A stretch of 64,000 nucleotides of DNA from assembly GCA_965656375.1 (NCBI GenBank), contig CBFHKH010000001.1, positions 644,291-708,290 on the forward strand, read 5' to 3'. The notes beneath the pieces were generated by a model that did not search any database, was not told the origin of the DNA, and saw nothing but the letters and a program-made list of their open reading frames with translations. Positions 1 to 64,000 of the stretch are shown here, piece after piece. The translations under genes were made by a program, and so were the position numbers. Every line of letters begins with the position of its first letter. Within the stretch, counting starts at the first letter, position 1. Origin of the DNA: Minisyncoccia bacterium. GTDB taxonomy: Bacteria; Patescibacteriota; Minisyncoccia; Phycocordibacterales; UBA9973.

Positions 1-1203
1 CAAGCGATACCTTCAAGTGAGCAACCAATCGGCACTACAAATAGCCCAACTGTTCCAAATACCAATGAAGTAAAATATGTTCCGGAAGGTTCAATTGCGC
101 CAAACCAAAACATTTACAGTACAGAAGCAGGAAATACAACTAACTTCAGTAATCAAAGTACGTTAAACGGTGAGCCAAACGCAAGCAATGGCTTTACTCG
201 GGAAGTTCCAATGACAAAGACTGAGGAATATGAATACACTACTGAGTATGAAAATAAGACTGAGTACACTCCTCGAAATATTAACAATAATGAAGGGAAT
301 AAGATATATGAAGTCGGAAGCGAGAGTGGTAATCAAAGCATAGAGAATGATCCACGACATCTAGAGACAGCAAAAGATCTGCGCAAAGAGATTGGCCGCT
401 ATAACTATAAGAACAACACAGTAATCGAGAAACCGCTTGATATCAATAACAATGCACTTCAGATTAACGATCTTCCATACAAAGATGTACATAAAGCGAT
501 TGATTACAACTTTGATCAGAACAATGTAAAGTTCAAATCATACGAGATGTACGAGCGAGAGCGAGAAATGCAGTTATTGTTTGGTAAGAATTTTTATAAT
601 ACAGATACCGAGACTATCCGTGTACACTATTTCCGTTCAATGCCTGAGTGGAACATTCTAAAAAAGATTCCAGCAAAATATTTCTTTGAAGATCTTGCAA
701 CTGCAAAATCATTAAGTGGCACTACGCTTACAAATATTCCTCAAGCAGATCTCGATAAACTGGTACGTGCAGGAATAGTGACAGATCAAGTCGATGAAAT
801 CGAAGGCGTCTTAACTCATAGATATGTACTTGCAAATCAAACAGAATTACTCCGTCTCTCCGACATATATGAAAAGTCAGGTCTTTCAAATCCACGCCCA
901 CTAGATAACGAGACAATAGCAAATTACATGAACAGAGTAATGTCGAAAGTACACGAAACAGATGATGGAACACTCTTTGTCCTCAAAAATGATGTACAGA
1001 TCACAAGTAGTGCAGTAGAGAATACCGATGGCAGTGTAGTCCAGTCTGAGAGAATTCCGTCAAATACTATGAGAAGAGCGACTGTAGTTTCTCCGCGAAC
1101 CAATTCCTATCCAGGATCGTATAGCCCGAATCGTCCACTCGCAGTGAGGACCGCCGAATACTTTATGAGAAGTGCAAGTAGTCCAGTTCGGATGTTTAGA
1201 TAA
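1..1203 (+). CDS. hypothetical protein, 5'-partial (ORF open from window edge), N/Q/T-rich
   Basis: Frame 1 has no stop from nt 1 to the TAA at 1201-1203. The track ORF 211..1203 is its internal-Met portion. No recognisable domain. Confidence 0.5.
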   Translation, partial: QAIPSSEQPIGTTNSPTVPNTNEVKYVPEGSIAPNQNIYSTEAGNTTNFSNQSTLNGEPNASNGFTREVPMTKTEEYEYTTEYENKTEYTPRNINNNEGNKIYEVGSESGNQSIENDPRHLETAKDLRKEIGRYNYKNNTVIEKPLDINNNALQINDLPYKDVHKAIDYNFDQNNVKFKSYEMYEREREMQLLFGKNFYNTDTETIRVHYFRSMPEWNILKKIPAKYFFEDLATAKSLSGTTLTNIPQADLDKLVRAGIVTDQVDEIEGVLTHRYVLANQTELLRLSDIYEKSGLSNPRPLDNETIANYMNRVMSKVHETDDGTLFVLKNDVQITSSAVENTDGSVVQSERIPSNTMRRATVVSPRTNSYPGSYSPNRPLAVRTAEYFMRSASSPVRMFR

Positions 1204-1248
1204 GTAACATCTGTGCTATAATTATCATGTAATCCTAATATAAAGAAT

Positions 1249-1560
1249 ATGTTCGACACTACGAATAAAAATATAATAAAAATCCTCGGTATCGATGCAC
1301 TCCCTGTAGAACAGCAAAAAGAAGCAATGGAGAAACTTGGTGCTATTGTTTACCAGGAAGTGATGCTCCGCGTACTTGATATCATGAGTGATGAAGATAA
1401 AAATGCATTTGAAGCATTGATAGAAAAAAACCCTGATCCGGAAGCAATGTTCGCATATCTTGCTGAAAAAGTCCCAAATATTGATCAAATCGTTGCTGAA
1501 GAAGCAGAAAGCTTGCGGGAAGAGAGCGCCGAAATACTGGCTGATCTTGGGAAAAATTAG
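1249..1560 (+). CDS. small acidic hypothetical protein
   Basis: 103-aa ORF in the intergenic space before uvrD, with a TAnnnT box just upstream. No recognisable motif. Confidence 0.4.
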   Translation: MFDTTNKNIIKILGIDALPVEQQKEAMEKLGAIVYQEVMLRVLDIMSDEDKNAFEALIEKNPDPEAMFAYLAEKVPNIDQIVAEEAESLREESAEILADLGKN

Positions 1561-1587
1561 TTTTCAAATAATGCTATACTAGGATTC

Positions 1588-3507
1588 ATGCACTATCTCG
1601 AATCCTTAAATGACAAACAGAAAGAGGCCGTACTGTATACAGATGGGCCTCTTTTGATTGTAGCGGGGGCAGGAGCAGGAAAAACAAAGACAATCACGCA
1701 TCGCATCATCCATCTTATTCACCAGGGTGTTACACCATCATCGATCCTTGCAGTTACATTTACAAATAAAGCAGCGAAGGAGATGCGAGATCGAGTACAT
1801 GGACTCCTTGAGCATTCGATCCATGGTACCGCACCGTCGGAACTGCCATTTGTTTCAACATTTCATGCGCTCGGGGTACACATCCTAAAGGAAAATGCTC
1901 ATCTCTTAGGGCTTACAAAGCATTTCGCTATTGCCGACGAACACGATGCGCTTGTGATTATAAAAGATGCAATGAAAACGCGTGATATAGATCCAAAACA
2001 GTACGAACCTCGTAAAATAAAAAGTATTATTTCAAGATCAAAAGGAGATTTTATTACAGTCGATGCATATAGAGAGAATGCTACAAGTGCTCTTAGTAGT
2101 GTGGTCGCAGCAATTTGGCGTGACTATGAACAAGCTCTTAAAAAAGAGAAGGCTCTCGATTTTGACGATCTTCTCCTTGAGACAGTGCTGATACTAAAGA
2201 AGTATCCGGAGATACGGAAGAAATATCAAGAACGATGGAAATATATACACATTGATGAATACCAAGATACGAATGAAGTTCAGTATGAACTGACTAAATT
2301 GCTTGTTGGTATAAACGAGAATATTTGTGTCGTCGGAGATACTGATCAAAATATCTACAGTTGGCGAGGGGCAAACATTAAAAATATGCTTCATTTTGAG
2401 AAAGATTATCCAAATACAAAAGTCATACTTCTTGAACAAAACTATCGTTCCACAAAAAATATTATCGAAGCCGCAAATGCAATTATTGATAAGAATACCT
2501 ATCGTGTTGCAAAAACATTATTCACTGAGAATAAATTGGGTGACCACATCAGTATTTATGAAGCATACGATGAGGCGAGTGAAGCATACTTTGTAGCCGA
2601 TACCATTACTGAACTTCTTAAAGACACTGATCCGACAGATATTGCAATACTCTATCGAGCAAATTTCCAATCCCGTGTTATAGAAGAAGCTTTGCTTTCT
2701 AAACAGATTCCATATCAAGTCCTCGGAGTAAAATTCTTTGATCGAAAAGAAATTAAAGATGTGCTTTCATATATTCGAGCGGCGTATAACAAAGAATGTC
2801 TCTCTGATATAAAACGCATCATCAACACTCCGACACGCGGAATCGGGAAGGTGACACTCCTAAAGCTTTTTGCAAATCAGTTTTCTGATTTACCAAGCGC
2901 AATGCAGCTGAAAATAAATACATTCTATGCGCTGCTTGAAGAGATTCGCGAATATGCAGATGCGCACACACCATCTGAAACGATCAAATTCGTTATAAAA
3001 GAAAGCAGGCTTGAGGAAACACTCGGCCAAGGTACTAGTGATGAACAAGAACGTTTAGAAAATATGAAAGAATTGGTGACACTTGCAACAAAATATGACG
3101 CATTACCACAAGGGATAGGTATAGAAAAGCTCCTTGAAGATGCATCACTCGCAAGCGACCAGGATACGTTACTGCACAAGACTAAGGGAGTACGAATGAT
3201 GACAGTCCACGCATCAAAAGGACTCGAGTTTAAATACGTATTCATCACCGGGCTTGAACAGGATTTATTCCCTCATACACACGGAGGTACAAAATCGAGA
3301 GAAGATGCTGAAGAAGAACGTAGGCTGTTTTACGTCGCACTCACGCGCGCCGAACACAAATTATATTTATCATACGCGCAACTGCGAACCATATTCGGAA
3401 TGAGGCAAGTGAATACTCCAAGTGAATTTATTTATGACATCCCCGAACATTTAACAGAATTCACTCAAGGAGGACCTATGAGTGGAGAGACAGTGGTATA
3501 CCTATAA
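1588..3507 (+). CDS. uvrD: ATP-dependent DNA helicase UvrD/PcrA family
   Basis: Walker A AGAGAGKTKTITHR, TFTNKAAKEMRDR, DEYQDTN (motif II) and the VHASKGLEF/ALTRA C-terminal helicase motifs are present. Confidence 0.9.
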   Translation: MHYLESLNDKQKEAVLYTDGPLLIVAGAGAGKTKTITHRIIHLIHQGVTPSSILAVTFTNKAAKEMRDRVHGLLEHSIHGTAPSELPFVSTFHALGVHILKENAHLLGLTKHFAIADEHDALVIIKDAMKTRDIDPKQYEPRKIKSIISRSKGDFITVDAYRENATSALSSVVAAIWRDYEQALKKEKALDFDDLLLETVLILKKYPEIRKKYQERWKYIHIDEYQDTNEVQYELTKLLVGINENICVVGDTDQNIYSWRGANIKNMLHFEKDYPNTKVILLEQNYRSTKNIIEAANAIIDKNTYRVAKTLFTENKLGDHISIYEAYDEASEAYFVADTITELLKDTDPTDIAILYRANFQSRVIEEALLSKQIPYQVLGVKFFDRKEIKDVLSYIRAAYNKECLSDIKRIINTPTRGIGKVTLLKLFANQFSDLPSAMQLKINTFYALLEEIREYADAHTPSETIKFVIKESRLEETLGQGTSDEQERLENMKELVTLATKYDALPQGIGIEKLLEDASLASDQDTLLHKTKGVRMMTVHASKGLEFKYVFITGLEQDLFPHTHGGTKSREDAEEERRLFYVALTRAEHKLYLSYAQLRTIFGMRQVNTPSEFIYDIPEHLTEFTQGGPMSGETVVYL

Positions 3508-3676
3508 AGATTTTTACTCCATACGCGGTAACATCCACGGACTCACTACGCATAAACGTGCTCGGTTTTTGCTTTTCTCACGCCGTCGCGTTGCGAAGAG
3601 AGTCGCTCGTAGGTATTTTCGCTCCTGGAATAATAAATGTTACTATAATAACGTGATTCACAAAGCAAAAAAATCA

Positions 3677-4456
3677 ATGGGGCAAAACTTTTTGAAATCA
3701 GAGCCCGCTTTGCGAATGATGCTTGAGGCAGGCAGTGTTACAGGTACAGATGTAATTCTCGAGATCGGCCCTGGCAAAGGAGTACTTACTGAAAGATTAC
3801 TTGCAAACGCAAAAAAAGTTATTGCTATAGAAAAAGATCGCGACCTGATAGAAATTCTCAAAGAGAAGTTTAAAGAAGAGATCGCACAAAAAAGATTAGA
3901 ACTTATCCTAGGGGATTGTCTTCTATTTGATCCAAATGATCATAATATTAAATCAGGAACATATAAACTCATCGCAAATATTCCTTACAATATTACTGGA
4001 GCAATTATAAAAAAATTCCTCGCTGAAGTTGTACAACCAAATACTATGGTGCTTTTAGTACAAAAAGAAGTTGCAGAGCGTATCGTTGCTCGAGATAATA
4101 AAGAAAGCATTCTATCACTAAGTGTAAAAGCATACGGAGATCCAAAGTACATGATGAAGGTTGGAAAACGTTTCTTTTCTCCGAGTCCAAAAGTTGATTC
4201 TGCTATTGTAGCGATCACTAACATTACAAAAGATCGATTTAGATCAAAAAAAGAGGAAGAATACTTTTTCACAATTGTAAAAGCAGGGTTTGCTCATAAG
4301 CGTAAGGTTTTACGCAAGAATTTAGAAGAAATAGCACCCAAGAGTAGGATAGACATAATGTTTGAAGCACTTACTCTAGGAGTAACTACCCGGGCTGAAG
4401 ATATTCCTATTACTCTCTGGTTTAAAATTCAGAGCTATCTATCCACACATATATAG
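3677..4456 (+). CDS. rsmA: 16S rRNA (adenine1518/1519-N6)-dimethyltransferase RsmA/KsgA
   Basis: MGQNFLKS...ILEIGPGKGVLTERL SAM-binding motif. Start moved to the internal ATG at 3677; the track ORF begins at 3482, overlapping the uvrD end. Confidence 0.85.
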   Translation: MGQNFLKSEPALRMMLEAGSVTGTDVILEIGPGKGVLTERLLANAKKVIAIEKDRDLIEILKEKFKEEIAQKRLELILGDCLLFDPNDHNIKSGTYKLIANIPYNITGAIIKKFLAEVVQPNTMVLLVQKEVAERIVARDNKESILSLSVKAYGDPKYMMKVGKRFFSPSPKVDSAIVAITNITKDRFRSKKEEEYFFTIVKAGFAHKRKVLRKNLEEIAPKSRIDIMFEALTLGVTTRAEDIPITLWFKIQSYLSTHI

Positions 4457-4490
4457 TATATTTACCCTATACACTGTATAATGGGCATAT

Positions 4491-4892
4491 ATGAAGAAGG
4501 AATTGTTAAAAATTGCAGTCGTACTACCACTTCTTGCGATATTGCTCGTCGCATTCAATTACGTACATGCTGCTTCATCTCAAAATCCCTTCGGTGGAGT
4601 GATAATAAACACGAAAGCAACAGAGATACAGCAAAAGGAAGCTCAAAATTTCAAGTGTATCGTACCTGGACAAACGATAACCATCCGCCCAAAGGGTAGA
4701 AATTCAAGAACAACCTTCTTCATCCCCGCTGCAGTAAAACAAAGAGGTGGGTCATCACTCCGAGCTAATCAGAACATACTTGGATATTTCAGCCAATCAA
4801 TGACAACAATATCGTGCATATATCAGGGCTATCCTACACGAACAGAAACTGTAACTCTTCCCTCTATAACTCTATTTGGAACCAACAAGTAA
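4491..4892 (+). CDS. secreted hypothetical protein (signal peptide)
   Basis: N-terminal MKKELLKIAVVLPLLAILLVAFNYVHA signal-like segment. First gene of the T4SS-like cluster. Confidence 0.5.
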   Translation: MKKELLKIAVVLPLLAILLVAFNYVHAASSQNPFGGVIINTKATEIQQKEAQNFKCIVPGQTITIRPKGRNSRTTFFIPAAVKQRGGSSLRANQNILGYFSQSMTTISCIYQGYPTRTETVTLPSITLFGTNK

Positions 4893-4893
4893 C

Positions 4894-5766
4894 ATGAATA
4901 AATATCTTCCAAGCAGACAATTCGTAATTCGCGTGATTGTGATTGTAGTCCTTCTTATCCTTGCGATCAGCATATATAAGATCACGATATTTATAAAAGG
5001 AAAGCTTAGCCAAAAAAAACAAACAGAGCTTATTGTAAAAGCAGATGTTATTCAGAAAGACAGCAATGACAATGGGATACCTGATTGGGAAGAATCACTC
5101 TGGGGACTTGATCCAAAGAAAAACGGACAATCAAATAAAGAATATATCCTTACAAAGCGCGAAGCACTTGCTCGAGAAAATAATATTCCTTTAGAAAGCA
5201 ACGAATCCTTATCTGAAAACGAGACATTAGCTCGAGAATTCTTTTCTATTATCATGTCCCTTCAAGAGTCTGGTAATCTTGATGAAACATCTATGCAATC
5301 AATAGGAGATACGATAGGACAAAAGATTGTAGCAACACCAATTCCAGACATTTATACTGAAAATATGCTTTCAACCATAAAAGCAAATTCTGCAACCACG
5401 AGTAAATACTCTGATTCACTACTCTCCTTAATAAATTCTTATAAAAGTACCGATTTAGGAAAAGAACTCACATTTATAAGCGTCGGCCTTACCAATAGCG
5501 ACCCACAGGCACTCGTAGAAGCTGGGAATGTTGCTACCCTCTATCGAACATTTGGTAAAAATCTCTTAAAAATACAAGTTCCGAATACATTTATTGCAGC
5601 TCATTTATCACTTGCAAATGATTATGAAAAAGTGGCTCAGTCTATAGAAGGTATGTCTAAATTACTGATCGATCCGATAATAGGTATGAAAGCTATTGTA
5701 AACTATAAGAAATACACAGATGGAATCGTAACTGATTTTGATACACTTTCAAAGAATTTGGAATAG
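4894..5766 (+). CDS. membrane-anchored hypothetical protein
   Basis: ATG at 4894 lies immediately after the stop of the preceding gene. N-terminal TM (VIRVIVIVVLLILAISIY), then a soluble domain. Confidence 0.5.
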   Translation: MNKYLPSRQFVIRVIVIVVLLILAISIYKITIFIKGKLSQKKQTELIVKADVIQKDSNDNGIPDWEESLWGLDPKKNGQSNKEYILTKREALARENNIPLESNESLSENETLAREFFSIIMSLQESGNLDETSMQSIGDTIGQKIVATPIPDIYTENMLSTIKANSATTSKYSDSLLSLINSYKSTDLGKELTFISVGLTNSDPQALVEAGNVATLYRTFGKNLLKIQVPNTFIAAHLSLANDYEKVAQSIEGMSKLLIDPIIGMKAIVNYKKYTDGIVTDFDTLSKNLE

Positions 5767-5791
5767 ATGATATACTAAAGGCATTACTCTA

Positions 5792-8260
5792 ATGAATAAA
5801 CCACTGATTCAAAAAATAACATCCTTCCTAATTATAGGCCTATTTTTGTTGCAGCTACTTTCTCCATCTTCCTTATATGCTGCACCCCTTAATTATGATA
5901 ATCCGAATAAAAGTGGAAATAACCCTTACCAACTTTCTCTCAAGGGTGTAGTTAGTAGCGGTTTACTTACATCTGTTGTCGGTTGTACTGGGATAGTTGA
6001 TAAAGTTGCCAAAGTTACAACAGATTTTGCTCAAAAACTAGCCGTAAAAAAAGCAAAGTCAAAAGCAACTAGTGCCGAAGCAAAAAGCCATCAGTCTGAT
6101 TCGGTCCCAGTCGTAGACTCTACAAGTATCAAAACCGAAGAACAAGGACACAACGACACACAAACAGATATCGAAAAAGATTCGTATACAGAAAATTGTT
6201 TAAAAGGTATTGCTATAACACTTGCCAAGAATCAGCTAACTGCAATGACAAAATACACCATGAACTGGATCACAACTGGATTCAATGGTGACCCGCTCTA
6301 CGTACGTGATGTAAATTCATATATGGACAGCCTTACGACAGATATCCTTGAGAAAGAAAATGAACTTTTCAAAGATCCAGATAACGCAGATGAATATCCA
6401 TGGGCGCGGAGTTATACACAAGGACAAGTAAATATATATAAATCTGCAAAAGACGCATACGGATCATTACGACAAGATTTAACCAATTACCTCACTCCTG
6501 GTTCGACTCCAGAGAGCTTCGCAAATGACTTTTCTCAAGGAGGATGGAATGGGTGGCTTGCGCTTACCCAGCGCCCTGAGAATAATCCACTTGGTTTTAA
6601 TATAGTAGCGACTGAAAATCTTAATAAACAAAAAAACAACGCAGTAGAAACAGCAAGAGCAGAAATACAAAGAGGCAATGGAGTTCTTGATCAGAAAAAA
6701 TGCGTTGAATATGAAAAGATAACCTTCTCAGGTGCTCGTACCTGTAATGGAGGAATTCCAGAAGATGAACTTATGCCTGGTACGACATGTATTCCTGACA
6801 AACCAAATAAAACTCCTACAAACAACGCGCCACGATGTATCAAATACGAAACTGTTACTCCAGGATCAGTTATCAAATCAAAGATCGATACATATATCAA
6901 CTCACCTGAGCGTCAGATAGAACTCGCTAATACAATTAATAGTGCACTTAATGCTCTTTTTGCTGCACTTATCACGAAATTTGAAGACCAAGGTCTATCA
7001 AGTCTTGGCTCAAAGGTCAACAATTTCTCATCACCAACAATAAGTGGCGGCTTTGGATCTAATCGTCTTTTTGATTCACTCGGAAATCCAATTTCATCGA
7101 CAAATATTTTTAATAATACAAGTAATGATGCAAGTGTTAATCAATCATTTGATATTACAAGAGATCTTGGTAATAAGTACGTCGAGGCACTCAATAGTGG
7201 TTCATGGGATGCTGATACGAATACTCCTGAGATCATTCCTGGAAAGGGTATAAAGCATCAGTATTATACTGTCTCAAAAGCAGGTGATACAAAACTTTTC
7301 CCTGGAACTCATCACTTTACTGTCGGAGAGAAAGTGTACTTTGACGGTACACTATGGAAAGTAGGAGTGCCAAAATACATTATAGGTACAAAAGGAGTCT
7401 TTCAAATACAAAAGGATTACGGAGCGTCAATCGCAAAAGCTGAAACTATTCTTCCACAAGTCATTCCTGCATTGGGTGAACTCGACTATTGTATTCCAGG
7501 TCCAAACCAAAATTGGATGATGACATCTACTGATGCGAAGGATGCATATAGTGATTATTTGAGTGGAGTAACTACCGAATATATACGTGATGTGTATGAT
7601 GAGTGTCCATTTATCGGATGTGACGGTATTCAATTTATCGGGGGATTACTCAATGGGGGACTTGATCACTCATACAATGTTATCTCTCTTCCTGATGAAA
7701 CTGAATACAAGGATTTATTCGATGATGCACGAAATCTCTGGGACAAGATCGTACAAGAAGAATTCTTCTGGATAGCTCGCAATGATATACATATGCGTTA
7801 CACATTCTCTTCAGACCATTGGGCGGTTGACCCGGCATACGTAGACAGACAAGTCGCAAAATGGACTGAGCTTTCGAAAAATGCATGGGCTGAATACATT
7901 ACAAAGGCAAAGGCTCTCTATGGTATCGGCAGCCCAATGCAAAGTGAATTTACATTTAATGGAGATTACAACACCTCCTACCTACCGATGGCTCAGGCAG
8001 GGCTTGATCTTGCAAAAGATATAGTAACAAATGCAAGCGACATCAAAGAAGCTATTGAAACGAATGAAACGAATATTGCTCAATCAAGTGCTACTGTATA
8101 TAAACTCACAACTATCAAAGACAAAGTCAACAAAATCATCCTTGCTGCACAAAAGCGTCGCAAAGATAAGAGAGATGCAGATGGATTAGGAGCTATACCC
8201 CAGATCTGTCTTGATAATGAACAAGTAACCTACATCGAAAATGGTGTACTTAAACGATAA
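5792..8260 (+). CDS. large secreted hypothetical protein (822 aa), T4SS-cluster associated
   Basis: Signal peptide MNKPLIQKITSFLIIGLFLLQLLSPSSLYA; long ORF. Has the size and position of Gram-positive T4SS surface/adhesin proteins, but no motif was recognised. Confidence 0.5.
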   Translation: MNKPLIQKITSFLIIGLFLLQLLSPSSLYAAPLNYDNPNKSGNNPYQLSLKGVVSSGLLTSVVGCTGIVDKVAKVTTDFAQKLAVKKAKSKATSAEAKSHQSDSVPVVDSTSIKTEEQGHNDTQTDIEKDSYTENCLKGIAITLAKNQLTAMTKYTMNWITTGFNGDPLYVRDVNSYMDSLTTDILEKENELFKDPDNADEYPWARSYTQGQVNIYKSAKDAYGSLRQDLTNYLTPGSTPESFANDFSQGGWNGWLALTQRPENNPLGFNIVATENLNKQKNNAVETARAEIQRGNGVLDQKKCVEYEKITFSGARTCNGGIPEDELMPGTTCIPDKPNKTPTNNAPRCIKYETVTPGSVIKSKIDTYINSPERQIELANTINSALNALFAALITKFEDQGLSSLGSKVNNFSSPTISGGFGSNRLFDSLGNPISSTNIFNNTSNDASVNQSFDITRDLGNKYVEALNSGSWDADTNTPEIIPGKGIKHQYYTVSKAGDTKLFPGTHHFTVGEKVYFDGTLWKVGVPKYIIGTKGVFQIQKDYGASIAKAETILPQVIPALGELDYCIPGPNQNWMMTSTDAKDAYSDYLSGVTTEYIRDVYDECPFIGCDGIQFIGGLLNGGLDHSYNVISLPDETEYKDLFDDARNLWDKIVQEEFFWIARNDIHMRYTFSSDHWAVDPAYVDRQVAKWTELSKNAWAEYITKAKALYGIGSPMQSEFTFNGDYNTSYLPMAQAGLDLAKDIVTNASDIKEAIETNETNIAQSSATVYKLTTIKDKVNKIILAAQKRRKDKRDADGLGAIPQICLDNEQVTYIENGVLKR

Positions 8261-8264
8261 TTAT

Positions 8265-9197
8265 ATGGAACATCATCCTAGAAAAACAAAAGCATTCATC
8301 ATAACTTTCATTGCGATACTTATTCTTTTGATCGTTGGATATTTAGTATTCAGAAACACTGGTACTATCTTTGGGATAAAGAGTAGTGGGAATACGAATA
8401 AGATATTTTCTCCACTTCTTGGAACATCTAAACAAAACACAGTGGATGTGAAACCCGTAAATACAGGTGGAGATACTCCAATAAACAATACTTCGACAAC
8501 GTTACCAACAACAAACCTCTCTGTCACAGATCCGAGTGGCATAGCTCCAGGCTCAGTTTCTGCTCCGATAGGTCAAGGTGGAACAACTAATCCAAATGGC
8601 GCGCCGGTTATCACACCACCATTTAACCCGCTCCCAACACCTACAACTGACTGTGTTGATGCAAGCGGTAATCTGATTCAATGTAACAATACTCCTACGA
8701 TCACAAATCCAGAGTGTTCAGACTCTATAGATAATGATAAGGATGGGTTAAGTGACGCAGCTGATTCAAGCTGTCATACGGATTATAATGCTTCGAATAT
8801 GCTTTCGTACGACAAGAATATCAACGATGAATCTCGTTTGCAGCCAATAACTGGAGATACAGAAATATCAATGTGTCCGGATGATCCACTTGTATTTACT
8901 GAAGAAGAAAAAGTTGAACTTGCGACACTACTCCGACAATATTACTTGCTTGCACCAACACTCAAGATTGAAGACGACGTTACTCTTGTAGACTATGACA
9001 ACCAAACAAATGAAGAACTGGTCAAGCAGGCAACTTCGCTTACGAATGATTGTAATGCCCAGAAGGCATCTCCTGGATACACGGGGCCACAGGCAATCAA
9101 AGACAATCCATATTATCAAAATCCAGTGGCAAACAGCGGTGCAAAAGAGTACATACCAGGATACAGCTTGTATGAATTGATGTTCAATATCTGGTAA
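8265..9197 (+). CDS. membrane-anchored Thr/Pro/Cys-rich hypothetical protein
   Basis: N-terminal TM AFIITFIAILILLIVGYLVF, then a T/P-rich linker and a Cys-containing domain. Start taken at the ATG at 8265 after the upstream stop. Confidence 0.45.
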   Translation: MEHHPRKTKAFIITFIAILILLIVGYLVFRNTGTIFGIKSSGNTNKIFSPLLGTSKQNTVDVKPVNTGGDTPINNTSTTLPTTNLSVTDPSGIAPGSVSAPIGQGGTTNPNGAPVITPPFNPLPTPTTDCVDASGNLIQCNNTPTITNPECSDSIDNDKDGLSDAADSSCHTDYNASNMLSYDKNINDESRLQPITGDTEISMCPDDPLVFTEEEKVELATLLRQYYLLAPTLKIEDDVTLVDYDNQTNEELVKQATSLTNDCNAQKASPGYTGPQAIKDNPYYQNPVANSGAKEYIPGYSLYELMFNIW

Positions 9198-9267
9198 GTA
9201 GCTATTTCCTCAGGTACTGGAGAGGAAAAGTACTGGGATTTACTAGGAAAATTGGTATAATACTTGT

Positions 9268-11982
9268 GTGAGCAAAAAAACTCTCCCCCTCATTCTCATA
9301 CTTCTCATCATCGCGCAAATGTTTGTGCCTTTTACTGTAGGACGTGACAAAAACAACATTCCCACAATAAAGAAATCTGTAACAGAAGCAGCAATAATGC
9401 AGGTAGCAGTTGACTATACGAGCACGAGTACCGCTATAGATCTTACATTTAGAATTCATCGAGAAACGTCAGATAATCATGGTGTTTTTTACATGATTAC
9501 AAATAATCCGGGAACGACACTAAATCCTAATAAGGATTTTTCATGTACGATATCAACAGGACAAATCTCTACAGTTATTCCCTGCGACTTGAAAGGTGTC
9601 GTTGAAAATGAAAATGCAGATACAGAGATAACATCAGCAAGCCAAGTGTTTGTTCCTGCAAGTGGATCAACAGCGATGGTTACTGATCGAATAAGTAACA
9701 ATCAATTAACCGCTGCTCCAGAAACAACAGGCAGTGATGGAAAAACATACAAGGATGTAACTATAAAGAAAGTTATAAGCCCACTTACTGCAAATACTAC
9801 GTACTACTTGAATGTCTGGGCGTATAATGGAAATCTGGTACCTGAAGGAATTTCATTCTTCTTAGATAAAAAAATAACAACGTCAGTTGCAGGTCAAACT
9901 AATCAGACACCTACTACAGTCGGAACTGTCGAAACAACAGGCGATGGCATGCCAAGTTGTGTATTTGCGCACCCAATAGATGGAACATTTGTAGGATGTA
10001 TAGCGCAGCTTATATATTACGTAGTATTCGTTCCTACTTCATATATATTTGGACTTGCAGGAATGTTTTTCGATACAACGTTTAATTATTCTATACAAGA
10101 CAAATCGTACAACAATTCATTCGTGGTGGAAGGGTGGGGGATCATACGTGATTTCTGCAACATTTTCTTCATATTCGTACTTCTCTATGTAGCATTCTCT
10201 ACAATACTCGGTCTTGGTCATAGTAAACCAAAGGAGATGATTGTAAATGTAGTAATTATAGGGCTTCTGATCAACTTCAGTCTTTTTACCGCTCAAGTCA
10301 TTATAGATACTTCGAACATTTTAGCTCGAGTCTTTTATAATTCCGACGCAGTCAAAGTCACTAAAGATGGAGTGGATCAAGCAGGTGCAAATGGCGTTAT
10401 ACCGATATCAGCCTCGATAGTGAGTAAGGTTGATCCGCAACAACTTATCATAAATTCGAGTAGAGTTTCTGTCTTAAACAAAGCAACCGGAGAAGAAGCA
10501 AGTGCAGGAAATAAAAATTCCACACTTGGAGTAGGAGGATTTATATTGATAACACTCCTTGCAAGTGCGGTTAACGTTGTAGGATTCATTGTATTTCTCA
10601 TGGTTGGAATTATGCTTGTATCTCGAGTTATCGGACTTTGGTTTGCAATGATCTTTGCTCCGCTTGCCTTCTTCTCATATACCGTACCTCAGATGCAAGG
10701 TATGTCGATGGTGGGTTGGAAACATTGGTGGCCGGAAACAATCAAGCTCGCCTTTCTTGCGCCTATTTTCATATTCTTTCTCTACCTCATCCTCAGATTC
10801 ATAGAGTTAGGATTCGGATTAGGAGATGCGGCAAAAGAATCAGGTATCAACTTTGTCCTTCTTACTATGATTCCGTTTATATTTATAATGGTTCTTCTTT
10901 GGAAAGCAAAAGATGTAGCAAAAGATCTGTCCGGCAAGCTTGGGCAAGGAATAACCGGTGGTATATCTGCAGTGGGAGGTATGGCTCTTGGCGGAGCGGC
11001 ACTTGGAGCTGCATTTGCAGGAAGAAAGCTTATTGGAAGTACCGTAGCTCGAGCATCACGAGGAGATACTCTTTCTCAAAGATATGAAGATCCTACAAAG
11101 AGAGCAAAGATGAATGTACTTCAAAAGAGCTTTGGATACATGGGTTCAAAAGTGGGACTCGGAAAAGTATTTGGTAATACATATGACGCAAAAACTCGAA
11201 CAGTCGATAGTGGTATCGGTGGAGTTTTAAATAAGAAACAAAGAAAAGTGGGTGAAATTGACCATGCTCGACACGAGATGGATGCAATTAAAGAAAAAGC
11301 TGGTCTCAAAGGAGTTGATGATGATAGGATTTCTGGCGTAAATGAACAGAAGATGAAGGATACATATGTCAAAGAGAAGAAATCTATGGTTGAATCGGAA
11401 CTTAGAAAGAATGGTGGAGTGGTTGGCGGACAGAAGGTTGAAAGTGAAAATGAATTCAAGGCAAATAATCGAAATCAACTGGTCACAAAAGCGATGAACG
11501 ATCCAAACAACCTAGAGGCTAATGGTACTCTAAAGGATGAGGCAAAGAAACAGATTGAGAATACTCTCAATGCAAATTATGAAATCTATATTAAACCACA
11601 AGTTGAAGCAAAGGCTGCTCAGGATTATGGTCACCTTCGAGATGAATCGAAAACAAAAGTTAATCCACTCGATAGAACAATCGCTCGGTCAAATACTGCT
11701 TCATATGATGCTCGCAATATCTCACAGATGAAAGCGGATAAACGTGAAGGTATATTTACCAGAATGAGTGCAGGATTGATAGCTGGAATCGCTATGGGGG
11801 TACGTACAGGGCTCAAGAATAGTGGAATCAATCATGGTTCTGGCCAAAGTGACTTCCTTAAGGATATTGGACATACTATTACAGAAGCAATGAAGAGCGC
11901 AAAATTTAATGTGAAAGTAGAAGAAAGTCATGGACATGACGCGGGAGGTGATCATGGGCACGGCGGTGGAGGTCATCACTAA
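9268..11982 (+). CDS. VirB6/TrbL-like polytopic membrane protein with long charged C-terminal domain and His/Gly-rich tail
   Basis: GTG start. N-terminal signal plus ~230-aa extracytoplasmic domain, a central block of at least six hydrophobic helices (aa ~240-560), then a charged K/E-rich domain ending HGHDAGGDHGHGGGGHH. The architecture resembles PrgH/TcpH-type VirB6 proteins. Confidence 0.5.
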   Translation: MSKKTLPLILILLIIAQMFVPFTVGRDKNNIPTIKKSVTEAAIMQVAVDYTSTSTAIDLTFRIHRETSDNHGVFYMITNNPGTTLNPNKDFSCTISTGQISTVIPCDLKGVVENENADTEITSASQVFVPASGSTAMVTDRISNNQLTAAPETTGSDGKTYKDVTIKKVISPLTANTTYYLNVWAYNGNLVPEGISFFLDKKITTSVAGQTNQTPTTVGTVETTGDGMPSCVFAHPIDGTFVGCIAQLIYYVVFVPTSYIFGLAGMFFDTTFNYSIQDKSYNNSFVVEGWGIIRDFCNIFFIFVLLYVAFSTILGLGHSKPKEMIVNVVIIGLLINFSLFTAQVIIDTSNILARVFYNSDAVKVTKDGVDQAGANGVIPISASIVSKVDPQQLIINSSRVSVLNKATGEEASAGNKNSTLGVGGFILITLLASAVNVVGFIVFLMVGIMLVSRVIGLWFAMIFAPLAFFSYTVPQMQGMSMVGWKHWWPETIKLAFLAPIFIFFLYLILRFIELGFGLGDAAKESGINFVLLTMIPFIFIMVLLWKAKDVAKDLSGKLGQGITGGISAVGGMALGGAALGAAFAGRKLIGSTVARASRGDTLSQRYEDPTKRAKMNVLQKSFGYMGSKVGLGKVFGNTYDAKTRTVDSGIGGVLNKKQRKVGEIDHARHEMDAIKEKAGLKGVDDDRISGVNEQKMKDTYVKEKKSMVESELRKNGGVVGGQKVESENEFKANNRNQLVTKAMNDPNNLEANGTLKDEAKKQIENTLNANYEIYIKPQVEAKAAQDYGHLRDESKTKVNPLDRTIARSNTASYDARNISQMKADKREGIFTRMSAGLIAGIAMGVRTGLKNSGINHGSGQSDFLKDIGHTITEAMKSAKFNVKVEESHGHDAGGDHGHGGGGHH

Positions 11983-11992
11983 ATAAGATATT

Positions 11993-13111
11993 ATGGATCA
12001 AACACAATTACAACAACAAATAGCTCTCTATTACTCAAAACTCTCGCCAGAAATGCAGGCGTCATTTTCGAGCATGCAGTGGATGGAATCACTCAGAGAA
12101 ATTAGTAGGATATACAAACTGACTGAAAATCAGATAGTTACACTCGGAACCGAAACAACCCTTGTTTTACTTGGGATAATATCCACAGAAGAATATGAAG
12201 CTACATTGAAAGATGAGATAAAAATAGACGATGCCGGAATGAAATCAATGCTTGCCGAGATTGAATCAAAAATACTCGGTGTAAATCGTTCCAGACTTAG
12301 AGAAGCATTTGAAAAGAATGTAGACGAATTAGGACAAGAAAAGTACGGTGGGGTACAGAAACTCGATGAACGATTCCTCAAGCTTCCGCAAGAAGTACAG
12401 CAAGCAATTAGAGAATCGAACTATCAACCTGTACTCTACAAAATTGCAGAAAAACATACACTTTCCATCAATCATATGGCAGCGCTAGAAGAAGCAACCA
12501 CAAAAGTCATGCTTGGCATGATACATCCCGACAAATATGAACAAGAATTACAATCTACTATCGGCATTCCAAAAGAAGAGATTAGAGAAATTGTCAGTGA
12601 AGTAGATGAAGGAGTTTTAAAAAATATTAAAGAAATACTCAAGTCACATTGGGGAAAACAAGAAATAGCAACTACTGCGGATGATGTTCCGATTCCACCG
12701 TATAAAACATCTTCACTAGAGACTTTTTCAAAGGAATCTGACGCGAAAATATACGAGGCGTCTGGAGTTGAAATAGTTAAAGATAGTAAGCCTATACTTT
12801 CAAAACCCGAAGAAAAGAGCGTAACAGAAAGTGAAAGCGGGGTTTTAAATAGTTCGGGAATCAATATCGTACGAGACATTCCCATTGCTCCTTCTGAACA
12901 CATACTTGCAAACAAAGAAACAGAGAAAAAACTCCTTGAAGGACTCGAGCATCCTGCCGATGTAGCAACAAGTATTATTGGGGATAAATTAAGCGGTGCG
13001 ACTAAAAGTAAAGACACGGTTACTGATTATTCACTACCAAAGCTTGGAAAGGATGTAGCGGTGCCTCTGCCCACAAAACCTCACGATCCATACCACGAAC
13101 CAATTGAATAG
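11993..13111 (+). CDS. hypothetical soluble protein (372 aa) inside T4SS-like cluster
   Basis: ORF with no TM segments or recognisable motifs. Confidence 0.4.
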   Translation: MDQTQLQQQIALYYSKLSPEMQASFSSMQWMESLREISRIYKLTENQIVTLGTETTLVLLGIISTEEYEATLKDEIKIDDAGMKSMLAEIESKILGVNRSRLREAFEKNVDELGQEKYGGVQKLDERFLKLPQEVQQAIRESNYQPVLYKIAEKHTLSINHMAALEEATTKVMLGMIHPDKYEQELQSTIGIPKEEIREIVSEVDEGVLKNIKEILKSHWGKQEIATTADDVPIPPYKTSSLETFSKESDAKIYEASGVEIVKDSKPILSKPEEKSVTESESGVLNSSGINIVRDIPIAPSEHILANKETEKKLLEGLEHPADVATSIIGDKLSGATKSKDTVTDYSLPKLGKDVAVPLPTKPHDPYHEPIE

Positions 13112-13130
13112 TTTGTGATACAATATATAC

Positions 13131-13547
13131 ATGCAGTTTAAGGTCCCACAATTCATTGATATTGAGGATAAGCTTTTCGGACCTTTCACGTTCCGTCAAT
13201 TCGTCTATCTAGTCGGTGGTGCAGGAATGATATTCGTTGTGTACAAGCTTTTGCCGCTCTATATTGGTATTTTTCTCATCATACCAATCGCAGGCCTTTC
13301 TGCGCTTTTGACATTTTACAAGATCAACAACAAGCCTTTTATTTATTATCTCCAGGCAGCAACAAATTACGCCATTTCAAGTAAACTCTATGTATGGAAA
13401 CAACGTCTTGCGAAACATACAGACAATATAAATACTGATGATATTGCTCTTTCTCAAAAAGTTTCTACCTTGCCAGTTATGACAGAGAGTAAACTCAAAG
13501 ATCTTTCATGGAGTCTTGATGTACAGGCAAAAGACGAAAATGAATAG
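13131..13547 (+). CDS. PrgI family / VirB3-like small membrane protein
   Basis: MQFKVPQFIDIEDKLFGPFTFRQFVYLVGGAGMIFV... matches the PrgI-family pattern (vP, K, lt.RQ, G) plus two TM helices. It sits directly upstream of the VirB4 gene, as in Gram-positive T4SS operons. Confidence 0.6.
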   Translation: MQFKVPQFIDIEDKLFGPFTFRQFVYLVGGAGMIFVVYKLLPLYIGIFLIIPIAGLSALLTFYKINNKPFIYYLQAATNYAISSKLYVWKQRLAKHTDNINTDDIALSQKVSTLPVMTESKLKDLSWSLDVQAKDENE

Positions 13548-13573
13548 GTAGTAAGTTGTGATATAATTACATT

Positions 13574-14227
13574 ATGGCAATCAACGCGAGGAGCGCACAA
13601 GAATTCGTACCAATCAAAGAAGTTCGCAATGGCGTCATCGTTCTCAAAGACGGAGGTCTTCGTGCAGTTCTTATTGCCTCATCTATCAATCTTTCTCTCA
13701 AATCAAGCGACGAGCAGACTGCTATTATAAATCAATTCCAGTCATTCTTAAATGGTCTTGATTTTCCAACACAAATCGTTATGCAGTCCCGCAGGCTCGA
13801 TATTCGTCCGTATCTTTTAACACTCGAAGAGAGACTCAAACAACAAAATGAGAAGCTTTTGAAGATTCAGACAAAGGAGTATATAGATTTCATCCGCTCA
13901 TTCACAGATGAGGTTAACATCATGACGAAAACATTCTTTGTCATTGTTCCCTATAGTTCGGCAGTACTTAAATCAAGCGATGGGTTGCTCGAAAAGATTG
14001 TCGGTGGAAATGCCGCTAAAAAGCAGATTGAAGATACGAAGAAAGCTATTGACCTCGCATCATTCGAAGAAAAACGAAGTCAGCTCGATCAGCGCGTTGG
14101 GGTTATTATCGGAGGTCTCGGCGGCATTGGTATTCGCTCAAGTCAGCTCAAGACCGAAGAGATCGTAGAGCTTTTTTATAAGACATTCAATCCAGGAGAT
14201 ATTAGTCAGGGAATTAAATTACAATAA
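13574..14227 (+). CDS. VirB4/PrgJ-like ATPase, N-terminal fragment (217 aa)
   Basis: EFVPIKEVRNGVIVLKDGGLRAVLIASSINLSLKSSDEQTAIINQFQSFLNGLDFPTQIVMQSRRLDIRPYL is the typical N-terminus of Gram-positive VirB4 (CagE_TrbE_VirB family). It ends with TAA 8 nt before the next ORF, in a different frame. Confidence 0.6.
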   Translation: MAINARSAQEFVPIKEVRNGVIVLKDGGLRAVLIASSINLSLKSSDEQTAIINQFQSFLNGLDFPTQIVMQSRRLDIRPYLLTLEERLKQQNEKLLKIQTKEYIDFIRSFTDEVNIMTKTFFVIVPYSSAVLKSSDGLLEKIVGGNAAKKQIEDTKKAIDLASFEEKRSQLDQRVGVIIGGLGGIGIRSSQLKTEEIVELFYKTFNPGDISQGIKLQ

Positions 14228-14235
14228 GAATCAGT

Positions 14236-16074
14236 ATGTCGATATTTTCATCACTATTTGGAGGAGGTAAAAACAAGACAGGACCAAAAAGCTCTGTCAT
14301 GCCGGTACTTCCCGCTGAGATCTATAAAGCTGCAACACTCGAGCTTCAAGATATCATCGCGCCATCAGCATTACAAATAACTCCAAAATCTTTAAACTTG
14401 GGCGATAAAATTGCGCGAACATTTTTCGTTATTTCCTACCCCCGATATCTCTCGGATAACTGGTTCTCGCCGATCATCAACCTTGATAAAGTTTTTGATG
14501 TATCTATATTTGTTCATCCGATCGATACCGCAGAAGTTCTCCATATGTTCCAGAAAAAAGTTGCCGAGGTGCAGAGTCAAATCTCTATTCGCGAATCAAA
14601 AGGTCTTGTTCGAGATCCAATGCTTGATACTGCGTATCAAGATTTAGAAGGACTTCGAGATAATCTTATGCAAGCTCAAGAGAAAATGTTTGATGTTGGA
14701 CTCTATATCACCGTATATGCCGATACAGAGAACGATCTGTTCAAAATTGAGAGTGAGATAAAATCCCTTTTAGAATCAAAGCTTATTTACCTAAAACCAG
14801 CCTTATTTCAGCAAGACGAAGCATTTAAAAGTGTTATTCCACTTGGTACAGATATACTCGGTATTCATCAGAAGCTCAATACAGAACCACTGTCTTCGCT
14901 CTTTCCGTTCGTATCATTTGACCTGACATCAGATAAAGGAATACTCTACGGGGTTAATCGTCACAACTCGAGCTTGATAATATTTGATCGATTCTCACTC
15001 CCGAACTACAATTCGATAACATTTGCCACATCCGGTGCAGGAAAATCATACGCGACAAAGCTCGAAATAATCCGCACACTCATGTTTGACACTGAGGTCA
15101 TCGTTATCGACCCTGAGCGTGAATATGAATACCTCTCTGAAGCAGTTGGCGGGCGATATTTCAATATATCTCTTTCGTCAGATCACCATATCAATCCGTT
15201 TGATTTGCCTATACCGTCATCTGATGAAACGGGAGCCGATGTTCTTCGCGCTAACACCATAAACCTGGTTGGACTATTTCGCATTATGCTTGGAGGTCTC
15301 ACTCCAGAAGAGGATTCTATAATCGATAGTGCTATCACTGAAACATACGCACTTAAAGACATTACGGCAGAATCTAATTTTGCAAACATTGAGCCTCCAC
15401 TTCTCTCTGATTTTGAAATGGTACTCGCTGGTATGGAGGGGAGTGGATCACTCATCCAACGTCTTGCAAAATTCACTCACGGATCATGGGCATCATTTCT
15501 AAACCAGGCTTCAAACGTAGATATCAATCGTAAATTCGTCGTGTTCTCTGTTCGCGACATGGAAGACGACCTAAAACCTGTTGCTATGTATATAGTCACA
15601 CACTATATATGGAATGCTGTTCGAAAGAATATAAAGAAACGATTACTTGTCGTCGATGAGGCCTGGTGGATGATGAAATCCGACGATACAGCTTCATTCC
15701 TTTATTCTATTGCTAAGCGCGGGCGTAAGTACTATCTCGGCCTTGCAACCATAACCCAAGACGTAGGAGACTTTATGAAGAGTCCGTATGGTGTGCCAAT
15801 TGTCACAAACTCTTCTATACAATTACTACTCAAACAATCTCCATCAACAGTTGATGTGCTCCAAAAAACTTTTAATCTGACAGATGAGGAAAAATACCTG
15901 CTTCTCGAAGCAAATGTCGGAGAGGGTATATTCTTTGCCGGCCTCAAGCACGTCGCGGTAAAGACTATTGCTTCATATACAGAAGATCAGATCATTACAT
16001 CTGATCCATCGCAAATACTCGCTATCAAGAAAGCAAAGGATGAATTGGCGGCATCTTCTGGGACAGGACGCTAA
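14236..16074 (+). CDS. VirB4/PrgJ-like ATPase, C-terminal portion incl. Walker A/B (612 aa)
   Basis: GDKIARTFFVISYPRYL region; Walker A TSGAGKSYATKLEII; Walker B LLVVDEAWWMM; LATITQDVGDF. Together with the 217-aa fragment this makes ~829 aa, the usual VirB4 length. Confidence 0.75.
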   Translation: MSIFSSLFGGGKNKTGPKSSVMPVLPAEIYKAATLELQDIIAPSALQITPKSLNLGDKIARTFFVISYPRYLSDNWFSPIINLDKVFDVSIFVHPIDTAEVLHMFQKKVAEVQSQISIRESKGLVRDPMLDTAYQDLEGLRDNLMQAQEKMFDVGLYITVYADTENDLFKIESEIKSLLESKLIYLKPALFQQDEAFKSVIPLGTDILGIHQKLNTEPLSSLFPFVSFDLTSDKGILYGVNRHNSSLIIFDRFSLPNYNSITFATSGAGKSYATKLEIIRTLMFDTEVIVIDPEREYEYLSEAVGGRYFNISLSSDHHINPFDLPIPSSDETGADVLRANTINLVGLFRIMLGGLTPEEDSIIDSAITETYALKDITAESNFANIEPPLLSDFEMVLAGMEGSGSLIQRLAKFTHGSWASFLNQASNVDINRKFVVFSVRDMEDDLKPVAMYIVTHYIWNAVRKNIKKRLLVVDEAWWMMKSDDTASFLYSIAKRGRKYYLGLATITQDVGDFMKSPYGVPIVTNSSIQLLLKQSPSTVDVLQKTFNLTDEEKYLLLEANVGEGIFFAGLKHVAVKTIASYTEDQIITSDPSQILAIKKAKDELAASSGTGR

Positions 16075-16133
16075 GAAGGTATTTCCGTGATTACCTACTT
16101 TCTAGTTATAGACAGATACTATATAATAGAGAT

Positions 16134-17129
16134 GTGATTACACAACGAGCAAAAATAGCACTAAGTGTACTTTTCTTGATAAGTATCCTTTACGTAGGTA
16201 AGGAAACTTGGGCAGCAAACGAAATTAATCCAGGTGAAGGAGATATATCAGTCACTACTATTCCAGAGAATCCGGAACCATATCAGGATGTCACAATACA
16301 GCTTTCAAGCTATGCGACAGATCTTAATAGAGCAATGATACAGTGGCAAAGCGGGGCGCGTGTCGTACTCTCAGGATATGGAAAGACAAGTTATTCATTC
16401 AAAACACAGGGTCCAAACACTGCAACTATACTTACTGTCATTATCGCAATACCAGGTACTATCGACAATATCACGAAACAGATATTCATTAATCCGTCAG
16501 AAGTTGAACTTATTTGGGAGGGAGTTGATTCATATACTCCGCCATTTTACAGAGGTAAATCATTTCCGACAGCTGAAAGCCGTATAAAGGTAGTAGCTAT
16601 TCCAAATACCACTACAATCAAACAAGGGAAGGGTTCAGTTTCGTATATATGGAAGTATGGTGATCGCACAGCACAAAGCGCGTCTGGCTACAATAAAGAT
16701 TCATTTGTTTATCAAAATAGTGTACTTAATGATATAGATAAGATCACAGTCACAGCAGAATCTGTGGATGGAGGATACACTGCAACAAAAAGTATACAAA
16801 TACCGATAAGAGAACCAAAACTCCTTTTCTATAAAAAGTCTCCAACTGAAGGGGTATTGTATAATCAAGCACTCGAGTCTGGATCATTTATTGAGGAAGA
16901 GGAAGCAACGTTTGTTGCAGTACCATATTTCCTTGCACTTTCTGGTAATGAGAATAATTTCAATTACACATGGAAGATAAATGGAAAAGAGATCGAAACT
17001 CCATCGAAAAAAACAGAACTCACTATTCGTCCAGCTGCTCGTGGGGGATATGCCACTATTGATGTACTTTTTGAGAACCTAGATACAATTTATCAGAGTG
17101 TGAAAGGTAGTCTTAAAATAACCCTCTAA
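16134..17129 (+). CDS. secreted hypothetical protein
   Basis: GTG start with a TATATAAT box just upstream. Signal peptide ALSVLFLISILYVGKETWA. Confidence 0.45.
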   Translation: MITQRAKIALSVLFLISILYVGKETWAANEINPGEGDISVTTIPENPEPYQDVTIQLSSYATDLNRAMIQWQSGARVVLSGYGKTSYSFKTQGPNTATILTVIIAIPGTIDNITKQIFINPSEVELIWEGVDSYTPPFYRGKSFPTAESRIKVVAIPNTTTIKQGKGSVSYIWKYGDRTAQSASGYNKDSFVYQNSVLNDIDKITVTAESVDGGYTATKSIQIPIREPKLLFYKKSPTEGVLYNQALESGSFIEEEEATFVAVPYFLALSGNENNFNYTWKINGKEIETPSKKTELTIRPAARGGYATIDVLFENLDTIYQSVKGSLKITL

Positions 17130-17130
17130 T

Positions 17131-18579
17131 ATGAAAAGATTTTCATCATTGCTAGTCCTCACACTTCTTGCAATAAACACTTTTGTGCCATTTGGTATAT
17201 CACTATCTTCTAATTTTTTACCAGAGATAGTGAAAAATACAGTTTCTGCTGATACCTGCACGATACTCTCAGCAGAATGGAGTCCGGCTGGTGAACAGAG
17301 CAAAAGTACTTTCTATAGAGACGGAAAGACGGCAGCAAATATCGTAGTGGGGACAAAGGGTTGTGTCGACCAACCAGGAATAACGCTTACTGTTTTTGAA
17401 TCGGATAGCTGTCCTCAGAATTGTGATGATGCATTGATTGATTCGAATCTATTGCGAAGACAGATAAAGGTTCCGAGTGATAATTTCACTATACGCATTA
17501 GATTAGGAGAAGAAGAATGCGAAGCTGGATTATCCGGAAGCATCGGCTATGACTGTGATTTATTCTTCTATATAAGACAAGGTGATACCACGCTCTATAA
17601 TTCATCTGGGAAAACCAATGGTGACATCTACTATGAATGTGACGGGCTTTGTTTTGACAATGCTGAATTATTGAAAATCTATGCCCAGGGATCAGACAGC
17701 AACCCAACCACTGTAGATATCAATACGAGCGCAATAAACGAAGATGTATATACTCTTCTTGCTCCTATCGGTAACATAAACTGTGTAAGTGATACTGGGA
17801 TGGATAAGGATGGTAATCAGAACTGCATTGTGGGCAATGGAATCGGATACTATCTGAATGCAATTTTCCTCCTTGCTATCGGTCTTTGTGGAGCGCTCGC
17901 AGTTATTATGATCATCATAAGTGGTATTCAGTACATGGGTGATGAATCAGTATTCGGTAAAACTGAAGCAAAGAGCAAGATATTTGCTGCAATACTTGGT
18001 CTTTTGATCGCACTTGGTTCATATGCATTGCTTCGAACTATTAATCCTGATCTCACTGGTTCAGACGGAGTATCGATAAGCCAAGTTGAGGCTGAAATAG
18101 ATGATCAACCGATACTCTCTGATGAAAATACAGTTGCTCCAATAGGAACAAATATTGCTAAGTGTCCGGAAGGAGTGGAACCAACACAAACTGCAACTGT
18201 AAAATTCATTACTTGTAAATCGATTTCAGTAAAGTTTAAACAAATGATTTCTGATGCATTAGCAGCAGGAATGAAAATAACTGGGGGAGGATTCAGAACC
18301 CGTGCTGAGCAAGTTGCTCTGTATCAAAAGAATTGTGGAGGTGGTACAAGAAAATGTAATCCACCTACAGCAAAACCAGGAAGTTCTATGCACGAAAGTG
18401 GGCTCGCATTTGATTTGAAATGCGATGGAAATTTAATCAATTTTGACGGAAATCAAAGAAAATTCCCAATTGTTACATCTACAAAAAAATGTTTTGATTG
18501 GTTAGCCGCAAATGCCTATAAATACGGACTACAAAATTTTAAAAGAGAAAATTGGCACTGGTCTACAAACGGTCACTAA
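17131..18579 (+). CDS. secreted Cys-rich domain + VirB2/TrbC-like TM hairpin + C-terminal peptidase M15 (VanY/CwlK-type) peptidoglycan hydrolase
   Basis: Signal peptide. Two hydrophobic helices separated by a short charged loop (LNAIFLLAIGLCGALAVIMIIISGIQYMGDESVFGKTEAKSKIFAAILGLLIALGSYALL). C-terminal SSMHESGLAFDL (SxHxxGxAxD) and ENWHW (ExxH) zinc-peptidase motifs. Confidence 0.6.
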   Translation: MKRFSSLLVLTLLAINTFVPFGISLSSNFLPEIVKNTVSADTCTILSAEWSPAGEQSKSTFYRDGKTAANIVVGTKGCVDQPGITLTVFESDSCPQNCDDALIDSNLLRRQIKVPSDNFTIRIRLGEEECEAGLSGSIGYDCDLFFYIRQGDTTLYNSSGKTNGDIYYECDGLCFDNAELLKIYAQGSDSNPTTVDINTSAINEDVYTLLAPIGNINCVSDTGMDKDGNQNCIVGNGIGYYLNAIFLLAIGLCGALAVIMIIISGIQYMGDESVFGKTEAKSKIFAAILGLLIALGSYALLRTINPDLTGSDGVSISQVEAEIDDQPILSDENTVAPIGTNIAKCPEGVEPTQTATVKFITCKSISVKFKQMISDALAAGMKITGGGFRTRAEQVALYQKNCGGGTRKCNPPTAKPGSSMHESGLAFDLKCDGNLINFDGNQRKFPIVTSTKKCFDWLAANAYKYGLQNFKRENWHWSTNGH

Positions 18580-18589
18580 TAAATAATAT

Positions 18590-19927
18590 ATGCCTAGAAA
18601 AACAAAAATTATCTTCATAATCGTGTTTGCAGTCATCGGGATGGGAACGTTGAGTGCATATTTCTACATTAATCGTGCAAAAACAACCGGATCAACTGAT
18701 GGTGCTTCATCTGGCTACAAACCGTTCTTTGGTAGTAGTAATACACCCGATACAGAAACAACATCACAAGATCAAACAGGAAACACCGATACCAATGTAA
18801 ATACAGAATCAGCCGAAACCATAAATGCGACACCATCAGGTTCTTCTCGATTCAGTCAGATTGCTAATTTCGCAGTTGCAGGAGCGGTATTTTTCGAAGA
18901 TACCCGACCAATACCCGAAGATGAAGTAGCCCTACCGGGAGGTGAAGAGCCAGCTAAAGAACCTTCTCCAGTGAAAGCTAAAACAAAGACAGCTCCTGTG
19001 AAACCACAAGCACCTAAATTTGAAATAGTACCGAGTCTTCGGTATGTAGAGCGCGCTACAGGGCATATACATCAGATGTATCTGGACACAAAAGTAACTG
19101 GACAAGTCTCTAATGGAACAATACCAACAGTATATGAAGCTCTCTTTGATGGTAAAGCAAACTCGCTTTTGTATCGCTATATCGGAGATGATGGACGGAG
19201 TATTACAAGTTTCTTAGCAACACTCGGAAGTGCAAATGGTGAATTTTTGCCGGCAGATATCCTCGATGTAAGCGTTTCTCCCGATAAAAGCAAATTCTTT
19301 TATTTGACAAAGACTGCTCAAGGGGTAGTCGGCACAACTCGGTCATTTAGAGATACGAAAAAAACCCAAATATTTAGCTCTTCTCTTACAGAACTTCTTT
19401 CAGAGTGGGTAACCGACCAGAAGGTATTTTTAACGACAAAAGCTGATTCCTCGGTAAACGGAAGTGTATTTAGTCTAAATACTGGGACTGGAGTCCTTAC
19501 AAAGATCCTAGGAGGGGTAAAGGGGCTTACAACCCTTGCAAACAACGATGGGTCATTCGTCCTTTACAGTGTCTCAACAAATAGTGGTCCGAGGTTAGGT
19601 ATTTTTGATGTTAAAAATCATACCTCAAAAGACCTCAATATAAATGGGCTTCCAGAAAAATGTATTTGGAAGGATACTTTTATTTATTGCGCTATTCCTA
19701 ACAATGCTACAGGTACCGGATATCCAGAACTATGGTACCGAGGACAAGTATCATTTACTGATCATTTTGTTAAGATAAATACAACAACATATGAAAGCAC
19801 TACGTTGGCGGATTCAGCATACGAGATACCTATCGATGGTACTCATCTTTTCTTGGATGATACAGATACGACTCTCTTCTTCATAAACAAGAAAGACTCC
19901 ACTCTTTGGAGTCTTAACCTAAAGTAA
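18590..19927 (+). CDS. membrane-anchored hypothetical protein, probable beta-propeller-like extracytoplasmic domain
   Basis: N-terminal TM IIFIIVFAVIGMGTLSAYFYI. Last gene of the cluster, convergent with jag. Confidence 0.4.
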   Translation: MPRKTKIIFIIVFAVIGMGTLSAYFYINRAKTTGSTDGASSGYKPFFGSSNTPDTETTSQDQTGNTDTNVNTESAETINATPSGSSRFSQIANFAVAGAVFFEDTRPIPEDEVALPGGEEPAKEPSPVKAKTKTAPVKPQAPKFEIVPSLRYVERATGHIHQMYLDTKVTGQVSNGTIPTVYEALFDGKANSLLYRYIGDDGRSITSFLATLGSANGEFLPADILDVSVSPDKSKFFYLTKTAQGVVGTTRSFRDTKKTQIFSSSLTELLSEWVTDQKVFLTTKADSSVNGSVFSLNTGTGVLTKILGGVKGLTTLANNDGSFVLYSVSTNSGPRLGIFDVKNHTSKDLNINGLPEKCIWKDTFIYCAIPNNATGTGYPELWYRGQVSFTDHFVKINTTTYESTTLADSAYEIPIDGTHLFLDDTDTTLFFINKKDSTLWSLNLK

Positions 19928-19945
19928 TTGCAACTTAGTTAGGAG

Positions 19946-20404
19946 TTATTCAGCGATATATTTTATAACTACCCGTCGATTTGGACCGGATCCTTCAGAT
20001 TCAGTTTTAATATCTTTTGCTCCTTCAAGGAACATATGAACAATACGACGCTCATATGCAGGCATTGGGTCTATTTCAATGCTTGATTTAAAGTATCGTG
20101 CTCGCTCAGCCATCATATGTGCAATGGTTTTTAGATTATCAAAACGCTTTTTCTGGTATTCGTTCACATCAATAAAAAGCTTTGCTGATTGCTCCTCGCC
20201 AACTGTTTTCTCAACCATCTTTCTAACAAGATGATTGAGTGAGCGAAGTGTCTCGCCATCGCGACCGATCATAAATCGTGAGTCTGGAGTACTAATCATG
20301 CACCAGAGCATACCGTTTTCATCCGAGAATTCACATGTTGAAATAGTACACCCGGTTTGTGTAAATATTTCTTCTATGATCTTTTTAACAATATCTTTAT
20401 CCAT
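19946..20404 (-). CDS. jag: Jag/KhpB RNA-binding protein (KH + R3H)
   Basis: R3H-like PMPAYERRIVHMFL...GSGPNRRVVIKY, located directly downstream of yidC. Confidence 0.75.
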   Translation of the reverse strand: MDKDIVKKIIEEIFTQTGCTISTCEFSDENGMLWCMISTPDSRFMIGRDGETLRSLNHLVRKMVEKTVGEEQSAKLFIDVNEYQKKRFDNLKTIAHMMAERARYFKSSIEIDPMPAYERRIVHMFLEGAKDIKTESEGSGPNRRVVIKYIAE

Positions 20405-20407
20405 ATA

Positions 20408-21166
20408 TTATATGACTATTTTAGCAAGTGAGCGTCTGACATACCATTCTTGAATTATCGTGAATATATTACTTGTAATCCAATAGAGTGCAACTGCAGC
20501 CGATATTTGATACGCAATGAATGCAATAAAGACAGGAAGAATATATCGAACATTCATTTGCATACTATCTGAAAGCTGCTCTTGGAATGTTTTCGGTTCA
20601 GGTGTTTCCATTTCTTTTACTACTTCAACTTTTGGCTTTATTGGGGTTGCAAGATAGCCTTGGATAAATTGTGTTATTCCAGCAACAATAGCAAGAATAA
20701 TACTTTTGCCATGAACATCGAATACTCCGAGGAAATTTGTATGAACAGTAAGTGGCATCTTTACAAAAGAGTATAGTGGACCTGCATCAAGAGAAAGGCC
20801 TTTGTAAAACACGTAATAGAGAGCAAAGATGACTGGAAGTTGCAACAGTACTACCAGACAGCCAGAGAATGGATTAACACCGTATTTTTTATATAATTCA
20901 AAGGTTTTCTTTGCTTGCTCTTCTTTATTTGGAAATTCTTTCTTGACCCGTTTTAGTTCAGGTTCAATCTTTTTCATAAGAATTTGACTCTTGATTGATT
21001 TCTTTGTAAGCGGGAAGAGGATGAACTTGACGATAATCGTAAGTATGATAATAGCAAACCCGACATCACCCCAGGTAATGTGGTGTACTATAAAAATAAG
21101 GGCATTATAGATTGGTTGGTAAAAAAGAGTATTCCATAGTGTGTGCATTGGTCTATTGTAGCTCAA
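20408..21166 (-). CDS. yidC: membrane protein insertase YidC (short, Gram-positive/Oxa1-like form)
   Basis: Multi-TM protein with the conserved IILTIIVKFILFPLTKKS helix-1 region, inside the rnpA-yidD-yidC-jag synteny. Confidence 0.8.
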   Translation of the reverse strand: MSYNRPMHTLWNTLFYQPIYNALIFIVHHITWGDVGFAIIILTIIVKFILFPLTKKSIKSQILMKKIEPELKRVKKEFPNKEEQAKKTFELYKKYGVNPFSGCLVVLLQLPVIFALYYVFYKGLSLDAGPLYSFVKMPLTVHTNFLGVFDVHGKSIILAIVAGITQFIQGYLATPIKPKVEVVKEMETPEPKTFQEQLSDSMQMNVRYILPVFIAFIAYQISAAVALYWITSNIFTIIQEWYVRRSLAKIVI

Positions 21167-21190
21167 AAATGCCCGTAATCAAAGAGGCGC

Positions 21191-21397
21191 TTATGTGAGG
21201 GGATCGTACCGATTTTTCTGCCATGGGTGGCATCGAGAGATCCGTCTTAGCCCGTAATAGACTCCCGTAAGAAGACCATATTTATTAATCGCTTCTTTTG
21301 TATATTCTGAACAAGTAGGTAAGAATACACATGATGCGTGAGACCTAAGTGGGGTTTTCTGATAGAGGAATATAAGCCAAAGAACAAACTTTTTCAT
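21191..21397 (-). CDS. yidD: membrane protein insertion efficiency factor YidD
   Basis: LIFLYQKTPLRSHASCVFLPTCSEYTKEAINKYGLLTGVYYGLRRISRCHPW. Start taken at the internal Met MKKFVLW; the track ORF extends to 21424, overlapping rnpA. Confidence 0.8.
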   Translation of the reverse strand: MKKFVLWLIFLYQKTPLRSHASCVFLPTCSEYTKEAINKYGLLTGVYYGLRRISRCHPWQKNRYDPLT

Positions 21398-21401
21398 AGA
21401 G

Positions 21402-21722
21402 TTATAGTATTCGAGCTTTCGCAAGAATGTATGCGATATCTTTTTTCATGTCCTCTCTGTGGGCATTTTTCCCTTCTTTTTTGTAAAAAAATATACCGGC
21501 AGCAGTTTTAATAGGGAACGAACGGAGGATTGCATACCCACGCCTTCTGAGTAAATTCCTCTCTACCGCCTTTTTAGCAAGGTTTTTAGGGACTACGAAA
21601 GCATAGTGAGGGGTGGTATGATTGTCGTATCGAAAAATAAAAAACGAGCCAGAGATACTTTTCCCGTGCTTGAGTAAGCTCTGGAATAGCTCTTTGGTAA
21701 CCCGCTTTTTCTTTGGAACCAT
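21402..21722 (-). CDS. rnpA: ribonuclease P protein component
   Basis: Basic ~106-aa protein with AVERNLLRRR; position between rpmH and yidD. Confidence 0.8.
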   Translation of the reverse strand: MVPKKKRVTKELFQSLLKHGKSISGSFFIFRYDNHTTPHYAFVVPKNLAKKAVERNLLRRRGYAILRSFPIKTAAGIFFYKKEGKNAHREDMKKDIAYILAKARIL

Positions 21723-21728
21723 AGGAAT

Positions 21729-21869
21729 CTATTTTTTTATAGAGACTTTTGCCCGACCCTTTTGACGTCTACGAGCAGTAACCTTTCTACCTCCTGGAGT
21801 TTTCGCTCGCACGAGGAATCCGTGAGATTTTGCTCTTTTACGTGTGTTTGGCTGATATGTTTGAGACAT
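21729..21869 (-). CDS. rpmH: 50S ribosomal protein L34
   Basis: Hand-translated minus-strand ORF below the 60-aa track cutoff: [46 protein letters not shown] (46 aa), the classic L34 sequence. Confidence 0.85.
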
Positions 21870-21990
21870 ATGCAAAATATATACTAAAATAGGGTTTAAT
21901 GCAATATTCCTAATATTGAAAAACTATCCACACGTTGTTAACAGGTTAATCCAGGTCTCTTTAGTATCAGCAATGTAAGAATAGAGTATA
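21870..21990. promoter_or_regulatory. rpmH-dnaA divergent intergenic region with DnaA-box-like site (CTATCCACA) and leaderless dnaA promoter (TATAAT abutting ATG)
   Basis: aactATCCACAcg matches the TTATCCACA consensus at 8/9 positions. gagTATAATgtcc sits immediately before the dnaA ATG at 21991. Confidence 0.5.
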
Positions 21991-23352
21991 ATGTCCACTA
22001 TGAACACAAACGAGCTCTGGAATAACTGTCTTTCAGAAATTGAATCAGGAATATCAAAAGCCAATTTTACTACATGGTTTAAAAATACATCAATAGTAAA
22101 AGAGGATAATGGTACTGTCTATATCGGTGTCCCAAATGAATTTGTAAAAGATTGGCTCTATAATAAATTTCACAAGCTTATACTCAAAACAATAATTACT
22201 CACGAAGAGAGTATCCGAGGAATCGAATATATAATCTCTAAGCACGAGCACACAGCACAACGACAGAACGAAGAAAAGAATATGCCTCTTGTACAAGTAA
22301 ACAAAGAGCTTCCGCTTAATGATCTCTATATAAATAAAGACGATAATCTAAACCCTAAGTATAATTTTAATTCTTTTGTTGTAGGGCCATTCAACGAACT
22401 TGCCTACGCTGTCGCTCAAGCGATTATAACTAACCCTGGTCAGAACTATAATCCATTTTTTATTTATGGGGGTACTGGCCTTGGAAAAACTCATATTATT
22501 CAAGCGATTGGCAATACAATTAAAACTAAACATCCATCAAAAAAGATCTATTATGTGAGTCTTGAACGATTCGCGATTGATTACATAAATTCGATACAAA
22601 ACAAGAATCCTAACTCTTTCAAAGAAAAATATCGAAAATACGACGTGATTATTATGGATGACATCCAATTCATCTCAGGCAAAGATAAGACCCAGGAAGA
22701 ACTTTTCCATCTTTTCAATACACTCTATGAGAGTAATAAGCAAATAGTGTTTTCTTCAGATAAGCATCCGAATTTTATCCCTGGTCTTGAAGATAGACTT
22801 AAATCTCGTTTCGCCTCTGGAATGATCGTGCAAATCGTAGAGCCTGATTATGAATCTCGAGTCGCTATTATAAAAGCAAAGTTCGAAACAACAAACTCTA
22901 TTGTAGATAAAGATGTGATAGCATATCTCGCTGAATCACTCGAAGGTAATATTCGAGAGCTCGAAGGAAGCTTAAATACTGTTATCGTCCAATCTCAATT
23001 AAAAGGTAAAACTCTTTCAGTCGCTGAGGTTAAAACTCTTATAAAAAATAACATAAAACCCAAAAAGACTGTTGCAATTAAGGATATTGTTCGTATTATC
23101 GCACTCCAATATGGAATCTCAGAAGATGTTATTTACGAGAAAACACGCAGAAGAGAGATTGTCCGAGCTCGCCAAGTAGCTATGTATATCTTGCGTGAAG
23201 ATTTCAATATCTCATATCCACTCATAGGACAGAAAATGGGTGGACGGGATCACACAACCGTCATACACTCTCATCTAAAAATACGAGATGACCTTAAAAC
23301 AGATCCGTCATTACTCCAAGAAATAGAAAAAATTAGAATTATGTTTAAATAG
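21991..23352 (+). CDS. dnaA: chromosomal replication initiator protein DnaA
   Basis: AAA+ Walker A GGTGLGKTHIIQAIGN, the FNSFVVGPFNELAYA box and a C-terminal DNA-binding domain (VAMYILRE...IGQKMGGRDHTTVIH). Confidence 0.92.
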   Translation: MSTMNTNELWNNCLSEIESGISKANFTTWFKNTSIVKEDNGTVYIGVPNEFVKDWLYNKFHKLILKTIITHEESIRGIEYIISKHEHTAQRQNEEKNMPLVQVNKELPLNDLYINKDDNLNPKYNFNSFVVGPFNELAYAVAQAIITNPGQNYNPFFIYGGTGLGKTHIIQAIGNTIKTKHPSKKIYYVSLERFAIDYINSIQNKNPNSFKEKYRKYDVIIMDDIQFISGKDKTQEELFHLFNTLYESNKQIVFSSDKHPNFIPGLEDRLKSRFASGMIVQIVEPDYESRVAIIKAKFETTNSIVDKDVIAYLAESLEGNIRELEGSLNTVIVQSQLKGKTLSVAEVKTLIKNNIKPKKTVAIKDIVRIIALQYGISEDVIYEKTRRREIVRARQVAMYILREDFNISYPLIGQKMGGRDHTTVIHSHLKIRDDLKTDPSLLQEIEKIRIMFK

Positions 23353-23558
23353 TGTGGAAAAGGTATGTATAAAAAAGTGGAGAAATGTGGAAAATATAGA
23401 ACAGTGTATAAAAATTAAAAATTATGCACAGAAGTTGTTTTTATAAGAAAATAAAATTAATAAAAATATATTTATAAAACAATGACTAGATCACAATCCA
23501 CATATTCACATCACTAATAGTAATAGTAATGTATTAATAGATAATTAGTAACATATAT
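23353..23558. promoter_or_regulatory. putative oriC (dnaA-dnaN intergenic, AT-rich, multiple DnaA-box-like 9-mers)
   Basis: TGTGGAAAA occurs twice and AATCCACAT once; each matches the TTATCCACA consensus at 7/9 positions. A very AT-rich tract (ataaaattaataaaaatatatttataaaa) could be a DNA-unwinding element. Confidence 0.55.
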
Positions 23559-24656
23559 ATGAAACTCGAATGCGGAATAGAAAAAATAAAAAAAGCACTC
23601 ACAACAGTAGAACGCATTACTGGTAAAAATCTAACACTCCCTGTACTCAGTTCGATACTTTGGATTGCATCGGGAAAAACACTAAAACTTCGAGCTACTA
23701 ATCTTAATATTGGTATTGAGATTGATATTCCTGCAAAGATAGAAAAAGAAGGCACTATTGCAATTCGAGGTGATATACTTTCTTCTTTATTTTCAGTTCT
23801 AGAAGGAGGTTCAACTGTTTATTTTGAATCAGTAAACGGAAATATGGTTGTTAAGACAAAAACAAACACTATTTTACTTAAAAGCATTCCACATGAAGAT
23901 TTCCCTACAATTCCGATTGTTGAAGGTGATACATTTACTCTTTCTTCAAAAAAACTCATCGAAGGTATTAAATCCGTTTACTACAGTGCGTCTGTATCAG
24001 AGGTAAAACCAGAGATTGGAAGTATCTATATCTATCCAGAAGATGATATGCTTGTATTTGTTGCAACAGACTCTTTCCGACTTGCAGAAAAGAAGGTAAA
24101 GATAAAACAAAAACTATCATTTAACGGGATATTAATACCATTTAAAAATACTACAGAGATTTTAAAAGTATTTGATAGTATTGATGACGATATTAAAATC
24201 TGCCTACAAAAGAATCAAATATCTTTTTCAAGTGAAAATATATATCTCACATCGCGGGTAATAGATGGAACATTCCCTGACTATAAACAAATCATACCCA
24301 AGAATTCAACTACACAGGCAGTGGTTTTGAAACAAGACTTTATCGCATCTCTGAAAATTTCAAATATTTTTTCTGATAAATTAAATCAAATAACTATCGA
24401 TATACACCCAAAAGAAAAAGTCTTTGAATTACAATCTAAAAATACAGATATTGGCGAAAACACTACACATATAAACGGAGCACTTACTGGAGAGGTGGTT
24501 TCCGCAAACTTCAACTATAAATATATTGTTGATTGCTTTTTGTCTATCTCTCTCGATAGTTTAACTCTCGAACTCAATGGAAACAATAAACCTATGATCA
24601 TTCGTGCTGTTGGAGATAATTCATTCATGTATCTTGTGATGCCAATGAATAGATAA
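23559..24656 (+). CDS. dnaN: DNA polymerase III beta subunit (sliding clamp)
   Basis: 365 aa, directly after dnaA. Typical N-terminus MKLECGIEKIKKALTTVERI and three-domain length. Confidence 0.88.
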   Translation: MKLECGIEKIKKALTTVERITGKNLTLPVLSSILWIASGKTLKLRATNLNIGIEIDIPAKIEKEGTIAIRGDILSSLFSVLEGGSTVYFESVNGNMVVKTKTNTILLKSIPHEDFPTIPIVEGDTFTLSSKKLIEGIKSVYYSASVSEVKPEIGSIYIYPEDDMLVFVATDSFRLAEKKVKIKQKLSFNGILIPFKNTTEILKVFDSIDDDIKICLQKNQISFSSENIYLTSRVIDGTFPDYKQIIPKNSTTQAVVLKQDFIASLKISNIFSDKLNQITIDIHPKEKVFELQSKNTDIGENTTHINGALTGEVVSANFNYKYIVDCFLSISLDSLTLELNGNNKPMIIRAVGDNSFMYLVMPMNR

Positions 24657-24657
24657 T

Positions 24658-24921
24658 ATGGATTACAATCATGTAACCTTATTTTTAGAAAAGTTCAAAA
24701 AACTCCTATTCCAAAAAGAGGGGTATACGCGCGTTATTGCGGAGACTATTACAAAGCATATTGGAACACCTATAGATATATCTTCAATTTCTACAAAAGG
24801 TTCTATAATCCATATACAAGGGTCACCAGTACTTCGTAATGAAGTCTTGATACATAAACAAGGTATTCTCTCGGATCTCGAGATGCTGATCTCAGGAGCT
24901 CGATTTACTGATATTCGCTAA
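24658..24921 (+). CDS. DUF721-like small protein (DciA/Zn-ribbon-like family often found beside dnaN)
   Basis: 87 aa; the C-terminal pattern IIHIQGSPVLRNEVLIHKQGILSDLEMLISGARFTDIR resembles the DUF721 consensus. Confidence 0.45.
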   Translation: MDYNHVTLFLEKFKKLLFQKEGYTRVIAETITKHIGTPIDISSISTKGSIIHIQGSPVLRNEVLIHKQGILSDLEMLISGARFTDIR

Positions 24922-27485
24922 GAAGAAAACCCACTACTCACTAAAAACGTCGTAGTATATTCTCCAGTATTGCCTGCTACATCGTAGCCAATAATACGTA
25001 TTGTGTTTTTATCTTTTATTGTATTTACCTCGCTTGGAATGAACGATACTTTAAATGGATATGATTTAAGTGATGTTATATAGGTATCGTTTACGAATAC
25101 ATCGACTTTTCTCATTTGATTTTGACTTATAGGTGTAATTGAAAATGAGACTGCCTCATTTTTTTTATATGCGCCACTATTTAGCCCGGTAGTTGTAAAA
25201 TTGATTCTCGATGTATTTGTGTGAATTCCATCATAAATGTTTGGCTGGTTTGCACTTGTGATTATTTTATATTTTCCACTATTTGCACTCCACCATTTTT
25301 GCACTCCATATTCCCAATTTGAATACTGTGAGTCACTTTCTGGGTTTTCTGGTCGCGGGCCCAAAGGATTATTTTTGTTGATCCAATAGAGGATAGTGTG
25401 CACATTTGTAATAGACTGCTCTGTTCGTGTAGTACTCGGAGTAAGGTCAGTCGCAAGTCCACCCGATACGCGATCAGTGGTGAATGTTTCACCTCCTTGC
25501 CAAAAACCGCGCAGTATAGGAGGAAGCGATGGATCTATAGGATCTGGTTTGTTAAAAGATTCTGCAGGTATATTTTTTAAGGCTTCTGATATAACTCCAT
25601 TCCATATTGGACCGGCAAGAGCGGCACCTCCTTTTTTCATAGGAGTGTTGTCGTTATTACCGACCCATACTCCGACAGCAACCCCGGGAGTATATCCAAT
25701 CGTCCACGCATCCTTGTTGCTGTTTGTGGTACCGGTTTTTACAGCGACCTCTTGCCCAGGAACTACAAGGCTTGAATTTGCTCCAAATGTCGGTGTACGA
25801 GCTGCGTTATCAGAAAGAATATCGGCAAGTACTCGAGTAATATTAGGTTCAAGAACTTTGTACGGTGCTTCCTTGTATTCTTCAAGGATTTCGCCATTAC
25901 TATTTTCTACGGAAAGTATACCTGTGTAAGGATTTCTAACTCCCTCATTAGCAAATACACTATATGCCGATGTCATATCGAGAAGAGTGGTTTCTCCACC
26001 TCCGATAACAAGTGTTAGTCCATATCGTGTTGGATCATTTAGTGTGCTTATACCGAGATCATGAGCCATTTTAATCGAATCAGGTACACCTACAAGGTAT
26101 AAGAGTTTTACTGCTACTACGTTTATAGATTGAGCTAACGCATCTTTCAAATTCATTGGACCACGGAAGCTATTATCATAATTGTCCGGATGATAACAAT
26201 TACTTCCTCCCGTTCCGAGTGGACTACACGAGCTGTTGAATTCAGTTTTTACATCAAAGAGTACCGTATCTTCTGTATATCCTTCCTTAAATGCTTCAGC
26301 ATATACAATAGGCTTGAATGACGACCCTGGCTGGCGCGCAGCGGTAGCTACGTTGAAGTTGCCATCGATCGTTTTATCAAAGTAATCTCGAGATCCAACC
26401 ATAGAAAGTATTTGGCCAGTTTTTGGGTCAATAACTACAACAGCTGCATTTTCTCCATTCCAACTCTTTTCATTTTCTTTCGCATTCTTGAGGGTGATTT
26501 CTTCTGCTTTTTTCTGCAATTCATAATCGATTGTTGTTATGATTTTTAGTCCTCCTAAAGAAATAGCTTCATCACCATATTTCTTCTCGAGATAATCCAT
26601 GATAAAGAATACAAAGTGCGGTGCCGATATATGAGTTGGTTGTTGCGGCATGAATACCACTTGTTCGTTCAATGCATCTACATACTCGGCATTCGTTATA
26701 AATTTCAGATCTACCATTCTCTTGAGTACGAGATTTTTGCGTTCATCAAGCCGAGCCTTATTTTTTCCGTATGGAGAATAGTAAGTAGGATAATTGGGAA
26801 TTGCAGCCAGATATGCTGCTTCAGCCAATGTAAGATCTATAGGTTCTTTTCCAAAGAATGTTTTTGATGCTTCTTCGATTCCATAAATGTTTCCTCCGTA
26901 TGGCGCAGCATTAAGATATAGCGCGAGAATATCATCCTTTTCCATAACACGTTCAAGCTTGATTGCTAGAATCCACTCTTTTATCTTGCGAGAAGGAGTT
27001 CTTTTTGGCGTAAGTAAGGTATTCTTGATCAATTGCTGAGTAATCGTTGATCCGCCGGTAACTCTTTTCCCAGTTAATTTTGCCCAGATTGTTGCACGAA
27101 AAATTGATTTGAGGCGAATACCTTTATGTTGATAGAATTCTGAGTCTTCAATAGCAACAGCAGCATTTCTAATGTTGACCCCCATCGCTTCATAGGGAAT
27201 TATTGTACGTTTTAAGTCTTGATTAGCGTTATAAAGAAGTATTTTTCCTGTTCGGTCGTATATCTTGGTAGAGCTCTGAATTTTTTGTTCTGTGAATGTT
27301 TTGAAATCCGGTAATTTGAGTAAACTCACCCATATTATAAATATACCTATAACAAGTATCCAAAAACTGGCAATTCCAAGAATCCAACTTCGCAGAGAGA
27401 CCTTTTTTAATTTTTTGCCAATAATTTTGGTATATTTGCTGACTGTCCGGTGGAATTTTTTAAAATATTTCTTTGCGATATCCAT
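24918..27485 (-). CDS. mrcA: class A penicillin-binding protein (glycosyltransferase GT51 + transpeptidase), with C-terminal extension
   Basis: N-terminal TM; GT51 motifs EDSEFYQHKGI and GGSTITQQLIKN; transpeptidase SSFKP, SIN and KTGTT motifs. Confidence 0.88.
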   Translation of the reverse strand: MDIAKKYFKKFHRTVSKYTKIIGKKLKKVSLRSWILGIASFWILVIGIFIIWVSLLKLPDFKTFTEQKIQSSTKIYDRTGKILLYNANQDLKRTIIPYEAMGVNIRNAAVAIEDSEFYQHKGIRLKSIFRATIWAKLTGKRVTGGSTITQQLIKNTLLTPKRTPSRKIKEWILAIKLERVMEKDDILALYLNAAPYGGNIYGIEEASKTFFGKEPIDLTLAEAAYLAAIPNYPTYYSPYGKNKARLDERKNLVLKRMVDLKFITNAEYVDALNEQVVFMPQQPTHISAPHFVFFIMDYLEKKYGDEAISLGGLKIITTIDYELQKKAEEITLKNAKENEKSWNGENAAVVVIDPKTGQILSMVGSRDYFDKTIDGNFNVATAARQPGSSFKPIVYAEAFKEGYTEDTVLFDVKTEFNSSCSPLGTGGSNCYHPDNYDNSFRGPMNLKDALAQSINVVAVKLLYLVGVPDSIKMAHDLGISTLNDPTRYGLTLVIGGGETTLLDMTSAYSVFANEGVRNPYTGILSVENSNGEILEEYKEAPYKVLEPNITRVLADILSDNAARTPTFGANSSLVVPGQEVAVKTGTTNSNKDAWTIGYTPGVAVGVWVGNNDNTPMKKGGAALAGPIWNGVISEALKNIPAESFNKPDPIDPSLPPILRGFWQGGETFTTDRVSGGLATDLTPSTTRTEQSITNVHTILYWINKNNPLGPRPENPESDSQYSNWEYGVQKWWSANSGKYKIITSANQPNIYDGIHTNTSRINFTTTGLNSGAYKKNEAVSFSITPISQNQMRKVDVFVNDTYITSLKSYPFKVSFIPSEVNTIKDKNTIRIIGYDVAGNTGEYTTTFLVSSGFSS

Positions 27486-27553
27486 ATAGTACTATCATAT
27501 CATAGTTGGCAATGCCTACGGACAAAGCAAGCTTTTTATGATAGTATGCCTGT

Positions 27554-28942
27554 ATGAGCAAGGTTATAAATACAAATATGATAGATGAGCTTCTTTCGCG
27601 CGGAGTGGGTGAATTTATTGATCCTGATGGTAAATTTCGCACAAATCTTGAGACTAATCCAGAAAAAGTAGTTATAAAATTTGGCGTTGATCCCACACGG
27701 CCTGACCTCCACCTTGGCCATGCAGTAGTGCTTCGCAAACTCAGACAATTTCAAGATCTCGGATGCAAGGTCGTTTTTCTTATTGGAGATTATACCGGGC
27801 AGATCGGTGACCCGACTGGTAAAAATGTTGTCCGACCGGAAGTAGATTTCATGGAAATAGAAAAGAATATGAAGACCTATCTTACCCAAGTCGGTAAAAT
27901 CTTACGAGAAGACCCGGCTGTATTTTCTTGGATACGAAACTCAGATTGGTTTACATCTGTTTCTGATGTTATGCCAGGACCAGATTCGAAAACAACAATA
28001 GAGATACAAGAAGAAGATACGAAAAAAGTCATAGAGATAGCACCAGATTCGTTCCTTGGTAAAGCAATACTCCTTGATAATTCAAGGATGCAGAAGACGC
28101 AATTACAAAACAATCAAATTCAAAGTATCTCACTCTCAGGAGTATTAAGAACGTTACGGCACATAACTCATTCGCGATTGATAGCACGTGATATGTTCAA
28201 AGACCGCTTAAGTAAAGGTGAAGAGCTCTATATGCACGAGATGTTATATCCAGTTCTCCAAGGGCTCGATTCGCATGTTCTCGAAAAAGTTTATAATTCA
28301 TGCGATCTAGAGATTGGCGGTACGGATCAGACATTTAATATGTTGATAGGGCGTGATGTTATGAAGATGTACGGACAAAAAGAACAGTCGGTCATGTCTA
28401 TCAAGATTCTTGAAGGACTTGATGGCAAGGAAAAGATGTCTAAGAGTCTTGATAACTATGTAGGTATCACAGATGAACCATCAGATATGTATGGAAAGAT
28501 TATGTCTATACCCGATTCTTCAATAGTAAATTATTTCGAACTCTGCACGTTTTCTTCTATGAGCGAAGTAGAGAATATTCGAAACGGACTTACAAATAAC
28601 TCTCTTCATCCGAAAGAAGTAAAAATGAGTCTCGCGAAACAGATTGTATCGATTTATCATGGTGAACAAGAAGCAATGAAGGCAGAGGAAAATTTCATCA
28701 ATACATTCCAGAAAAACGAAATCCCTACAGATATAGAAGCTATTTCCGTAGAACCTGACACATTACTTGTTGATGCCTTTCTTTCGACTGGAATTGTTTC
28801 ATCAAAGAGTGATTTCCGTAGATTGGTAGATGAAAATGCTATTACTTATCTTGATACAGATGAGAAAATATCATCTCATACTGCGCTTGCAACTAGCGGA
28901 GTATATAGAATAGGAAAGAAACGATTCTGTAAAATTAAATAA
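27554..28942 (+). CDS. tyrS: tyrosine--tRNA ligase
   Basis: HIGH-region PDLHLGHAVVL, IGDYTGQIGDPTGK, KMSKS, and a C-terminal S4-like domain. Confidence 0.85.
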   Translation: MSKVINTNMIDELLSRGVGEFIDPDGKFRTNLETNPEKVVIKFGVDPTRPDLHLGHAVVLRKLRQFQDLGCKVVFLIGDYTGQIGDPTGKNVVRPEVDFMEIEKNMKTYLTQVGKILREDPAVFSWIRNSDWFTSVSDVMPGPDSKTTIEIQEEDTKKVIEIAPDSFLGKAILLDNSRMQKTQLQNNQIQSISLSGVLRTLRHITHSRLIARDMFKDRLSKGEELYMHEMLYPVLQGLDSHVLEKVYNSCDLEIGGTDQTFNMLIGRDVMKMYGQKEQSVMSIKILEGLDGKEKMSKSLDNYVGITDEPSDMYGKIMSIPDSSIVNYFELCTFSSMSEVENIRNGLTNNSLHPKEVKMSLAKQIVSIYHGEQEAMKAEENFINTFQKNEIPTDIEAISVEPDTLLVDAFLSTGIVSSKSDFRRLVDENAITYLDTDEKISSHTALATSGVYRIGKKRFCKIK

Positions 28943-28945
28943 TAT

Positions 28946-28975
28946 AAAATCCCCACAGCTCTTGTGGGGATTTTA
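28946..28975. terminator. bidirectional rho-independent terminator hairpin (AAAATCCCCACAG...CTTGTGGGGATTTT)
   Basis: Near-perfect inverted repeat flanked by A and T runs, between tyrS and a small minus-strand ORF. Confidence 0.6.
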
Positions 28976-28979
28976 TATT

Positions 28980-29144
28980 TTAATATTCAGAGCCATCAAG
29001 ACCAGCCATGCCTTCGTCGTCATCCATATCGTCCGCGATCATATCATCATCAAGCATTGGATCTTTTAGATCATCATCTAGATCAAGATCATCATCTTCA
29101 CCTAGGTCTGGTATTTTTACTTCTTCATCATCACTATAACTCAT
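28980..29144 (-). CDS. possible small highly acidic protein (54 aa, D/E-rich)
   Basis: Hand-translated minus-strand ORF MSYSDDEEVKIPDLGEDDDLDLDDDLKDPMLDDDMIADDMDDDEGMAGLDGSEY. The opposite-strand 60-aa track ORF (His-rich) looks spurious. Confidence 0.3.
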   Translation of the reverse strand: MSYSDDEEVKIPDLGEDDDLDLDDDLKDPMLDDDMIADDMDDDEGMAGLDGSEY

Positions 29145-29240
29145 AGACTATGTTATATACCTACACTAAAATTGTAATGCATTATTTGTAACAAAATATT
29201 ATTTTCTTTGCAATAATTTATACCTGTGGAAAACGCAAAA

Positions 29241-29717
29241 TTAGAATTTTTCGCATGCAAAACAGGTAAGTCCTATTGCGATAGCATCTAATTCATCGTC
29301 TGATGTAGATGTAGTACCCATGGATATAAGCTTTGGAACCATACTCATAACCATATTTTTATCAGCTTTTCCGTAGCCAGTAACTGCTACTTTTATCTCG
29401 GGTGGTGTGTATTCAAATATGTCGAGTCCTTCACGTGATGCACTATACACAATTACTCCTCGGGCTTCGGCTACGCCCATAACTGTCTTTTGATTATTGG
29501 TGAGGTATAGTTTTTCTATAGCAAGTGCCGTAGGCTTATATTTTTGTATTATGTCCTCAATTTCTTTCCCGATAGCGAGAAGTCGTTCGTGAAATGGGAT
29601 TTTAGAAGAGGTTTTAAAACATGTCGAATATACGAGTATATCTTTTTGTTTTGGTATTCGTTCGAGTATGGCAATACCAACTCGCTCAAAACCTGGATCA
29701 ATAGCCAGTATCTTCAT
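29241..29717 (-). CDS. ruvC: crossover junction endodeoxyribonuclease RuvC
   Basis: MKILAIDPGFERVGIAILE RNase H-like N-terminus, directly downstream of ruvB. Confidence 0.85.
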   Translation of the reverse strand: MKILAIDPGFERVGIAILERIPKQKDILVYSTCFKTSSKIPFHERLLAIGKEIEDIIQKYKPTALAIEKLYLTNNQKTVMGVAEARGVIVYSASREGLDIFEYTPPEIKVAVTGYGKADKNMVMSMVPKLISMGTTSTSDDELDAIAIGLTCFACEKF

Positions 29718-29719
29718 AG

Positions 29720-30709
29720 TTATGGAGTGTATTCAAATCCTAAGTGTTCGTATCCTTTTTGTGTAACAGTTCGGCCACGCGTAGTACGCTCTAGGAGTCC
29801 GAGCTGAATAAGATATGGTTCGATTACTTCTTCAATCGTTGCTTCCTCTTCACTTGTTGCAGCAGCAATAGTCTTGAGTCCTACTGGTCCACCATCAAAT
29901 TTTGAGATTATTACCTCAAGGATTCTTCTGTCAGAAGCTGAAAGTCCCAGTTCATCGATCTCAAGAAGTGCAAGAGCTTTTTTTACGGCATCTTTTGAAA
30001 GTGGCATCTTATGTACTTGTGCATAATCGCGACAACGCTTGAGGAAATAATTGGCGGTTCGAGGTGTGAATCGTGCACGGGACGCAATTTCATCGAGTGC
30101 ATCATCGTCGAGTGTAACTCCCAATATTTCTCCTGAACGTGCAAGAATTTTCTTTATCTCATCATGAGTATAGAATTCGAGTCGAAATACTCCGCCAGAA
30201 AAACGTGAACGAAGCGGGGAAGAGAGAAGTGCGATGCGAGTTGTAGCAGCGATGAGCGTAAAGGGTGGAAGCTCGAGCTGGATAGTACGGGCTGATGGGC
30301 CCTTGCCGATAATAATATCAAGAACACCGGACTCCATCGCAGGATAGAGAACTTCTTCAACCATTTTGTTGAGTCGGTGAATCTCGTCGATAAAGACAAT
30401 ATCGCCAGGAGCAAGATTGGTAAGTATTGAGGCGAGGTCCCCAACCTTTTCAATAGCAGGCCCCGATGTAATTTTGATCTGTCTCTTTGTTTCGCGAGCT
30501 ACAAGATGGGCAAGTGTAGTCTTACCGAGGCCTGGAGGACCATAAAAAAGTATATGTTCCGCAGGATGTGAGCGTTCTTCGGCTGCTGTAAGGAGAATTT
30601 TGAGGTTTGCCTTAATATTTTCTTGACCAATGTAATCATTCCAAACACTTGGACGGAGAGTTTGGTCCAGGAATCCCTCATCTTTTGTTGTGGAATCAAT
30701 GCTTGACAT
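29720..30709 (-). CDS. ruvB: Holliday junction branch migration ATPase RuvB
   Basis: LRPSVWNDYIGQE...HILFYGPPGLGKTTLAHLVARE; sensor motifs; C-terminal winged helix. Confidence 0.92.
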   Translation of the reverse strand: MSSIDSTTKDEGFLDQTLRPSVWNDYIGQENIKANLKILLTAAEERSHPAEHILFYGPPGLGKTTLAHLVARETKRQIKITSGPAIEKVGDLASILTNLAPGDIVFIDEIHRLNKMVEEVLYPAMESGVLDIIIGKGPSARTIQLELPPFTLIAATTRIALLSSPLRSRFSGGVFRLEFYTHDEIKKILARSGEILGVTLDDDALDEIASRARFTPRTANYFLKRCRDYAQVHKMPLSKDAVKKALALLEIDELGLSASDRRILEVIISKFDGGPVGLKTIAAATSEEEATIEEVIEPYLIQLGLLERTTRGRTVTQKGYEHLGFEYTP

Positions 30710-30977
30710 TATTTTTTTAGTATGCTATACTCTCTCTAGAAATAAATTATCTTGTTTTACTAAATTAGTATAGCATTTAAGTGAAGAGGACATAAATCTC
30801 TAAGCAATCAGCCCCGTGCTCTATATATGTGCGTAGGACGTTCTGGTTGTATTTATACGTACTGGGTCTATCCTGTAATCATACGTTACTTTAATTACGC
30901 ATGTTTTTAAAGGATTGTTTAGAGATTTATGTCCTTTTTTGTACCTCATTCTTTTAAAATTTAAAAACGTTTCAATT

Positions 30978-31457
30978 ATGAAAAAAATTCTGTTAATGCT
31001 CGTAATTTTTTCAATTTCTATTAATGAAGCTATATCTCAATTCACCGTCCGTGTTGGAGGCGGGGCAGTAATGGCCAAGAATTTTACCTACAAAGGAAAT
31101 CTTTTCCTGGACGTGGGCGCAGGGGTTATGTACAGAGACCATATGTACGTAAACCAACGTTTTTCAGTTGAAGGTAACATGCGGGTTACTTTGTCCGCTC
31201 GCAATTTTTCGAATATTGGAGGGGCTGTAACATACGGCCACCAAATGAAAAAGTGGACACTGTCAGCTGTTGTCGGTTATGCATATAATGTAATGTCCAG
31301 CAACAATGACAAAACTGAGAAAGATGTTAGCAATACCGTTTTTTCCTACGGAGGAAGGATAAGCTACAAAGATTTTTGGTATTTACAAGGAACAACCAGC
31401 ACTAATGCAGATCAAAAAAGGATTCAAATAGGGGCCGGCTTCCATTTCACCTTTTAA
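30978..31457 (+). CDS. small beta-barrel outer-membrane-protein-like protein (signal peptide, alternating amphipathic strands, C-terminal aromatic)
   Basis: MKKILLMLVIFSISINEAISQ signal; Gly/Tyr-rich alternating pattern; ends GAGFHFTF. Codons locally richer in G/C than surrounding genes. Confidence 0.45.
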   Translation: MKKILLMLVIFSISINEAISQFTVRVGGGAVMAKNFTYKGNLFLDVGAGVMYRDHMYVNQRFSVEGNMRVTLSARNFSNIGGAVTYGHQMKKWTLSAVVGYAYNVMSSNNDKTEKDVSNTVFSYGGRISYKDFWYLQGTTSTNADQKRIQIGAGFHFTF

Positions 31458-31511
31458 AATTTTTAAAACTAAAAACAAAAAGCATCTCTTTATGAGATGC
31501 TTTTTACTATC

Positions 31512-33266
31512 TTATTCTTCGTAGAAATCGACGACCGATCCAACTTCTGAATATGAGGTGATACCTTTGAGAACTTTTACAATGCCATCTTCACGCATAT
31601 CAAGCGAGCCTTGATTTTGCGCCACTTCCTTGATTTGGCGTTCGCTTGGATTCTGTGGAATGAGTGCTTCGATTGCTGCATCGTTGTGAATCGCTTCAAA
31701 GATTCCCATTCGTCCTTTGTAGCCAGTGTTATTGCATTCGAGGCATCCGACTGGCTCATATATCTTGATCGGAGCATTCATATCAACGCCATACGTATTG
31801 AAATCCTTTCCATGAGCCTTGGCATTATCAGCTACGCTTTTTATAATACGCATTTCTTCATCAGTAATCTTTTCTTCTTTCTTGCAATGGACGCAGAGTT
31901 TACGTACTAAACGTTGTGCGATTGAGAGCGACAATGCTGAAACAAGTATCTTTGGATTAACATCAAGGTCGATCAAGCGGGGGATAACACCCGCTGCATT
32001 GTTTGTGTGGAGGGTCGAGAAAACGAGGTGACCAGTAAGCGCAGATTCAACTGCGATCTTTGCTGTTTCTCCGTCTCGAATTTCTCCAACCATGATCACG
32101 TCAGGATCCTGACGAAGTGCAGAGCGTAGTCCTTCGAGGAATGTATAGCCTTTCTCGCTTTCTGTTTGGGTTTGGGTTATGCCCGCGAGGTGATATTCGA
32201 TCGGGTCTTCGATGGTGATGATCTTGATCTCTGTCGAATAAATCTTTTGGAGGAAAGAATAAAGCGTCGTAGTCTTACCGGAACCAGTCGGACCCGTAAG
32301 GAGTATCATTCCGTTTGGTTTCTTGATTTCACGCATAAATATCTCAAAAAGCTTTGACTCGATTCCCATATCTTCAAGTTTTACTTGGATAGATTTTGGA
32401 TTTAAGATACGCATCACGATTGACTCGCCGTATGCACCTGGAATGAGTGAGACGCGAAGGCTGATCTCATCTTTATCGAGAAATATACTGAAACGGCCAT
32501 CTTGGGCGATAGATTGCGCGGTAATTTTGAGACCGGAAAGGAGTTTAATGCGAGAATTTATGAACTTATGAATGACTGGAGGAATTTCCATTACGGTATG
32601 AAGAATTCCGTCGAGGCGAAAACGAAGGCGGACTGTATTTTCTTCAGGTTCGAAGTGAAGGTCAGATGCATTGATCGCGATAGCACCAGCAAGTGCGATC
32701 TCAAGGATATGCGATGTCATATGCGATTTATCTTTTTGTACTTCAATAATGGATTTCTTGATATCTTCGATATTTTTTATGTTTTCCATTATTCGCTTGA
32801 GAGATTCACCCGATATCCCCATGCTTCCTGCTTGTGACTCGGATGCATATGAGATTTCTTTGTAGCGATCCCATGCTTTCTCGAGACTCGCAAGTGATGC
32901 CATATAAAAGTGGGGAGTATACCCATGTTCTTGGTAGTACTCGGTCATTCTATCGAGTCTGTCCGGCTGTGGAGAATGCACTGCGATATGAACATCTTTA
33001 CCGAGCATTTTGAACGGCGCAACTTGTTCTTCCCGGGCATTTTTTTCGAGAATTGTGCGAAGAGCGTTGTTGTCTATGGGCATGCTTGCGAGGTTTACAG
33101 CAGGGATACCATATTTAGACTCTGCAAGAACTTGCACTAAGTCCTCTTCTTCTTGCCTTCGTAAATCAGCGAGATTTTTATCCTCTTTATCTTCATCAAA
33201 AATGACTGTCATATGAGCCTTATTATAGCGTACGGAGCCTATATATAGGTCCTTGACATTTGTCAA
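31512..33266 (-). CDS. pilB: type IV pilus assembly / type II secretion ATPase PilB/GspE
   Basis: Walker A LLTGPTGSGKTTTLYS, Asp box, Walker B/His box, and a tetracysteine CVHC...CLEC motif. Confidence 0.9.
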   Translation of the reverse strand: MTNVKDLYIGSVRYNKAHMTVIFDEDKEDKNLADLRRQEEEDLVQVLAESKYGIPAVNLASMPIDNNALRTILEKNAREEQVAPFKMLGKDVHIAVHSPQPDRLDRMTEYYQEHGYTPHFYMASLASLEKAWDRYKEISYASESQAGSMGISGESLKRIMENIKNIEDIKKSIIEVQKDKSHMTSHILEIALAGAIAINASDLHFEPEENTVRLRFRLDGILHTVMEIPPVIHKFINSRIKLLSGLKITAQSIAQDGRFSIFLDKDEISLRVSLIPGAYGESIVMRILNPKSIQVKLEDMGIESKLFEIFMREIKKPNGMILLTGPTGSGKTTTLYSFLQKIYSTEIKIITIEDPIEYHLAGITQTQTESEKGYTFLEGLRSALRQDPDVIMVGEIRDGETAKIAVESALTGHLVFSTLHTNNAAGVIPRLIDLDVNPKILVSALSLSIAQRLVRKLCVHCKKEEKITDEEMRIIKSVADNAKAHGKDFNTYGVDMNAPIKIYEPVGCLECNNTGYKGRMGIFEAIHNDAAIEALIPQNPSERQIKEVAQNQGSLDMREDGIVKVLKGITSYSEVGSVVDFYEE

Positions 33267-33413
33267 GCATTATGATATGATACTGGCAAATGGGTTTTCT
33301 CTAGTTAGTGATTGTTTCCACATGTTTTTCTCCGTTCCTGAGGAGAATATGTGGAAATAATCACTCAACATATAGAAAAATAAATTTTAAACAAATTTTA
33401 TAAACCCAACATT

Positions 33414-34370
33414 ATGAAGCACATTGTAATTATGATTTTAGCCCTCTTATTGTTGGGCAAATCAACAAACGCACAAGTTCAGAACAAAGGCCAATGGACC
33501 GTATTCGAAAACAATAAGTACCGTCCGACATTGGATGATATTGTTCAAATTGCCAAAGGTATGCCGCACATGAAGGATGGAGGCTACTACAAACTTAAGA
33601 ACGGAGAAAAATTTTGGGTTTTCTGTCCTGAAAAATGGACACCCTTAATGCAACAAATCCTATCAAAAGTAAAAGGGTCACCAGTGACCGATGTAGCAGC
33701 CGAGCTTGCCACAGGTAAGATCATACCCTGGGATGACAACATTTCAACGAAAACCCGCAACTACGCAGTTACAAATTGCAAAGTGTGGATTGTAGATGAA
33801 AATTATGGAGGAGGAGACGATGTTGACGGGTTGAATTACCTCGGATACATGGTTTTAAAAACCTTCCATGCATGTTGTAATCCTGAGGATCCTAAAATTG
33901 CAGCTTCCATTTCTGGTATTGCGAACGATATTCCTGGAGATTCTGTTGTGACTTTATATGGTTCGAATGGTCAACCCATTCAAATCACATTTAGTCCGCA
34001 AATAACAGTAAATGGTGGCGACGCTACCGCTACTGTAAATGGATCTGGAAATAGTACTAACGATATCAAAATTGAAACACCTGAGGAATCATTCGAAGGT
34101 GGCTCGACTGACTACAAAGACGAACCAGAAGATCGTCCAGTGTACAGGAAGGTTTGCAGGCCCCAACCGCAATTCGGACGGCCGGCACCAAGGTATGTAA
34201 AAGTATACAGACCTAAACCTCGTCCAATGTACCGTCAAAGACCGCAACAGCAACCAAGAGGGTATATGGGAAATCCACGTGCTGGAGTTACAACAACTAA
34301 CGGCCGTGGCTCTATGGGTGATGGTGCAGGAAGCAACAATGGCAACGAAGGTGGTAGCCGGGAAAACTAA
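33414..34370 (+). CDS. secreted hypothetical protein with Pro/Arg/Gln-rich low-complexity C-terminus
   Basis: Signal MKHIVIMILALLLLGKSTNAQ. C-terminus RPQPQFGRPAPRYVKVYRPKPRPMYRQRPQQQPRGY, encoded by locally GC-richer DNA. Confidence 0.45.
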   Translation: MKHIVIMILALLLLGKSTNAQVQNKGQWTVFENNKYRPTLDDIVQIAKGMPHMKDGGYYKLKNGEKFWVFCPEKWTPLMQQILSKVKGSPVTDVAAELATGKIIPWDDNISTKTRNYAVTNCKVWIVDENYGGGDDVDGLNYLGYMVLKTFHACCNPEDPKIAASISGIANDIPGDSVVTLYGSNGQPIQITFSPQITVNGGDATATVNGSGNSTNDIKIETPEESFEGGSTDYKDEPEDRPVYRKVCRPQPQFGRPAPRYVKVYRPKPRPMYRQRPQQQPRGYMGNPRAGVTTTNGRGSMGDGAGSNNGNEGGSREN

Positions 34371-34495
34371 TTTCTTTGTTCTTTGGGGTAAATAATGTAA
34401 GTGGAGAAAATATTTTTTCTCCCTTACTTTTTTAAGTCTTTAACGTCTCGAACACGTTGAAGGTTTAAAATTGTAAGTTTAATTAATAGTTTAGT

Positions 34496-36484
34496 ATGAA
34501 AAATTATATGAAAAAAATAATAGTCGGATTTTCAGCGCTTGCGCTCCTTTTCATCGGAGCAAATAGTGCAGTTGCTTCAGGGCCATTCAATGGTCAAGCT
34601 GGAGATTGTTCACCTACCATCGGAATAGGTAACTATTCTACTGGTAACATTCCACGTGACGGATATGGTTGCTGGACTGCGAGTTCTATAACAGCAGGCC
34701 CTGGCGACACTATCAATGTCGGAATGTATTATCATAACAATACGAATAGCACGCTTTCAAATGTGAGAGCAGTCGTTTCTCGATCTGGATCAGGTCCAGC
34801 AAATTCGTACTCATTTACAGGAACTCTTTCTTCAAGTCAGGGAACACAAACATTGGGTACAGTAACATTGAACCTTTCAAGTTCACAGACACTGACCTAT
34901 AGTTCTACACATCTTATGAAGGGGAAGAATGCAGTTCTTTCTGATACAGATACTTCTGTAGTAACAAATGAAGGAGGAATAGATATCGGCAGTGTCCCTC
35001 CAGGTTGGGATGATTATGGTACTGTTATCTTTGTTTACAAGGTTGGTACAAACAGTAATACAAATGACTGTGTCATCAACAACTTCACTATCAATGGTGG
35101 AAGTTCAACAAATATTTCATCAGGTAACTCTGCAACTCTTAACTGGAATACATCTGGTTGTACATCAGTAAACGTTTCAGGTCCGAACTTCTCAAGTTCA
35201 AGTCCAAGTGATTCACGAACAGTATATCCAAATTATTCAGGTGACTACACACTTACCGCATATAGCTCAACTGGAGGAACTCAAACTCGAACTGTCCATG
35301 TGTATGTAAATGACAACAATACGTACTGTACAATTTCAAACTTCACCGTTAATGGTTCGAGCACTGCAAATATCGCATCAGGTAGCCCTGTTACTCTTTC
35401 ATGGAGTACAAACGGATACAACTCAGTTACAGTTTCAGGTCCGAACTTCTCAAGTTCAAACCTAAGTGATACACGTACTATATACCCAAATATTTCTGGC
35501 CAGTATACTATCACAGCAAGCGGATCAAACTGTCAGAATAACTACCAGACTCGGGTGGTATATGTAAACGTAACTACTATTCAGCCACCAGTTATCAATG
35601 ATTGTGCAGTTACAACACTTGCGACAAATATTAATCAGAACTCTGCAATACTTAACGGTCTTCTTTCGAACTCAAGTGGTATCTCATACTTCCAGTACGG
35701 TACAACTGTTAACTTGGGCTCGCAGACAGTATCACGTGTAGGATCAGGTACATTTAGCGAAGTGATCACAGGTCTTCTTCCGAATACTATCTACTACTTC
35801 CGTTTCGTATCGCAGTGTGGAAACGGTCTCTCATACGGTCAAACACAGGTATTCCGTACACTCGGAGCAGTTACCACGACAACAAATACCGTACGTGTTG
35901 TTCAAGGTACAACAGTCATTGGTACACAGTCACCAATCATGCTTAAGATCGAAAACAGATACCAGCAGATCGGTGTAGGTGATATCGTTGATTACACAGT
36001 GACATACAAAAACATCGGTAAGACGCTTCTTACACGTCCAGTTCTTCAGGTCATCCTCCCACCAGGAATCACAGTTATAAACTCTTCACGAGGTACATAT
36101 GCAGCTGACACAAATACACTTACCGTTCAGCTCGAAGATCTCGTTCCAGGAGGTGAGGGAGTTGTATATCTACAGGGTCGCGTTGATCTCATCACATCTG
36201 GCGTTGCTCAGATCGTGACGACAGCAATCCTTGTCTATACAAGCCCAAGTGGTGCGCAAGAAAACGCAATTGCCTATGTGCTCAATAGTCCACGGGACAT
36301 TGGGAATGTGCTCGGTGCATCAGCTTTCTGGTCAGGTTTATGGAATATGGGTCTTATAGGATGGTTACTCCTTATTATCTTGATCCTTCTCATCATTCTC
36401 CTTACTCGAAGATACTATGGTAGTTCATCAGTCGTTCGTACGACAAATCCTGGAGGATCAAGTACAACAACTACTCATTACTAA
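34496..36484 (+). CDS. large surface protein with tandem Ig/FN3-like repeats and C-terminal TM anchor
   Basis: Signal peptide. Two ~85-aa near-identical repeats (CT..NFT.NG.SS.NI.SG...TL.W.T.G..SV.VSGPNFSSS). C-terminal hydrophobic helix followed by RRYY. Confidence 0.5.
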   Translation: MKNYMKKIIVGFSALALLFIGANSAVASGPFNGQAGDCSPTIGIGNYSTGNIPRDGYGCWTASSITAGPGDTINVGMYYHNNTNSTLSNVRAVVSRSGSGPANSYSFTGTLSSSQGTQTLGTVTLNLSSSQTLTYSSTHLMKGKNAVLSDTDTSVVTNEGGIDIGSVPPGWDDYGTVIFVYKVGTNSNTNDCVINNFTINGGSSTNISSGNSATLNWNTSGCTSVNVSGPNFSSSSPSDSRTVYPNYSGDYTLTAYSSTGGTQTRTVHVYVNDNNTYCTISNFTVNGSSTANIASGSPVTLSWSTNGYNSVTVSGPNFSSSNLSDTRTIYPNISGQYTITASGSNCQNNYQTRVVYVNVTTIQPPVINDCAVTTLATNINQNSAILNGLLSNSSGISYFQYGTTVNLGSQTVSRVGSGTFSEVITGLLPNTIYYFRFVSQCGNGLSYGQTQVFRTLGAVTTTTNTVRVVQGTTVIGTQSPIMLKIENRYQQIGVGDIVDYTVTYKNIGKTLLTRPVLQVILPPGITVINSSRGTYAADTNTLTVQLEDLVPGGEGVVYLQGRVDLITSGVAQIVTTAILVYTSPSGAQENAIAYVLNSPRDIGNVLGASAFWSGLWNMGLIGWLLLIILILLIILLTRRYYGSSSVVRTTNPGGSSTTTTHY

Positions 36485-36495
36485 TAGCTAACAAT

Positions 36496-36527
36496 AAAAT
36501 CCCCCTGACATATGTCAGGGGGATTTT
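36496..36527. terminator. perfect 15-bp-arm hairpin terminator AAAATCCCCCTGACA-TA-TGTCAGGGGGATTTT
   Basis: Perfect palindrome immediately after the stop of the 662-aa surface protein. Confidence 0.65.
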
Positions 36528-36667
36528 ATTGTTTACGATGGATATGAATCCCGTTAGAGATTTGTTGTTAGGAACTTGTGATATAGTGTAAAGATAGATA
36601 TGGTTGATATATTACTTATGGCAATTAATAAGATACGGAAGACCAAAGGCTTCCTATCTCTAACGGG

Positions 36668-37111
36668 ATGAAAATGACTCTCGAAACAATTCCAGATATC
36701 GCACGATCTCTCCTAGAGAAAGCGATCGATATACAAACTGATGAAAGTACTCTTATTACTCTAGAGGGTGATCTTGGTGCTGGTAAAACTACGCTTACGC
36801 AACAGATTGCACGAGAGCTCGGTGTGAAAGCAAATCTTATCTCACCGACGTTTGTGATTATGAAAAAGTATGACCTGCCTGAGCAGGCAGGAGCAAGACA
36901 TAAGAAATTCAAGTACCTAGTTCATATTGATGTGTATCGACTCAGTAAAAGTGAAGAGTTACTCAAACTCGGATGGCTAGAAATTGTAAAAGAAAAAGAT
37001 ACCCTTATTATTCTCGAATGGCCGGAAAATGTGCCAGAATGTATCCCTACAAATGCTCTTAAAGTAAAGCTTACTCACCAAGATGACACTACTCGGGCGA
37101 TAGAATTTTAG
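36668..37111 (+). CDS. tsaE: tRNA threonylcarbamoyladenosine biosynthesis protein TsaE (YjeE)
   Basis: LEGDLGAGKTTLTQQIARELGV...SPTFVIMKKY P-loop signature. Contains an in-frame copy of the GC-rich palindrome (LPEQAG). Confidence 0.75.
   Translation: MKMTLETIPDIARSLLEKAIDIQTDESTLITLEGDLGAGKTTLTQQIARELGVKANLISPTFVIMKKYDLPEQAGARHKKFKYLVHIDVYRLSKSEELLKLGWLEIVKEKDTLIILEWPENVPECIPTNALKVKLTHQDDTTRAIEF
36874..36895. repeat. GC-rich palindromic element copy 1 (GACCTGCCTGAGCAGGCAGGAG), in-frame within tsaE
   Basis: cctgcctgAgcaggcagg differs by one central base from the palindrome at 51035 and 55222. Confidence 0.6.
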
Positions 37112-37187
37112 GATTGATTTTGTAGAAATTTGTGGTAGTATTGTCTGCAAAGTTTACTATCATTCTTCAAATCTAAATTTTAAAATT

Positions 37188-38237
37188 ATGAGCCTTTTAA
37201 AAAGTAAGGTCAGGTTGGCATTTTTTGTCTATCTGATGCCAGCAGTTATTTGTTGGTTGATTTTCAGGCTTGTGACTTTTATTTTAGAGCCAAGCCACAG
37301 TATTGAAAACAGCCTCATTGCATTTGCAGTATATATTGCACTCATCATCGGTTCTTTTATTGTTAGCTATATAATGGCAATATTTGAACTTTCAGCAAGT
37401 TGGGAGGTAAGATTCTTCTTCACATTGATTTCATGTATTTTATTCTTACCCATCATTTTAATTATAGCGCCAATCGCCGCAGCATGTATATGGGTAAGTT
37501 CAAAATTCAAGAATTCCAAATGGGGATGCAATATAACTTCAATACTCGGTCTTATTGCAATGTTTTCTGTATCTCTTTTTGTGAGGCAAAAAGGAAACGT
37601 GAAAGCATTCCGCAACGCAAAGAAAGGTATAGTTGTTTTCAATCACAGAAGTTCAGCTGATTACTTTATCACTGGGTTTATAGGACTTTTCAGAAATTGG
37701 CGCGCAATGATTGGAGCCAATCTATGGAATTGGAGAATCTTCCACTGGTTCTTTAATGCAGTTGGTGTTCCTATTGCTCGTGAAAAAGAAAAGGCAGATG
37801 AACGGGCAAAGGCTGTGAATATTTCAAAAGAGTTTTTGTCTTCGAAAGGTGAAGCAATCCTGATCCTGTATCCGGAAGGTACGAGAAATCGCGGTGAAGG
37901 GGTACTTTCGTTTCATAATGGAGCTTTCAGAATTGCATGCGATCTTTCTGTAGATATATATCCAATTGTACTTTTGAGAGCAGATATGTGGAGGAAACCT
38001 GGAAAGCAGAATACATCTTCTTTTGTAAAAAAGAAAAATATAAGTATGCGGTCAGTATTTCAAAAGGGAATTGGTCTCGTTAAAAGGATCTTTCAAGAAG
38101 GTATCAATCCTACAATTGTTAAGATGCATTATCTTGATCCAATTTCTCCGATAGGCAAAACATTTGAAGAATTGAAAATAGAAGTTCATAAAAAAATGTC
38201 TGATTTCTATTCTCTCTATTCGCAGGGGCATATATAA
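37188..38237 (+). CDS. plsC: membrane-bound lysophospholipid acyltransferase (PlsC/AGPAT family) with N-terminal multi-TM extension
   Basis: HxxxxD motif (FNHRSSADY) and YPEGTRN motif, after ~150 aa of TM helices. Confidence 0.65.
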   Translation: MSLLKSKVRLAFFVYLMPAVICWLIFRLVTFILEPSHSIENSLIAFAVYIALIIGSFIVSYIMAIFELSASWEVRFFFTLISCILFLPIILIIAPIAAACIWVSSKFKNSKWGCNITSILGLIAMFSVSLFVRQKGNVKAFRNAKKGIVVFNHRSSADYFITGFIGLFRNWRAMIGANLWNWRIFHWFFNAVGVPIAREKEKADERAKAVNISKEFLSSKGEAILILYPEGTRNRGEGVLSFHNGAFRIACDLSVDIYPIVLLRADMWRKPGKQNTSSFVKKKNISMRSVFQKGIGLVKRIFQEGINPTIVKMHYLDPISPIGKTFEELKIEVHKKMSDFYSLYSQGHI

Positions 38238-38297
38238 AAATAAAAAGGCTATCCTATGGATGGCCTTTTTCAATACCTAAAATGCTATACTATATCT

Positions 38298-40706
38298 ATG
38301 CCAAAGGCTAAAACTGCTGCAAAAAAGCTTATATTACTTGATACTCACGCGATTATTCATCGTGCCTACCATGCATTGCCAGAATTCATGAATTCTAAAG
38401 GAGAGCCAACTGGGGCACTGTATGGTCTTGCTACGATGCTCTTTAAGATTATTACGGAGCTTGAGCCAGACTATATTGTCGCATGCTACGATCTTCCAAA
38501 ACCGACATTCCGCCACGAAGCATATGACAACTACAAAGCGGGGAGAGCAAAGACTGATGATGCACTCGTCGCCCAACTTACACGATCGCGAGAATTTTTT
38601 GAAGCACTTTCTATACCAATGTATGAATCAAGTGGATTCGAAGCTGATGATTTGTTGGGTACAATTGCCGAGCAAGTAAAAAAAGAAAAAGATCTCGATG
38701 TTATCATCGCCTCAGGAGATATGGATACACTTCAATTAGTCGATGATGATCGCGTTCGCGTATATACCCTTAAAAAAGGAATCAACGATACTATTATATA
38801 TAACGAGAAACAAGTAGAAAGCCGTTTCGGATTCCTACCAAAACATTTACCGGACTACAAAGGTCTGCGTGGCGATCCATCAGACAATATCATCGGGATA
38901 AAAGGCATTGGTGAGAAGACAGCCACGATACTTATATCAGCATATGGAACGATCGAGGAAATGTATAAAGTTCTCAAAAAGAATCCCGAAAAAGTAAAAG
39001 CACTTGGTATTACTGATCGCATCCTTTCTCTTTTGAAGGATGGGGAGGAAGAAGCGCTTTTTTCAAAAACGCTTGCTACTATCCGTCGTGATGCACCGAT
39101 CAAGTTTGTAATGCCAAAGAGTATATGGAAAGAAACAGTTGTTCCAGATGCAGTTGCAGCTTTTTTCCGCACAATGGAATTCAAAAGTCTGCAGAATAGA
39201 TTTCTTGCTGTTGTGAAAGGAGAAGATTTTGTTATCTCAAAAGAGAGCGCAAAAAAAACTAGCGATGACACAAAAGAAGAAATCTATTCAGAAGAAGATC
39301 AGGAGAAAATAATAAAAGCAAAGATCGCATTCTGGCTTCTTGATTCAGAACAGACTGACCCAAGTATTGACGATATTATTCACTATAAGGGTGCAAATAC
39401 ACTAGGTGAAGCATATTTGAAATTGGAAGCTGATATAGAGAAAGAAAAGCTTGGCTATGTATACAAAGAGATAGAATTGCCACTTATACCGATCATAAAT
39501 GAAATGGAAAAAACAGGGATACGGGTTGATGTCGAATATTTGAAAAAATTATCAAAAGAATACCATGCCGATTTATCAAAGATAGAGAAAGCGATATGGA
39601 AACACGCAGGTCGGGAATTCAATATCAATTCCCCGAAGCAGCTTGGTGAAATTCTTTTCGACGAACTGGGACTTACAGTAAAGGGTATGAAAAAAAGCGC
39701 AGGAGGTGCGCGATCTACTCGTGAGAGCGAGCTCGAGAAACTCCGCGACCTCCACCCGATCATAGATGAGATTCTGAAATATCGCGAACTTCAGAAACTA
39801 CTTTCGACATACATAGATACTATTCCAGAGTATGTCGCAAACGATGGCCGGTTGCACGCTCACTTCATACAAGCGGGAAGTACGACAGGTAGATTTTCCG
39901 CAAGCAATCCAAACCTGCAAAATATCCCCATCAAAACTGAAAAAGGAAAAAACATTCGAAATGCATTTATCGCAGAGCCAGGAAATGTTCTTGCATCATT
40001 TGATTATTCCCAGATCGAACTTCGTGTTGCTGCTCTCTTGTCACAGGATTCGTACTTCTTGCAAGTATTTAAAGATAAAAAAGACATTCATACTGCGGTG
40101 GCGATGAAAGTATTTGGAGTTACTGAGAGTGAAGTTACTCATGATATGCGTCGTAGAGCAAAAGTTATAAACTTTGGTATCCTTTATGGTATGGGAGTCA
40201 ATGCGCTTCGTGCTAATCTTGGTACTGATCGCAAAGAAGCACAAGAATTTTATGACAATTACTTTGCACAATTCCCAACGATCGCTGCATATTTAGAAAG
40301 CATCAAGAATTTTGCAAAAGCGCATGGATATACAGAAACTCTTTTTGGTCGCAAACGATATTTCCCTAGTATTCGCTCTCCGCTTCCATTTATCCGAGCA
40401 ATGGCAGAACGCATGGCAACAAATGCTCCGATTCAAGGTACTGCAACAGCAGATATTATAAAAATTGGGATGAAAAATGCGCGATTAGAACTTGAGAAAA
40501 GAGGGTTACTTAAGAAGGTGCGGTTGCTACTGCAAGTTCATGATGAACTCGTGTATGAGATCAAAGAAGATGTCCTCACGGAAGCAACTGAAATTATCGA
40601 GTATGCAATGAAAAATGCAATACCGAGCGAATTCTTGGAGAATAGAGAGCCTGTACCCCTTGAAGTTTCATACGGGTATGGGCCTACATGGGGAAGTTTG
40701 AAATAG
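38298..40706 (+). CDS. polA: DNA polymerase I (5'-3' exonuclease + polymerase domains)
   Basis: Start moved to ATG 38298 (MPKAK). N-terminal 5'-nuclease LILLDTHAIIHRAYHAL; C-terminal pol motifs (RRRAKVINFGILYGMG, QVHDELV). Confidence 0.88.
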   Translation: MPKAKTAAKKLILLDTHAIIHRAYHALPEFMNSKGEPTGALYGLATMLFKIITELEPDYIVACYDLPKPTFRHEAYDNYKAGRAKTDDALVAQLTRSREFFEALSIPMYESSGFEADDLLGTIAEQVKKEKDLDVIIASGDMDTLQLVDDDRVRVYTLKKGINDTIIYNEKQVESRFGFLPKHLPDYKGLRGDPSDNIIGIKGIGEKTATILISAYGTIEEMYKVLKKNPEKVKALGITDRILSLLKDGEEEALFSKTLATIRRDAPIKFVMPKSIWKETVVPDAVAAFFRTMEFKSLQNRFLAVVKGEDFVISKESAKKTSDDTKEEIYSEEDQEKIIKAKIAFWLLDSEQTDPSIDDIIHYKGANTLGEAYLKLEADIEKEKLGYVYKEIELPLIPIINEMEKTGIRVDVEYLKKLSKEYHADLSKIEKAIWKHAGREFNINSPKQLGEILFDELGLTVKGMKKSAGGARSTRESELEKLRDLHPIIDEILKYRELQKLLSTYIDTIPEYVANDGRLHAHFIQAGSTTGRFSASNPNLQNIPIKTEKGKNIRNAFIAEPGNVLASFDYSQIELRVAALLSQDSYFLQVFKDKKDIHTAVAMKVFGVTESEVTHDMRRRAKVINFGILYGMGVNALRANLGTDRKEAQEFYDNYFAQFPTIAAYLESIKNFAKAHGYTETLFGRKRYFPSIRSPLPFIRAMAERMATNAPIQGTATADIIKIGMKNARLELEKRGLLKKVRLLLQVHDELVYEIKEDVLTEATEIIEYAMKNAIPSEFLENREPVPLEVSYGYGPTWGSLK

Positions 40707-40742
40707 TAGCGAAAATAAAGTTCGAGTGATAGGATTGAGTAT

Positions 40743-41243
40743 ATGACTAAAAGAAAAACACATGATGGGCATGATAGAGAATCACTCCGCCTCGGAATGG
40801 TACATTTTATCCTTTCCCATTCATATAGTGTATTTCTTATTGCGGTGATAGCAGGGGCAATTTGCCATAGCATCTTTACAATAAGTTTATTTGAAAATCC
40901 AATATACCCCTATGTTGGGTTAATTATGATCATACTCGGATCGGCCTTGATCTATTGGGCACAGACTACCTCGAATCGAACAAGTAAAGAAGTGATGAAT
41001 GGAATACGAACAGAACGCGATTTTGAACGTGGACCGTATAAATATACGCGAAGCCCAACACACAGCGGACTCGCTATTATGATTTTAGGGCTGAGTATTA
41101 TTCTCAACTCTTTCTTCACCTTTATTTTTGTAGTTATCGCTACGATACTGACAAAACGTATCTTTTTGAAAAAAGAAGAAGCATTGCTTGAAAAGCGCTA
41201 CGGTGATATCTATAGAGAGTATAAAGAAAAAGTAAGGATATAG
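40743..41243 (+). CDS. isoprenylcysteine carboxyl methyltransferase (ICMT)/phospholipid methyltransferase family membrane protein
   Basis: Multi-TM; ERGPYKYTRSPTHSGLAIMILG matches the RHPxY-G motif region of the ICMT/PEMT family. Confidence 0.6.
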   Translation: MTKRKTHDGHDRESLRLGMVHFILSHSYSVFLIAVIAGAICHSIFTISLFENPIYPYVGLIMIILGSALIYWAQTTSNRTSKEVMNGIRTERDFERGPYKYTRSPTHSGLAIMILGLSIILNSFFTFIFVVIATILTKRIFLKKEEALLEKRYGDIYREYKEKVRI

Positions 41244-41245
41244 AT

Positions 41246-41881
41246 ATGATATATATACTCGAGGGTAATGATCTAAAGAAAAAGAGCACACGTCTTTTGG
41301 CACTCGTAGGACCACGAAATACTATTCAACTCCGAGAAGAAGACAGTAAAAGAGAATCGCTCCTCGAATATGCCGAGAGCATAAGCCTCTTTGGTGATTC
41401 GCCGATTGTTGTAATTAAGGATGTGCTTTCAGAGAAAAGCTTCTCTCTCTCGGCGAAAGATCTTACTTTTCTTGAATCTTCACAAACACTTTTTATTTTT
41501 CTCGAAGATACACTGAAAGCAGCAGATAAGAAGAAATATGAGAAATATGCATCGATCGAATCGATGAACACACAAAAAATTGCAAAAGCACCGACGGTAA
41601 ACACATTTGCGATTGCCGATAGTTTTGCGCGTCGAGACAAGATAGGCACCTGGGTTCTCTATCATGAAGCGATCAATACTGGAGCTCTACCTGAAATGAT
41701 CTCAGGGATGCTTTTTTGGAAGATAAAAACCCTTATCCTTGGTACAAGTACAGTATTTACAAAAGAAGAACTAAAAAAGCAATCAAGCTCTATTGTATCT
41801 CTGTATCATCAAGCTCATAGAGGCGAGAAGGATTTCATTATAGGGCTCGAGCAGTTCATTCTTTCATCCTTATCGAAATAG
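41246..41881 (+). CDS. holA: DNA polymerase III delta subunit (HolA)-like, short form
   Basis: MIYILEGND start; overall pattern resembling HolA domains I-III; position next to polA. Weak. Confidence 0.4.
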   Translation: MIYILEGNDLKKKSTRLLALVGPRNTIQLREEDSKRESLLEYAESISLFGDSPIVVIKDVLSEKSFSLSAKDLTFLESSQTLFIFLEDTLKAADKKKYEKYASIESMNTQKIAKAPTVNTFAIADSFARRDKIGTWVLYHEAINTGALPEMISGMLFWKIKTLILGTSTVFTKEELKKQSSSIVSLYHQAHRGEKDFIIGLEQFILSSLSK

Positions 41882-41897
41882 GTGATATACTAGAGGT

Positions 41898-42155
41898 ATG
41901 GAATCCATAATCAAATCTGATATATTTTTCTTCATTACATCTATCTCTGTCGTTGTTCTCACGGTATTCCTTGGTATCATTGGATTCTATATAGTAAGGA
42001 TAGTGAGGAATTTTTCTCACATATCAGAAACCCTGAAAAATTCAGTGGACGATGCTGATAGTGAGGTTCGCGAGATGGTTGAACATGTGAAGGAAAGTGC
42101 TGTTTTTAATTTTATTTTTGGTAAAAAGAAAAAACACACGAAAAGTCGCAATTAA
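41898..42155 (+). CDS. small membrane protein, hypothetical
   Basis: One TM, ISVVVLTVFLGIIGFYIV. Confidence 0.35.
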   Translation: MESIIKSDIFFFITSISVVVLTVFLGIIGFYIVRIVRNFSHISETLKNSVDDADSEVREMVEHVKESAVFNFIFGKKKKHTKSRN

Positions 42156-42178
42156 TAACTAATAGGTATATATACATT

Positions 42179-42613
42179 ATGAAAAAACAAACAGTAAAAA
42201 AGGGAATGTCTACAGGTGCAAAGATCGGTATTGGGGCAACTGTTGCAGCAGCAGGAGTAGCAGCATATCTTCTCCTTGGTCCGGATGGGAAGAAGAATCG
42301 TAAGAAGGTTAGTGCATGGACAGACAAGATGGAGAAAGAAGTGATTAAAAAGGTTAAATCTGCAAAGGCTCTCTCAGAAGCGACATATCATGATCTCATC
42401 GACGATGTCCTTGCGAAATACAAGACCATACAAGGAGTCAATAAAAAAGAACTTATTGCTCTTGCGTCTGAATTGCGCAATCATTGGAAAGCAATTTCAA
42501 ATAGTGCAAAACCAAAGAAGGTAGTAAAGAAAGTTGTAAAGGCAAAAGTTAAGAGTGCTTTAAAACCAAAGAAAGCGACAAAAGCTACATCAAAACAAAA
42601 AGCAAAAAAGTAA
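42179..42613 (+). CDS. lysine-rich hypothetical protein with N-terminal hydrophobic segment
   Basis: K-rich C-terminus (KPKKVVKKVVKAKVKSALKPKKATKATSKQKAKK). Confidence 0.4.
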   Translation: MKKQTVKKGMSTGAKIGIGATVAAAGVAAYLLLGPDGKKNRKKVSAWTDKMEKEVIKKVKSAKALSEATYHDLIDDVLAKYKTIQGVNKKELIALASELRNHWKAISNSAKPKKVVKKVVKAKVKSALKPKKATKATSKQKAKK

Positions 42614-42616
42614 TAG

Positions 42617-42666
42617 ACTCATATTAAAATCCCCCGATTTCTGTCGGGGGATTTTAATATGAGTTT
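42617..42666. terminator. extended hairpin terminator (ACTCATATTAAAATCCCCCGA...TGTCGGGGGATTTTAATATGAGT)
   Basis: ~23-bp inverted-repeat arms, between convergent genes. Confidence 0.6.
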
Positions 42667-42818
42667 TATGCAACAGGATTCTTACCTTTGATGACTCGTA
42701 CGAGCAACATGATTATCGCTACCACAAGAAGGATATGGATAAAGCCGCTGATAGTATATGAAGTGACCAATCCGAGAATCCACAAAATGATAAGGATTAC
42801 TGCAATTGTAGTAAGCAT
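42666..42818 (-). CDS. lmo0937-family small membrane protein (50 aa)
   Basis: Hand-translated ORF, not in the track: MLTTIAVILIILWILGLVTSYTISGFIHILLVVAIIMLLVRVIKGKNPVA. GFIHILLV.AII is the family signature. Confidence 0.55.
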   Translation of the reverse strand: MLTTIAVILIILWILGLVTSYTISGFIHILLVVAIIMLLVRVIKGKNPVA

Positions 42819-43294
42819 GATATATATTCGTTAATAAATAATATGATATGAAGGAGACGATTCGATCATATCTCTCACATTTCCAGTATAACTTTCTTTT
42901 TGGCAAAAAGAAAAGGCCTAGGAGTTAACTCTCGAGTTATTCGAGACCTAGCTCCTAAGCCTTTGGCTTTAGATTAAAGAACATTCTGCACAGTATAATA
43001 CTAGAGTGCATATTTTCTATGATATATCGGACAATATTTACTTTAAAACCCCTCTATCGTCGGGTGAAACGAATATGCCGCTTATCAAACTACCTTGTTC
43101 TTATTATACAACTACTATCCACAGTCATCAAATAAAGATGTGGATAACTCTTGGTAGGAAATCTCGCTGACGGCGCGTGATTGGTGGTTTGCATGCAAAC
43201 AGCACCAATCTTTCGATTCCTACACGCACGACATGCAGATGTCGTGCTCGAGGGCACATATGAAAAAGAACACTCTAGAGTGTTCTTTTTCATA

Positions 43295-43336
43295 TGTGCC
43301 CTCGGTAGGAATCGAACCTACGACCATCTCCTTAAA
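43295..43336 (-). repeat. 42-nt duplicate of the 3' half of tRNA-Lys(UUU) (anticodon loop to acceptor end), att-like direct repeat
   Basis: tgtgccctcggtaggaatcgaacctacgaccatctccttaaa is identical to 44710..44751 of the intact tRNA-Lys. Confidence 0.7.
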
Positions 43337-44073
43337 TAATATATTTTCATTAAATAATAAAAGTTATTCTAAGTCAATGGCTAAATTCTTGCAAAAGTTT
43401 TTTTCGACGTGATACAATGAACGCAAGGATATAAGATATCCAAAAACAAATATAAAGTTTCTCTATTAGCGTGGAGAAGCAGGCAATCATTCAGTATTCC
43501 AAAAAACTGAAAAATACCTTAAAGGGGCATGTGAGACTCCCAGGAGTCTCATCACGCTAAAACAATGGGACACTGGATTAATTTTCAGAGTTCACATGCG
43601 CCTTTAGGGTATTTTTATTTGTAAGTGTTCTCTGAGAGCAACCGTTCTGGTTGGTTGTTTATCAGGGTACGTTTATAAGTAACTTTGGGAGTGTTGTTGT
43701 ACCTAAAACTCCACGTCGCAGGACATAAAACTGATGTGCCATGAACACTATTTCTTGCACATGTGCCTTAATCTGTGTTGCCTACGTGACTCGGAAAGGT
43801 GGTTGGCGTGACTATGCTCGCAAACGCGGGTTCAAATGTTGGCCAATTACTGACTCTCGATCGTGTGAGTTACACAACAAAAAAGCCCTCAAACCATAAC
43901 AAGTTTTAAAGGCTAAAATGAAAGCTTCTTTGTTTTCTTTCTCCCCATTTCCACAAGAATGGGGATTTTCTTTTAATAGATATATTATACCAACAAGGGA
44001 AGCAAATTTGAATAGGAAATACCCCTTGTTAACCGTGTGCATATCTTACTCGATTGAGGGAATTTATGCAACC

Positions 44074-44107
44074 TAAAATCCCCTTGATATATCAAGGGGA
44101 TTTTAGC
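44074..44107. terminator. perfect palindromic hairpin CTAAAATCCCCTTGATA-TATCAAGGGGATTTTAG
   Basis: Perfect 17-bp arms; same AAAATCCCC stem family. Confidence 0.55.
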
Positions 44108-44215
44108 TTCTGAACCTTTGGCGTTTTAGTTGGTCGATACTGGCCAGTCTTCTTCAAATACTCAACCATACCTTTCCGACCAGCCTTCGATAATTTTTCT
44201 GTAACTTTTTTCATA

Positions 44216-44479
44216 CTAATCAAAATAAATTCCGCCATGTCTGAATCCAAGCCACATCAGGAAACAGATCATAATTAAGAGAGCCGGGAGTTTCCACCAT
44301 GAAAGCTTTTTCTCAGTAAATAGTTGGCTTGTGAATGCCAAACCAATAGTGAGGAATCCTGTGATGGTAAGCGAGGTTTCAAAGTTCACGAAATACATGA
44401 GAACAAAAAAGAGAGCACCGAGGAGTAGAATCGATATTCGAAAGAATGATCGAGCTTCCTCATCTTGAGGTATATGCAT
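44216..44479 (-). CDS. small 3-TM membrane protein, hypothetical
   Basis: Three hydrophobic helices; lies within the att-like-bounded island. Confidence 0.4.
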   Translation of the reverse strand: MHIPQDEEARSFFRISILLLGALFFVLMYFVNFETSLTITGFLTIGLAFTSQLFTEKKLSWWKLPALLIMICFLMWLGFRHGGIYFD

Positions 44480-44711
44480 GGGCGAGGTCGTTTAACTAAT
44501 AACGCAAAACACCATCCTGGAAATGGCCGACCTCGCGAGTAGACCACTCCAAGATGGAGCTTTATACGCGAGGTCTTTATTTGTTTTGCCCTTTAATTGT
44601 AGCATAAATAGGCAGAGGGCGTACAAGAAACCGCCTAACGGCGGTTTCTTGTACGCAACATGTGGATAAGTACGTATTCTTCTCTTTCCTACTTTCCTTT
44701 TACTTATACTG

Positions 44712-44784
44712 TGCCCTCGGTAGGAATCGAACCTACGACCATCTCCTTAAAAGGGAGCTGCTCTACCGACTGAGCTACGAGGGC
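44712..44784 (-). tRNA. tRNA-Lys (anticodon UUU)
   Basis: Hand-folded cloverleaf: acceptor GCCCTCG/CGAGGGC, D-arm GCTCAGTCGGTAGAGC, anticodon loop CUUUUAA, T-arm GTAGGTTCGATTCCTAC. No encoded CCA. Confidence 0.8.
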
Positions 44785-44836
44785 ATTTGCTTGTATAAAA
44801 TTCATTTTACAAGTACACTCAAAAATATCACATTTT

Positions 44837-45334
44837 ATGGAAAAAATCAATAAAACAAAGAATAAACCAGAAGTCATCTTGATTCTCCCTGATATCAGAT
44901 CTGCAATAAATGTCGGTTCAATATTTCGAACGGCAGATGCTGCTGGAGTAGGGAAAATCTATCTCACTGGGTATACGCCGCGTCCAACTGATACATTTGG
45001 CCGAATACAAAAGGATATAGCAAAAAGTGCGCTCGGAGCTGAAACATGGATTCCCTGGGAATACAAAAAAAGTGTATCTGCCCTCATTTCAAAATTACAA
45101 AAAGATGGATACAGCATTGTTGCTCTTGAACAAGATGAGAAGTCAATTGATTACAAGAAATTCAAAACGCCTACAAAGATGGCCCTCATTGTCGGTTCAG
45201 AAGTGGAAGGCTTGAACAAGAAAATAGTAAATACATGTGACTCTGTAATAGAAATACCGATGTACGGTAAGAAAGAGTCTCTCAATGTGGGAGTTGCCGC
45301 TGGGATCGTGTTGTTTCGAATACTCGAACGCTAG
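44837..45334 (+). CDS. SpoU/TrmH-family RNA 2'-O-methyltransferase
   Basis: ILILPDIRSAINVGSIFRTADAAGV...LIVGSEVEGL...IPMYGKKESLNVGVAAGIVLF are SPOUT motifs. Confidence 0.7.
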   Translation: MEKINKTKNKPEVILILPDIRSAINVGSIFRTADAAGVGKIYLTGYTPRPTDTFGRIQKDIAKSALGAETWIPWEYKKSVSALISKLQKDGYSIVALEQDEKSIDYKKFKTPTKMALIVGSEVEGLNKKIVNTCDSVIEIPMYGKKESLNVGVAAGIVLFRILER

Positions 45335-45531
45335 TTTGGTTTTTCACCTGGACCGTAGACTTGAAGCGGAGCTTCTGTATCATTGCCCGGAGTTATGAAT
45401 GGCTTATCTGTTGAAACATTATTCTCAGGTCCTCCGGTGAGAACCCAAATGACGAATATAGCCACAATGAAAAGGAGAATCATTACAAGGAAATCCATTT
45501 CACCTTTTTGATAGTTAATTCTTTTATTCAT
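45331..45531 (-). CDS. small membrane protein, hypothetical
   Basis: One TM FLVMILLFIVAIFVIWVL; translationally coupled to mutM. Confidence 0.35.
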   Translation of the reverse strand: MNKRINYQKGEMDFLVMILLFIVAIFVIWVLTGGPENNVSTDKPFITPGNDTEAPLQVYGPGEKPN

Positions 45532-45533
45532 AT

Positions 45534-46469
45534 TTATAAAAATATTTTCTGGTGCTTACTGCAAAAGTGAGCACTGCGACCACTGATAACTTTTCTTAGT
45601 ATAACACCTGTGCAACCTTTTTTACTACATCGCTCTTTGGTCTTACGGTATGCGTTATGATGACCTTGGAACTTCCCACGATTACCATTTATATCCCGGT
45701 AATCAGATGTCGAGTCTCCGCCAAAATCGATACCTTTTCTAAGAACGTCTCCCATACTTTTATATAAAATCTTTAATTGACGTGTCGGAATCTTGCTCGG
45801 TTTTGATTCGGGATGAATAGAAGCGCGCCAGAGCATTTCATCAGAGTATATATTGCCGATGCCTGCAATGATTGACTGATCCATAAGTACAGTTTTAATA
45901 GCACCGTGTGGACGTCGGAACAAACACTCCTTGAACTTTGAAAGTGTGAAATTCTTTTCAAGTGGTTCAGGGCCAAGAGATCCGAGATGAGAACTTGTAA
46001 TGATTTCTTTTGTCGGGATTACAGTTATCTTGGCAAATTTTCGCATATCAGAAAGAACGATATGCTTGCCATTATCGAGTGTAAAAACGACATGAAGGAA
46101 TTTATTGAACCGATCCCGAAGTGCTTCGTTTTTCTCATCGAAATCAGGTGCCCATTGTTTTACCTTTTTGTCGTATTGATACAGTCCATACATGATATGG
46201 CCTGTCATCTTCATATGGATAAGGATCGTTTCTCCGTTTTCCATGTTGACGAGGATATTCTTCCCTCGTCGCTCTACAGTCGAGACAGGTATCCCGATTA
46301 CTTTTTTTCTAAATAAAGAGAAGTAATTCTGATCTTTTAATGTATCTCTATGATGAGCACGCGATACTTTTTTCATCCCAAGATCAGTCCAAATATCGAC
46401 AATTGATCGCCCTTTTAAAACTTTTTTGAGTCCTTGTACTGTGGTAGTAACTTCTGGTAGTTCTGGCAT
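45534..46469 (-). CDS. mutM: formamidopyrimidine-DNA glycosylase (Fpg/Nei family)
   Basis: N-terminal MPELPEV with catalytic Pro2/Glu; C-terminal zinc finger C...C...C..C. Confidence 0.8.
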   Translation of the reverse strand: MPELPEVTTTVQGLKKVLKGRSIVDIWTDLGMKKVSRAHHRDTLKDQNYFSLFRKKVIGIPVSTVERRGKNILVNMENGETILIHMKMTGHIMYGLYQYDKKVKQWAPDFDEKNEALRDRFNKFLHVVFTLDNGKHIVLSDMRKFAKITVIPTKEIITSSHLGSLGPEPLEKNFTLSKFKECLFRRPHGAIKTVLMDQSIIAGIGNIYSDEMLWRASIHPESKPSKIPTRQLKILYKSMGDVLRKGIDFGGDSTSDYRDINGNRGKFQGHHNAYRKTKERCSKKGCTGVILRKVISGRSAHFCSKHQKIFL

Positions 46470-46472
46470 AGT

Positions 46473-47057
46473 TTACTTTCCGCCTAATATCTTAAGCGCT
46501 TCTTTGATTCGAGCGTTGGTTGTATCGATAGAAGCGGGAACTTGCTTGAGAGCATCCCGAGCCTCTACGTGAGAGTACCCGAGAGTCTTGAGTGCCTCGA
46601 GTGCATCACTCTCACCCCTGAGCATCGATGAAGTATTTCCTTCACCGGTATGTGCATGTAATTTATCCCGAAGTTCGAGGACAATCTTCTCCGCTGTTTT
46701 TCTGCCGATGCCAGATACTTTATTTAAATAACTCGTATCACCTGTAGCAATTGCTTTTTTAAGCGTATCAGTTGATGCAACTGCAAGGATGGAGAGTGCT
46801 GATTTAGGACCGATACCTGAGACATCAAGAAGAAGTTCAAAGAATCCGAGTTCATCATTAGTAGTGAACCCGTAGAGATCAATAGAATTCTCTCGAACAG
46901 CAGTATAAATCCACAGTGATACTTTCTCATCCATATGTATGGAATTCATAGTATCGAGTGTAGTAAAAACCTTGTATCCTACTCCTGATACGTCAATAAT
47001 TGCAAATTTATCAGTTTTATATAGGACAGTGCCTACCAGATGTGAAATCATAGCCAC
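46473..47057 (-). CDS. ruvA: Holliday junction DNA helicase RuvA
   Basis: MISHLVGTVLYKTDKFAIIDVSGVGYKV OB-fold; HhH motifs LLDVSGIGPKSA and VSGIGRKTAEKI. Confidence 0.88.
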   Translation of the reverse strand: MAMISHLVGTVLYKTDKFAIIDVSGVGYKVFTTLDTMNSIHMDEKVSLWIYTAVRENSIDLYGFTTNDELGFFELLLDVSGIGPKSALSILAVASTDTLKKAIATGDTSYLNKVSGIGRKTAEKIVLELRDKLHAHTGEGNTSSMLRGESDALEALKTLGYSHVEARDALKQVPASIDTTNARIKEALKILGGK

Positions 47058-47181
47058 AGTATAGCAAATTTGATAATTCTCTGCTTTTCTGGTATTATAG
47101 GACTATTCAGTTTTACCTGTGTCTCGGGGAAGTTGAATTTGATTCATAATTAGTATTTGTTAATTCATCATTATCTAGAAT

Positions 47182-55898: not shown

Positions 55899-55946
55899 CA
55901 TCTATTCCTTTTATATAGTCTTTAACTATCGTATAATAAAATAGTA

Positions 55947-57566
55947 ATGAGTAAATTATACAGTCGCTATTTCCCAACGCCAGCATATCTGGCTATGAGT
56001 TCATGCGCGCTTGATATTTCTGATCAATCCATCAAATATGGCGAACTCATCGCAACAGCTCACGGCTTGCGTCTTGGTCGCTATGGCCAAGAGAAAATAC
56101 CTCCTGGTGTTGTTGTATCTGGCAAGATTGAAAATGAAGCGAAACTTGTAGAGATTCTCAAGGCTTTGGCAGCGCGCGAACGACTGCACTTTGTCCGTGT
56201 ATCACTCCCCGAAGAGCAAATGTATCTTTTTACTCTGTCGCTTCCAAAAACTACAACAGGAGATCTTCGCGAGGCGATCTTGCTTCAGCTCGAAGAGCAT
56301 ATACCGCTACTTGCAATTGATACTATCTTTGACTTCAATATCATTTCAGAAACGAATCAAACTCTCTTTATAGAAGTCCTTGCTATTGCAACCTCTGTCA
56401 TAGAAAGTTATCTTTCATTGTTTAAAAAGGCTGGTCTTGCTCCGATTTCGTTTGAACTTGAAGCGCAAGCCATTGCACGTGCTGTGATACCACATGGAGA
56501 CATGAATCCAGTAATGATCGTCGACTTTGGAGAATCACGAACCGGGGTTTCCATTGCAGATGAAGGACGAGTACTTTTCACTACAACACTCGATATCGGT
56601 GGAATTACGCTTACCAATATGATTGCGAAGAATTTCTCTGTCTCATTTGAAGAAGCAGAAAAAATGAAGCGCTCATATAAGCTCGATGGAGATGCGAATA
56701 CCGATAGTATATTTCCTGTAATTTTGAACGGCATCTCAGTTCTTCGCGATGAACTCGTCAAACAGGACACATACTGGAAAACGCACGATAGAGAGAATAA
56801 AAAACATGAAGACATCAATCGTATTATTCTCTGTGGTGGAGATGCAAATCTCTCAGGCCTTTCTGATTATTTGGAAGCAAGTATGAAGATAAAAGTAGAA
56901 AATGCGAATGCATGGGTAAATATCTCTGATATGAAGATATCAGTTCCTGATATGACATTTGAAGAATCATTCGGCTACGCAACGGTGCTCGGGCTTGCGC
57001 TTGCGGATTATACAAAGGCGAGAACTATGATTAATGTCTTGCCAAAGGAAGAAAAGAAAGCCCTTAAAAGGGAATACTGGTTGCGTTTTGCAAGTGTGAC
57101 GTTTTCTTTACTTTCTATCATTGGTGTTATCGCAACTCTTCTCCTTCTTCCTTCATACTTCTTTTCAATCTCAAAAATGGCGCTTGCCGAAGAAAAACTC
57201 GAAACATTTAATCGTGCGAACCCTGACATTGCGACATATGACATCAACACCACAATTTTAACTATCAATTCCAAACTCGGACTTCTTGTTGTAAAAGATC
57301 AAGCGCAACCAGTAAGTGAAAAGATCATGACCACTATTTTAGGAAATTTACCCTCAGGTATAACAATAGAAAATATTCTCTATACCGAAACCGAAGCGAA
57401 AGACACCATAATAGAAGTACATGGTATCGCATCTGACCGTACAGCGTTGCGTACATACCAATCTACATTGAAAGAAAATCCTGCCATAAAAGAAGCAGAT
57501 GTACCATTATCGGACTTCTTGGGTAAATCGGATATTGATTTTACCATGACCATTACGTTGAAATAA
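55947..57566 (+). CDS. pilM: type IV pilus assembly protein PilM fused to PilN-like TM/periplasmic domain
   Basis: N-terminal actin-like PilM pattern (LDISDQSIKYGEL...GVVVSGKIENEAKLVEIL). C-terminal TM WLRFASVTFSLLSIIGVIATLLLL followed by a PilN-like domain. Confidence 0.65.
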   Translation: MSKLYSRYFPTPAYLAMSSCALDISDQSIKYGELIATAHGLRLGRYGQEKIPPGVVVSGKIENEAKLVEILKALAARERLHFVRVSLPEEQMYLFTLSLPKTTTGDLREAILLQLEEHIPLLAIDTIFDFNIISETNQTLFIEVLAIATSVIESYLSLFKKAGLAPISFELEAQAIARAVIPHGDMNPVMIVDFGESRTGVSIADEGRVLFTTTLDIGGITLTNMIAKNFSVSFEEAEKMKRSYKLDGDANTDSIFPVILNGISVLRDELVKQDTYWKTHDRENKKHEDINRIILCGGDANLSGLSDYLEASMKIKVENANAWVNISDMKISVPDMTFEESFGYATVLGLALADYTKARTMINVLPKEEKKALKREYWLRFASVTFSLLSIIGVIATLLLLPSYFFSISKMALAEEKLETFNRANPDIATYDINTTILTINSKLGLLVVKDQAQPVSEKIMTTILGNLPSGITIENILYTETEAKDTIIEVHGIASDRTALRTYQSTLKENPAIKEADVPLSDFLGKSDIDFTMTITLK

Positions 57567-57567
57567 T

Positions 57568-58125
57568 ATGAAAAAGAATCGTACAACAATTACATTCATA
57601 ATTTCACTCATCATCGCGGTGCTTGTTCTCGGAGTATTCTTTTTCTTCTTTACAATAGTAAAAAATAAAAACAAGCATACATCAGTTGTCCTTACCACAC
57701 TCGAGAACAAGATCGTAAAAAAGCGTAACGCAAGTGTGATCACACAAAAGATTGAAGAGGTAAATAGAACTGCAAGTCTCATAAATAGTTATTTTGCCGA
57801 TCCGAATCAGATTGATTCTTTTGTGAGTTATCTTGAGGAAATAGGTACGAGTGCGGACACAACAGTAAAAGTTGAAACTGTAGAAATCGCATCCCAGGTA
57901 AAGAATACGCTTTCGGTGACGGTTTCTCTAGAAGGGAATTTCTCAAATGTAATACGCACAGTAAAGCTTTTGGAGAATGCCCCATACAAGATCCATATCG
58001 GAAGAATGGCTCTCGATAAGCGCTCAAAGACGACTACAACACTCGATGTGAAAGGGGCGCCTACATCGCGAGAAGTTACCGTCTGGCATGCAGAAATCTC
58101 TTTTACTATTCTTAGTTCGTCATAA
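57568..58125 (+). CDS. PilO-like pilus assembly protein (TM + periplasmic domain)
   Basis: N-terminal TM ITFIISLIIAVLVLGVFFFFF; size and position after pilMN. Confidence 0.45.
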   Translation: MKKNRTTITFIISLIIAVLVLGVFFFFFTIVKNKNKHTSVVLTTLENKIVKKRNASVITQKIEEVNRTASLINSYFADPNQIDSFVSYLEEIGTSADTTVKVETVEIASQVKNTLSVTVSLEGNFSNVIRTVKLLENAPYKIHIGRMALDKRSKTTTTLDVKGAPTSREVTVWHAEISFTILSSS

Positions 58126-58127
58126 GT

Positions 58128-58445
58128 ATGATCAAATTATTTTCAAAAAACAAAAATAACTCAAAGTATAAAGACATAGGATCTGTGCTTGATCCTCATA
58201 AGCATTGGATCTTGCTCTTATGGATGTTCCTCGTACTTGTCGCGACCTTAATTCTCTTTAGTTTATATTTGTTGTTCCAAATACGTAATGATCAAGTATT
58301 CCAAGTCAAAGCAACGCTCGATGATAAGCCAGCAATCCTAAAAGATGATCTTCTTAAAAAAGTAACCGATTCATTTGAAGAAAAATCAAAAAAAGAAGCG
58401 GAACTTAAAACAAACCCTCCTTCGTATGAGGATCCAAGCACATAA
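58128..58445 (+). CDS. small single-TM protein, hypothetical (pilus operon member)
   Basis: WILLLWMFLVLVATLILFSLYLLF. Confidence 0.35.
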   Translation: MIKLFSKNKNNSKYKDIGSVLDPHKHWILLLWMFLVLVATLILFSLYLLFQIRNDQVFQVKATLDDKPAILKDDLLKKVTDSFEEKSKKEAELKTNPPSYEDPST

Positions 58446-58505
58446 TCTGATGTGATATTCCGTATCCATTTGATAAAACAGCAAGTGCGACTTGCTGTTT
58501 TTGTA

Positions 58506-58952
58506 TTATTTATAATTTTGTATAAAATCAAGCATATATCCTTTAAGGAGTGGACCTTCTTTACAGGGAAGATGTCCGTCACTAAAGACTGTATACTGGT
58601 TTCTCTTTATACCATAGAGAGAAAGGATTTTTTCCTTCTTTTCTTGATCGTGATCGCAGAGTATAAAATAAAGAGATTCTTTTTTAGAAGTAAATGAAGT
58701 ACAGGCAAGTTCAATAATCTCAAGAGTTCCCGATGATTCTTTACCCGCAAAGATAATAATATGCTCAAGGCTTTCTGTATGTTTGACCAATTCCATCCAA
58801 TTCGTATCACAGGGGAGCACACTTTTTGGTCCCTTTGGATTGAAACTAAGTGGCAAAAATAATACTGGTATCGTTTCTATGTTTCTAATTCCGATCCCAT
58901 ACGGGAAAAGTTCATTGTAGGTTACTACTGCTATGACCGGTTTTGATTCCAT
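58506..58952 (-). CDS. hypothetical protein
   Basis: 148-aa ORF with no recognised motif. Confidence 0.35.
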   Translation of the reverse strand: MESKPVIAVVTYNELFPYGIGIRNIETIPVLFLPLSFNPKGPKSVLPCDTNWMELVKHTESLEHIIIFAGKESSGTLEIIELACTSFTSKKESLYFILCDHDQEKKEKILSLYGIKRNQYTVFSDGHLPCKEGPLLKGYMLDFIQNYK

Positions 58953-59095
58953 AAAATATTTTTTTAAGTATATGAAAAAAGAACAATTTATCTTCAGTGT
59001 AGATAATTCAATTTAAAATATTTTTAAACAAAAATTAAATTTTTGTAGCAAGTGTATTTCGTAAGTTTTTTCAAACTTGCTATACTAAGCCTACA

Positions 59096-59761
59096 ATGAA
59101 AATATTAGTAATAGAAGATGAGGAAGCAATATCAACTTTTATAAAACGAGGTCTAGAAGCCGAATTATGCATTGTCGAGGTAGCATATACAGGAACTCGG
59201 GGTATTGAAATGGCCCATATGAATACGTATGATGTCATTGTTCTTGATTTTCATTTGCCTGATATGCTTGGTAGCGAAATCTCTGCCGAAATCCGTAAAC
59301 AAAAACCATCAGTTCCGATACTCGTATTATCTGTAGAAAATGATATGGATATAAAGCTCGATATGCTTTCTATCTGCGATGACTACATGACAAAGCCGTT
59401 TGCACTTCGCGAACTTGCAGTTCGACTGAAAGCACTGAACCGTCGTGGAGAAGTTCTTCATGGTAATGTTCTTGAAATCGGCGGTCTTGTCCTTGATTCA
59501 GTCAAATACATAGTTAAACTCGACGATAAAATTATTCCCCTTCGCAATAAAGAATTTGCACTCCTTGAGTATCTCATGCGCAATGAAGGAATAGTTGTTT
59601 CTCGAGAAATGATGCTTGAGCATGTATGGGATATGAATACTGATCCATTCACGAATACTGTAGATACTCATATTAGACTTTTACGTAAAAAGTTAGAAAG
59701 CAAAAAGCGCACATTTATCCAAACAGTGCCCAAACGTGGGTATTGTTTTACCGCTCGCTAA
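59096..59761 (+). CDS. OmpR/PhoB-family response regulator (receiver + winged helix)
   Basis: MKILVIEDEEAI...DVIVLDFHLPDMLG...; C-terminal ...RLLRKKLE...VPKRGYCF. Confidence 0.85.
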   Translation: MKILVIEDEEAISTFIKRGLEAELCIVEVAYTGTRGIEMAHMNTYDVIVLDFHLPDMLGSEISAEIRKQKPSVPILVLSVENDMDIKLDMLSICDDYMTKPFALRELAVRLKALNRRGEVLHGNVLEIGGLVLDSVKYIVKLDDKIIPLRNKEFALLEYLMRNEGIVVSREMMLEHVWDMNTDPFTNTVDTHIRLLRKKLESKKRTFIQTVPKRGYCFTAR

Positions 59762-59857
59762 TTTATAAATATTTTAAATTAGATTTAGAAATTGTTTATA
59801 TTGTGTTGATTAAAATACAATCAAGAATTGTTATTTTTAAACTTAAATTTTTAAATC

Positions 59858-60823
59858 ATGAAAAAAATCAATTGCACAACGCTTCCGGCTACGCCAGAAG
59901 CAGGCACCGTGTATTATCTTTTGCCACGGAAAGAACCAGACAAATTTTATTATGAAAGAACTGATAGGAATATCGGCTGGATTACAAAAGAAGAACAGGA
60001 GATTTTAAAAAATGCTGTAGTCGGCATTGCAGGATGCGGCGGGATGGGAGGTCTCGTTGCCTCTACGCTTTTACGTCTCGGCGTAGGCGAGATTAGAATT
60101 GCTGATAGTGAATGCTTTGACATCTCAAACCTTAATCGTCAGTACGGAGCTACTCAAAAAACAGTAGGGAAATCAAAAGCCTTCGAAACTGCACGTTTCC
60201 TTCGGGATATCGCCGATGATACGACGATCGTCGTCTATCCAAGCGGTATTACAGAGGAGACTGCTGATTCGTTTACAAACGGTTGCAATATTATCTGCGA
60301 CGAAATAGAATTTTGGGCCGTCGGTTCACGCATCTTACTACATCAAGCAATGCGAGCGTACAAGAGCCTCATACTCAATTCTCCCACAATAGGGCACCGG
60401 GTCTACGTGTTTAAATTTACACACGATTCACTGACTGTAGAATCCATGCTCCATATCGGGTACAAAAGCGCAATTGTCTTACAGCAAAAGATCCAAAGTG
60501 GGAATGCTACAGAAAGTGAGATACATACAGTTATGGATATGATGTTACAATTTGCAGCGCCGGAATTGCCAGAATATTCTCTAGATGAAAGAGAATACAG
60601 CACAGTCGTTGAGGTCAAAAAACGACTTCTGACTGAAACGACGGCTTCTATTATTGCTACGAATCCACCGATGGCATCAGGATTCCTTGCAAATCAAATA
60701 CTGTTTGAACTGCTCAAGGCATCAACGATCAAGAGGAACTTCGTCACTGTACCACGTATGCCTGGATATTTGATGTTTGATGCAGGATTATTCATTACTA
60801 AAAAAAAGGAGGGAATACTATGA
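59858..60823 (+). CDS. ThiF/MoeB/HesA-family E1-like adenylyltransferase with N-terminal extension
   Basis: VVGIAGCGGMGGLVASTLLRLGVGEIRIADSECFDISNLNRQ (GxGxxG Rossmann plus NLNRQ). Not TcdA-sized; no rhodanese or JAB domain. Confidence 0.7.
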   Translation: MKKINCTTLPATPEAGTVYYLLPRKEPDKFYYERTDRNIGWITKEEQEILKNAVVGIAGCGGMGGLVASTLLRLGVGEIRIADSECFDISNLNRQYGATQKTVGKSKAFETARFLRDIADDTTIVVYPSGITEETADSFTNGCNIICDEIEFWAVGSRILLHQAMRAYKSLILNSPTIGHRVYVFKFTHDSLTVESMLHIGYKSAIVLQQKIQSGNATESEIHTVMDMMLQFAAPELPEYSLDEREYSTVVEVKKRLLTETTASIIATNPPMASGFLANQILFELLKASTIKRNFVTVPRMPGYLMFDAGLFITKKKEGIL

Positions 60824-61419
60824 CTACCGTAATTATGATTGCATCATCTACTCATGTACGCAGAAAGGTGGTTGCATACACAAATGCAAAATATCTCGAA
60901 TATTTCGGAACAGTTCCCGGAGAGACTACGCTTTATATATATGCAGAAAAAGAAGGGAAGATTGTAGGATCAGCAGGACTCGATTTTTCTAATAAAAATG
61001 GCAAGATGCCACTTGAGTCTCTCTATACTATCAATCGGGAGCTTGTACCACTTCCTCTCGATTCCTCGAACGGTGTACAGATATGCCGTTTGATTGCAGA
61101 TGATCCAAAAGTATCTTCTCTGCCACTTGTGTATGCTTCATGTATGTATTCTATGCGACTCGGCAAAGTATACGGATGGTTAAACCATGTGGATACAGTA
61201 CATCGCATGTTCGTGCAGAAAGGGTTAGAGTTCATCTCGATACCAGATGCTGAACTTATAATAGAAAACATTCCGGAAGGTGATCGACCATTCTATATAA
61301 AACCACCATACGCAAAGTGTTATATCATGCCGCTCAAAGCCGCTTCGGTTGCACTCTTACCTCGAATGGAGATATTATTACGTAATAAAACAATTGCCTT
61401 TTCAAGCGATTTTTCTTAA
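60820..61419 (+). CDS. GNAT-fold-like N-acyltransferase candidate (FeeM/LuxI-like or hemolysin-like), translationally coupled to ThiF gene
   Basis: ATGA overlap with the upstream gene; SD AGGAGGG. Pattern GKIVGSAGLDF...VQICRLIADD resembles acyltransferase cores. Low certainty. Confidence 0.3.
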   Translation: MTTVIMIASSTHVRRKVVAYTNAKYLEYFGTVPGETTLYIYAEKEGKIVGSAGLDFSNKNGKMPLESLYTINRELVPLPLDSSNGVQICRLIADDPKVSSLPLVYASCMYSMRLGKVYGWLNHVDTVHRMFVQKGLEFISIPDAELIIENIPEGDRPFYIKPPYAKCYIMPLKAASVALLPRMEILLRNKTIAFSSDFS

Positions 61420-61481
61420 ATAATAGGAGCGCCCTTGGTTTATCCAGGCGCTCTTGTTTTAAATACACTGTATACTAGTAT

Positions 61482-63449
61482 ATGGAATCTATGGCCATAC
61501 ATATAAAAATTATACTTCTACTCATTATTGTATCCGTTTTGACGGTTGGTATTTTGGTGATCAAAAAGAATCCTCGATCTATTATCAATCGTTCTTTTTC
61601 TATCTTTCTCTTGGGCATAGTGTTTTTTATCGGAGGATTTCTACTTATGGGCACTCGATGTTCATTTGATATTTTCGATAAGACAATCCATTATGGAGGG
61701 CTTACTCTTCTTTTAGGGTTATTTCTCTTTTCCCAAGTGTTTCCGAACAGAGAGACTCTTCCACAGAAAAGATGGCCACTCTATATTCCGTTTATAGTTA
61801 TAGCGGTAGGGGTAATCCCATTTGATCTTCTTATTAAAGAAGCTCCTTTTAGTGGAGGGGAAGTTATTCCAAGCAATGGGCCGTTACTATTTCCCTACAT
61901 GATATTTTGGGGAGTTTATTTTCTTCTCTCGGTATATTTCTTGATACGAACGTATATTGCTACAACCGGAAAAATGAGAATGCAGATGAAATATCTTTTC
62001 ACGGGGATCATTATTGTGCTCGTATGTTTTTTTATCTTTGACTTGGTTTTCCCACTTGCAGGAATTTCATCGCTCGCACTGATCGGTCCAGTGTCTTCTG
62101 TTATTCTTGTGTGGCTTGCTGGATACGCTATTATTAAACATCAACTTCTTGATATTCGTATCATTATACAGCGCGGACTAATCTATATTGTTCTGTTTTC
62201 TATCATTTTCAGTTCATATGTGATCCTTCTACAGCTGCTCGGCTATTTGCTCCATAAGGCTGCAGGGATGACAGCAGTACTTAGTGCAGGTATTGTTATG
62301 ATAGGGGGGATATTTCTTGTTCGACCGCTCGAAGATTATTTCCGAAAAATAACAGACTCAATATTTTTCAAAGATAAATACGACTATCCTGATGCGCTTC
62401 ATAAACTAAGCAAGGTACTCCATACAAATGTAAGCGCAGGTGATATTATTCAAAATTCCTCTACGCTTCTCAAAGCGATATTGAAAACAGAATGGGTAGC
62501 ATTTCGATTACTCGAAAATGGAGAGATACGATCAGATCCAGGGGCTCTCGTATCAACAAATATTGTCTTTGAGGGGAAACGCATTGGAGTTCTTGAGCTT
62601 GGCCCAAAAAAATCAGGTGATCACTATACACCTTCTGATATGAAGCTCCTCGATACATTCGCATTTCAGGCTGCGGTTGCTCTTGAGAAGGGAAAACTAT
62701 ATGAAAGAGTCGAAGATTACAATACGCGATTGGAACAATTGGTAGAGAAGCGGACGCTCGAGATCAAAAAATTACAAGAAGATCAAAAGCAGGCTATGAT
62801 CGATATTTCCCACAATCTTCAAACACCACTCGCTGTCATAAAAGGGGAGATAGATCTTCTGTCGAACACACCACTCTATACCGACAAAATAAAAACAGTA
62901 AAAAAGTCTATAACACATGTTTCTCTCTTTATTCGACAACTTCTTCATTTGTCCAAGCTTGATCATGCAGCATTCCATGTGACACTGACTCAGATTGATC
63001 TATCGTTACTTATACGTGAGCAGATTGAATACTTCGAAGTAATGGCTGCTGAAAAGGGAATACGCATCACCACATCTCTTATGGAAAAAGTAACGATACG
63101 AGGAAATAAACGATTGCTGAACGAACTCCTCACTAATTTGATAAGTAATGCAATAAAGTACAGCAAGAATAATTCTAAAGAAAATACAATAGAGATTTTT
63201 CTATCTGAAGATACTGATGGAGTCCGTCTTATCATCACCGACGACGGGGTTGGAATTTCGGAGAAAGATCTACCGGATATATTTACTCGATTTTATCGGG
63301 GATCTCGTAATTCCAATACCGCTGGTACTGGTCTTGGACTTGCTATCTCTAAAAAGATTGTTGAAAAGCATAAAGGTACTATCAAAGCCGAGAGTGCACT
63401 TGGGGAGTATACTTCTTTCACTATCCTCTTTCCACTTTCCAAGAAATAA
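61482..63449 (+). CDS. sensor histidine kinase with N-terminal ~7-TM domain
   Basis: Seven hydrophobic helices. H-box ISHNLQTPLAVIKGEIDLL. N, G1 and G2 boxes (LTNLISNAIKYS, DDGVGIS, GTGLGLAI). Confidence 0.85.
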   Translation: MESMAIHIKIILLLIIVSVLTVGILVIKKNPRSIINRSFSIFLLGIVFFIGGFLLMGTRCSFDIFDKTIHYGGLTLLLGLFLFSQVFPNRETLPQKRWPLYIPFIVIAVGVIPFDLLIKEAPFSGGEVIPSNGPLLFPYMIFWGVYFLLSVYFLIRTYIATTGKMRMQMKYLFTGIIIVLVCFFIFDLVFPLAGISSLALIGPVSSVILVWLAGYAIIKHQLLDIRIIIQRGLIYIVLFSIIFSSYVILLQLLGYLLHKAAGMTAVLSAGIVMIGGIFLVRPLEDYFRKITDSIFFKDKYDYPDALHKLSKVLHTNVSAGDIIQNSSTLLKAILKTEWVAFRLLENGEIRSDPGALVSTNIVFEGKRIGVLELGPKKSGDHYTPSDMKLLDTFAFQAAVALEKGKLYERVEDYNTRLEQLVEKRTLEIKKLQEDQKQAMIDISHNLQTPLAVIKGEIDLLSNTPLYTDKIKTVKKSITHVSLFIRQLLHLSKLDHAAFHVTLTQIDLSLLIREQIEYFEVMAAEKGIRITTSLMEKVTIRGNKRLLNELLTNLISNAIKYSKNNSKENTIEIFLSEDTDGVRLIITDDGVGISEKDLPDIFTRFYRGSRNSNTAGTGLGLAISKKIVEKHKGTIKAESALGEYTSFTILFPLSKK

Positions 63450-63487
63450 GGAGAGTTATTCCCTGGAAATAAACCAAATACGTATTA

Positions 63488-63516
63488 TTGACATATTAAT
63501 CTAGATATGCTATAAT
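63488..63516 (+). promoter_or_regulatory. consensus sigma70-type promoter (TTGACA-17 bp-TATAAT) upstream of lipoprotein gene
   Basis: ttgaca at 63488-93, 17-nt spacer, tataat at 63511-16. A ~150-nt leader follows, containing the inverted repeat GTTTCTCAG...CTGAGAAAC. Confidence 0.55.
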
Positions 63517-63668
63517 AGTACCGATATATAGCCCTTTGATATATGGTTATTTTGGTATTGAGAAGGGTTTCTCAGAGTAATTATCTAGCGCGCAGAGGCT
63601 GATTTTTCTGAGAAACTCTAACTCAATATATATTCACAAAATTAAATAACCAAAATAAAACTAAGAAA

Positions 63669-64000
63669 ATGAAAAAAAATTTCTTTACGATAGTTTTTAC
63701 CATACTGGTAGGAGCTATATTCGCATCATGCAGCAGTTCAAGAAACTCTACTAAAATTGGTGAAACCCCGACGGTAATGTCAGAAGCAGATTTGAAACAA
63801 ATTCTGGGACCGGGGTACTACCAGGATAGTATTATTAAAAAACTGCATTTGTTTAATACCGCCGACGTAGTTTGGCGAGCAGAAAGCCAGGAGAACAAAA
63901 CTTTTGTCGACTTTAAAGACTCAAAAGTTTTATCTACCAAAAATAGAACGAAAGATGTACTATCTGGTTTCTTGCCAGCAGGTACAGAAGGCCAGGTAGA
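63669..64000 (+). CDS. lipoprotein, 3'-partial (runs off window)
   Basis: MKKNFFTIVFTILVGAIFASCSSS is a lipobox-type signal. No stop before the window end. Confidence 0.55.
   Translation, partial: MKKNFFTIVFTILVGAIFASCSSSRNSTKIGETPTVMSEADLKQILGPGYYQDSIIKKLHLFNTADVVWRAESQENKTFVDFKDSKVLSTKNRTKDVLSGFLPAGTEGQV

Follow-up and report, generated by a model that had tools for sequence, protein, structure and literature searches.

A probable core chromosomal type IV secretion system beside the replication origin of a Patescibacteria genome

Results

A 12-gene cluster next to the origin

The cluster at positions 4491-19927 of the window, the 64-kb stretch of DNA that was analysed, is very probably the core chromosomal type IV secretion system (T4SS) of a Patescibacteria genome (class Paceibacteria, Nomurabacteria-like). 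With high confidence, the system encoded by g1 to g12 (Table 1) is identified as the Patescibacteria-clade T4SS, a lineage specific to the Patescibacteria and derived from monoderm conjugation machinery (MPF-FATA). Twelve genes were counted, not fourteen as in the original prediction, all on the same strand and with every ORF intact. The predicted parts of a minimised monoderm T4SS were recognised: PrgI/VirB3 and VirB4, together with a putative VirB6-like protein and, joined to a cell-wall hydrolase, a pilin-like hairpin. This T4SS type occurs in nearly all ultrasmall Patescibacteria (CPR) and was described in 2023-2025; the cluster is therefore a rediscovery of a known system and not a new finding.

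Table 1. Positions in the window of the cluster genes and of their neighbours.
Feature	Position	Strand	Length (aa)	Description
uvrD/pcrA	1588-3507			Upstream context
ksgA	3482-4456			Upstream context (Pfam)
g1	4491..4892	+	133	Signal peptide and small secreted domain
g2	4876..5766	+	296	Bitopic, TM at about 16-34
g3	5792..8260	+	822	Signal peptide; large secreted or surface protein
g4	8241..9197	+	318	Bitopic; Pro/Thr-rich linker, Cys-rich acidic motif
g5	9268..11982	+	904	Putative extended VirB6-like polytopic channel protein
g6	11993..13111	+	372	Helical N-terminal half, low-complexity C-terminal half
g7	13131..13547	+	138	PrgI/VirB3-family membrane protein (PF12666)
g8	13574..14227	+	217	TrsD/TraC-like; detached N-terminal segment of VirB4
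g9	14236..16074	+	612	VirB4 ATPase: rest of N-terminal domain and RecA-like motor
g10	16134..17129	+	331	Signal peptide; beta-rich secreted protein
g11	17131..18579	+	482	Signal peptide, Cys-rich ectodomain, TM hairpin, M15 peptidase
g12	18590..19927	+	445	N-terminal TM anchor, low-complexity linker, TolB-like beta-propeller
jag	19946-20404	-		Origin block (Pfam)
yidC	20408-21166	-		Origin block (Pfam)
yidD	21191-21424	-		Read from translation; annotation of closest relative agrees
rnpA	21402-21722	-		Origin block (Pfam)
rpmH	21729-21875	-		Read from translation; annotation of closest relative agrees
dnaA	21991-23352	+		Origin block (Pfam)
dnaN	23559-24656	+		Origin block (Pfam)

The genes at 19946-24656 form a classical origin block, which is context and lies outside the machine. 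GC content of the cluster (0.36-0.41) was as in its surroundings. Window-wide, 26 DnaA boxes were found against 18.9 expected, a difference that is not significant, and a group of three boxes in the dnaA-dnaN spacer is suggestive only. A scan for promoters and terminators yielded sites fewer than, or no more than, in shuffled sequence, so that the scan did not inform operon structure.

The VirB3-VirB4 motor

Using Pfam, g7 matched PF12666 with E = 1.2e-9 (39.1 bits, cut-off 27) and TcpE with 1.7e-4. The protein has a TM hairpin at residues 25-51, was found in 76 of 80 relatives, each time directly upstream of g8-g9, and is the anchor of VirB4. VirB4 itself is encoded in two pieces, one of 217 aa that is TrsD/TraC-like (g8) and one of 612 aa (g9), a division absent from the original prediction. 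One VirB4 model, NF045971, was matched by both, g8 covering positions 2-136 and g9 positions 183-732 of 752. Because g8 matched N-terminal positions in the same VirB4 models that g9 continues, it was assigned to VirB4, and its reading as a separate, unrelated gene was rejected; the g8 orthologue profile gave chance matches only against PDB sequences. The TrsD-like gene adjoins virB4, as in the Patescibacteria-clade T4SS.

Against NF045971 (CD1110 family), g9 scored 370.6 bits (cut-off 325), and against PF19044 in Pfam it gave 6.6e-25. Its best match in the PDB was 4AG5, a Firmicute VirB4 (2e-36), with TrwK at 5e-4. Reading the sequence showed both Walker motifs to be intact, A as SGAGKSY and B as VVDEAW. 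A weak match to CedB (E = 2e-6; model cut-off 700 bits) indicates general VirB4 homology only.

The VirB6-like protein and the upstream genes

In the product of g5, an FN3-like beta-sandwich ectodomain at the N-terminus (residues about 44-221) precedes a bundle of TM helices (about 241-560); a long helical stretch in the cytoplasm follows, and the tail carries a conserved GGGGHH sequence. It is described as VirB6-like on sub-threshold or fold-level evidence. The family assignments of the original prediction were upheld for PrgI (PF12666), VirB4 (NF045971) and the hydrolase (VanY), all above cut-off. A Pfam scan of 33 g5 orthologues returned no TrbL/VirB6 family. With the Pfam copy used, the scan was again empty for g5 orthologues carrying a precomputed PF19590 match, and no papers were found under that accession in a literature search. 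The g5 orthologue profile gave chance matches only against PDB sequences. A Foldseek search of the PDB with the g5 structure model gave nothing at E <= 0.001, and its match to TrwI was taken as supporting evidence only.

The first gene, g1, encodes a hydrophobic N-terminus (residues 4-22), matched no family in a Pfam scan and, being found in two of 80 relatives by tblastn, is a variable accessory gene. In g2 a thrombospondin-type-3-like Ca-binding motif, DSNDNGIPDWEE, is followed by mostly helical-looking sequence, and residues D62, D70 and W71 are invariant. TSP3_bac matched 10 members in a mixed orthologue scan, and these matches were assigned to g2 via the motif seen in the sequence; the g2 profile had no match in the PDB. 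The large g3 protein evolves fast (median 28% identity among relatives), and g4, found in 10/80 relatives, is variable and shares an N-terminal PRKTK and TM anchor with g12. As it has no TM segment, g6 is predicted to be cytoplasmic. Its orthologues showed no consistent Pfam family, and kinship with a nearby DUF5663 protein was tested and found not to exist. Functional assignments were reached for six of the 12 proteins, the others being g1, g2, g3, g4, g6 and g10.

The pilin-like hairpin and the envelope proteins

Extracellular and probably Ig-like in fold, g10 gave weak Pfam matches to aBig_2, Ig_3 and BiPBP_C and no sequence match of its profile in the PDB; its position is conserved in 76/80 relatives. 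The TM hairpin of g11 (about 241-301) resembles VirB2/T4SS pilins. Matches to T4SS_pilin (E = 0.003) were below cut-off for g11 itself, and five of five orthologues gave pilin matches of 3e-5 to 4e-4 at the same hairpin. PF18895 was matched over nearly the whole model at 18-24 bits (cut-off 26.6) at this hairpin in 6/6 g11-type proteins, and Mbov_0395 pilin-like at 0.036. From these sub-threshold matches the hairpin appears pilin-like, embedded in a 482-aa multidomain protein and not a free small pilin. That the hairpin is flanked on either side by a large domain argues against a canonical VirB2 pilus polymer.

Among relatives the hairpin is constant and the flanking domains vary, the C- or N-terminal ectodomains at this position being M15 here, a CBM-type domain in one relative and unassigned domains in others. 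The C-terminal M15 domain of g11 is VanY/LdcB-like (VanY 3.6e-11, above cut-off; LdcB 6.4e-7), with the Zn-ligand motifs HESGLAFD and WHW read from the sequence. A hydrolase of the VirB1 type with SLT and/or CHAP domains, as in PrgK/TrsG/CD419, was not found in the locus, and the M15 hydrolase is its analogue, not its homologue. The g12 orthologue profile matched TolB 7MX5 in the PDB with E = 4e-4, and all five matches were TolB. PD40 matches of g12 were weak, PG_binding_1 was found in the linker of three orthologues (8e-9 to 3e-7), and the gene was found in 67/80 relatives. No VirB8-like component was recognised, and searching the PDB with sequence profiles of g2, g10 and g12 gave no VirB8-like match.

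These proteins could be taken for an organelle of attachment only, in which VirB4 would build a pilin fibre and surface proteins would hold the host while nothing is transported. Such a role would accommodate the pilin-like hairpin together with the Ig-like, FN3-like and propeller surface domains, and pilus biogenesis in other T4SSs requires VirB4. The extracellular components also evolve fast, as expected of host-recognition parts. It is nevertheless considered improbable: type IV pili for adhesion are already encoded in the window (PilB, PilM/N) and, according to a citation of Xie (2022), in the phylum, g11 provides no free small pilin, and conservation of the VirB6-like channel and of VirB4 above that of DnaA seems excessive for an adhesin.

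Conservation among relatives and mobility functions

Gene order was common to 80 genome loci. The best 120 of more than 8,000 VirB4 homologues were 89-96% identical to g9, all named sources among these 120 being Patescibacteria, Paceibacterota or Nomurabacteria; median identity of g9 to relatives was 80%. In 50 of the 57 loci long enough to test, which span 75-94% VirB4 identity, dnaA lay downstream of virB4 (median 5.8 kb), and in 50/50 loci VirB4 was more conserved than DnaA. By sequence comparison, VirB4 was shown to be under stronger constraint than DnaA. The origin-proximal site is thus kept and the locus is vertically inherited; it is also chromosomal and apparently core, in agreement with what had been predicted.

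Neither a relaxase nor an integrase was found in the window, using Pfam on the scanned ORFs and reading of all others that reach 140 aa. A coupling protein (T4CP, VirD4/TcpA family) was likewise absent from these 64 kb of the 840-kb genome, the P-loop proteins seen being UvrD, VirB4, DnaA, RuvB, PilB and TsaE. The lack of all three had been predicted and was borne out; it extends over 4 kb upstream and 44 kb downstream of the cluster. A direct-repeat search for att sites gave short chance matches only. According to the literature, VirD4-like genes lie far from virB4 in most Patescibacteria genomes, and relaxases occur in only 103 of 3,035. The machine is very probably not used for conjugation.

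An integrative conjugative element (ICE), or its decaying remnant, would have its relaxase, T4CP and integrase beyond the window, which covers 64 of 840 kb, and the homology of VirB4, TrsD and PrgI to proteins of Firmicutes/Mollicutes ICEs and plasmids would agree with this. It was rejected as extremely unlikely on the fixed synteny between ksgA and jag-yidC-rnpA-rpmH-dnaA, the conservation of VirB4 above DnaA and the absence of integrase, relaxase, T4CP and att-like repeats in the window. The absence of a GC anomaly, the intactness of 12/12 ORFs and the rarity of relaxases in the phylum count against it as well.

Discussion

Proposed mechanism and direction of transport

Our best guess is that the machine is a conduit for macromolecule exchange with the host cell. 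The cluster encodes a membrane platform of PrgI/VirB3 (g7), the split VirB4 (g8 and g9) and the large, polytopic, putatively VirB6-like g5, with the Ig-like g10, the hairpin-M15 protein g11 and the membrane-anchored TolB-like propeller g12 as envelope parts; ahead of these lie g1-g4, whose secreted or anchored products evolve fast. VirB4 hexamers on PrgI and VirB6 would power assembly of a channel across the epibiont wall and possibly also of a short pilin-based tube, the M15 peptidase would locally open the cell wall, and variable surface proteins would touch the host cell.

For a cultured Minisyncoccota strain, tubular structures have been described where parasite and host meet, and the strain was reported to take up RNA from its host (bioRxiv 10.64898/2026.06.21.733656). 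Given this uptake and a likeness to the ComB and Ced systems, import is favoured, and uptake of host material (nucleic acids) is tentatively regarded as the likeliest direction. A more specific version is rather unlikely: a VirB4-only, T4CP-independent channel or tube importing RNA or DNA from the host cytoplasm, in which the g11-position protein would be a wall-piercing, host-specific tip that keeps its hairpin while its N- and C-terminal ectodomains are exchanged among lineages to suit the envelope of the host.

Export of effectors is somewhat unlikely. Here the T4SS would act like effector-translocating T4SSs, manipulating the host bacterium or making it permeable with epibiont proteins or toxins that are injected into it or onto its surface. 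Wang et al. (2023; PMC10633639) suggest that the Saccharibacterial system 'may instead export proteins', exporters lacking a T4CP exist (e.g. Bordetella Ptl and Brucella VirB), and the cluster has many genes for secreted proteins. These proteins, however, bear Sec-type signal peptides and therefore need no T4SS. No effector-like or chaperone-like gene was recognised in the locus, which also has no T4CP for recruiting cytoplasmic substrates, and a phylum without nucleotide, lipid and amino-acid synthesis needs uptake.

Significance

A large part of bacterial diversity belongs to the Patescibacteria, which live attached to other microbes and lack these syntheses. The T4SS is among their few universally retained envelope machines and is essential in the one species tested, which makes it a prime candidate for the parasite-host conduit. 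That species, Southlakia epibionticum, requires the T4SS genes to grow as an epibiont, whereas comEC and a distant T4CP homologue are not essential (PMC10633639; PMC12857230). The original expectation of a poorly characterised machine holds for its function but not for the system, which is published for about 2,400 Patescibacteria genomes (PMC12102498) and essential in S. epibionticum (PMC10633639). With its full 12-gene inventory, the locus is a further and clean example from the Paceibacteria. Its details (the VirB4 constraint, the split VirB4 and the hairpin in a modular envelope protein) are useful for the design of experiments and leave existing knowledge unchanged.

Comparison with known systems

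Systems built on VirB4 alone, with neither relaxase nor T4CP, resemble the two known DNA-importing T4SSs, ComB of H. pylori and the archaeal Ced. Both ComB and Ced (CedA/CedB) are likewise driven by a VirB4-type ATPase, and their loci contain neither a relaxase nor a coupling protein; homologues of ComB VirB7-10 or of CedA were not detected here, and a functional resemblance to these importers is speculation by analogy.

With the MPF-FATA T4SSs of monoderms (pCF10 prgH-I-J-K-L, C. difficile CTn2 CD1110, pGO1/pSK41 trsC-D-E) the locus shares PrgI- and TrsD-family proteins, g9 passes the cut-off of the CD1110 family, and neither has outer-membrane core components. The order VirB6-like, VirB3, VirB4, hydrolase is collinear with prgH-I-J-K of pCF10. 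Unlike these conjugative systems, the window contains no relaxase, T4CP or PrgB-type adhesin, and the hydrolase is an M15 peptidase instead of an SLT/CHAP enzyme. The locus includes a pilin-like element, which Gram-positive conjugation systems are not known to have. It also sits on the chromosome, is inherited vertically and appears to be core, in contrast to those of plasmids and ICEs.

The T4SS of S. epibionticum ML1 (SEML1_0006-0019; Wang et al. 2023 Cell, PMC10633639) is also origin-proximal, judged by locus tags. Its PrgI, TrsD-like and VirB4 genes adjoin one another and follow the order seen here, with a VirB4 that again has 612 aa. Wall hydrolases lie beside VirB4, a large VirB6-like protein is encoded, to which g5 is a putative counterpart, and the locus is likewise free of relaxase and T4CP. 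In place of the single pilin-like hairpin that g11 carries among its several domains, the Saccharibacterial locus has an array of six VirB2-like pilins, all small and free. It also encodes an NTF2-like (VirB8-like) protein, whereas no VirB8-like gene was recognised in the present window. The essentiality result belongs to the Saccharibacterium.

The closest counterpart is the Patescibacteria-clade T4SS of Quinonero-Coronel et al. (2025, Microb Genom; PMC12102498), who describe the T4SS, the lack of relaxases and the position relative to dnaA, ksgA, rnpA and rpmH in about 2,400 Patescibacteria genomes. No mention was found in that main text of a pilin-like hairpin inside a 482-aa M15-fused protein, of TolB-like propeller and Ig-like proteins as fixed Paceibacteria members, or of VirB4 being conserved above DnaA. 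As described there, the system has VirB4, an adjacent TrsD and PrgI/VirB3 as here, along with a VirB6-like protein and a VirB2-like pilin motif whose putative counterparts are g5 and the g11 hairpin, in the Paceibacteria arrangement the same neighbours (dnaA, dnaN, rnpA, rpmH and ksgA), likewise neither relaxase nor T4CP nearby, and the same host phylum. From that system the present locus does not differ in any essential respect.

Organization and genomic position of the cluster

Twelve close-set ORFs (g1 to g12, numbered 5′ to 3′) were read on the forward strand at 4491-19927, separated by no more than 71 nt and in places overlapping, where the original prediction had counted 14 genes. The encoded proteins are 133, 296, 822, 318, 904, 372, 138, 217, 612, 331, 482, and 445 aa long, in that order. 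In the closest sequenced relative, 12 independently called genes of near-equal sizes are found between ksgA and jag. With jag to rpmH and then dnaA and dnaN downstream, the cluster lies 2 kb from dnaA and adjoins the classical origin block. Its GC content (0.36-0.41) is that of the remaining window.

Coordinates of the cluster genes, their neighbors and the type IV pilus genes in the window
Feature	Position	Strand	Evidence
DUF5663 protein	upstream of cluster	same as cluster
UvrD/PcrA	1588-3507 (upstream)	same as cluster
KsgA	3482-4456 (upstream)	same as cluster
g5, VirB6-like, polytopic	9268-11982	+	weak TrbL_3 match in closest orthologue
g7, PrgI/VirB3 family	13131-13547	+	PF12666, 39.1 bits (gathering score 27)
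g8, TrsD-like VirB4 piece	13574-14227	+	N-terminal positions of VirB4 models matched
g9, VirB4 ATPase	14236-16074	+	PF19044, NF045971, 4AG5 matches
g11, pilin-like hairpin + M15 peptidase	17131-18579	+	VanY above threshold; PF18895 below threshold
g12, membrane-anchored TolB-like beta-propeller	18590-19927	+	profile against 7MX5
jag/khpB, yidC, yidD, rnpA, rpmH	19946-21875 (downstream)	opposite to cluster
dnaA	21991-23352 (downstream of rpmH)
dnaN	23559-24656 (after dnaA)
PilB/T2SSE ATPase	31512-33266	-	E 6e-117
PilM, C-terminal extension maybe PilN-like	55947-57566	+
Possible PilO-like bitopic protein	57568-58125	+

Three DnaA-box-like 9-mers, with one mismatch each, were grouped in the 206-bp dnaA-dnaN spacer (23353-23430) and a further one was located in the rpmH-dnaA spacer (21924-21932), which would be compatible with an oriC in these spacers. 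Counted over the whole window, such 9-mers were not in excess over chance, and the GC skew displayed no sharp switch.

VirB4 motor and membrane platform

Family membership of the ATPase g9 was established by matches to PF19044 (Pfam scan, E 6.6e-25), to NCBIfam NF045971 ("VirB4-like conjugal transfer ATPase, CD1110 family"; 370.6 bits, cut-off 325), and to the structures of Thermoanaerobacter VirB4 (4AG5, E 2e-36) and R388 TrwK (E 5e-4); both Walker A and Walker B were read as intact. A Pfam scan of g8 gave no match, and the TrsD/TraD family was matched with E 1.6e-8. Positions 2-136 of NF045971 were matched by g8 and 183-732 by g9, and for NF045975 these were 102-233 and 292-881, respectively. 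Since g8 and g9 match consecutive parts of the same models, VirB4 is divided between a TrsD-like protein and one of 612 aa; their combined length is 829 aa, against 823 aa for TrwK.

No sequence match was obtained for g5 in Pfam, NCBIfam, or PDB, either as single sequence or as profile; a weak precomputed TrbL_3 match was present on its closest orthologue, and a VirB6-type protein is likely but not proven. A database protein with 100% identity to g5 has a length of 887 aa, so the true start probably lies 17 codons downstream of the GTG at 9268. At its C-terminus (11930-11982), the cytoplasmic tail of g5 ends in a Gly/His-rich motif, ...HGHGGGGHH, of which the terminal GGGGHH is kept across 70 homologues; the motif could serve in metal binding or docking.

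Envelope and surface proteins

In g11, a VanY/M15 peptidase domain (Pfam, 43.4 bits against a threshold of 25) with an LdcB-like match (E 6.4e-7) follows a two-helix hairpin, for which the T4SS_pilin match (PF18895, E 0.003) was sub-threshold. A nearly full-length PF18895 match was obtained again in all five g11 orthologues tested (E 3e-5 to 4e-4), some of which also match TrbC/VirB2. Of the genes located between the g10 and g12 orthologues in 62 relatives, almost all code for a protein with a signal peptide and a TM hairpin. Total protein length ranges over 183-774 aa, and the N- and C-terminal ectodomains differ among lineages. Only some 10 of these 62 genes contain an M15 motif; one g11 orthologue carries a CBM_10 domain and two others have no recognizable enzyme domain. 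The constant element at this position is the predicted pilin-like hairpin, and the peptidase fusion of the window is one variant.

The g12 profile matched 7MX5 with E 4e-4 and all five of its matches were TolB; in some orthologues a PG_binding_1 domain lies within the linker. The g10 protein is secreted and probably Ig-like, and g2 contains a thrombospondin-type-3-like calcium-binding motif. Secreted or anchored proteins of unassigned fold are encoded by g1, g3, and g4, and g6 is a predicted cytoplasmic protein without assigned function. In both g4 and g12 an N-terminal PRKTK motif precedes a TM helix, and a 28-nt DNA repeat of 82% identity is common to g4 (8277-8304) and g12 (18593-18620), which suggests a shared N-terminal anchor module.

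Conservation in relatives

A search for VirB4 homologues yielded at least 8,000 matches, of which the best 120 cluster representatives were examined; these had 89-96% identity, and all source-named members among them were Patescibacteria, Paceibacterota, or Nomurabacteria. Scanning of GTDB species genomes resulted in 80 loci with a VirB4 identity of 75-94%, in which, following tblastn with all window proteins, the order (UvrD-KsgA)-g2-g3-g5-g6-PrgI-g8-VirB4-g10-g11-g12-(Jag-YidC-RnpA)-(DnaA-DnaN) was found to be kept; g1 was found in two and g4 in 10 of these loci. The proposed chromosomal core status was established by this synteny, with dnaA downstream of virB4 in 50 of the 57 loci having at least 8 kb of sequence there (median distance 5.8 kb). 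Median identity to the window was 80% for VirB4, 65% for DnaA, 60% for both g8 and DnaN, 51% for PrgI, and 35% for g5, while extracellular cluster proteins were at 27-42%; VirB4 was conserved above DnaA in all 50 paired comparisons. As judged from these alignments, the motor is vertically inherited and strongly constrained, the surface parts are fast-evolving, and a mobile-element pattern is absent.

DNA-processing genes and other loci in the window

Among window ORFs of at least 140 aa, the majority of which were Pfam-scanned and the others judged by reading their translations, no relaxase, VirD4/TcpA-type coupling ATPase, integrase, or transposase was seen. A repeat search found no att-like direct repeats flanking the cluster, and no integrase was found close to any of the three tRNA genes, all located over 24 kb from the cluster. 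Origin of the cluster as an integrative conjugative element is practically excluded. The remaining ORFs encode housekeeping proteins (PBP1A, TyrRS, RuvABC, PolA, Fpg, and others), a two-component system, surface proteins, and components of type IV pili.

Type IV pilus genes are dispersed through the window; type IV pili are the other envelope machine reported essential in Saccharibacteria. Next to pilB, on the forward strand, a secreted 318-aa protein with a Pro/Arg/Gln-rich tail (33414-34370) and a secreted, Ser/Thr/Asn-rich 662-aa protein with apparent internal repeats, DUF11, and a C-terminal TM anchor (34496-36484) look like adhesin candidates. A 180-aa protein with signal peptide (30915-31457, +) gave a weak full-length OMP_b-brl match (E 0.005) and terminates in ...FHFTF, a type of C-terminus common among outer membrane proteins. 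Such a protein would be unexpected in a presumed monoderm lineage, and may represent a horizontal acquisition or a soluble beta-protein. Two tandem paralogues, 631 and 579 aa long (51025-52920 and 52928-54667, +; 30% identity, E 5e-75), contain many CxxC pairs, both terminate in YCEKCYQQEVI, and gave weak zinc-finger-type Pfam matches only. At 59858-61419 (+), a gene for a ThiF-family adenylyltransferase overlaps a short gene that gave a weak match of FeeM type (N-acyl amino acid synthase); the pair lies between genes for a response regulator and for a histidine kinase.

Proposed function and comparison with known systems

VirB4 was found in 2,417 of 3,035 Patescibacteria genomes searched, almost all in one clade nested in MPF-FATA, with TrsD, PrgI/VirB3, VirB6, and VirB2-like pilins nearby and relaxases in just 103 of the genomes; in the Paceibacteria and the Microgenomatia, dnaA, dnaN, rnpA, ksgA, and rpmH are found close to virB4, and co-option for a non-conjugation role, possibly import, was concluded (Quinonero-Coronel et al. 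2025, PMC12102498). In Southlakia epibionticum, the T4SS genes SEML1_0006-0019, which include no recognizable relaxase or coupling protein, were essential for epibiotic growth by Tn-seq (Wang et al. 2023, PMC10633639). It has been pointed out that comEC is dispensable, so that natural transformation does not account for this essentiality (PMC12857230). For a cultured member of the phylum, a 2026 preprint describes tubes where parasite and host meet, which may be T4SS pili, and also reports that host RNA is taken up, by a route that it leaves unresolved.

Following established T4SS biology, PrgI would hold VirB4 at the membrane, VirB4 hexamers would power assembly and translocation via a VirB6-type channel, the wall hydrolase would open the peptidoglycan, and pilin-like and surface proteins would constitute the extracellular part. 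Uptake of host macromolecules is the favored, though speculative, direction, with a probability somewhat below even, because the relative in which essentiality was tested does not need its T4CP homologue for that function, the known importers ComB and Ced are, to our knowledge, VirB4-only systems without relaxase, the phylum must obtain nucleotides from outside, and host RNA uptake and interface tubes have been reported. Effector export by the same machine is somewhat less probable, and a role in pure adhesion is improbable.

The prediction of a minimized, non-conjugative monoderm T4SS agrees with the published work in both observation and interpretation; the finding is real, correctly interpreted, and already known. 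Small additions are the evidence for a split VirB4, the constant presence of a TolB-like and an Ig-like protein in the cluster of Paceibacteria, the modular build of the protein that contains the pilin-like hairpin, and the conservation of VirB4 above DnaA. As with g7-g8-g9 of the window, S. epibionticum has three consecutive genes, for PrgI, a hypothetical protein, and VirB4 (1,839 bp) (PMC10633639, supplement).

Follow-up and report, generated by a model that had tools for sequence, protein, structure and literature searches.

Two adjacent genes, a trsD-like gene (ORF1) and a virB4 without its N-proximal part (ORF2), are almost certainly genuine, separately translated cistrons of a chromosomal type IV secretion system (T4SS) cluster of the monoderm type, MPF-FATA. 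The split between them arose by natural domain fission, is ancient and has been conserved, and the host is a member of the Patescibacteria belonging to the class Paceibacteria. The window, by which we mean the whole stretch of DNA analysed, is 64 kb long (64,000 nucleotides), and the features needed to follow the argument are listed here by window position.

5792..19927, plus strand: tightly packed same-strand gene run containing the pair, with intergenic spacing of 1-59 nt
13131..13547, plus strand: prgI/virB3-like gene for a small membrane protein of 138 aa (Pfam PF12666 PrgI), directly upstream of the pair
13574..14227, plus strand: ORF1, trsD-like gene, 217 aa, with its stop codon TAA at 14225-14227
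14228..14235: intercistronic spacer between ORF1 and ORF2, GAATCAGT, 8 nt
14236..16074, plus strand: ORF2, virB4 ATPase gene without the N-proximal domain, 612 aa, with an ATG start
15028-15051, plus strand: Walker A motif TSGAGKSY, ORF2 residues 265-272 (GAGKS at 267-271)
15643-15666, plus strand: Walker B motif LLVVDEAW, ORF2 residues 470-477 (VVDEAW at 472-477)
19946-21722, minus strand: rnpA, yidC and R3H (jag-like) genes, following the cluster
21991-24656: dnaA and dnaN, right after the cluster

ORF1 and ORF2 are read in differing frames, and a TAA at 14215-14217 closes that of ORF2 on the upstream side. A preliminary description of this locus had reported adjacent ORFs of 217 and 612 aa separated by 8 nt in unlike frames, with frame 1 closed by that same TAA and with the Walker A (TSGAGKSY) and Walker B (VVDEAW) motifs in the second ORF. 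When re-derived, all of these details proved correct. Within the surrounding run, the protein encoded at 13131-13547 matches PF12666 PrgI with an E-value of 1.2e-9 (39.1 bits, cut-off 27 bits), while its match to TcpE is weak; a VirB3/PrgI-type gene, one of the hallmarks by which a VirB4 is recognized, thus adjoins the pair. The protein at 17131-18579 has a VanY-type peptidase domain and a weak, below cut-off match to T4SS_pilin. No NCBIfam or Pfam match was returned for the ORFs at 5792-8260, 9268-11982, 11993-13111, 16134-17129 and 18590-19927, and assigning VirB6-like or other roles to these unmatched large ORFs would be guesswork. The run at 5792..19927 is a putative type IV secretion cluster that probably has these outer limits, and its prgI-trsD-virB4 part is chromosomal, about 2 kb from the rnpA-yidC/dnaA-dnaN region.

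ORF2 belongs to the VirB4-like CD1110 family (NCBIfam NF045971), scoring 370.6 bits against a cut-off of 325. The alignment covers profile positions 183-732 out of 752, and with a beginning at position 183 the N-proximal domain of a VirB4 is not on the ORF2 chain. Pfam matches were obtained to P-loop_TraG, AAA_10 and DUF87, and residues 233-588 match PDB 4AG5, the solved VirB4 C-terminal domain, with an E-value of 2e-36. Both nucleotide-binding motifs that characterize a VirB4, Walker A and Walker B, are present.

The missing N-proximal part resembles ORF1. In NCBIfam profile searches, ORF1 aligns to positions 2-136 of NF045971 (CD1110) and to positions 102-233 of VirB4_plasma (E-value 1.1e-10), which bears out its earlier assignment as a VirB4 N-terminus. 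For both ORFs the homology lies well outside chance. We compared it with the TrsD/TraD family of the MPF-FATA systems with pGO1 as prototype by means of the family profile, NCBIfam NF041427. ORF1 residues 6-126 align to positions 13-143 of 201 with 34.6 bits (E-value 1.6e-8), which is below the 200-bit cut-off. Judged by its sequence, ORF1 is related only remotely to the plasmid TrsD family, of which it is not a curated member. Like the members of that family, it is a small (~200 aa; here 217 aa) stand-alone homologue of the VirB4 N-terminus, and its gene lies directly upstream of a virB4-type ATPase gene, across the 8-nt spacer. Unlike in that family, the ORF2 partner is nearest to the CD1110 family and not to a staphylococcal ATPase, and the system here is chromosomal.

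Pfam scans of ORF1 with E-values up to 10 gave no match, PF26593.2 is assigned to all 120 of its closest homologues in the protein database, and a sequence search against PDB chains returned chance-level matches only. An AlphaFold2 model of ORF1 built from a 46-sequence alignment (mean pLDDT 69, pTM 0.57) combines an N-terminal part of mixed α/β structure with a long helix. When this model was compared with the PDB using Foldseek, the first eleven matches were R388 TrwK/VirB4 chains, all with weak scores (E-values of about 0.02-0.1, probabilities of 0.5-0.9 and a TM-score of about 0.35). The predicted structural match to TrwK is therefore weak, and we take it as no more than consistent with the sequence evidence. 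In R388, the VirB4 N-terminal domain comprises TrwK residues 15-400 (PMC9259494). ORF1 is only the N-proximal part of the domain defined in this way, a refinement of the preliminary description, and ORF2 would keep the rest of that domain together with the ATPase domain. Across 39 gap-free comparisons, ORF1 has a dN of 0.09-0.17 with saturated synonymous sites; because of this saturation, NG86 gave no dS for most pairs. On this pattern, ORF1 is under purifying selection.

Fused, single-chain homologues show how the two proteins relate to each other. On P0242, a fused protein of 797 aa, ORF1 residues 1-212 align to residues 1-214 with 40% identity and ORF2 residues 37-602 to residues 230-796 with 55% identity, leaving a 15-residue linker between the ORF1-like and ORF2-like parts. 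On P0218, a fused protein of 898 aa, ORF1 residues 7-207 align to residues 13-209 and ORF2 residues 25-597 to residues 318-892, and here the linker is a low-complexity stretch of ~108 residues. From these spans, ORF1 and ORF2 adjoin without overlap within one VirB4 architecture, the cut falling in the linker between the domains. Aligning both ORFs to single-chain VirB4 had been proposed as a check in the preliminary description, and on P0242 (1-214 and 230-796) they are complementary end to end. ORF2 begins just behind the N-proximal module, at a place where the fused relatives have a disordered linker. The three proteins in the P0242 cluster all come from Candidatus Colwellbacteria MAGs, which places fused forms within the Patescibacteria as well. 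Compared with the single-chain VirB4 proteins of monoderms (NF045971 CD1110; NF045975 Mbov_0397), ORF1 and ORF2 jointly cover the whole profile, the Walker A/B motifs are shared, and ORF2 by itself is above the family cut-off. Unlike in those proteins, the chain is divided in the linker behind the N-proximal domain, and ORF2 has a conserved N-terminal peptide of its own followed by a short variable stretch.

Across the Patescibacteria, the split is conserved. A search of 5.8 billion proteins returned 7041 ORF1 homologues, the best 120 of which are all 215-218 aa long with 80-93% identity; the source-named entries among these 120 come from Patescibacteria, Paceibacterota or Nomurabacteria MAGs. 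We then surveyed the ORF1-ORF2 locus in one genome per GTDB species, which gave 80 loci, 79 of them scorable at the junction (that of L023 was unscorable). An ORF2 orthologue adjoins ORF1 downstream in all 80 species loci, L023 included. At every scorable locus ORF1 ends at the aligned stop (TAA in 70, TAG in 5 and TGA in 4) and the ORF2 alignment starts at the equivalent position, with an ATG at that codon in 77; in the other two, L029 and L080, the ATG is displaced by 2 codons, upstream or downstream. On either side of the split the terminus is conserved, ORF1 ending in FYKTFNPGDISQGIKLQ before its stop and ORF2 starting with MGIFSSLFG, then a short variable stretch, then VMPVLPSEIYKAATLELQDIIAPSAL. 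Spacers are most often 1 nt long, the extremes being an ATGA overlap of 4 nt (-4) and a gap of 288 nt, and the relative frame of ORF1 and ORF2 is 0, +1 and +2 in 24, 36 and 19 loci, respectively. Ten orthologous loci carry a small inverted-repeat element within a spacer of 119-288 nt, and three of these ten inserts encode a GIY-YIG-like ORF.

For more remote relatives, an exhaustive HMMER search was run against 1.84 billion cluster representatives (50% identity clusters), giving 2396 matches. Among the best 150 of these, whose identity goes as low as about 36%, 96 have a size of 190-260 aa, and ORF2-like sequence was found only in two, P0218 and P0242. Another 28 of the best 150 are 300-450 aa in size with disordered C-terminal tails rich in P/Q/T/A. 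We considered whether these 300-450-aa representatives could be truncated fused proteins and rejected the idea, as none has similarity to ORF2.

A possible mode of action follows the solved R388 machine, in which VirB3 binds the N-terminal-domain region of VirB4 (PMC9259494). TrsD would associate non-covalently with the VirB4 hexamer and would supply the surface around which VirB3 wraps in the R388 structure, as TrwM does around TrwK in PDB 7O41/8RTB. The gene order prgI-trsD-virB4 suggests that TrsD could be a detachable docking module, by which the ATPase hexamer would be docked onto a membrane translocon containing PrgI/VirB3. With a spacer that is usually 1-8 nt long and in some loci an ATGA overlap, co-translation of TrsD and VirB4 may be favoured; given the ten orthologous loci with 119-288-nt spacers, tight translational coupling is not obligatory. 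A Shine-Dalgarno motif precedes 5 of the 44 long ORFs in the window and none is found before ORF2. With the motif this rare throughout the window, its absence before ORF2 is uninformative on coupling, and as an argument for coupling we rejected it.

There is a small chance, roughly that of a long shot, that the split is not neutral but functionally exploited, either through a TrsD stoichiometry unlike that of the ATPase or through use of the disordered tail as a lineage-specific adaptor. Of the twelve VirB4 subunits in R388, the six central ones, and only these, bind VirB3 via the N-terminal domain. If the split were exploited, the occasional re-fusion seen in Ca. Colwellbacteria would, like the conservation of the termini at the split, mark a docking interface, and a tail adaptor would serve a repurposed, relaxase-poor secretion system for the epibiotic growth of Patescibacteria.

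A different role for ORF1, as an accessory protein in its own right, of common ancestry with the VirB4 N-terminus and active for example in regulation or substrate recruitment, would agree with the report that the TrsD homologues of Gracilibacteria are mostly located away from virB4 (PMC12102498) and with the many representatives that have disordered C-terminal tails of 100-200 aa, which a simple domain would not need. We consider it very improbable, as ORF2 lacks exactly the segment that ORF1 supplies, the fused relatives in Ca. Colwellbacteria join both parts by a linker alone, and the genes are adjacent in 80 of 80 loci. The pair also lies downstream of prgI/virB3, whose product binds the same region of VirB4 in R388 (PMC9259494).

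The preliminary description had left four options open for the junction: a natural split, a recoding site, a recent pseudogenising frameshift or an assembly error. Only the first of these stands. The conserved boundary combined with a varying frame relation rules out an artefact by indel, a pseudogene of recent origin and programmed frameshifting alike, and comparing the position of the split in orthologues, a check that the same description had suggested, found it at the same place in 79 of the 79 scorable species loci. That a single 829-aa virB4 was broken by an assembly or sequencing indel or by a recent pseudogenising frameshift has next to no probability: the ORFs are adjacent in unlike frames with an A/T-rich stretch between them, and rare fused homologues do exist (P0242, 797 aa; P0218, 898 aa), but the boundaries are identical in separate species and separate assemblies with spacers of variable length, three relative frames occur, and the 24 loci in which both ORFs share a frame still have the stop. 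The disruption is thus not private to this genome, and the uniform 215-218 aa of the best 120 of the 7041 homologues, the signature of purifying selection on ORF1 and the conserved termini give no sign of relaxed constraint.

Recoding requires that both the frame relation and a slippery site be conserved. A full-length VirB4 made from both frames by programmed ribosomal frameshifting or by stop-codon readthrough, for which one could cite the short gap, the A/T-rich junction and the shared frame in 24 orthologues where readthrough is formally possible, is just as remote a prospect, since the frame relation differs among the orthologues (24/36/19), spacer lengths span -4 to 288 nt, with an inserted element at ten loci (three with a GIY-YIG-like ORF), and ORF2 always opens with the conserved ATG and the N-terminal peptide MGIFSS. 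With ORF1 and ORF2 as two separate cistrons, the earlier statement that the pieces can be joined only by a frameshift becomes moot, because they are not joined.

Nor is the arrangement odd, as the preliminary description had implied: it is normal in Patescibacteria and has been published (Quinonero-Coronel et al., 2025, Microb Genom, PMC12102498). A trsD-like gene next to an N-truncated virB4 has already been described for Patescibacteria and for monoderm conjugation systems. According to that paper, TrsD is remotely homologous to the N-terminus of VirB4 and is the most abundant T4SS component of Patescibacteria, with 2,272 homologues, 1,664 of them associated with virB4, found by a CONJScan/MacSyFinder HMM search with the T4SS_trsD profile. 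Outside Patescibacteria it is described there as restricted to the pGO1-type subclass of MPF-FATA. The paper assigns it no function, lists the TrsD homologue beside virB4 in Ca. Southlakia epibionticum as essential, and notes that patescibacterial T4SS clusters are often located near dnaA, dnaN and rnpA. Set against this published TrsD-VirB4 pair, the one studied here is from the same taxon (its closest relatives are Paceibacteria/Nomurabacteria MAGs), has the same prgI/virB3, trsD and virB4 genes with TrsD directly beside virB4, and shares the chromosomal setting near dnaA, dnaN and rnpA; nothing substantive differs from the published account as cited. The passages of that paper drawn on here contain no statement that patescibacterial VirB4 lacks an N-terminal segment, nor any mention of fused forms. 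The missing VirB4 segment is made explicit by the tiling together with the fusion in Colwellbacteria; this is a small clarification and not a new finding. TrsD is not named in the main text of Guglielmini 2014, so that the statement on TrsD homology rests on PMC12102498, which cites it, and neither TrsD nor a split VirB4 appears in a nomenclature review of 2025 (PMC12857230).

For annotation, it follows that this junction should not be flagged as a frameshifted virB4 and that a TrsD-like name (VirB4 N-domain protein) is suitable for the 217-aa 'hypothetical protein' encoded upstream of virB4 in Patescibacteria. The locus offers a clean natural domain fission in the only type IV secretion ATPase that is ubiquitous, in a system reported to be essential for epibiotic growth. 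The fission point marks where the N-proximal docking module is separable from the motor, and it could aid the design of constructs for structural studies of secretion systems from monoderms or CPR.

Split pairs are also found outside Patescibacteria. A tblastn search against plasmids returned the following.

Pontibacillus plasmid NZ_CP062975: a 274-aa gene overlapping a 621-aa CD1110-family VirB4
Sulfobacillus plasmid pL15, NC_025041: 194 aa followed by a 607-aa TraC
Halobacterium noricense plasmid NZ_CP089470: 367 aa followed by an 838-aa 'transfer complex protein'

As in the pair studied here, a small gene matching ORF1 directly precedes the VirB4/TraC gene, the product of which is 607-621 aa long in the Firmicutes. 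In contrast to it, these pairs are plasmid-borne, their small proteins have 26-32% identity to ORF1, and the archaeal VirB4-type protein, at 838 aa, is longer. In both Firmicutes plasmids (Pontibacillus and Sulfobacillus) there is an overlap of a few nucleotides between the genes. The similarity to Pontibacillus extends to synteny: the gene order of the run at 5792..19927 resembles that of the plasmid cluster, with a pilin-like gene, a large gene, a small protein, the TrsD-like protein, VirB4 and a downstream peptidase.

Within the spacer between trsD and virB4, 10 of the 79 orthologous loci carry a small element with inverted repeats at both edges (GGTCCCGTTAGAAG ... CTTCTAACGGG), whose end point is exactly the virB4 ATG. 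In its long form, the element spans 284-288 nt and encloses a GIY-YIG-like ORF of ~87 aa with the sequence pattern MFYYTYILKSKKDG.YTGST.DLRKRL.QHN... The short form, at 119-126 nt, is without this ORF and looks like a MITE-like hairpin derivative that lacks it.

Spacer elements in orthologous trsD-virB4 loci (coordinates of each locus)
L029 6649-6934, long form
L033 6655-6942, long form
L038 6655-6938, long form
L009 1863-1984, short form
L012 2441-2566, short form
L027 5282-5400, short form
L042 788-913, short form
L044 6655-6776, short form
L046 6117-6242, short form
L073 6664-6789, short form

One copy of the short element lies in the window itself, at 36548-36669 (122 nt; repeats ATCCCGTTAGAG ... 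CTCTAACGGGAT). It is flanked on one side by an inverted-repeat hairpin located after the 34496-36484 ORF, and on the other by the start codon (ATG, 36668) of a gene of the TsaE family; a start codon directly at the element end is thus common to this copy and to those in the orthologous loci. Shine-Dalgarno-like motifs are scarce across the window (5/44 long ORFs). Upstream of several start codons (for example, the ATGs at 1588, 48166, 59096 and 61482) there is a TATACT-like -10 box, at a distance of no more than ~5-15 nt. Such proximity suggests that these genes are transcribed with a very short leader or none at all (leaderless mRNAs).

The protein database assigns Pfam PF26593.2 to all 120 close homologues of the TrsD-like ORF (P0001-P0120, the best 120 of 7041); hmmscan of this ORF (13574-14227) against local Pfam-A returned no family, even at E 10. 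Five other sizeable ORFs of the operon-like run had no family in Pfam or NCBIfam; they might plausibly act in the translocon, as VirB6-like proteins or otherwise.

Other ORFs of the operon-like run (window, plus strand)
5792-8260, no Pfam/NCBIfam match
9268-11982, no Pfam/NCBIfam match
11993-13111, no Pfam/NCBIfam match
16134-17129, no Pfam/NCBIfam match
17131-18579, 482-aa protein, T4SS-pilin-like segment and VanY/LdcB-type peptidase domain
18590-19927, no Pfam/NCBIfam match

The pilin-like match of the 482-aa protein (residues 241-294) is weak and below the Pfam cut-off, and the peptidase domain is C-terminal; this protein may be the cluster's cell-wall hydrolase.

Straight after the secretion cluster begins a block (19946-24656) in which the minus strand encodes rnpA, yidC and R3H (jag-like) and the plus strand dnaA-dnaN, and the cluster therefore adjoins a conserved gene neighbourhood. 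Secretion clusters beside an rnpA/dnaA/dnaN-type neighbourhood are reported for many Patescibacteria (PMC12102498), with which the position of the window cluster agrees.

What the first reader, a model, noticed from the sequence alone, without database searches (positions are those of the whole stretch)
17131..18579. Fusion of a VirB2/TrbC-like two-helix membrane hairpin with a peptidase M15 (VanY/CwlK-type) cell-wall hydrolase
The protein has a signal peptide and a Cys-rich ectodomain. Two hydrophobic helices follow, separated by a short charged loop (GIQYMGDESVFGKTEAKSK), the hallmark topology of T4SS pilins. The C-terminus is a zinc D,D- or L,D-peptidase domain with SSMHESGLAFDL and ENWHW motifs. 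T4SS clusters usually carry a lytic transglycosylase or CHAP hydrolase as a separate VirB1-like protein. A pilin-like anchor fused to an M15 peptidase is an unusual solution to local wall remodelling, and the topology places the peptidase outside the membrane.
Basis: partly seen in the sequence, partly recalled or inferred. Interest (0 to 1): 0.65.

Follow-up and report, generated by a model that had tools for sequence, protein, structure and literature searches.

The report
Secretion-system pilin carrying swappable wall enzymes
This gene encodes the pilin-like subunit of a type IV secretion system in an ultrasmall (Patescibacteria) bacterium, fused to a zinc peptidase that acts on bacterial cell wall; in close relatives that peptidase is replaced by at least a dozen other wall-acting enzymes, which hints at what this unexplained secretion system does.

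Summary
ORF 17131-18579 (482 aa) has an N-terminal signal-like segment, a Cys-rich beta-sandwich, a two-helix hydrophobic hairpin and a C-terminal M15B (VanY/LdcB-type) zinc peptidase with all catalytic residues invariant in 101 homologues.

The hairpin is more than an anchor. It occupies the pilin position of a chromosomal, oriC-adjacent, Gram-positive-type T4SS: PrgI, split VirB4, a 331-aa gene, this gene, a 445-aa gene, then Jag-YidC-RnpA and dnaA. Some relatives carry a stand-alone 131-167 aa PF18895 pilin in exactly that position.

The fusion is not rare. About 95% of the 150 nearest representative clusters, and 79 genes in 80 Paceibacteria/Nomurabacteria genomes, have an enzyme-sized tail.

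The new point is that the tail is a cassette. At least 13 unrelated classes follow one sharp junction (..QVSAEI): VanY, M15_4, YkuD, NlpC/P60, several SLT types, Amidase_2 and unknowns. Proteins 78-87% identical upstream carry different enzymes.

Best reading: a VirB1-type wall-remodelling function built into the VirB2-like pilin. Whether it acts on the cell's own wall or the host's is open. I found no description of this in the literature searched. New variant of a known kind; interest 0.66.

The parts
17131..18579 (+). Whole ORF (482 aa plus stop): signal-like segment, beta-sandwich, pilin core, linker, M15B peptidase.
17131..17250 (+). N-terminal signal-like region (aa 1-40). It has a basic MKR start, a hydrophobic segment at aa 4-27, and a VSA motif just before the conserved D-C-x-I/V-L/I-S-A. 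The cleavage site was not determined.
17251..17730 (+). Cys-rich beta-sandwich ectodomain (aa 41-200), pLDDT mostly above 90. It has no Pfam match and only weak fold similarity to Ig-like and carbohydrate-binding sandwiches. Other relatives have a TIG domain, other domains, or nothing here.
17749..18105 (+). Conserved pilin core (aa 207-325): the Y-x-LLAPIG motif, helix 1 (aa 238-270), the loop YMGDESVFGKTEAKSK, helix 2 (aa 274-304), and the NPDL..G..G..I.QV.AEI tail that ends at the cassette junction.
18106..18162 (+). Acidic linker of low model confidence between the pilin core and the enzyme (aa 326-344).
18163..18576 (+). M15B (VanY/LdcB-type) zinc peptidase domain (aa 345-482). It carries SxHxxGxAxD (aa 419-428), ExxH (aa 473-476), R389/Q394 and six invariant Cys.
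13131..13547 (+). PrgI/VirB3-like gene of the same T4SS cluster.
   Evidence: synteny
13574..14227 (+). TrsD/TraC-like 217-aa protein, corresponding to the N-terminal part of VirB4 encoded as a separate gene.
14236..16074 (+). VirB4-type ATPase (P-loop_TraG).
16134..17129 (+). Conserved secreted 331-aa partner of unknown function, always immediately upstream of the pilin gene.
18590..19927 (+). Conserved membrane-anchored 445-aa partner of unknown function, always immediately downstream whatever the cassette.
9268..11982 (+). 904-aa polytopic membrane protein, read as a VirB6-like candidate from its many hydrophobic segments only. It has no Pfam hit.

Best explanation
The ORF is the VirB2-like pilin subunit of a chromosomal, oriC-adjacent, monoderm-type (MPF-FATA-like) type IV secretion system of a Paceibacteria-class Patescibacterium.

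Proposed mechanism, step by step:
1. The N-terminal signal-like segment inserts the protein through Sec/YidC (inferred).
2. The two hydrophobic helices sit in the membrane with the short K-rich loop in the cytoplasm.
3. Both the N-terminal beta-sandwich and the C-terminal M15B zinc peptidase therefore lie outside the membrane, at the level of the peptidoglycan.
4. The peptidase acts on peptidoglycan stem peptides where the T4SS channel or pilus is built.

On this reading, the wall-remodelling job done by a separate VirB1-type hydrolase in other T4SSs (PrgK, TraG, CwlT, TcpG) is built into the pilin itself.

Shown here: domain identities, intact catalytic site, position in the pilin slot of the cluster, family-wide fusion, and cassette exchange. 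Inferred: enzyme activity and bond specificity, whether the subunit polymerises, whether the enzyme stays attached, and which wall it acts on.
For: - Domains. VanY is above the Pfam cut-off and has the LdcB/VanXY fold. Catalytic residues are invariant in 101/101 homologues.
- Pilin family. T4SS_pilin matches 90/101 homologues and TrbC matches 13/101. Several relatives exceed the gathering score.
- Gene order. PrgI, TrsD-like, VirB4, 331-aa gene, THIS gene, 445-aa gene, then Jag, YidC, RnpA and dnaA. This order holds in the window and in essentially every one of 80 species-level genomes wherever the contig extends.
- Orthology with a pilin. Stand-alone 131-167 aa PF18895 pilins with a 46-69% identical core exist. 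For two of them whose contigs were examined (P0123 in L004, P0124 in L003) the gene sits in the same position, and the flanking genes compared are orthologous: 52% and 42% identity in L004, and a 40% local match for the downstream gene in L003.
- Sole candidate. No other pilin-like ORF was found in the 64-kb window, and no cluster gene scanned gave a wall-hydrolase match.
- Same position, other wall enzymes. Relatives carry SLT, YkuD or NlpC/P60 there. Across the family there are also Amidase_2, SLT_2 and M15_4, so every recognised cassette acts on peptidoglycan.
- Topology. Loop K/R is about 3, and the flanks have net charge -1 and -5. Six Cys in the peptidase region are invariant.
- Own wall present. 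The genome encodes a class A PBP.
- Gap in the published account. The published survey found VirB2-like genes near virB4 but mostly no VirB1 (PMC12102498). This fusion would fill that gap.
Against: - M15B enzymes closest to this domain (LdcB, VanY, VanXY) are carboxypeptidases that trim stem peptides. YkuD enzymes are L,D-transpeptidases. Neither would open a hole in a sacculus, so simple hole punching does not fit the most frequent cassettes.
- Some relatives have a bare pilin. In the L004 cluster no gene has a precomputed Pfam wall-hydrolase hit, so a cluster-encoded enzyme may not be indispensable for assembly through the cell's own wall.
- Frequent cassette replacement between near-identical proteins is not expected if the substrate is the organism's own, stable wall chemistry.
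- The query itself scores below the Pfam T4SS_pilin cut-off.
- No sequence or fold link to solved VirB2/TraA pilins was obtained.
- No Patescibacterial T4SS pilus has yet been demonstrated. The reviews speak only of a potential.
Confidence: 0.5

Rival explanations
1. Host-directed weapon. The conserved pilin core is a delivery scaffold. The variable C-terminal enzymes, and the variable N-terminal binding domains, are displayed on a T4SS pilus or at the contact site. There they cut or edit the wall of the host (prey) cell on which the epibiont lives, and cassette swapping tracks host wall chemistry.
For: - There is a sharp junction after ..QVSAEI followed by unrelated enzymes. P0035 (M15), P0055 (YkuD) and P0038 (SLT) are 78-87% identical upstream of it.
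- At least 13 cassette classes interleave on the tree of the N-domain plus core.
- The N-terminal domains are variable too.
- Bare-pilin relatives suggest the enzyme is an accessory rather than an assembly requirement.
- The T4SS is essential for epibiotic growth in Saccharibacteria and lacks a relaxase or coupling protein, and its role is called completely unknown.
- T4SS pilins are among the most highly expressed genes of unknown function in Paceibacteria that parasitise methanogens.
- From my own knowledge: YkuD-fold, NlpC/P60-like, amidase and muramidase domains all occur as antibacterial T6SS effectors, for example Tlde1, Tae and Tge.
Against: - There is no co-varying immunity gene. The downstream gene is the same orthologue whatever the cassette.
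- The enzyme is tethered next to the cell's own peptidoglycan, which the cell makes.
- No pilus has been demonstrated.
- Gram-positive VirB1-like hydrolases also vary in domain content.
- Some Paceibacteria hosts are archaea without murein.
Confidence: 0.33
2. Precursor polyprotein. As with RP4 TrbC and Agrobacterium VirB2, whose C-termini are trimmed during maturation (my own knowledge), the protein is cleaved near the conserved NP.L..G..G..I.QV.AEI segment. This releases a mature short pilin and a free soluble wall enzyme, and possibly the N-domain, so the fusion serves co-expression and co-secretion rather than tethering. This can coexist with either of the readings above.
For: - Stand-alone pilins end exactly at or just after this segment.
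- The cassette junction is at the same place.
- The following linker is acidic and has low model confidence.
Against: - No protease gene (TraF/S26-like) was recognised in the cluster.
- No cleavage motif could be defined.
- No proteomic data were available.
Confidence: 0.12
3. Housekeeping membrane-anchored LdcB/VanY-type carboxypeptidase that recycles or trims the cell's own stem peptides. On this reading the hairpin is just a two-pass anchor and the T4SS neighbourhood is incidental.
For: - The best PDB and NCBIfam matches are LdcB-type L,D-carboxypeptidases.
- NCBI names relatives 'M15 family metallopeptidase' or 'D-alanyl-D-alanine carboxypeptidase family protein'.
Against: - Synteny inside the T4SS cluster is strict across about 80 genomes.
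- The same position holds a bare pilin in some relatives.
- The same position holds lytic enzymes (SLT, NlpC/P60, amidase) in others.
- 90/101 homologues match T4SS_pilin.
Confidence: 0.05

Closest known systems
VirB2-like pilins of Patescibacteria (Pfam PF18895 T4SS_pilin); Wang et al. 2023 (PMC10633639), Quinonero-Coronel et al. 2025 (PMC12102498)
   Same: - It has the same family hairpin: signal sequence, two hydrophobic helices and a short K-rich loop.
- It is encoded beside virB4/prgI in a chromosomal T4SS near dnaA.
- Stand-alone orthologues of 131-167 aa occupy the same position.
   Different: - Here the core is embedded between an N-terminal domain of about 170 aa and a C-terminal enzyme of about 140 aa.
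- It is a single gene rather than the 2-11-gene pilin arrays reported for Saccharimonadia and Microgenomatia.
- The papers do not mention such fusions in their text. One supplementary row lists a VirB2 hit that carries PF00877, without comment.
VirB1-like cell-wall hydrolases of Gram-positive T4SSs (PrgK of pCF10, TraG of pIP501, CwlT of ICEBs1, TcpG of pCW3)
   Same: - It is encoded in the T4SS cluster.
- It is membrane-anchored with an extracytoplasmic catalytic domain.
- Domain content is modular. Relatives in the same position carry SLT or NlpC/P60, as these proteins do.
   Different: - The anchor is the pilin itself rather than a single N-terminal helix or lipobox.
- The catalytic domain in this window is an M15B peptidase, not a glycosidase or CHAP domain.
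- The enzyme is exchanged between very close relatives.
LdcB / VanY / VanXY (MEROPS M15B; PDB 4ox3, 4mph, 4mus)
   Same: - It has the same fold and the same zinc site (H-x6-D plus H), catalytic Glu in ExxH, the SxHxxGxAxD motif, and the Arg/Gln of the YRS..Q motif.
   Different: - Identity is only 14-20%.
- It has three extra conserved Cys pairs.
- It is fused to a pilin.
- Specificity (D,D- or L,D-carboxypeptidase, or endopeptidase) is unknown.
Polymorphic toxins and peptidoglycan-targeting effectors of T6SS/T4SS (e.g. Tlde1, Tae, Tge, Xanthomonas X-Tfe; my own knowledge), and phage virion-associated lysins
   Same: - A conserved N-terminal delivery part is followed, after a sharp junction, by unrelated wall-acting enzyme domains that are exchanged between close relatives.
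   Different: - There is no adjacent co-varying immunity gene.
- The carrier is a membrane and pilus subunit rather than a secreted substrate.
- Toxicity has not been shown.

Membership tests
T4SS_pilin (PF18895) / VirB2-TrbC-like pilins | N-terminal signal sequence followed by two hydrophobic helices joined by a short polar or basic loop. | tested here: met
   Hydropathy segments lie at aa 4-27, 241-264 and 283-303. AF2 models helices 238-270 and 274-304. The loop holds about 3 K/R and the flanks are acidic.
T4SS_pilin (PF18895) / VirB2-TrbC-like pilins | Profile match at or above the family's gathering score. | tested here: inconclusive
   This protein scores 18.0 bits against 26.6. At family level 90/101 homologues match at E<=0.01 (best 2.6e-8) and 13/101 also match TrbC. 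Relatives P0127, P0128, P0129 and P0131 score 28-29 bits. The stand-alone relatives P0121-P0123 carry a precomputed PF18895 hit; P0124 and P0125 carry none on record.
T4SS_pilin (PF18895) / VirB2-TrbC-like pilins | Encoded with VirB3/VirB4 in a T4SS cluster, in the position of the system's pilin. | tested here: met
   About 80 genomes show the same order. Bare pilins occupy the same position, with orthologous flanking genes.
T4SS_pilin (PF18895) / VirB2-TrbC-like pilins | Detectable relationship to structurally solved VirB2/TraA pilins. | tested here: not met
T4SS_pilin (PF18895) / VirB2-TrbC-like pilins | Polymerises into an extracellular pilus. | not testable with these tools
   This needs cryo-ET, cryo-EM or biochemistry. 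Reviews describe only a potential for Patescibacterial T4SS pili.
Peptidase M15B (VanY/LdcB, PF02557) | Profile match above the curated cut-off. | tested here: met
   43.4 bits against 25, E=3.6e-11, aa 364-478. All 101 homologues match.
Peptidase M15B (VanY/LdcB, PF02557) | Zinc ligands H-x6-D plus a distal H, catalytic Glu in ExxH, and the SxHxxGxAxD motif. | tested here: met
   S419, H421, D428, E473 and H476, plus R389 and Q394, are invariant in 101/101 homologues. They align with the LdcB motifs.
Peptidase M15B (VanY/LdcB, PF02557) | LAS/M15B fold. | tested here: met
   The AF2 domain has pLDDT mostly above 90. Foldseek matches 4mph, 4jid and 4mus at E=1e-5 to 3e-4, probability 1.0.
Peptidase M15B (VanY/LdcB, PF02557) | Carboxypeptidase or endopeptidase activity on peptidoglycan stem peptides. 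| not testable with these tools
   This needs an enzyme assay on muropeptides or sacculi.
VirB1-like T4SS wall hydrolase (functional class) | Encoded in the T4SS cluster with an extracytoplasmic catalytic domain. | tested here: met
VirB1-like T4SS wall hydrolase (functional class) | Lytic transglycosylase/muramidase and/or CHAP/NlpC-P60 catalytic domain. | tested here: not met
   This protein carries M15B only. Genes in the same position in relatives do carry SLT (P0116) or NlpC/P60 (P0046).
Polymorphic effector/toxin architecture | Conserved N-terminal part, a sharp junction, and unrelated C-terminal domains in close relatives. | tested here: met
   The trio P0035/P0055/P0038 shows it directly. 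Classes interleave on the tree. The 150 nearest representative clusters contain 13 classes with two or more members, plus two singletons.
Polymorphic effector/toxin architecture | Adjacent immunity gene that co-varies with the C-terminal domain. | tested here: not met
   The downstream gene is the same 400-520 aa orthologue whatever the cassette.

The most novel reading that the evidence does not exclude
The Paceibacterial T4SS pilin is a modular delivery scaffold. A conserved VirB2-like core carries exchangeable peptidoglycan-enzyme cassettes at its C-terminus and exchangeable binding domains at its N-terminus. Once polymerised or exposed at the epibiont-host contact, it breaches or edits the HOST cell wall. 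Cassette turnover would then reflect adaptation to host wall chemistry. This would be the first pilus-borne polymorphic wall weapon, and it would give a concrete function to the essential but unexplained Patescibacterial T4SS.
Probability: 0.3. Interest if true: 0.85.

Novelty: new variant of a known kind. Interest (0 to 1): 0.66.

Why it matters
Patescibacteria make up a large share of bacterial diversity and live attached to other microbes. Their chromosomal T4SS is essential in the one species tested, yet its role is described as completely unknown.

The published survey concluded that most VirB2-carrying genomes lack a VirB1-type hydrolase. In the Paceibacteria-type clusters examined here that conclusion needs revising, because the wall enzyme is built into the pilin.

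The enzyme is also a rapidly exchanged cassette covering the glycan-cleaving, amidase and peptidase types of wall enzyme. This turns a vague question, what the system does, into testable ones:

- Which wall is cut.
- Which bond is cut.
- Whether cassette type tracks the host.

It would also be, as far as I could find, the first case of a VirB2-family pilin carrying a catalytic domain.

Tried and rejected
- **Second pilin gene in the window.** An HMM of the conserved core run against all six-frame ORFs found only this gene. A 15-bit hit at 215-340 lies in a non-coding frame and is chance. A hydropathy screen of small ORFs found no signal-plus-two-helix candidate.
- **Unknown cassette classes.** For unkC, unkD and unkE, Pfam, PHROGs and profile-versus-PDB searches gave nothing significant. 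hhalign links SLT_A and SLT_B to SLT at 94-95% probability and unkC only weakly at 53%. The invariant H..H-x7-D...E..H-x-H of unkE looks like a LAS zinc peptidase, but hhalign does not support this, so it stays a hint.
- **unkD model.** An AF2 model of P0099 was poor overall (pLDDT 51, with the C-terminal domain at 70-92). Foldseek found nothing at E<1.
- **Core-only search in the word-indexed database.** It returned only 5 hits because of indexing, but these were the informative stand-alone pilins.
- **Organism name.** Taxonomy is inferred from related genomes, which are labelled Paceibacterota, Nomurabacteria and Parcubacteria. The 'uncultured Saccharibacteria' labels on some assemblies look like a generic label.
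- **Recent mobile-element origin.** Rejected, because GC is flat at about 0.39 and the cluster is embedded between ksgA/uvrD and rnpA/dnaA in all relatives.
Full report
**1. What is in the sequence**

ORF 17131-18579 (+) encodes 482 aa. It is tightly packed in an operon. The upstream gene ends 1 nt before its ATG, and the next gene starts 10 nt after its stop.

Hydropathy shows an N-terminal hydrophobic segment (aa 4-27) and two strong hydrophobic segments at about 241-264 and 283-303. An AlphaFold2 model built on 101 homologues (mean pLDDT 85.6) gives the following:

- an N-terminal helix;
- a confident beta domain (aa 44-185);
- short strands around the conserved Y-x-LLAPIG motif;
- two long helices (238-270 and 274-304);
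- a low-confidence acidic linker;
- a confident alpha/beta domain (aa 349-478).

**2. The C-terminal enzyme**

- Pfam VanY (PF02557) matches aa 364-478 at E=3.6e-11, above the curated cut-off.
- NCBIfam's best model is LdcB.
- The best PDB sequence match is B. subtilis YodJ/LdcB.
- Foldseek matches the LdcB and VanXYc structures with probability 1.0.
- In an alignment of 101 homologues the zinc ligands H421, D428 and H476 are invariant. So are the catalytic E473, the residues S419, R389 and Q394, and six cysteines.

The domain is therefore an intact M15B zinc peptidase. Its bond specificity cannot be read from sequence. The nearest characterised relatives are carboxypeptidases.

**3. The hairpin is a T4SS pilin module, and the gene is the system's pilin**

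The query matches PF18895 (T4SS_pilin) only at 18 bits, below the cut-off. At family level the picture is different:

- 90 of 101 homologues match at E<=0.01 (best 2.6e-8), and 13 also match TrbC/VirB2.
- Several relatives exceed the gathering score.

A search with the 101-aa core alone found stand-alone pilins of 131-167 aa with 46-69% identical cores. For two of them (P0123 and P0124) the genomic position was examined, and it is exactly the same. The order there is PrgI, TrsD-like, VirB4 and the 331-aa gene upstream, and the 400-520-aa gene, Jag, YidC, RnpA and dnaA downstream. The flanking genes compared are orthologous to those of the window: 52% and 42% identity in L004, and a 40% local match for the downstream gene in L003.

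No other pilin-like ORF exists in the 64-kb window. The hairpin is thus the VirB2-like subunit of this T4SS, not an arbitrary anchor.

I could not link it by sequence or fold to solved VirB2/TraA pilins. Polymerisation is untested.

**4. Context**

The cluster is chromosomal. It lies between uvrD/ksgA and rnpA-yidC-jag | dnaA-dnaN, and a class A PBP follows. GC content is flat across the window.

This is the oriC-adjacent, MPF-FATA-like T4SS of Patescibacteria described by Quinonero-Coronel et al. 2025. Related loci come from genomes labelled Paceibacterota, Nomurabacteria and Parcubacteria.

In 80 species-level genomes the order PrgI, VirB4N, VirB4C, 331-aa gene, pilin gene, 445-aa gene, Jag, YidC, DnaA is kept wherever the contig extends.

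**5. The fusion is the rule and the enzyme is a cassette**

The core alone matches 9581 representative clusters at E<=1e-3 and 1411 at E<=1e-10. Of the best 150, 142 have at least 130 aa after the core. Three of the eight short ones appear cut off, two of them within recognisable cassette sequence.

Clustering the tails gives 13 classes with two or more members, plus two singletons:

| Class | Count among the best 150 |
|---|---|
| VanY | 53 |
| Unknown class E | 14 |
| Unknown class C (weakly SLT-like) | 13 |
| Unknown class D | 12 |
| Divergent SLT, type A | 10 |
| YkuD | 8 |
| NlpC/P60 | 8 |
| SLT (PF01464) | 7 |
| Amidase_2 | 5 |
| SLT_2 | 3 |
| P0171-type unknown | 3 |
| Divergent SLT, type B | 2 |
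| Peptidase_M15_4 | 2 |

The 80 genomes show the same spread. Every class that can be named acts on peptidoglycan, and together they include glycan-cleaving, amidase and peptidase types.

On a tree of the N-domain plus core the classes are interleaved. The clearest case is P0035 (M15), P0055 (YkuD) and P0038 (SLT). These are 78-87% identical up to ...NPDLLNGGVHIDQVSAEI and unrelated immediately after. Stand-alone pilins end at that same point.

The N-terminal ectodomain is also variable. It can be this Cys-rich sandwich, a TIG domain, other domains, or nothing.

**6. Topology**

Across the family the inter-helix loop holds about 3 K/R. The segment before helix 1 has net charge -1 and the segment after helix 2 has net charge -5. 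With the N-terminal signal-like segment and the invariant cysteines in the enzyme, this places the loop in the cytoplasm and both appended domains outside. That is the known VirB2 topology (my own knowledge).

**7. How it most likely works**

Shown here:

- the pilin-family core sits in the pilin position;
- the extracytoplasmic peptidoglycan peptidase is intact;
- no gene scanned in the cluster gave a wall-hydrolase match;
- the fusion is family-wide.

Inferred: the enzyme acts on peptidoglycan where the T4SS channel or pilus is assembled. On this reading the VirB1 function is built into VirB2. It would explain why the published survey found VirB2 homologues but mostly no VirB1.

Weak points:

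- LdcB/VanY-type and YkuD enzymes are not obviously lytic.
- Some relatives have no enzyme on the pilin.
- Cassette turnover is faster than expected for an enzyme acting on the cell's own, stable wall.

These points feed the main rival. In that reading the enzymes, carried on the pilin, act on the host's wall at the epibiont-host junction, as polymorphic effectors do. Against it, there is no co-varying immunity gene, because the downstream gene is the same orthologue throughout. A pilus has not been demonstrated either.

A third possibility can coexist with either reading. The pilin may be matured by cleavage at the conserved junction, as in TrbC/VirB2 maturation (my own knowledge), releasing a free enzyme.

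A purely housekeeping carboxypeptidase is very unlikely given the synteny.

**8. Comparison with what is known, and novelty**

VirB2-like pilins in Patescibacteria are known. So are membrane-anchored T4SS wall hydrolases in Gram-positive bacteria.

I found no paper describing pilin-enzyme fusions or cassette exchange. The 2025 survey does not mention VanY, M15 or such fusions in its text. One row of its supplementary table lists a VirB2 hit carrying PF00877, without comment. Database names call relatives either 'pilin' or 'M15 family metallopeptidase', never both.

I rate it a new variant of a known kind.

**9. Limits**

- No formal topology predictor was available.
- There is no experimental evidence.
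- Three large cassette classes remain unidentified.
- The literature search covers open-access papers and bioRxiv only.

Noticed in passing
window 13574-14227 and 14236-16074: VirB4 is split into a 217-aa TrsD/TraC-like gene and a 612-aa P-loop ATPase gene. The split is conserved in all related loci examined.
   Followed up: partly
window 9268-11982: A 904-aa polytopic membrane protein (VirB6-like candidate, no Pfam hit) has a secreted N-terminal domain. Its C-terminal tail is rich in His and Gly: HGHDAGGDHGHGGGGHH.
   Followed up: no
window 16134-17129 and 18590-19927: Two conserved partners of unknown function always flank the pilin gene. One is a secreted 331-aa protein. The other is a membrane-anchored 445-aa protein with a low-complexity linker. 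In L003 the downstream orthologue is longer (522 aa) and has a precomputed PG_binding_1 hit.
   Followed up: partly
proteins P0149 and P0165: P0149 carries four tandem copies of the pilin core followed by an SLT domain. P0165 carries two cores. These are concatenated pilin modules within one polypeptide.
   Followed up: no
L015 3119-4411 and 5827-6825; L082 5839-7026 and 8432-9499: Two genomes carry two pilin-enzyme genes, one on each side of the 445-aa orthologue.
   Followed up: no
proteins P0061, P0099, P0126 and relatives (class unkD): This C-terminal cassette has invariant AQTxxEGF...NNPGNIGN...GAR. It has no Pfam, PHROG or PDB match. Its helical AF2 domain (pLDDT 70-92) has no Foldseek neighbour. 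It may be an undescribed wall-enzyme family.
   Followed up: partly
window 5792-8260, 8241-9197, 4491-5766, 11993-13111: Several large cluster genes are conserved in position (822, 318, 133/296 and 372 aa) and have no Pfam match. The first three groups have predicted signal or transmembrane segments.
   Followed up: no
window 31512-33266 (-): A PilB-type T2SSE ATPase with an MshEN domain lies 12 kb from the T4SS cluster. This indicates type IV pilus machinery nearby.
   Followed up: no
supplementary table of PMC12102498: KKT24894.1 is listed as VirB2 (T_virB2 profile) with Pfam PF00877 (NlpC/P60). A pilin-enzyme fusion is therefore present in the published data but is not discussed.
   Followed up: partly

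Follow-up and report, generated by a model that had tools for sequence, protein, structure and literature searches.

Two genes for putative secreted proteins, ORF1 (30978-31457, 159 aa) and ORF2 (33414-34370, 318 aa), flank the core syntenic gene pilB in the 64,000-nucleotide stretch of DNA analysed here (the window). They raise the question of whether a bacterium expected to have a single membrane has acquired, or natively encodes, outer-membrane proteins. A first-pass annotation, whose coordinates for both ORFs were recovered as given, had described them as compositionally atypical, Bacteroidetes-style secreted genes, the first one being beta-barrel-like, and had proposed that single genes were acquired from a diderm partner, that the assembly is chimeric, or that the organism is diderm after all. 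The host appears to be a Nomurabacteria-like member of the Patescibacteria (candidate phyla radiation, CPR), as judged from a PilB search that delivered 80 orthologous loci, nearly all of them titled as Paceibacteria, Nomurabacteria or Patescibacteria MAGs. ORF1 and ORF2 are two unrelated genes of different kinds. In the account favoured here, with a probability of about 0.6, ORF2 is the native gene of a conserved slot and ORF1 a strain-specific orphan cassette, neither of them being evidence for an outer membrane. The features of the locus are collected in Table 1.

Table 1. Coordinates of the features around pilB, numbered from the first letter of the window.
Feature	Position	Strand	Basis or remark
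Sigma-70-type promoter, TTGACA-17-TATACT with TG extension	30703..30731	+	11/12 consensus positions
Conserved structured RNA, ~160 nt	30785..30945	+	just upstream of ORF1
Direct repeat, left copy, 17 nt, CTTTTAAAATTTAAAAA	30951..30967	+	
ORF1 signal peptide, residues 1-20, predicted cleavage between AIS and Q	30978..31037	+	read from sequence
ORF1 mature region, 139 residues (Q21-F159), and stop codon	31038..31457	+	
Direct repeat, right copy, CTTTTAAAATTTTTAAA	31451..31467	+	includes ORF1 stop codon
Bidirectional intrinsic terminator hairpin	31474..31508	.	common to ORF1 (+) and pilB (-)
pilB, type IV pilus assembly ATPase, 566 aa	31512..33212	-	Pfam T2SSE, E=6e-117
Promoter-like site, TTGACA-17-TATGAT with TG, in the divergent pilB/ORF2 intergenic region	33253..33281	+	consensus match only
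ORF2 signal peptide, residues 1-20, predicted cleavage between TNA and Q	33414..33473	+	read from sequence
ORF2 N-terminal globular alpha/beta domain, ~residues 21-153, conserved	33474..33872	+	
ORF2 tail, poorly conserved, low complexity	33873..34370	+	
Giant DUF11/CLIPPER-repeat surface protein	34496..36484	+	Pfam DUF11, synteny

The statement that both genes use G/C-ending codons far more than their neighbours turned out to be overstated. GC3s reaches 0.369 in ORF1 and 0.345 in ORF2, the mean of the window being 0.314 with an sd of 0.044. Given the amino acids of each protein, the excess is marginal (P=0.06 and P=0.04, respectively). Such an excess is found at P<0.05 in 9 of 54 genes, ORF2 included, and the highest GC3s of the window belongs to pilB itself (0.393-0.394). 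What holds of the atypical composition is the synonymous-codon choice, which deviates in both ORFs (P=2e-4 for ORF1, 4e-4 for ORF2), both being among the only five genes with P<0.01. Strand-symmetric oligonucleotide signatures, ranked against same-size windows, are only mildly off, placing ORF1 among the top 5-10%, pilB among the top 5-6% and ORF2 among the top 2-4%. Both the GC content and the GC3s of ORF1 fall inside the host range.

For ORF2, neither acquisition nor chimerism nor a diderm host fits, its homologues being syntenic in related CPR contigs. The search gave five relatives, all confined to the related CPR lineage, and no match outside it. Homologues with 34-59% identity lie divergently beside pilB in four of the four contigs examined (L001, L002, L004, L005), and the three that are long enough (L001, L004, L005) show pilB, ORF2, the giant surface protein and TsaE in this order. 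By this synteny ORF2 is judged to be native and vertically inherited, and its odd codon usage is a trait of its gene class, not a mark of foreign origin. S17 and Q21 are invariant in a 5-sequence alignment. The N-terminal domain, modelled by AlphaFold2 with a pLDDT of 80-90 over residues 30-110, has no Pfam match, and Foldseek retrieved no PDB structure at E<1. The tail is predicted to be disordered (pLDDT ~30 from residue 153 on), and its last ~90 residues are rich in Pro, Arg, Gln and Gly, in line with the earlier description of a Pro/Arg-rich protein.

The same slot is occupied in more than 20 other genomes by counterparts whose signal peptides are of the MKK...(A/S/G)Q type and whose tails are P/G-rich; in other Nomurabacteria-like genomes these are other secreted proteins, mostly with A/S/G-Gln signal peptides. 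Most of these positional counterparts cannot be shown to be homologous to ORF2 in sequence (the tails give a BLASTP E of 4.4), and the slot family is thus defined by position and architecture rather than by alignment. The slot is a conserved one, divergent from pilB and ahead of its syntenic partner, the giant DUF11 surface protein, which carries a signal peptide and is membrane-anchored at its C-terminus. Those of the related genomes examined that have kept the slot, with PilB identities of ~69% or more, encode a Sec-exported protein there. Such proteins are usually built of a signal peptide followed by Gln at +1, a globular N-terminal domain that is interchangeable, and a disordered tail rich in Pro, Gly, Arg and Gln. 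ORF2 may act at the cell surface or in host contact, as a fast-diversifying protein working next to the pilus and the giant adhesin-like protein. As neighbours of pilB, both ORFs were also considered as type IV pilins or minor pilins. A class III (prepilin) signal peptide is cleaved between Gly and Phe or Met and continues into a hydrophobic helix with Glu5; this candidate was rejected, both ORFs having ordinary Sec-type signal peptides.

The signal peptides pointed out at first pass are indeed present, with 20 residues read from the sequence ahead of Gln21: MKKILLMLVIFSISINEAIS in ORF1 and MKHIVIMILALLLLGKSTNA in ORF2. According to the Bacteroidetes Q-rule, Gln stands at +1 after signal peptidase I cleavage and is cyclised to pyroglutamate (PMC5837995). 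The label "Bacteroidetes-style" could not be maintained, as the A/S/G-Gln end is the usual form at the ORF2 slot across this lineage. Gln at +1 is no mark of Bacteroidota origin because it is the norm for the native slot proteins here; it is absent from the other signal-peptide proteins of the window. This signal end and the deviant codon usage being native slot traits, they should not be read as signs of Bacteroidetes origin.

The ORF1 signal peptide is predicted to comprise MKK, a 12-residue hydrophobic core and the AIS-Q cleavage motif. The same ATG was chosen by the gene callers of two assemblies, and an alternative TTG at 30915, upstream of this ATG, falls inside the closing helix of the structured RNA. 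The mature protein reads as all-beta, rich in Gly and aromatic residues, devoid of Cys and Pro, with 8-9 amphipathic segments and the end GFHFTF. Within the reach of the searches, ORF1 is a strict orphan. Only its self-match was retrieved from 5.8 billion (5.8e9) proteins, even at E<=10, and a full HMMER scan of 1.84 billion (1.84e9) representatives gave no homologue. There is no tblastn match with E<8 across the 80 related loci, and no homologue in the protein, phage, plasmid or viral collections searched.

Such an orphan could be non-functional, as a decaying remnant or a fortuitous ORF in inserted non-coding DNA. This is rather improbable, even if ORF1 has the lowest periodic-Markov coding score of the 54 genes (z=-2.55), no homologue in the databases searched and no confident fold. 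It also has no recognisable ribosome-binding or close promoter signal (neither a Shine-Dalgarno sequence nor a close -10 box), a situation shared by ~30 of the 54 window genes. However, chance would very rarely leave 160-180 consecutive codons without a stop in DNA of 39% GC (~1e-5 per frame, estimated from base composition), and the in-frame coding score of -0.01 bits/nt lies far above those of the other five frames (-0.12 to -0.19). The canonical signal peptide, the ordered amphipathic periodicity and the presence of a terminator of its own also argue against a non-functional ORF1. The ORF1 product is rather predicted to be a small Sec-exported all-beta protein with a barrel-like sequence. 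Since ORF1 lies directly downstream of the RNA in the same orientation, it might be expressed through read-through from the strong RNA promoter upstream.

The RNA beside ORF1 is an undescribed, strongly covarying one. It was detected by nhmmer in 67 of 85 loci and has no Rfam match. A closing helix of ~22 bp, then a U-run, are completed by internal hairpins and by the invariant motifs AGGACG/CUGG/UAUCCU/UUACUU. The single-sequence fold has a z-score of -6.6. Covariation extends over 43 pairs, 24 of them with compensatory changes, and 96.3% of the alignment cells are paired, versus 36-53% in slid controls. The promoter that probably drives this RNA overlaps the ruvB start codon and is nearly invariant in a 5-genome alignment.

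The 3' end of the RNA is the junction where the ORF1 segment is found. The gap between pilB and ruvB measures 803 bp here versus ~270 bp in the four contigs used for ORF2 (L001, L002, L004, L005). In the closest relative, L006 (PilB 90% identical), the pilB stop is followed by a terminator and then straight by the RNA. ORF1 is missing from every related locus that covers this junction, L006 included. Elsewhere, the same junction holds FtsK-gamma, PNP, RelB/YafQ, kinase-like, PaaX-like, GNAT and IS200 TnpA genes. It would thus represent a permissive site, where unrelated accessory genes are lodged in other genomes, and ORF1 would be a strain-specific orphan cassette of ~500 bp, inserted between the 3' end of pilB and that of the structured RNA. 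The motif of the flanking direct repeat occurs only at its two sites in the window, for a chance expectation of 0.5 matches at up to 2 mismatches; it is AT-rich and partly palindromic, and could therefore be fortuitous. Among the nearby genes, no donor, mobility gene, integrase or transposase accompanies ORF1, so that the insertion is deduced from comparative absence. Loss in all sampled relatives is the less parsimonious alternative. The donor cannot be named, because a homologue is absent from every database searched. Of the single-gene acquisition proposed earlier, what stands is a strain-specific insertion of ORF1, on the grounds of its absence in relatives, the cargo site and the repeat; a foreign donor is not traceable, and the proposal does not apply to ORF2, which is native. 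ORF1 may be an accessory secreted protein that was gained recently or that evolves very rapidly.

Could the segment instead be an assembly or binning chimera bringing diderm DNA into a CPR contig? Its mildly atypical composition and its presence in this genome alone would fit, but such an origin is very improbable. The insert lies within one intergenic region, with the same syntenic genome, collinear with relatives, on both flanks, which would require two precise breakpoints ~530 bp apart. Its GC content (38%) matches the host, and no diderm sequence matches it in the collections searched. In addition, the Logan contig of a separate assembler (47.5 kb) shows 100% identity along the 6,480 bp of the comparison.

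The likeness of ORF1 to outer-membrane barrels is real, but the family assignment stays sub-threshold. Its best Pfam match, OMP_b-brl (PF13505), runs end to end, from residues 4-157 against profile positions 2-175 of 175, with E=0.0029 and 18.2 bits. The second best, Phenol_MetA_deg (E=0.1), is also a barrel family, as is the top NCBIfam match, to an outer-membrane family. No outer-membrane match was produced by eight shuffles of ORF1 or by its reversed sequence. The strand periodicity and the C-terminal aromatic residue pointed out at first pass were both verified: the period-2 hydrophobic alternation has P=0.011 against 2000 shuffles, and the protein ends in a beta-signal-like ...IQIGAGFHFTF. 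Of 563 background CPR proteins, taken from the window and from related loci, only two show this strict pattern (GFHFTF, with hydrophobic residues at -3, -5, -7 and -9). Together with the Gly/aromatic-rich, Cys-free composition and a Gln at +1 that fits the Q-rule (PMC5837995), these features could suggest that ORF1 encodes a genuine 8-stranded outer-membrane-type barrel and was captured from a neighbour or host of the diderm type, plausibly a Bacteroidota-like one. Its product would then be a neutral passenger in a cell that has neither outer membrane nor BAM, or be exported into the outer membrane of the host. This capture is nevertheless considered unlikely. The Pfam match remains ~10 bits below the gathering cut-off of 28.7 and vanishes once the signal peptide is removed, and shuffles score up to E=0.03 against unrelated families. 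Billions of proteins include no homologue, in spite of the dense sampling of small Bacteroidota barrels. Manual reading gives nine strands where an even count is expected, or else eight if a periplasmic turn of 14 residues, atypical in its length, is allowed for, and the all-beta single-sequence AlphaFold2 model has a pLDDT of only 31. Gln at +1, finally, is shared with the native slot proteins.

A bolder variant, which looks quite improbable, makes ORF1 a true minimal barrel of a single-membrane episymbiont, exported by Sec and inserted spontaneously into the outer membrane of its bacterial host as a parasite-delivered pore or anchor; alternatively, it would be a fresh capture from the host, which would then identify the host lineage. 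A true outer-membrane barrel in a Patescibacteria cell would bear on episymbiont contact with diderm hosts and on host-symbiont gene flow, but the evidence falls short of the level needed for such claims.

Patescibacteria are treated as lacking an outer membrane (PMC12102498, PMC8871954), and a diderm organism, with ORF1 as one of its native outer-membrane proteins, is hardly credible here. Only the barrel-like features of ORF1 speak for it. ORF1 is absent from all relatives, and thus cannot be a conserved envelope component. YidC is of the short form (252 aa), as already noticed at first pass, no secretin follows the PilM-fusion gene in the pilM-fusion operon of the window, and the giant surface protein is anchored via a C-terminal transmembrane helix. 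Among the 27 window proteins scanned (64 kb of an 840-kb genome), none belongs to an outer-membrane family. Since ORF2 is a native variable surface gene and ORF1 an orphan only faintly barrel-like, neither is evidence for an outer membrane or for a traceable foreign donor. In terms of annotation, the locus brings a recurrent landing site for accessory genes, at the junction of pilB and a conserved RNA, and the undescribed, strongly covarying RNA itself.

Four known systems can be compared with this locus. ORF1 resembles the small 8-stranded outer-membrane barrels (PF13505, "porin family protein" of Bacteroidota and others) by its size class, Sec signal peptide, Gly/aromatic-rich and Cys-free composition, alternating hydrophobic strands, C-terminal ...GxxFxF ending in Phe and weak end-to-end profile match. 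It differs by its sub-cut-off score, lack of homologues, ambiguous strand count and low-confidence model, and by a host lineage regarded as devoid of outer membrane and BAM. ORF1, ORF2 and most slot proteins share with Q-rule substrates a short MKK-type signal peptide and a small residue followed by Gln at the predicted cleavage site. However, the organisms are Patescibacteria and not Bacteroidetes, and the other secreted proteins of the window do not have the predicted Gln at +1. Strain-specific genomic islets, located at convergent 3' ends or next to stable RNAs, are likewise found in one genome only and absent from syntenic relatives, with other cargo at the same junction elsewhere, short direct repeats and atypical coding statistics. 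ORF1 departs from them in consisting of one 500-bp gene, in lacking a neighbouring integrase or transposase and in having an untraceable donor, and its adjacent RNA is an undescribed one instead of a tRNA or tmRNA. As for the hypervariable surface/adhesin loci beside type IV pilus genes of episymbiotic CPR, ORF2 has a Sec and not a class III prepilin signal peptide, its N-terminal domain is without structural match in the PDB, and its link to pilus and host is a putative one. Like them, it is secreted and encoded beside pilB and a giant repeat-rich anchored protein, and its N-terminal domain changes rapidly or is exchanged from one genome to another, as one would expect of proteins that touch a host.

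The two genes for secreted proteins that the first-pass annotation had placed on either side of pilB, the gene of the type IV pilus assembly ATPase, do exist at these positions (ORF1 and ORF2 in the table). The window is AT-rich (GC ~39%). A search with the PilB protein yielded 80 related loci (L001, L002 and so on), nearly all from MAGs titled Candidatus Paceibacteria, Nomurabacteria or Patescibacteria. Their titles point to a Nomurabacteria-like member of the candidate phyla radiation (CPR) as the source genome.

Features of the pilB neighbourhood, in local gene order, and of other parts of the window
Feature	Position	Strand	Remark
PBP
TyrRS
Small ORF
RuvC		-
RuvB		-
Promoter of conserved RNA	30703-30731		near-consensus, precedes RNA
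10-nt inverted repeat	30722-30731 and 30767-30776		perfect
Conserved RNA	30785-30945	+	~160 nt, between ruvB start and ORF1
Insertion junction	~30945-31510		pilB 3' end / RNA 3' end
ORF1	30978-31457	+	159 aa, secreted
PilB	31512-33212	-
ORF2	33414-34370	+	318 aa, secreted
DUF11 surface protein		+	662 aa
TsaE
PolA
Gene with -10 box	46473-47057	-	motif just past 47057
Gene with -10 box	49319-50041	-	motif just past 50041
Other -10 boxes	upstream of 1588, 48166, 54935, 59096
Large paralogue	51025-52920	+	adjacent to the next
Large paralogue	52928-54667	+
ThiF-family gene	59858-60823	+

By sequence comparison, ORF1 appears to be a strain-specific orphan. It retrieved only itself from 5.8 billion clusters (word-indexed search, to E<=10) and from 1.84 billion representatives (full HMMER scan). 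Nothing was found among PDB sequences at E<=10, in PHROGs, in phages by tblastn or in a scan of viral contigs; with tblastn, plasmids yielded mere noise (E ~8), and the best E against all 80 related loci was 8.5. The gap between RuvB and PilB measures 803 bp here versus ~270 bp in L001, L002, L004 and L005; ORF1 and its flanks account exactly for the surplus of 530 bp. L006, the closest relative (PilB 90% identical), lacks ORF1: there a terminator comes after the pilB stop, and the conserved RNA adjoins it directly. On either side of the cassette stands one copy of a 17-nt direct repeat; the two copies lie 500 bp apart, and the repeat occurs nowhere else in the window. Acquisition of single genes from a diderm partner had been proposed for both ORFs; for ORF1 it is supported only as a strain-specific insertion, no collection searched having an ORF1 homologue, and ORF2 looks native. 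Against assembly chimerism, another explanation offered, speaks a Logan contig (47.5 kb, run ERR15116721) in which this arrangement recurs without a single difference across the 6,480 bp retrieved. A chimeric origin of ORF1 is very unlikely, because two exact breakpoints would have to fall inside a single intergenic region.

The junction between the 3' ends of pilB and of the RNA is a recurrent insertion site. In other genomes (L008, L017, L038, L044, L081 and L084) it carries unrelated cargo: an FtsK-gamma protein, a PNP-family phosphorylase, a RelB/YafQ toxin-antitoxin pair, a kinase-like protein, a PaaX-like protein with a GNAT, and an IS200 transposase. ORF1 would be a single-gene cassette that landed in this permissive site, where two 3' ends converge. 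The RNA, which has a strong promoter, is oriented like ORF1, and ORF1 lies 35-40 nt beyond the RNA's U-run; this would make terminator read-through the simplest route to its expression. A bidirectional terminator of its own, common to pilB, follows. The product may be a small, exported, beta-rich protein.

Start sites in the window show a further feature. An extended -10 box (TGCTATACT-like) ends 3-14 nt ahead of the start codon in 19 of the 54 genes, and a Shine-Dalgarno-like sequence is seen in only five of the 54. These start-proximal boxes and the scarcity of Shine-Dalgarno sequences suggest that leaderless or near-leaderless mRNAs are widespread in the window.

The RNA itself, between ruvB and pilB, is undescribed. 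It was found by nhmmer in 67/85 loci, always within the pilB-ruvB gap. A closing helix of ~22 bp with a U-run and invariant AGGACG, CUGG, UAUCCU and UUACUU motifs characterize it. Of the 43 pairs in the consensus structure, 24 show compensatory changes; the share of paired cells is 96.3%, versus 36-53% when partners are slid, and the observed covariation was reached by none of 500 shuffles. Conserved G.U pairs fix the strand as +. A MITE or a DNA palindrome was rejected as the explanation, because the element is single-copy and syntenic, bears compensatory changes, and contains these G.U pairs, which form on one strand only. No Rfam 15 family matched at gathering score or E<=1, and 6S, SRP, RNase P and tmRNA were set aside in the same search; a literature search on 6S RNA in CPR yielded nothing. 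Upstream of the RNA lies an inverted repeat (ATGCTATACT/AGTATAGCAT), which the closest relatives retain at least in part (seen in L001). Through it, both strands carry the same extended -10 box, directed toward the RNA on one and toward ruvB on the other, so that the two transcripts would overlap at their 5' ends.

ORF2, in contrast to ORF1, appears from its gene context to be native to this lineage. Four relatives besides itself were found among 5.8 billion clustered proteins. In L001, L002, L004 and L005 an ORF2 homologue adjoins pilB in divergent orientation, and where these contigs are long enough PBP, TyrRS, RuvC and RuvB come before pilB, with a DUF11-type giant protein and TsaE after the ORF2 homologue. 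Aligned with its homologues, ORF2 is well conserved over residues ~21-165 and poorly in its C-terminal half. AlphaFold2, run with a small alignment, predicts with confidence an N-terminal alpha/beta domain (pLDDT 80-90 for residues 30-110), followed by a disordered tail; in Foldseek this model has no PDB match at E<1, and ORF2 has no Pfam match. The same slot, divergent from pilB and ahead of the giant protein, is held in other related genomes by proteins that share the ORF2 architecture on sequence inspection. Most begin with a signal peptide of MKK type whose end is a small residue plus Gln, and their body consists of a globular domain of one of several types, then a Pro/Gly/Arg/Gln-rich tail, in some preceded by a transmembrane helix. 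No link between them and ORF2 emerged from tblastn of the related loci. Homology of the tails was abandoned as an idea: BLASTP of ORF2 against the L010 counterpart was not significant, and therefore only sameness of position and architecture is retained. The ORF2 protein would be exported by Sec, cut before Gln21, and displayed or released at the cell surface. There it may work together with the pilus machinery and with the giant protein next to it, while diversifying rapidly.

Both genes had been described as using G/C-ending codons far more than their neighbours, which overstates the case: the 54 genes average a GC3s of 0.314 (sd 0.044), ORF1 has 0.369 and ORF2 0.345, and pilB has the top value of the window (0.394). 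In simulations that keep the protein sequence fixed and draw codons from window usage, the GC3s excess gives P=0.06 for ORF1 and P=0.04 for ORF2, and nine of the 54 genes, ORF2 included, fall at P<0.05. Synonymous-codon choice overall does deviate (P=2e-4 and P=4e-4, respectively). Under a 3-periodic Markov model for which the rest of the window's genes served as training set, ORF1 ranks 54th of 54 (z=-2.55), its true frame scoring far above its five other frames, and ORF2 is ordinary (z=-0.87). By strand-symmetric oligonucleotide signature, ORF1, ORF2 and pilB each lie in about the top 2-10% of same-size windows. The neighbourhood as a whole is mildly atypical, with no sharp outlier. Elsewhere in the window, the ThiF-family gene also deviates in codon usage (P=0.001) and has a raised GC3s; the region upstream of it is AT-rich like that of ORF1, and it may be another accessory gene. 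The two large paralogues, both with the C-terminus ...CEKCYQQEVI, have low coding-model scores and are essentially without Pfam match.

That ORF1 encodes an outer-membrane beta-barrel is rather unlikely. Its best two Pfam matches are both outer-membrane barrel families and the OMP_b-brl alignment spans it end to end, but the score of 18.2 bits lies well below the 28.7-bit cut-off and the match is lost when the signal peptide is removed. The top NCBIfam match, covering the first 35 residues only, is again such a family. No outer-membrane match came from the reversed protein or from eight versions in which the mature region was shuffled behind the native signal peptide; shuffles score up to E=0.03 against unrelated families. 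The C-terminus combines a terminal aromatic with hydrophobic residues at -3, -5, -7 and -9, a pattern present in 2/563 background proteins, the other being a RuvC; period-2 hydrophobic alternation exceeds that of shuffles (P=0.011), and the mature protein is rich in Gly and aromatic residues, without Cys or Pro. The aromatic end and strand periodicity noted at first pass thus stand, but ORF1 is not assigned to the family. By reading, it has nine amphipathic segments; taking 132-148 as a loop reduces them to eight and leaves a 14-residue periplasmic turn. AlphaFold2 of ORF1 alone is uninformative (pLDDT 31), with no alignment because no homologue exists; so complete a lack is surprising for a gene captured recently from diderm phyla, which are well sampled.

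An organism that is diderm after all fits poorly with the short YidC (252 aa), the two genes after the PilM-fusion gene, which have no secretin match, and the 27 window proteins scanned, none of which belongs to an outer-membrane family. The giant DUF11 surface protein ends in a transmembrane anchor, and the window encodes a TraG/VirB4-type P-loop ATPase. The few CPR cells described so far are monoderm (PMC8871954). ORF1 cannot be a conserved envelope component, because all relatives lack it. A real barrel acting on a host membrane is improbable. The first-pass observation was partly right, its interpretation mostly wrong.

Both signal peptides are 20-residue, Sec-type and followed by Gln, as had been noted, with predicted cleavage at ...NEAIS/QFTV in ORF1 and ...KSTNA/QVQN in ORF2; the remaining signal-peptide proteins of the window have different ends, without Gln at +1. 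This Gln recurs in most slot proteins upstream of pilB (L006-L081), as judged by sequence inspection, a regex count over all loci being too noisy since it also catches lipoproteins and AQA/A sites. As the slot counterparts share the small residue plus Gln, the end taken for Bacteroidetes-style is a trait of the pilB-adjacent slot in this CPR lineage, not a sign of origin. Gln at +1, the 'Q-rule', has been reported as Bacteroidetes-specific (PMC5837995); its recurrence in these Patescibacteria is thus a small curiosity rather than evidence of transfer.

What the first reader, a model, noticed from the sequence alone, without database searches (positions are those of the whole stretch)
43176..43336. 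tRNA-flanking composite element: sense-strand T-loop plus acceptor mimic split by a covarying GCAG-loop hairpin, followed by a 54-bp perfect palindrome into an antisense tRNA-Lys 3' half
The plus strand reads as follows:
- hairpin GATTGGTG-GTTTGCATGCAAAC-AG-CACCAATC;
- TCTTTCGATTCC, a T-loop-like segment;
- hairpin GCACGACAT-GCAG-ATGTCGTGC;
- TCGAGGGCACA, the tRNA-Lys acceptor 3' strand;
- a 54-bp perfect palindrome (43250-43303) whose right arm is the 3' end of a minus-strand partial tRNA-Lys.
The same architecture recurs at tRNA-Arg (47911-48041) and tRNA-Ser (50165-50285). The Lys and Arg hairpins differ by paired compensatory changes that keep the 9-bp stem and the GCAG loop (Lys CGAC with GTCG; Arg AAAC with GTTT). 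That is the signature of selection on the structure. I do not recognise this as a described element. Candidates are a site-specific recombinase or HUH-transposase recognition site, a tRNA-trailer processing or termination module, or a mobile miniature element that copies tRNA 3' ends.
Basis: seen in the sequence. Interest (0 to 1): 0.8.

Follow-up and report, generated by a model that had tools for sequence, protein, structure and literature searches.

The report
Hairpin module mirroring neighbouring tRNA ends
Beside each tRNA gene in this window lies a 110-170-base non-coding module of conserved hairpins carrying an inverted copy of that tRNA's own 3' end; the same undescribed module sits beside tRNA genes in more than a hundred Paceibacteria-type genomes, and its stems evolve like DNA palindromes rather than like an RNA.

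Summary
All three tRNA loci in the window carry the same module on the + strand. Its parts are a stem P0, a TAC-triloop hairpin, a bulged hairpin P2, an exact copy of the neighbour tRNA's T-loop and T-stem 3' strand, a 9-bp GCAG hairpin, and the acceptor 3' strand running into a palindromic terminator.

A pattern scan and a covariance model found about 130 further copies in Paceibacteria-type MAGs. Nearly all converge on a tRNA (15 amino-acid identities) whose 3' end they mirror. All 23 modelled pairs covary. No match was found in Rfam, phage or plasmid records, viral contigs, or the papers searched.

The stems do not behave like a one-strand RNA. Their G.T and A.C mismatches are equal (40 vs 46), while tRNA stems in the same loci show 81 vs 3. 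Units also form tandem arrays with decaying distal copies, swap interior modules within a genome, have no recombinase gene nearby, and are absent from close relatives.

Best reading (about 0.4): a lineage-restricted, non-coding DNA palindrome module anchored on tRNA 3' ends and acting as folded single-stranded DNA or cruciform. An RNA role in the tRNA trailer, or a guide-like role, is not excluded. What it does is unknown.

The parts
43154..43163 (+). Lys unit, P0 5' strand (GTAGGAAATC). It is the complement of the T-stem 3' strand plus part of the T-loop copy.
   Evidence: Sequence; pairs with 43215-43223 in the fold.
43165..43175 (+). Lys unit, small hairpin hpB. This copy is weak and has no TAC loop.
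43179..43210 (+). Lys unit, hairpin P2 with a 3'-side AG bulge.
   Evidence: the basal helix covaries across copies.
43212..43223 (+). Lys unit, inverted copy of tRNA-Lys T54-65 (TTCGATTCCTAC), preceded by the conserved TCT.
43226..43247 (+). Lys unit, hairpin hpD: 9 bp with a GCAG loop, flanked by AC and T.
43249..43304 (.). 56-bp perfect palindrome: acceptor 3' strand copy + discriminator + trailer, a bidirectional terminator hairpin, and the 3' end of the displaced tRNA-Lys half.
   Evidence: I1.
43295..43336 (-). Displaced 3' half of tRNA-Lys (anticodon loop to 3' end). It is a 42-nt direct repeat of 44710-44751 and is not part of the module.
   Evidence: D1.
44711..44784 (-). Intact tRNA-Lys(UUU), whose 3' end the Lys unit mirrors.
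47773..47867 (+). Decayed distal unit at the Arg locus.
   Evidence: 17.8 bits, E = 0.028; sequence.
47874..47993 (+). Arg unit: P0 5' strand 47880-47890, hpB (TAC loop) 47891-47903, P2 47910-47944, T54-65 copy 47947-47958, hpD 47961-47982, acceptor 3' copy + ACCA 47984-47994.
   Evidence: 108 bits.
47984..48041 (.). Arg palindrome: acceptor copy + CCA + trailer, terminator hairpin, and the tRNA-Arg 3' end.
   Evidence: Sequence.
48031..48105 (-). tRNA-Arg(GCG).
50125..50242 (+). Ser unit: P0 5' strand 50135-50142, hpB 50143-50154, P2 50161-50192, T-loop/T-stem copy 50196-50207 (one mismatch to the tRNA), hpD 50210-50231 (one T.G pair), acceptor 3' copy 50233-50244.
   Evidence: 99 bits.
50245..50272 (.). 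Terminator hairpin between the Ser unit and tRNA-Ser.
   Evidence: minus-strand terminator 50265-50253.
50277..50364 (-). tRNA-Ser(UGA).

Best explanation
The element is one copy of a lineage-restricted family of non-coding, hairpin-rich DNA modules (about 110-170 bp) anchored on the 3' end of tRNA genes in a subset of Paceibacteria (candidate phyla radiation).

Each unit has two kinds of parts:
- A scaffold shared by all copies: the TAC-triloop hairpin hpB, the NGGTA junction, the bulged hairpin P2, the TCTTTCGA core, and usually the 9-bp GCAG hairpin hpD.
- Locus-specific arms. One is an inverted copy of the neighbour tRNA's T-loop, T-stem 3' strand and acceptor 3' strand, split by hpD exactly at the T-stem/acceptor junction. 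The other is a direct-repeat complement that closes stem P0 and, in intact copies (about 30%), an acceptor-like stem.

Shown: the stems are kept as Watson-Crick palindromes with no preference for the wobble pairs of either strand. The structure under constraint is therefore folded single-stranded DNA or a cruciform, or both transcripts, and not one RNA. In such a fold the tRNA gene's own 3' end forms one arm of a branched hairpin.

Inferred:
- Units multiply locally by tandem duplication.
- Interior modules are exchanged between tRNA loci of one genome by gene conversion.
- The arms are templated on the adjacent tRNA gene by fold-back (template-switch) copying.
- The conserved loops are read by a trans-acting, structure-specific DNA enzyme, of the kind that reads REPINs, integron attC sites or the CTX-phage folded attP.

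Whether the module is selfish or domesticated is not resolved.
For: Family and linkage:
- A pattern scan gave about 102 true copies in CPR MAGs.
- A convergent tRNA lies within 120 nt (mostly 4-58 nt) in 67 of the 81 copies that have any tRNA downstream in the locus.
- The 20-nt arm is identical to that tRNA in 36 of 73 copies and has 1-4 mismatches in the other 37, across 15 amino-acid identities.
- 87 of 129 tRNAs in the fetched loci have an inverted copy of their own T54-65 within 260 nt downstream, against 5 of 129 when another tRNA's sequence is used.

Structure:
- All 23 modelled pairs covary.
- The loops are conserved: TAC in 89 of 129 copies, GCAG in 118 of 129.

DNA-type constraint:
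- G.T versus A.C mismatches are 40 versus 46 in the unit stems (17 versus 16 in hpD).
- G.U versus A.C is 81 versus 3 in the acceptor and T stems of 130 tRNAs from the same loci.
- Folding energy does not differ between the strands over 88 copies. The G.U fraction is equal on both strands.
- In intact units both flanks are terminator hairpins that abut the arms, leaving no room for a promoter. No promoter was found in the window.

Repeat-like dynamics:
- Tandem arrays occur with decayed distal copies: L063, L009, L108 and the window Arg locus.
- The 5' module differs in type between close relatives, and the unit ends are breakpoints.
- Interiors at different tRNAs are more alike within a genome than between genomes (0.76 versus 0.67, p = 4e-5), while hpD is not.
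- Distribution is patchy: no hit in 351 kb around 80 homologues of the neighbouring gene. The closest relative has the same synteny without a unit.

Constraint at single loci:
- Orthologous copies keep their stems through compensatory changes while flanking intergenic DNA is unalignable (L004/L071, L023/L059).
Against: - No recombinase, transposase or other recurrent protein gene lies near the units, so the proposed reader enzyme is hypothetical.
- No excised form or precise empty site was seen.
- Spread to 15 different tRNA identities, each with matching arms, needs a copying step that I infer but have not shown.
- Mismatches between arm and tRNA concentrate at positions 70-73, next to the palindrome centre. 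That is not what simple palindrome correction predicts.
- Conserved core sequence over many named lineages, and compensatory change at orthologous loci, fit a host function as well as a selfish repeat.
- In L016/L079 the unit follows the tRNA with no terminator between them, so there it must be co-transcribed with the tRNA.
- The loci were chosen for carrying the motif, so prevalence figures drawn from them are biased upward.
Confidence: 0.4

Rival explanations
1. Cis-acting RNA. The unit is transcribed as the 3' trailer of the tRNA (read-through), or as a convergent antisense small RNA. Its arm pairs with the tRNA's T-loop, T-stem and acceptor 3' strand, while P0 acts as an internal competitor. 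The outcome would be control of 3'-end processing, quality control of read-through precursors, or tRNA level.
For: - The arm closest to hpD (positions 54-69) stays matched to the tRNA far better than the distal copy does.
- In the tRNA sense the unit has tRNA-like topology: the hairpin replaces nucleotides 8-48 and the 3' strand is continuous.
- In L016/L079 no terminator separates tRNA and unit.
- About two thirds of tRNAs in the fetched loci carry it.
- Loop sequences are conserved.
Against: - The stems lack the G.U excess that tRNA stems of the same loci show.
- Neither folding energy nor G.U content shows a strand preference.
- Terminators on both sides leave no room for a promoter.
- The copy follows the gene's trailer (ACA in Lys) and not the mature CCA end.
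- Close relatives manage without it.
Confidence: 0.2
2. Scars of classical integrase events. Each unit is the remnant of an integrative element that recombined in the T-loop, bringing its own copy of the tRNA 3' end and displacing the original.
For: - Direct repeats run from C56 to the acceptor end, the extent expected of elements that recombine within the T-loop; this is my own recollection of a published survey of tRNA integration sites, which I did not check here. They flank intact units, and the distal copy often keeps its own terminator.
- Arrays have decaying distal copies.
- tRNA genes of these genomes are genuine integration targets, as shown by the 42-nt repeat at tRNA-Lys and partial tRNAs in L032, L084 and L088.
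Against: - There is no integrase gene or remnant and no phage, plasmid or viral relative.
- The same scaffold sits at 15 tRNA identities with matching arms, which one attP cannot supply.
- The inverted arm and hpD have no counterpart in att scars.
- The L108 array junction lies inside hpD and not in the T-loop.
- The stems are conserved by compensatory change.
Confidence: 0.1
3. Programmable guide. The two arms flanking hpD act as a bipartite guide, as RNA or as single-stranded DNA, that lets a trans-encoded recombinase or transposase recognise one particular tRNA gene. This would be analogous to IS110 bridge RNAs or the DNA guides of IS200/IS605 ends.
For: - A constant scaffold is combined with locus-specific arms that match a 20-nt target, split by a hairpin.
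- Interior modules move between loci.
- The distribution is patchy.
Against: - No enzyme gene lies in or near any unit.
- Both arms match the same strand of the target.
- Each guide sits next to its own target rather than in a mobile element elsewhere.
- No copy was found away from a tRNA locus, intact or disrupted, in the window or in the loci.
Confidence: 0.1
4. Bidirectional insulator. The hairpins must fold in the transcripts of both strands, to stop or trap transcription running into or out of the tRNA gene. That requirement would explain Watson-Crick-only stems.
For: - The mismatch spectrum is strand-symmetric.
- The position is always at the tRNA 3' end, fused to a bidirectional terminator.
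- An antisense read-through transcript would be folded back by the inverted arm.
Against: - hpD, P2 and hpB have no U tract on either strand.
- The conserved TAC and GCAG loops and the tRNA-matched arms are not needed for termination.
- Many tRNAs in the same genomes have plain terminators.
- The orientation of neighbouring genes shows no bias.
Confidence: 0.1

Closest known systems
REP / REPIN (BIME) extragenic palindromes mobilised by RAYT (HUH) transposases
   Same: Both are non-coding, hairpin-forming DNA repeats in intergenic DNA next to terminators. Both lack a gene of their own, are inherited vertically with turnover, conserve structure at the DNA level, and are presumed to be acted on in trans.
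   Different: REPINs are dispersed in hundreds of copies with constant sequence and a GTAG motif. These units occur only at tRNA 3' ends, have several distinct hairpins, and have arms copied from the neighbouring gene. No RAYT is known or was found here.
Folded single-stranded recombination sites: integron attC and CTX-phage attP(+) used by XerCD
   Same: In both, an imperfect palindrome folds in single-stranded DNA into a duplex that mimics the target site, with an extrahelical feature on one arm. Stem sequence is free but structure is kept, and integron cassettes form tandem arrays.
   Different: There is no intI or attI and no GTTRRRY core. The 'target mimic' here is the adjacent tRNA end, the extrahelical feature is a whole 22-nt hairpin, there is no cargo gene, and the array junction in L108 is not at a fixed site.
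Direct repeats of tRNA 3' segments left by tyrosine-integrase elements
   Same: Both involve direct repeats of the tRNA 3' end. In the units they run from the T-loop to the acceptor end. The window has one classical case running from the anticodon loop (42 nt).
   Different: The units have no integrase and no element body. They carry an extra inverted copy interrupted by a conserved hairpin, and the same scaffold occurs at many different tRNAs.
Quasi-palindrome template-switch mutation (fold-back copying) that creates and perfects hairpins
   Same: It explains perfect stems, one-step 'compensatory' changes, inverted copies of adjacent sequence, and small in-place inversions such as the one at the Arg locus.
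   Different: It is a mutational process and not an element. It does not explain a scaffold with conserved loops shared by unrelated loci and genomes.
tRNA minihelix mimics and external guide sequences for RNase P
   Same: Both involve acceptor and T-stem strands of a specific tRNA. Intact units can close a 12-bp acceptor/T-like stack.
   Different: The T-loop is paired rather than free and the acceptor 5' strand has decayed in about 70% of copies. The stems lack RNA-type wobble tolerance, and no tRNA-clan model scores on the units.
IS110-family bridge RNA
   Same: Both have a constant scaffold with variable target-matching segments flanking a stem-loop.
   Different: A bridge RNA lies inside an IS110 element next to its recombinase gene and has two loops whose halves read opposite strands. 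Here there is no gene, and both arms match one strand.

Membership tests
tRNA / tRNA-like RNA (Rfam RF00005, clan CL00001) | Scores against the tRNA or tmRNA covariance models. | tested here: not met
   Only the true tRNAs reach threshold. The units give no tRNA-clan hit beyond sub-threshold tmRNA fragments that overlap the real tRNA ends.
tRNA / tRNA-like RNA (Rfam RF00005, clan CL00001) | Helices tolerate G.U far more than A.C, as expected of a one-strand RNA. | tested here: not met
   Unit stems: G.T 40 versus A.C 46. tRNA stems of the same loci: 81 versus 3.
Any Rfam 15 family | A covariance-model match at E <= 1-10 on either strand. | tested here: not met
   Window 42000-51500 and eight further loci gave nothing on the units.
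Intrinsic (rho-independent) terminator | A G+C-containing hairpin followed by a U tract. | tested here: met
   Met by the central hairpin only: a scan hit at the Ser locus, and A/T-tract-flanked hairpins at Lys and Arg. hpD, P2 and hpB lack U tracts on both strands.
Integrase att duplication at a tRNA gene | A direct repeat of the tRNA 3' segment flanking the inserted DNA. | tested here: inconclusive
   The 12-nt acceptor + T-stem repeat is perfect in 14 of 94 units and has at most 2 mismatches in 29 of 94. It is clearly met by the separate 42-nt repeat at tRNA-Lys.
Integrase att duplication at a tRNA gene | An integrase gene or remnant within or beside the inserted DNA. | tested here: not met
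   Pfam on neighbouring ORFs; no recurrent neighbour family among 826 ORFs of the loci.
Integron attC / cassette | An adjacent intI/attI platform and GTTRRRY / RYYYAAC core sites at cassette boundaries. | tested here: not met
   No integrase is nearby. Unit boundaries are tRNA-derived sequence. The core motif was judged by inspection only.
REP/REPIN-RAYT | Many dispersed extragenic copies of one short palindrome. | tested here: not met
   The model hits only tRNA loci: 4 in the 64-kb window (3 units and 1 decayed copy), all at the three tRNA loci.
REP/REPIN-RAYT | A cognate RAYT (Y1 HUH) gene in the genome. | not testable with these tools
   Whole genomes of the unit-bearing MAGs were not available for profiling.
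MITE | Constant terminal inverted repeats, a short target-site duplication, and dispersed insertion sites. | tested here: not met
   The terminal arms differ at every locus and equal the neighbour tRNA. There is a single kind of site.
IS110 bridge RNA / IS200-IS605 end | Lies in the non-coding end of an element that encodes the recombinase or transposase. | tested here: not met
   There is no ORF in or next to the units.

The most novel reading that the evidence does not exclude
The modules are a programmable nucleic-acid recognition system. A constant hairpin scaffold presents two arms, re-templated at each locus, that pair with the 3' end of one particular tRNA gene or its transcript. Through this pairing a trans-acting factor would recombine, protect or regulate each tRNA gene individually. 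That would be a tRNA-by-tRNA guide set with no described counterpart in bacteria.
Probability: 0.12. Interest if true: 0.9.

Novelty: new variant of a known kind. Interest (0 to 1): 0.7.

Why it matters
- **Genome economy.** A structured module found after most tRNA genes in the loci sampled (87 of 129), in bacteria thought to have very small genomes, is hard to dismiss as junk. Either it does something for the tRNA genes, or it is a remarkably successful parasite of them.
- **A caution for RNA-motif discovery.** Strong covariation (23 of 23 pairs) is seen here without the G.U signature of RNA. Comparing wobble asymmetry with tRNA stems from the same loci is a cheap control for this.
- **Mechanism.** Arms that mirror the neighbouring gene imply either a local copying process or a guide-like function. 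Either one would be new for tRNA loci.
- **Practical effects.** Loci cut off by a contig end within 100-200 nt of a unit (L012, L019, L031, L063, L105) suggest the units may break assemblies at tRNA loci, and they mark rearrangement breakpoints.

Tried and rejected
**Explanations tested and set aside**
- **Known RNA family.** Rfam on the window and on eight loci at permissive E-values gave nothing on the units.
- **Strand assignment.** I tried folding energy, G.U counts in predicted folds, the substitution direction between arm and tRNA, and promoter scans. None gave a strand signal.
- **UTR of a neighbouring gene.** The far-side neighbour is co-directional with the tRNA in 39 cases and convergent in 22.
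- **Head-on orientation bias.** There is none.
- **Linked enzyme.** Clustering 826 ORFs from the loci produced no recurrent recombinase.
- **Phage or plasmid origin.** There were no viral contig hits and no BLAST hits in plasmids or phages.
- **PBS-like pairing with mature tRNA.** Rejected, because the copy follows the gene's trailer (ACA at Lys) and not CCA.
- **Hammerhead or other small ribozyme cores at the hairpin junction.** The junction is only A / GU.
- **Site-specific insertion at the T-loop as the source of arrays.** The L108 junction lies inside hpD, so tandem duplication is more likely.
- **A family of small inserts like the 1.4-kb one at tRNA-Lys.** That insert has no relative in any fetched locus.

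**Searches that led nowhere**
- A look-up of the exact RuvA protein failed.
- The one contig found for the neighbouring gene starts inside the Arg unit and added nothing.
- Six literature searches found no description.
Full report
**1. What is in the window**

ARAGORN and Rfam find three tRNA genes, all on the minus strand: Lys(UUU) 44711-44784, Arg(GCG) 48031-48105 and Ser(UGA) 50277-50364.

The pattern TCTTTCGA-N-TC-N3-CACG-N8-GCAG occurs exactly three times in 64 kb, against 0.03 expected. Each occurrence lies just beyond the 3' end of a tRNA, on the opposite strand.

The palindrome at Lys is 56 bp (43249-43304).

The 'partial tRNA-Lys' (43295-43336) is a perfect 42-nt direct repeat of 44710-44751. 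A 1415-bp segment has therefore integrated into tRNA-Lys at the anticodon loop. The module stayed with the displaced original 3' half, so it belongs to the chromosomal tRNA locus and not to that insert.

**2. Anatomy**

Read on the + strand, each unit consists of these parts in order:
- the T-stem 5' strand plus A plus UUCG, or a variant such as AAUCUCG (the P0 5' strand);
- a small hairpin hpB, usually 5-6 bp with a TAC triloop;
- the junction NGGUA;
- hairpin P2, with a basal helix CUUUUC/GAAAAG-like, a 1-2-nt purine bulge on the 3' side, and an apical helix;
- UCU;
- an exact copy of the neighbour tRNA's T54-65, whose bases 56-65 pair back to form P0;
- AC;
- a 9-bp hairpin hpD with a GCAG loop;
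- U;
- the acceptor 3' strand, discriminator and trailer, running into the terminator hairpin it shares with the tRNA.

hpD therefore sits exactly at the T-stem/acceptor junction (65/66).

About 30% of copies in other genomes also carry the complement of the acceptor strand in front of the T-stem 5' strand. That complement is often preceded by a second terminator. An intact unit is thus closed by an acceptor-like stem and lies between two hairpin terminators. In the three window units this outer complement has decayed.

**3. It is a family**

About 102 of them have an intact 9-bp hairpin, with many different stem sequences. Almost all come from Paceibacteria-type CPR MAGs, including Nomura-, Vogel-, Yonath-, Adler- and Taylorbacteria and 'Paceibacterota'.

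- In 67 of the 81 copies that have any tRNA downstream in the locus, a convergent tRNA lies within 120 nt (mostly 4-58 nt).
- These tRNAs cover 15 amino-acid identities.
- The 20-nt arm is identical to that tRNA's 3' end in 36 of 73 copies and has 1-4 mismatches in the rest.

A covariance model built from 31 copies found only the three units and one decayed copy (47773-47867) in the window. It found 129 copies in 98 loci, including tandem arrays.

All 23 modelled base pairs show changes on both sides. 94.4% of cells are paired against 67.9% in shuffles, with no shuffle in 500 reaching that value. Sliding the partner column drops pairing to 36-49% (seed alignment).

The loops are conserved: TAC in 89 and CAC in 12 of 129 hpB loops, and GCAG in 118 of 129 hpD loops. 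The GCAG figure is partly an effect of the search pattern. Relaxed inspection shows that CUGC on the tRNA strand still dominates, with some variants and some units lacking hpD altogether.

In the fetched loci, 87 of 129 tRNAs have an inverted copy of their own T54-65 (at most 1 mismatch) within 260 nt downstream. The control using another tRNA's sequence gives 5 of 129. These loci were selected for the motif, so the fraction is an upper estimate.

**4. RNA or DNA**

- Folding energies of the two strands do not differ over 88 copies. Predicted G.U content is 4.7% versus 4.3%.
- On the model alignment the non-Watson-Crick cells are strand-symmetric. There are 40 G.T cells (wobble on the + strand) and 46 A.C cells (wobble on the minus strand). 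In hpD the counts are 17 and 16, among 1093 Watson-Crick pairs.
- As a control, the acceptor and T stems of the 130 distinct tRNAs in the same loci have 81 G.U against 3 A.C.

A helix selected in one RNA strand should look like the tRNA stems. These helices are kept as Watson-Crick palindromes.

This fits a structure formed by single-stranded DNA or a cruciform, a structure needed in both transcripts, or stems kept perfect by fold-back copying.

Two further observations agree with it. Intact units are flanked by terminators that abut the arms, leaving no room for a promoter on either strand. No convincing promoter precedes the window units.

One exception should be noted. In L016/L079 the hairpin follows the tRNA 3' end directly, with no terminator, so there the unit must be part of the tRNA transcript.

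**5. Dynamics**

- Tandem arrays exist: L063 with three units, L009 with two, L108 with three, and others. Distal units are decayed and proximal ones intact. The window Arg and Ser loci both carry decayed remnants upstream.
- The L108 repeat junction lies inside hpD, which points to tandem duplication rather than a fixed crossover.
- Between close relatives, whose tRNA and 5' flank are about 97-99% identical, the core from NGGUA to hpD is unchanged. The 5' module, the terminator and the DNA beyond the unit differ completely (L016/L079, L001/L062, L064/L065).
- More distant orthologues keep their stems through compensatory changes while flanking intergenic DNA cannot be aligned (L004/L071 in hpB, L023/L059 in hpD).
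- Interiors at different tRNAs are more alike within a genome than between genomes (0.76 versus 0.67, p = 4e-5; some pairs reach 0.9-0.99). hpD is no more alike within a genome (0.71 versus 0.71). So the interior evolves in concert, while hpD and the arms are local.
- No protein family recurs next to the units.
- The neighbour on the far side can be on either strand, and tRNA orientation relative to its neighbours shows no bias.

**6. Distribution is patchy**

Eighty metagenome loci encode homologues (55-79% identity) of the 203-aa protein next to tRNA-Arg. They contain no model hit in 351 kb. Only 2-4 of their 16 assessable tRNAs have any inverted T-arm copy.

The closest relative, L119, keeps the synteny thioredoxin-like gene / tRNA-Arg / 203-aa gene. 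There the tRNA and its promoter point the other way, and there is neither a unit nor a terminator.

Gain or loss of units therefore goes together with local rearrangement, and the module is not universal in the class.

**7. Interpretation**

Shown:
- a conserved, tRNA-anchored, multi-hairpin module with arms copied from the neighbour tRNA;
- a DNA-type pairing constraint;
- local duplication and decay;
- exchange of interior modules within a genome;
- a patchy distribution;
- no linked gene.

Inferred: the module works as folded DNA, and its arms are templated on the adjacent gene by fold-back copying. A trans-acting, structure-specific enzyme reads the conserved loops, as for REPINs, attC sites or the CTX-phage folded attP. 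I put about 0.4 on this DNA-level repeat reading.

Rivals:
- An RNA role in the tRNA trailer or as an antisense RNA is the main rival (0.2). The arm next to hpD stays matched to the tRNA, and some units must be co-transcribed.
- Classical att scars (0.1) fail on the inverted arm, on the shared scaffold at many tRNAs, and on the absence of any integrase.
- A guide-like system (0.1) and a bidirectional insulator (0.1) remain possible.
- An assembly artefact is excluded by recurrence across many independent MAGs and by orthologous copies with compensatory changes.

**8. Known or new**

No Rfam family matches. No phage, plasmid or viral sequence matches, and the searchable literature holds no description. 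These checks are limited: the paper library is incomplete, and only one scan of each large collection was possible.

I classify the module as a new variant of a known kind, namely extragenic palindromic repeat elements. It has one feature I know from no described family: arms that mirror the adjoining tRNA gene.

Interest is 0.7. The object is real, widespread and odd, but its function is unresolved.

Noticed in passing
window 43337-44709 (repeats 43295-43336 and 44710-44751): A 1415-bp spacing between perfect 42-nt direct repeats of the tRNA-Lys 3' half (anticodon loop to 3' end). This is a small integrated segment with no integrase, only short ORFs (an 87-aa membrane-like one and a Cys-rich 52-aa one) and its own terminator at 44619-44656. 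It has no relative in any fetched locus.
   Followed up: partly
window 43139-43147 and 44661-44669: The only two TGTGGATAA (DnaA-box-like) sites in 64 kb. One flanks the far end of the Lys unit and the other follows the intact tRNA-Lys. ATGTGGATAACTCT also lies downstream of tRNA-Arg(TCG) in L041, and a similar site is in L092.
   Followed up: partly
window 47773-47867 and 50089-50134: Decayed older units upstream of the Arg unit (weak model hit) and of the Ser unit (GGCGGTGAGAGCTTCGAAAC...CAGTACAC, below the model threshold).
   Followed up: partly
window 48031-48165 versus L119 1062-1204: tRNA-Arg together with its promoter region is inverted relative to the conserved flanking genes, compared with the closest relative found. 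The breakpoints are at the tRNA 3' end and upstream of the promoter.
   Followed up: partly
window 42618-42663: A 46-bp near-perfect palindromic bidirectional terminator after ORF 42179-42613, followed by about 500 bp with no ORF of 60 aa or more before the Lys unit.
   Followed up: no
L003 and L090 (about 85-145 nt downstream of the unit's TCTTTCGA core, on the unit strand), L110, L089: The tRNA that should follow the unit is cut off a few bases into the acceptor and replaced by unrelated DNA. In L003 and L090 that DNA shares a hairpin plus TATTCTAGCAT, perhaps the end of another element that targets tRNA acceptor ends.
   Followed up: no
L032, L084, L088, L042: Units followed by truncated or hybrid tRNA 3' parts, with the intact tRNA 0.9-4 kb away or missing. 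These look like further integration events at unit-bearing tRNA genes.
   Followed up: no
L129, L137, L185 (tRNA-Ser GGA): In genomes without the module, the terminator is followed by an inverted copy of the T-arm only (GGGAGAGATTCGAAC). This could be a simpler or ancestral form.
   Followed up: no
L116 (Logan contig ERR15116721_4560): The only other contig with the identical 203-aa protein begins inside the Arg unit. This is consistent with assemblies breaking at these repeats.
   Followed up: no
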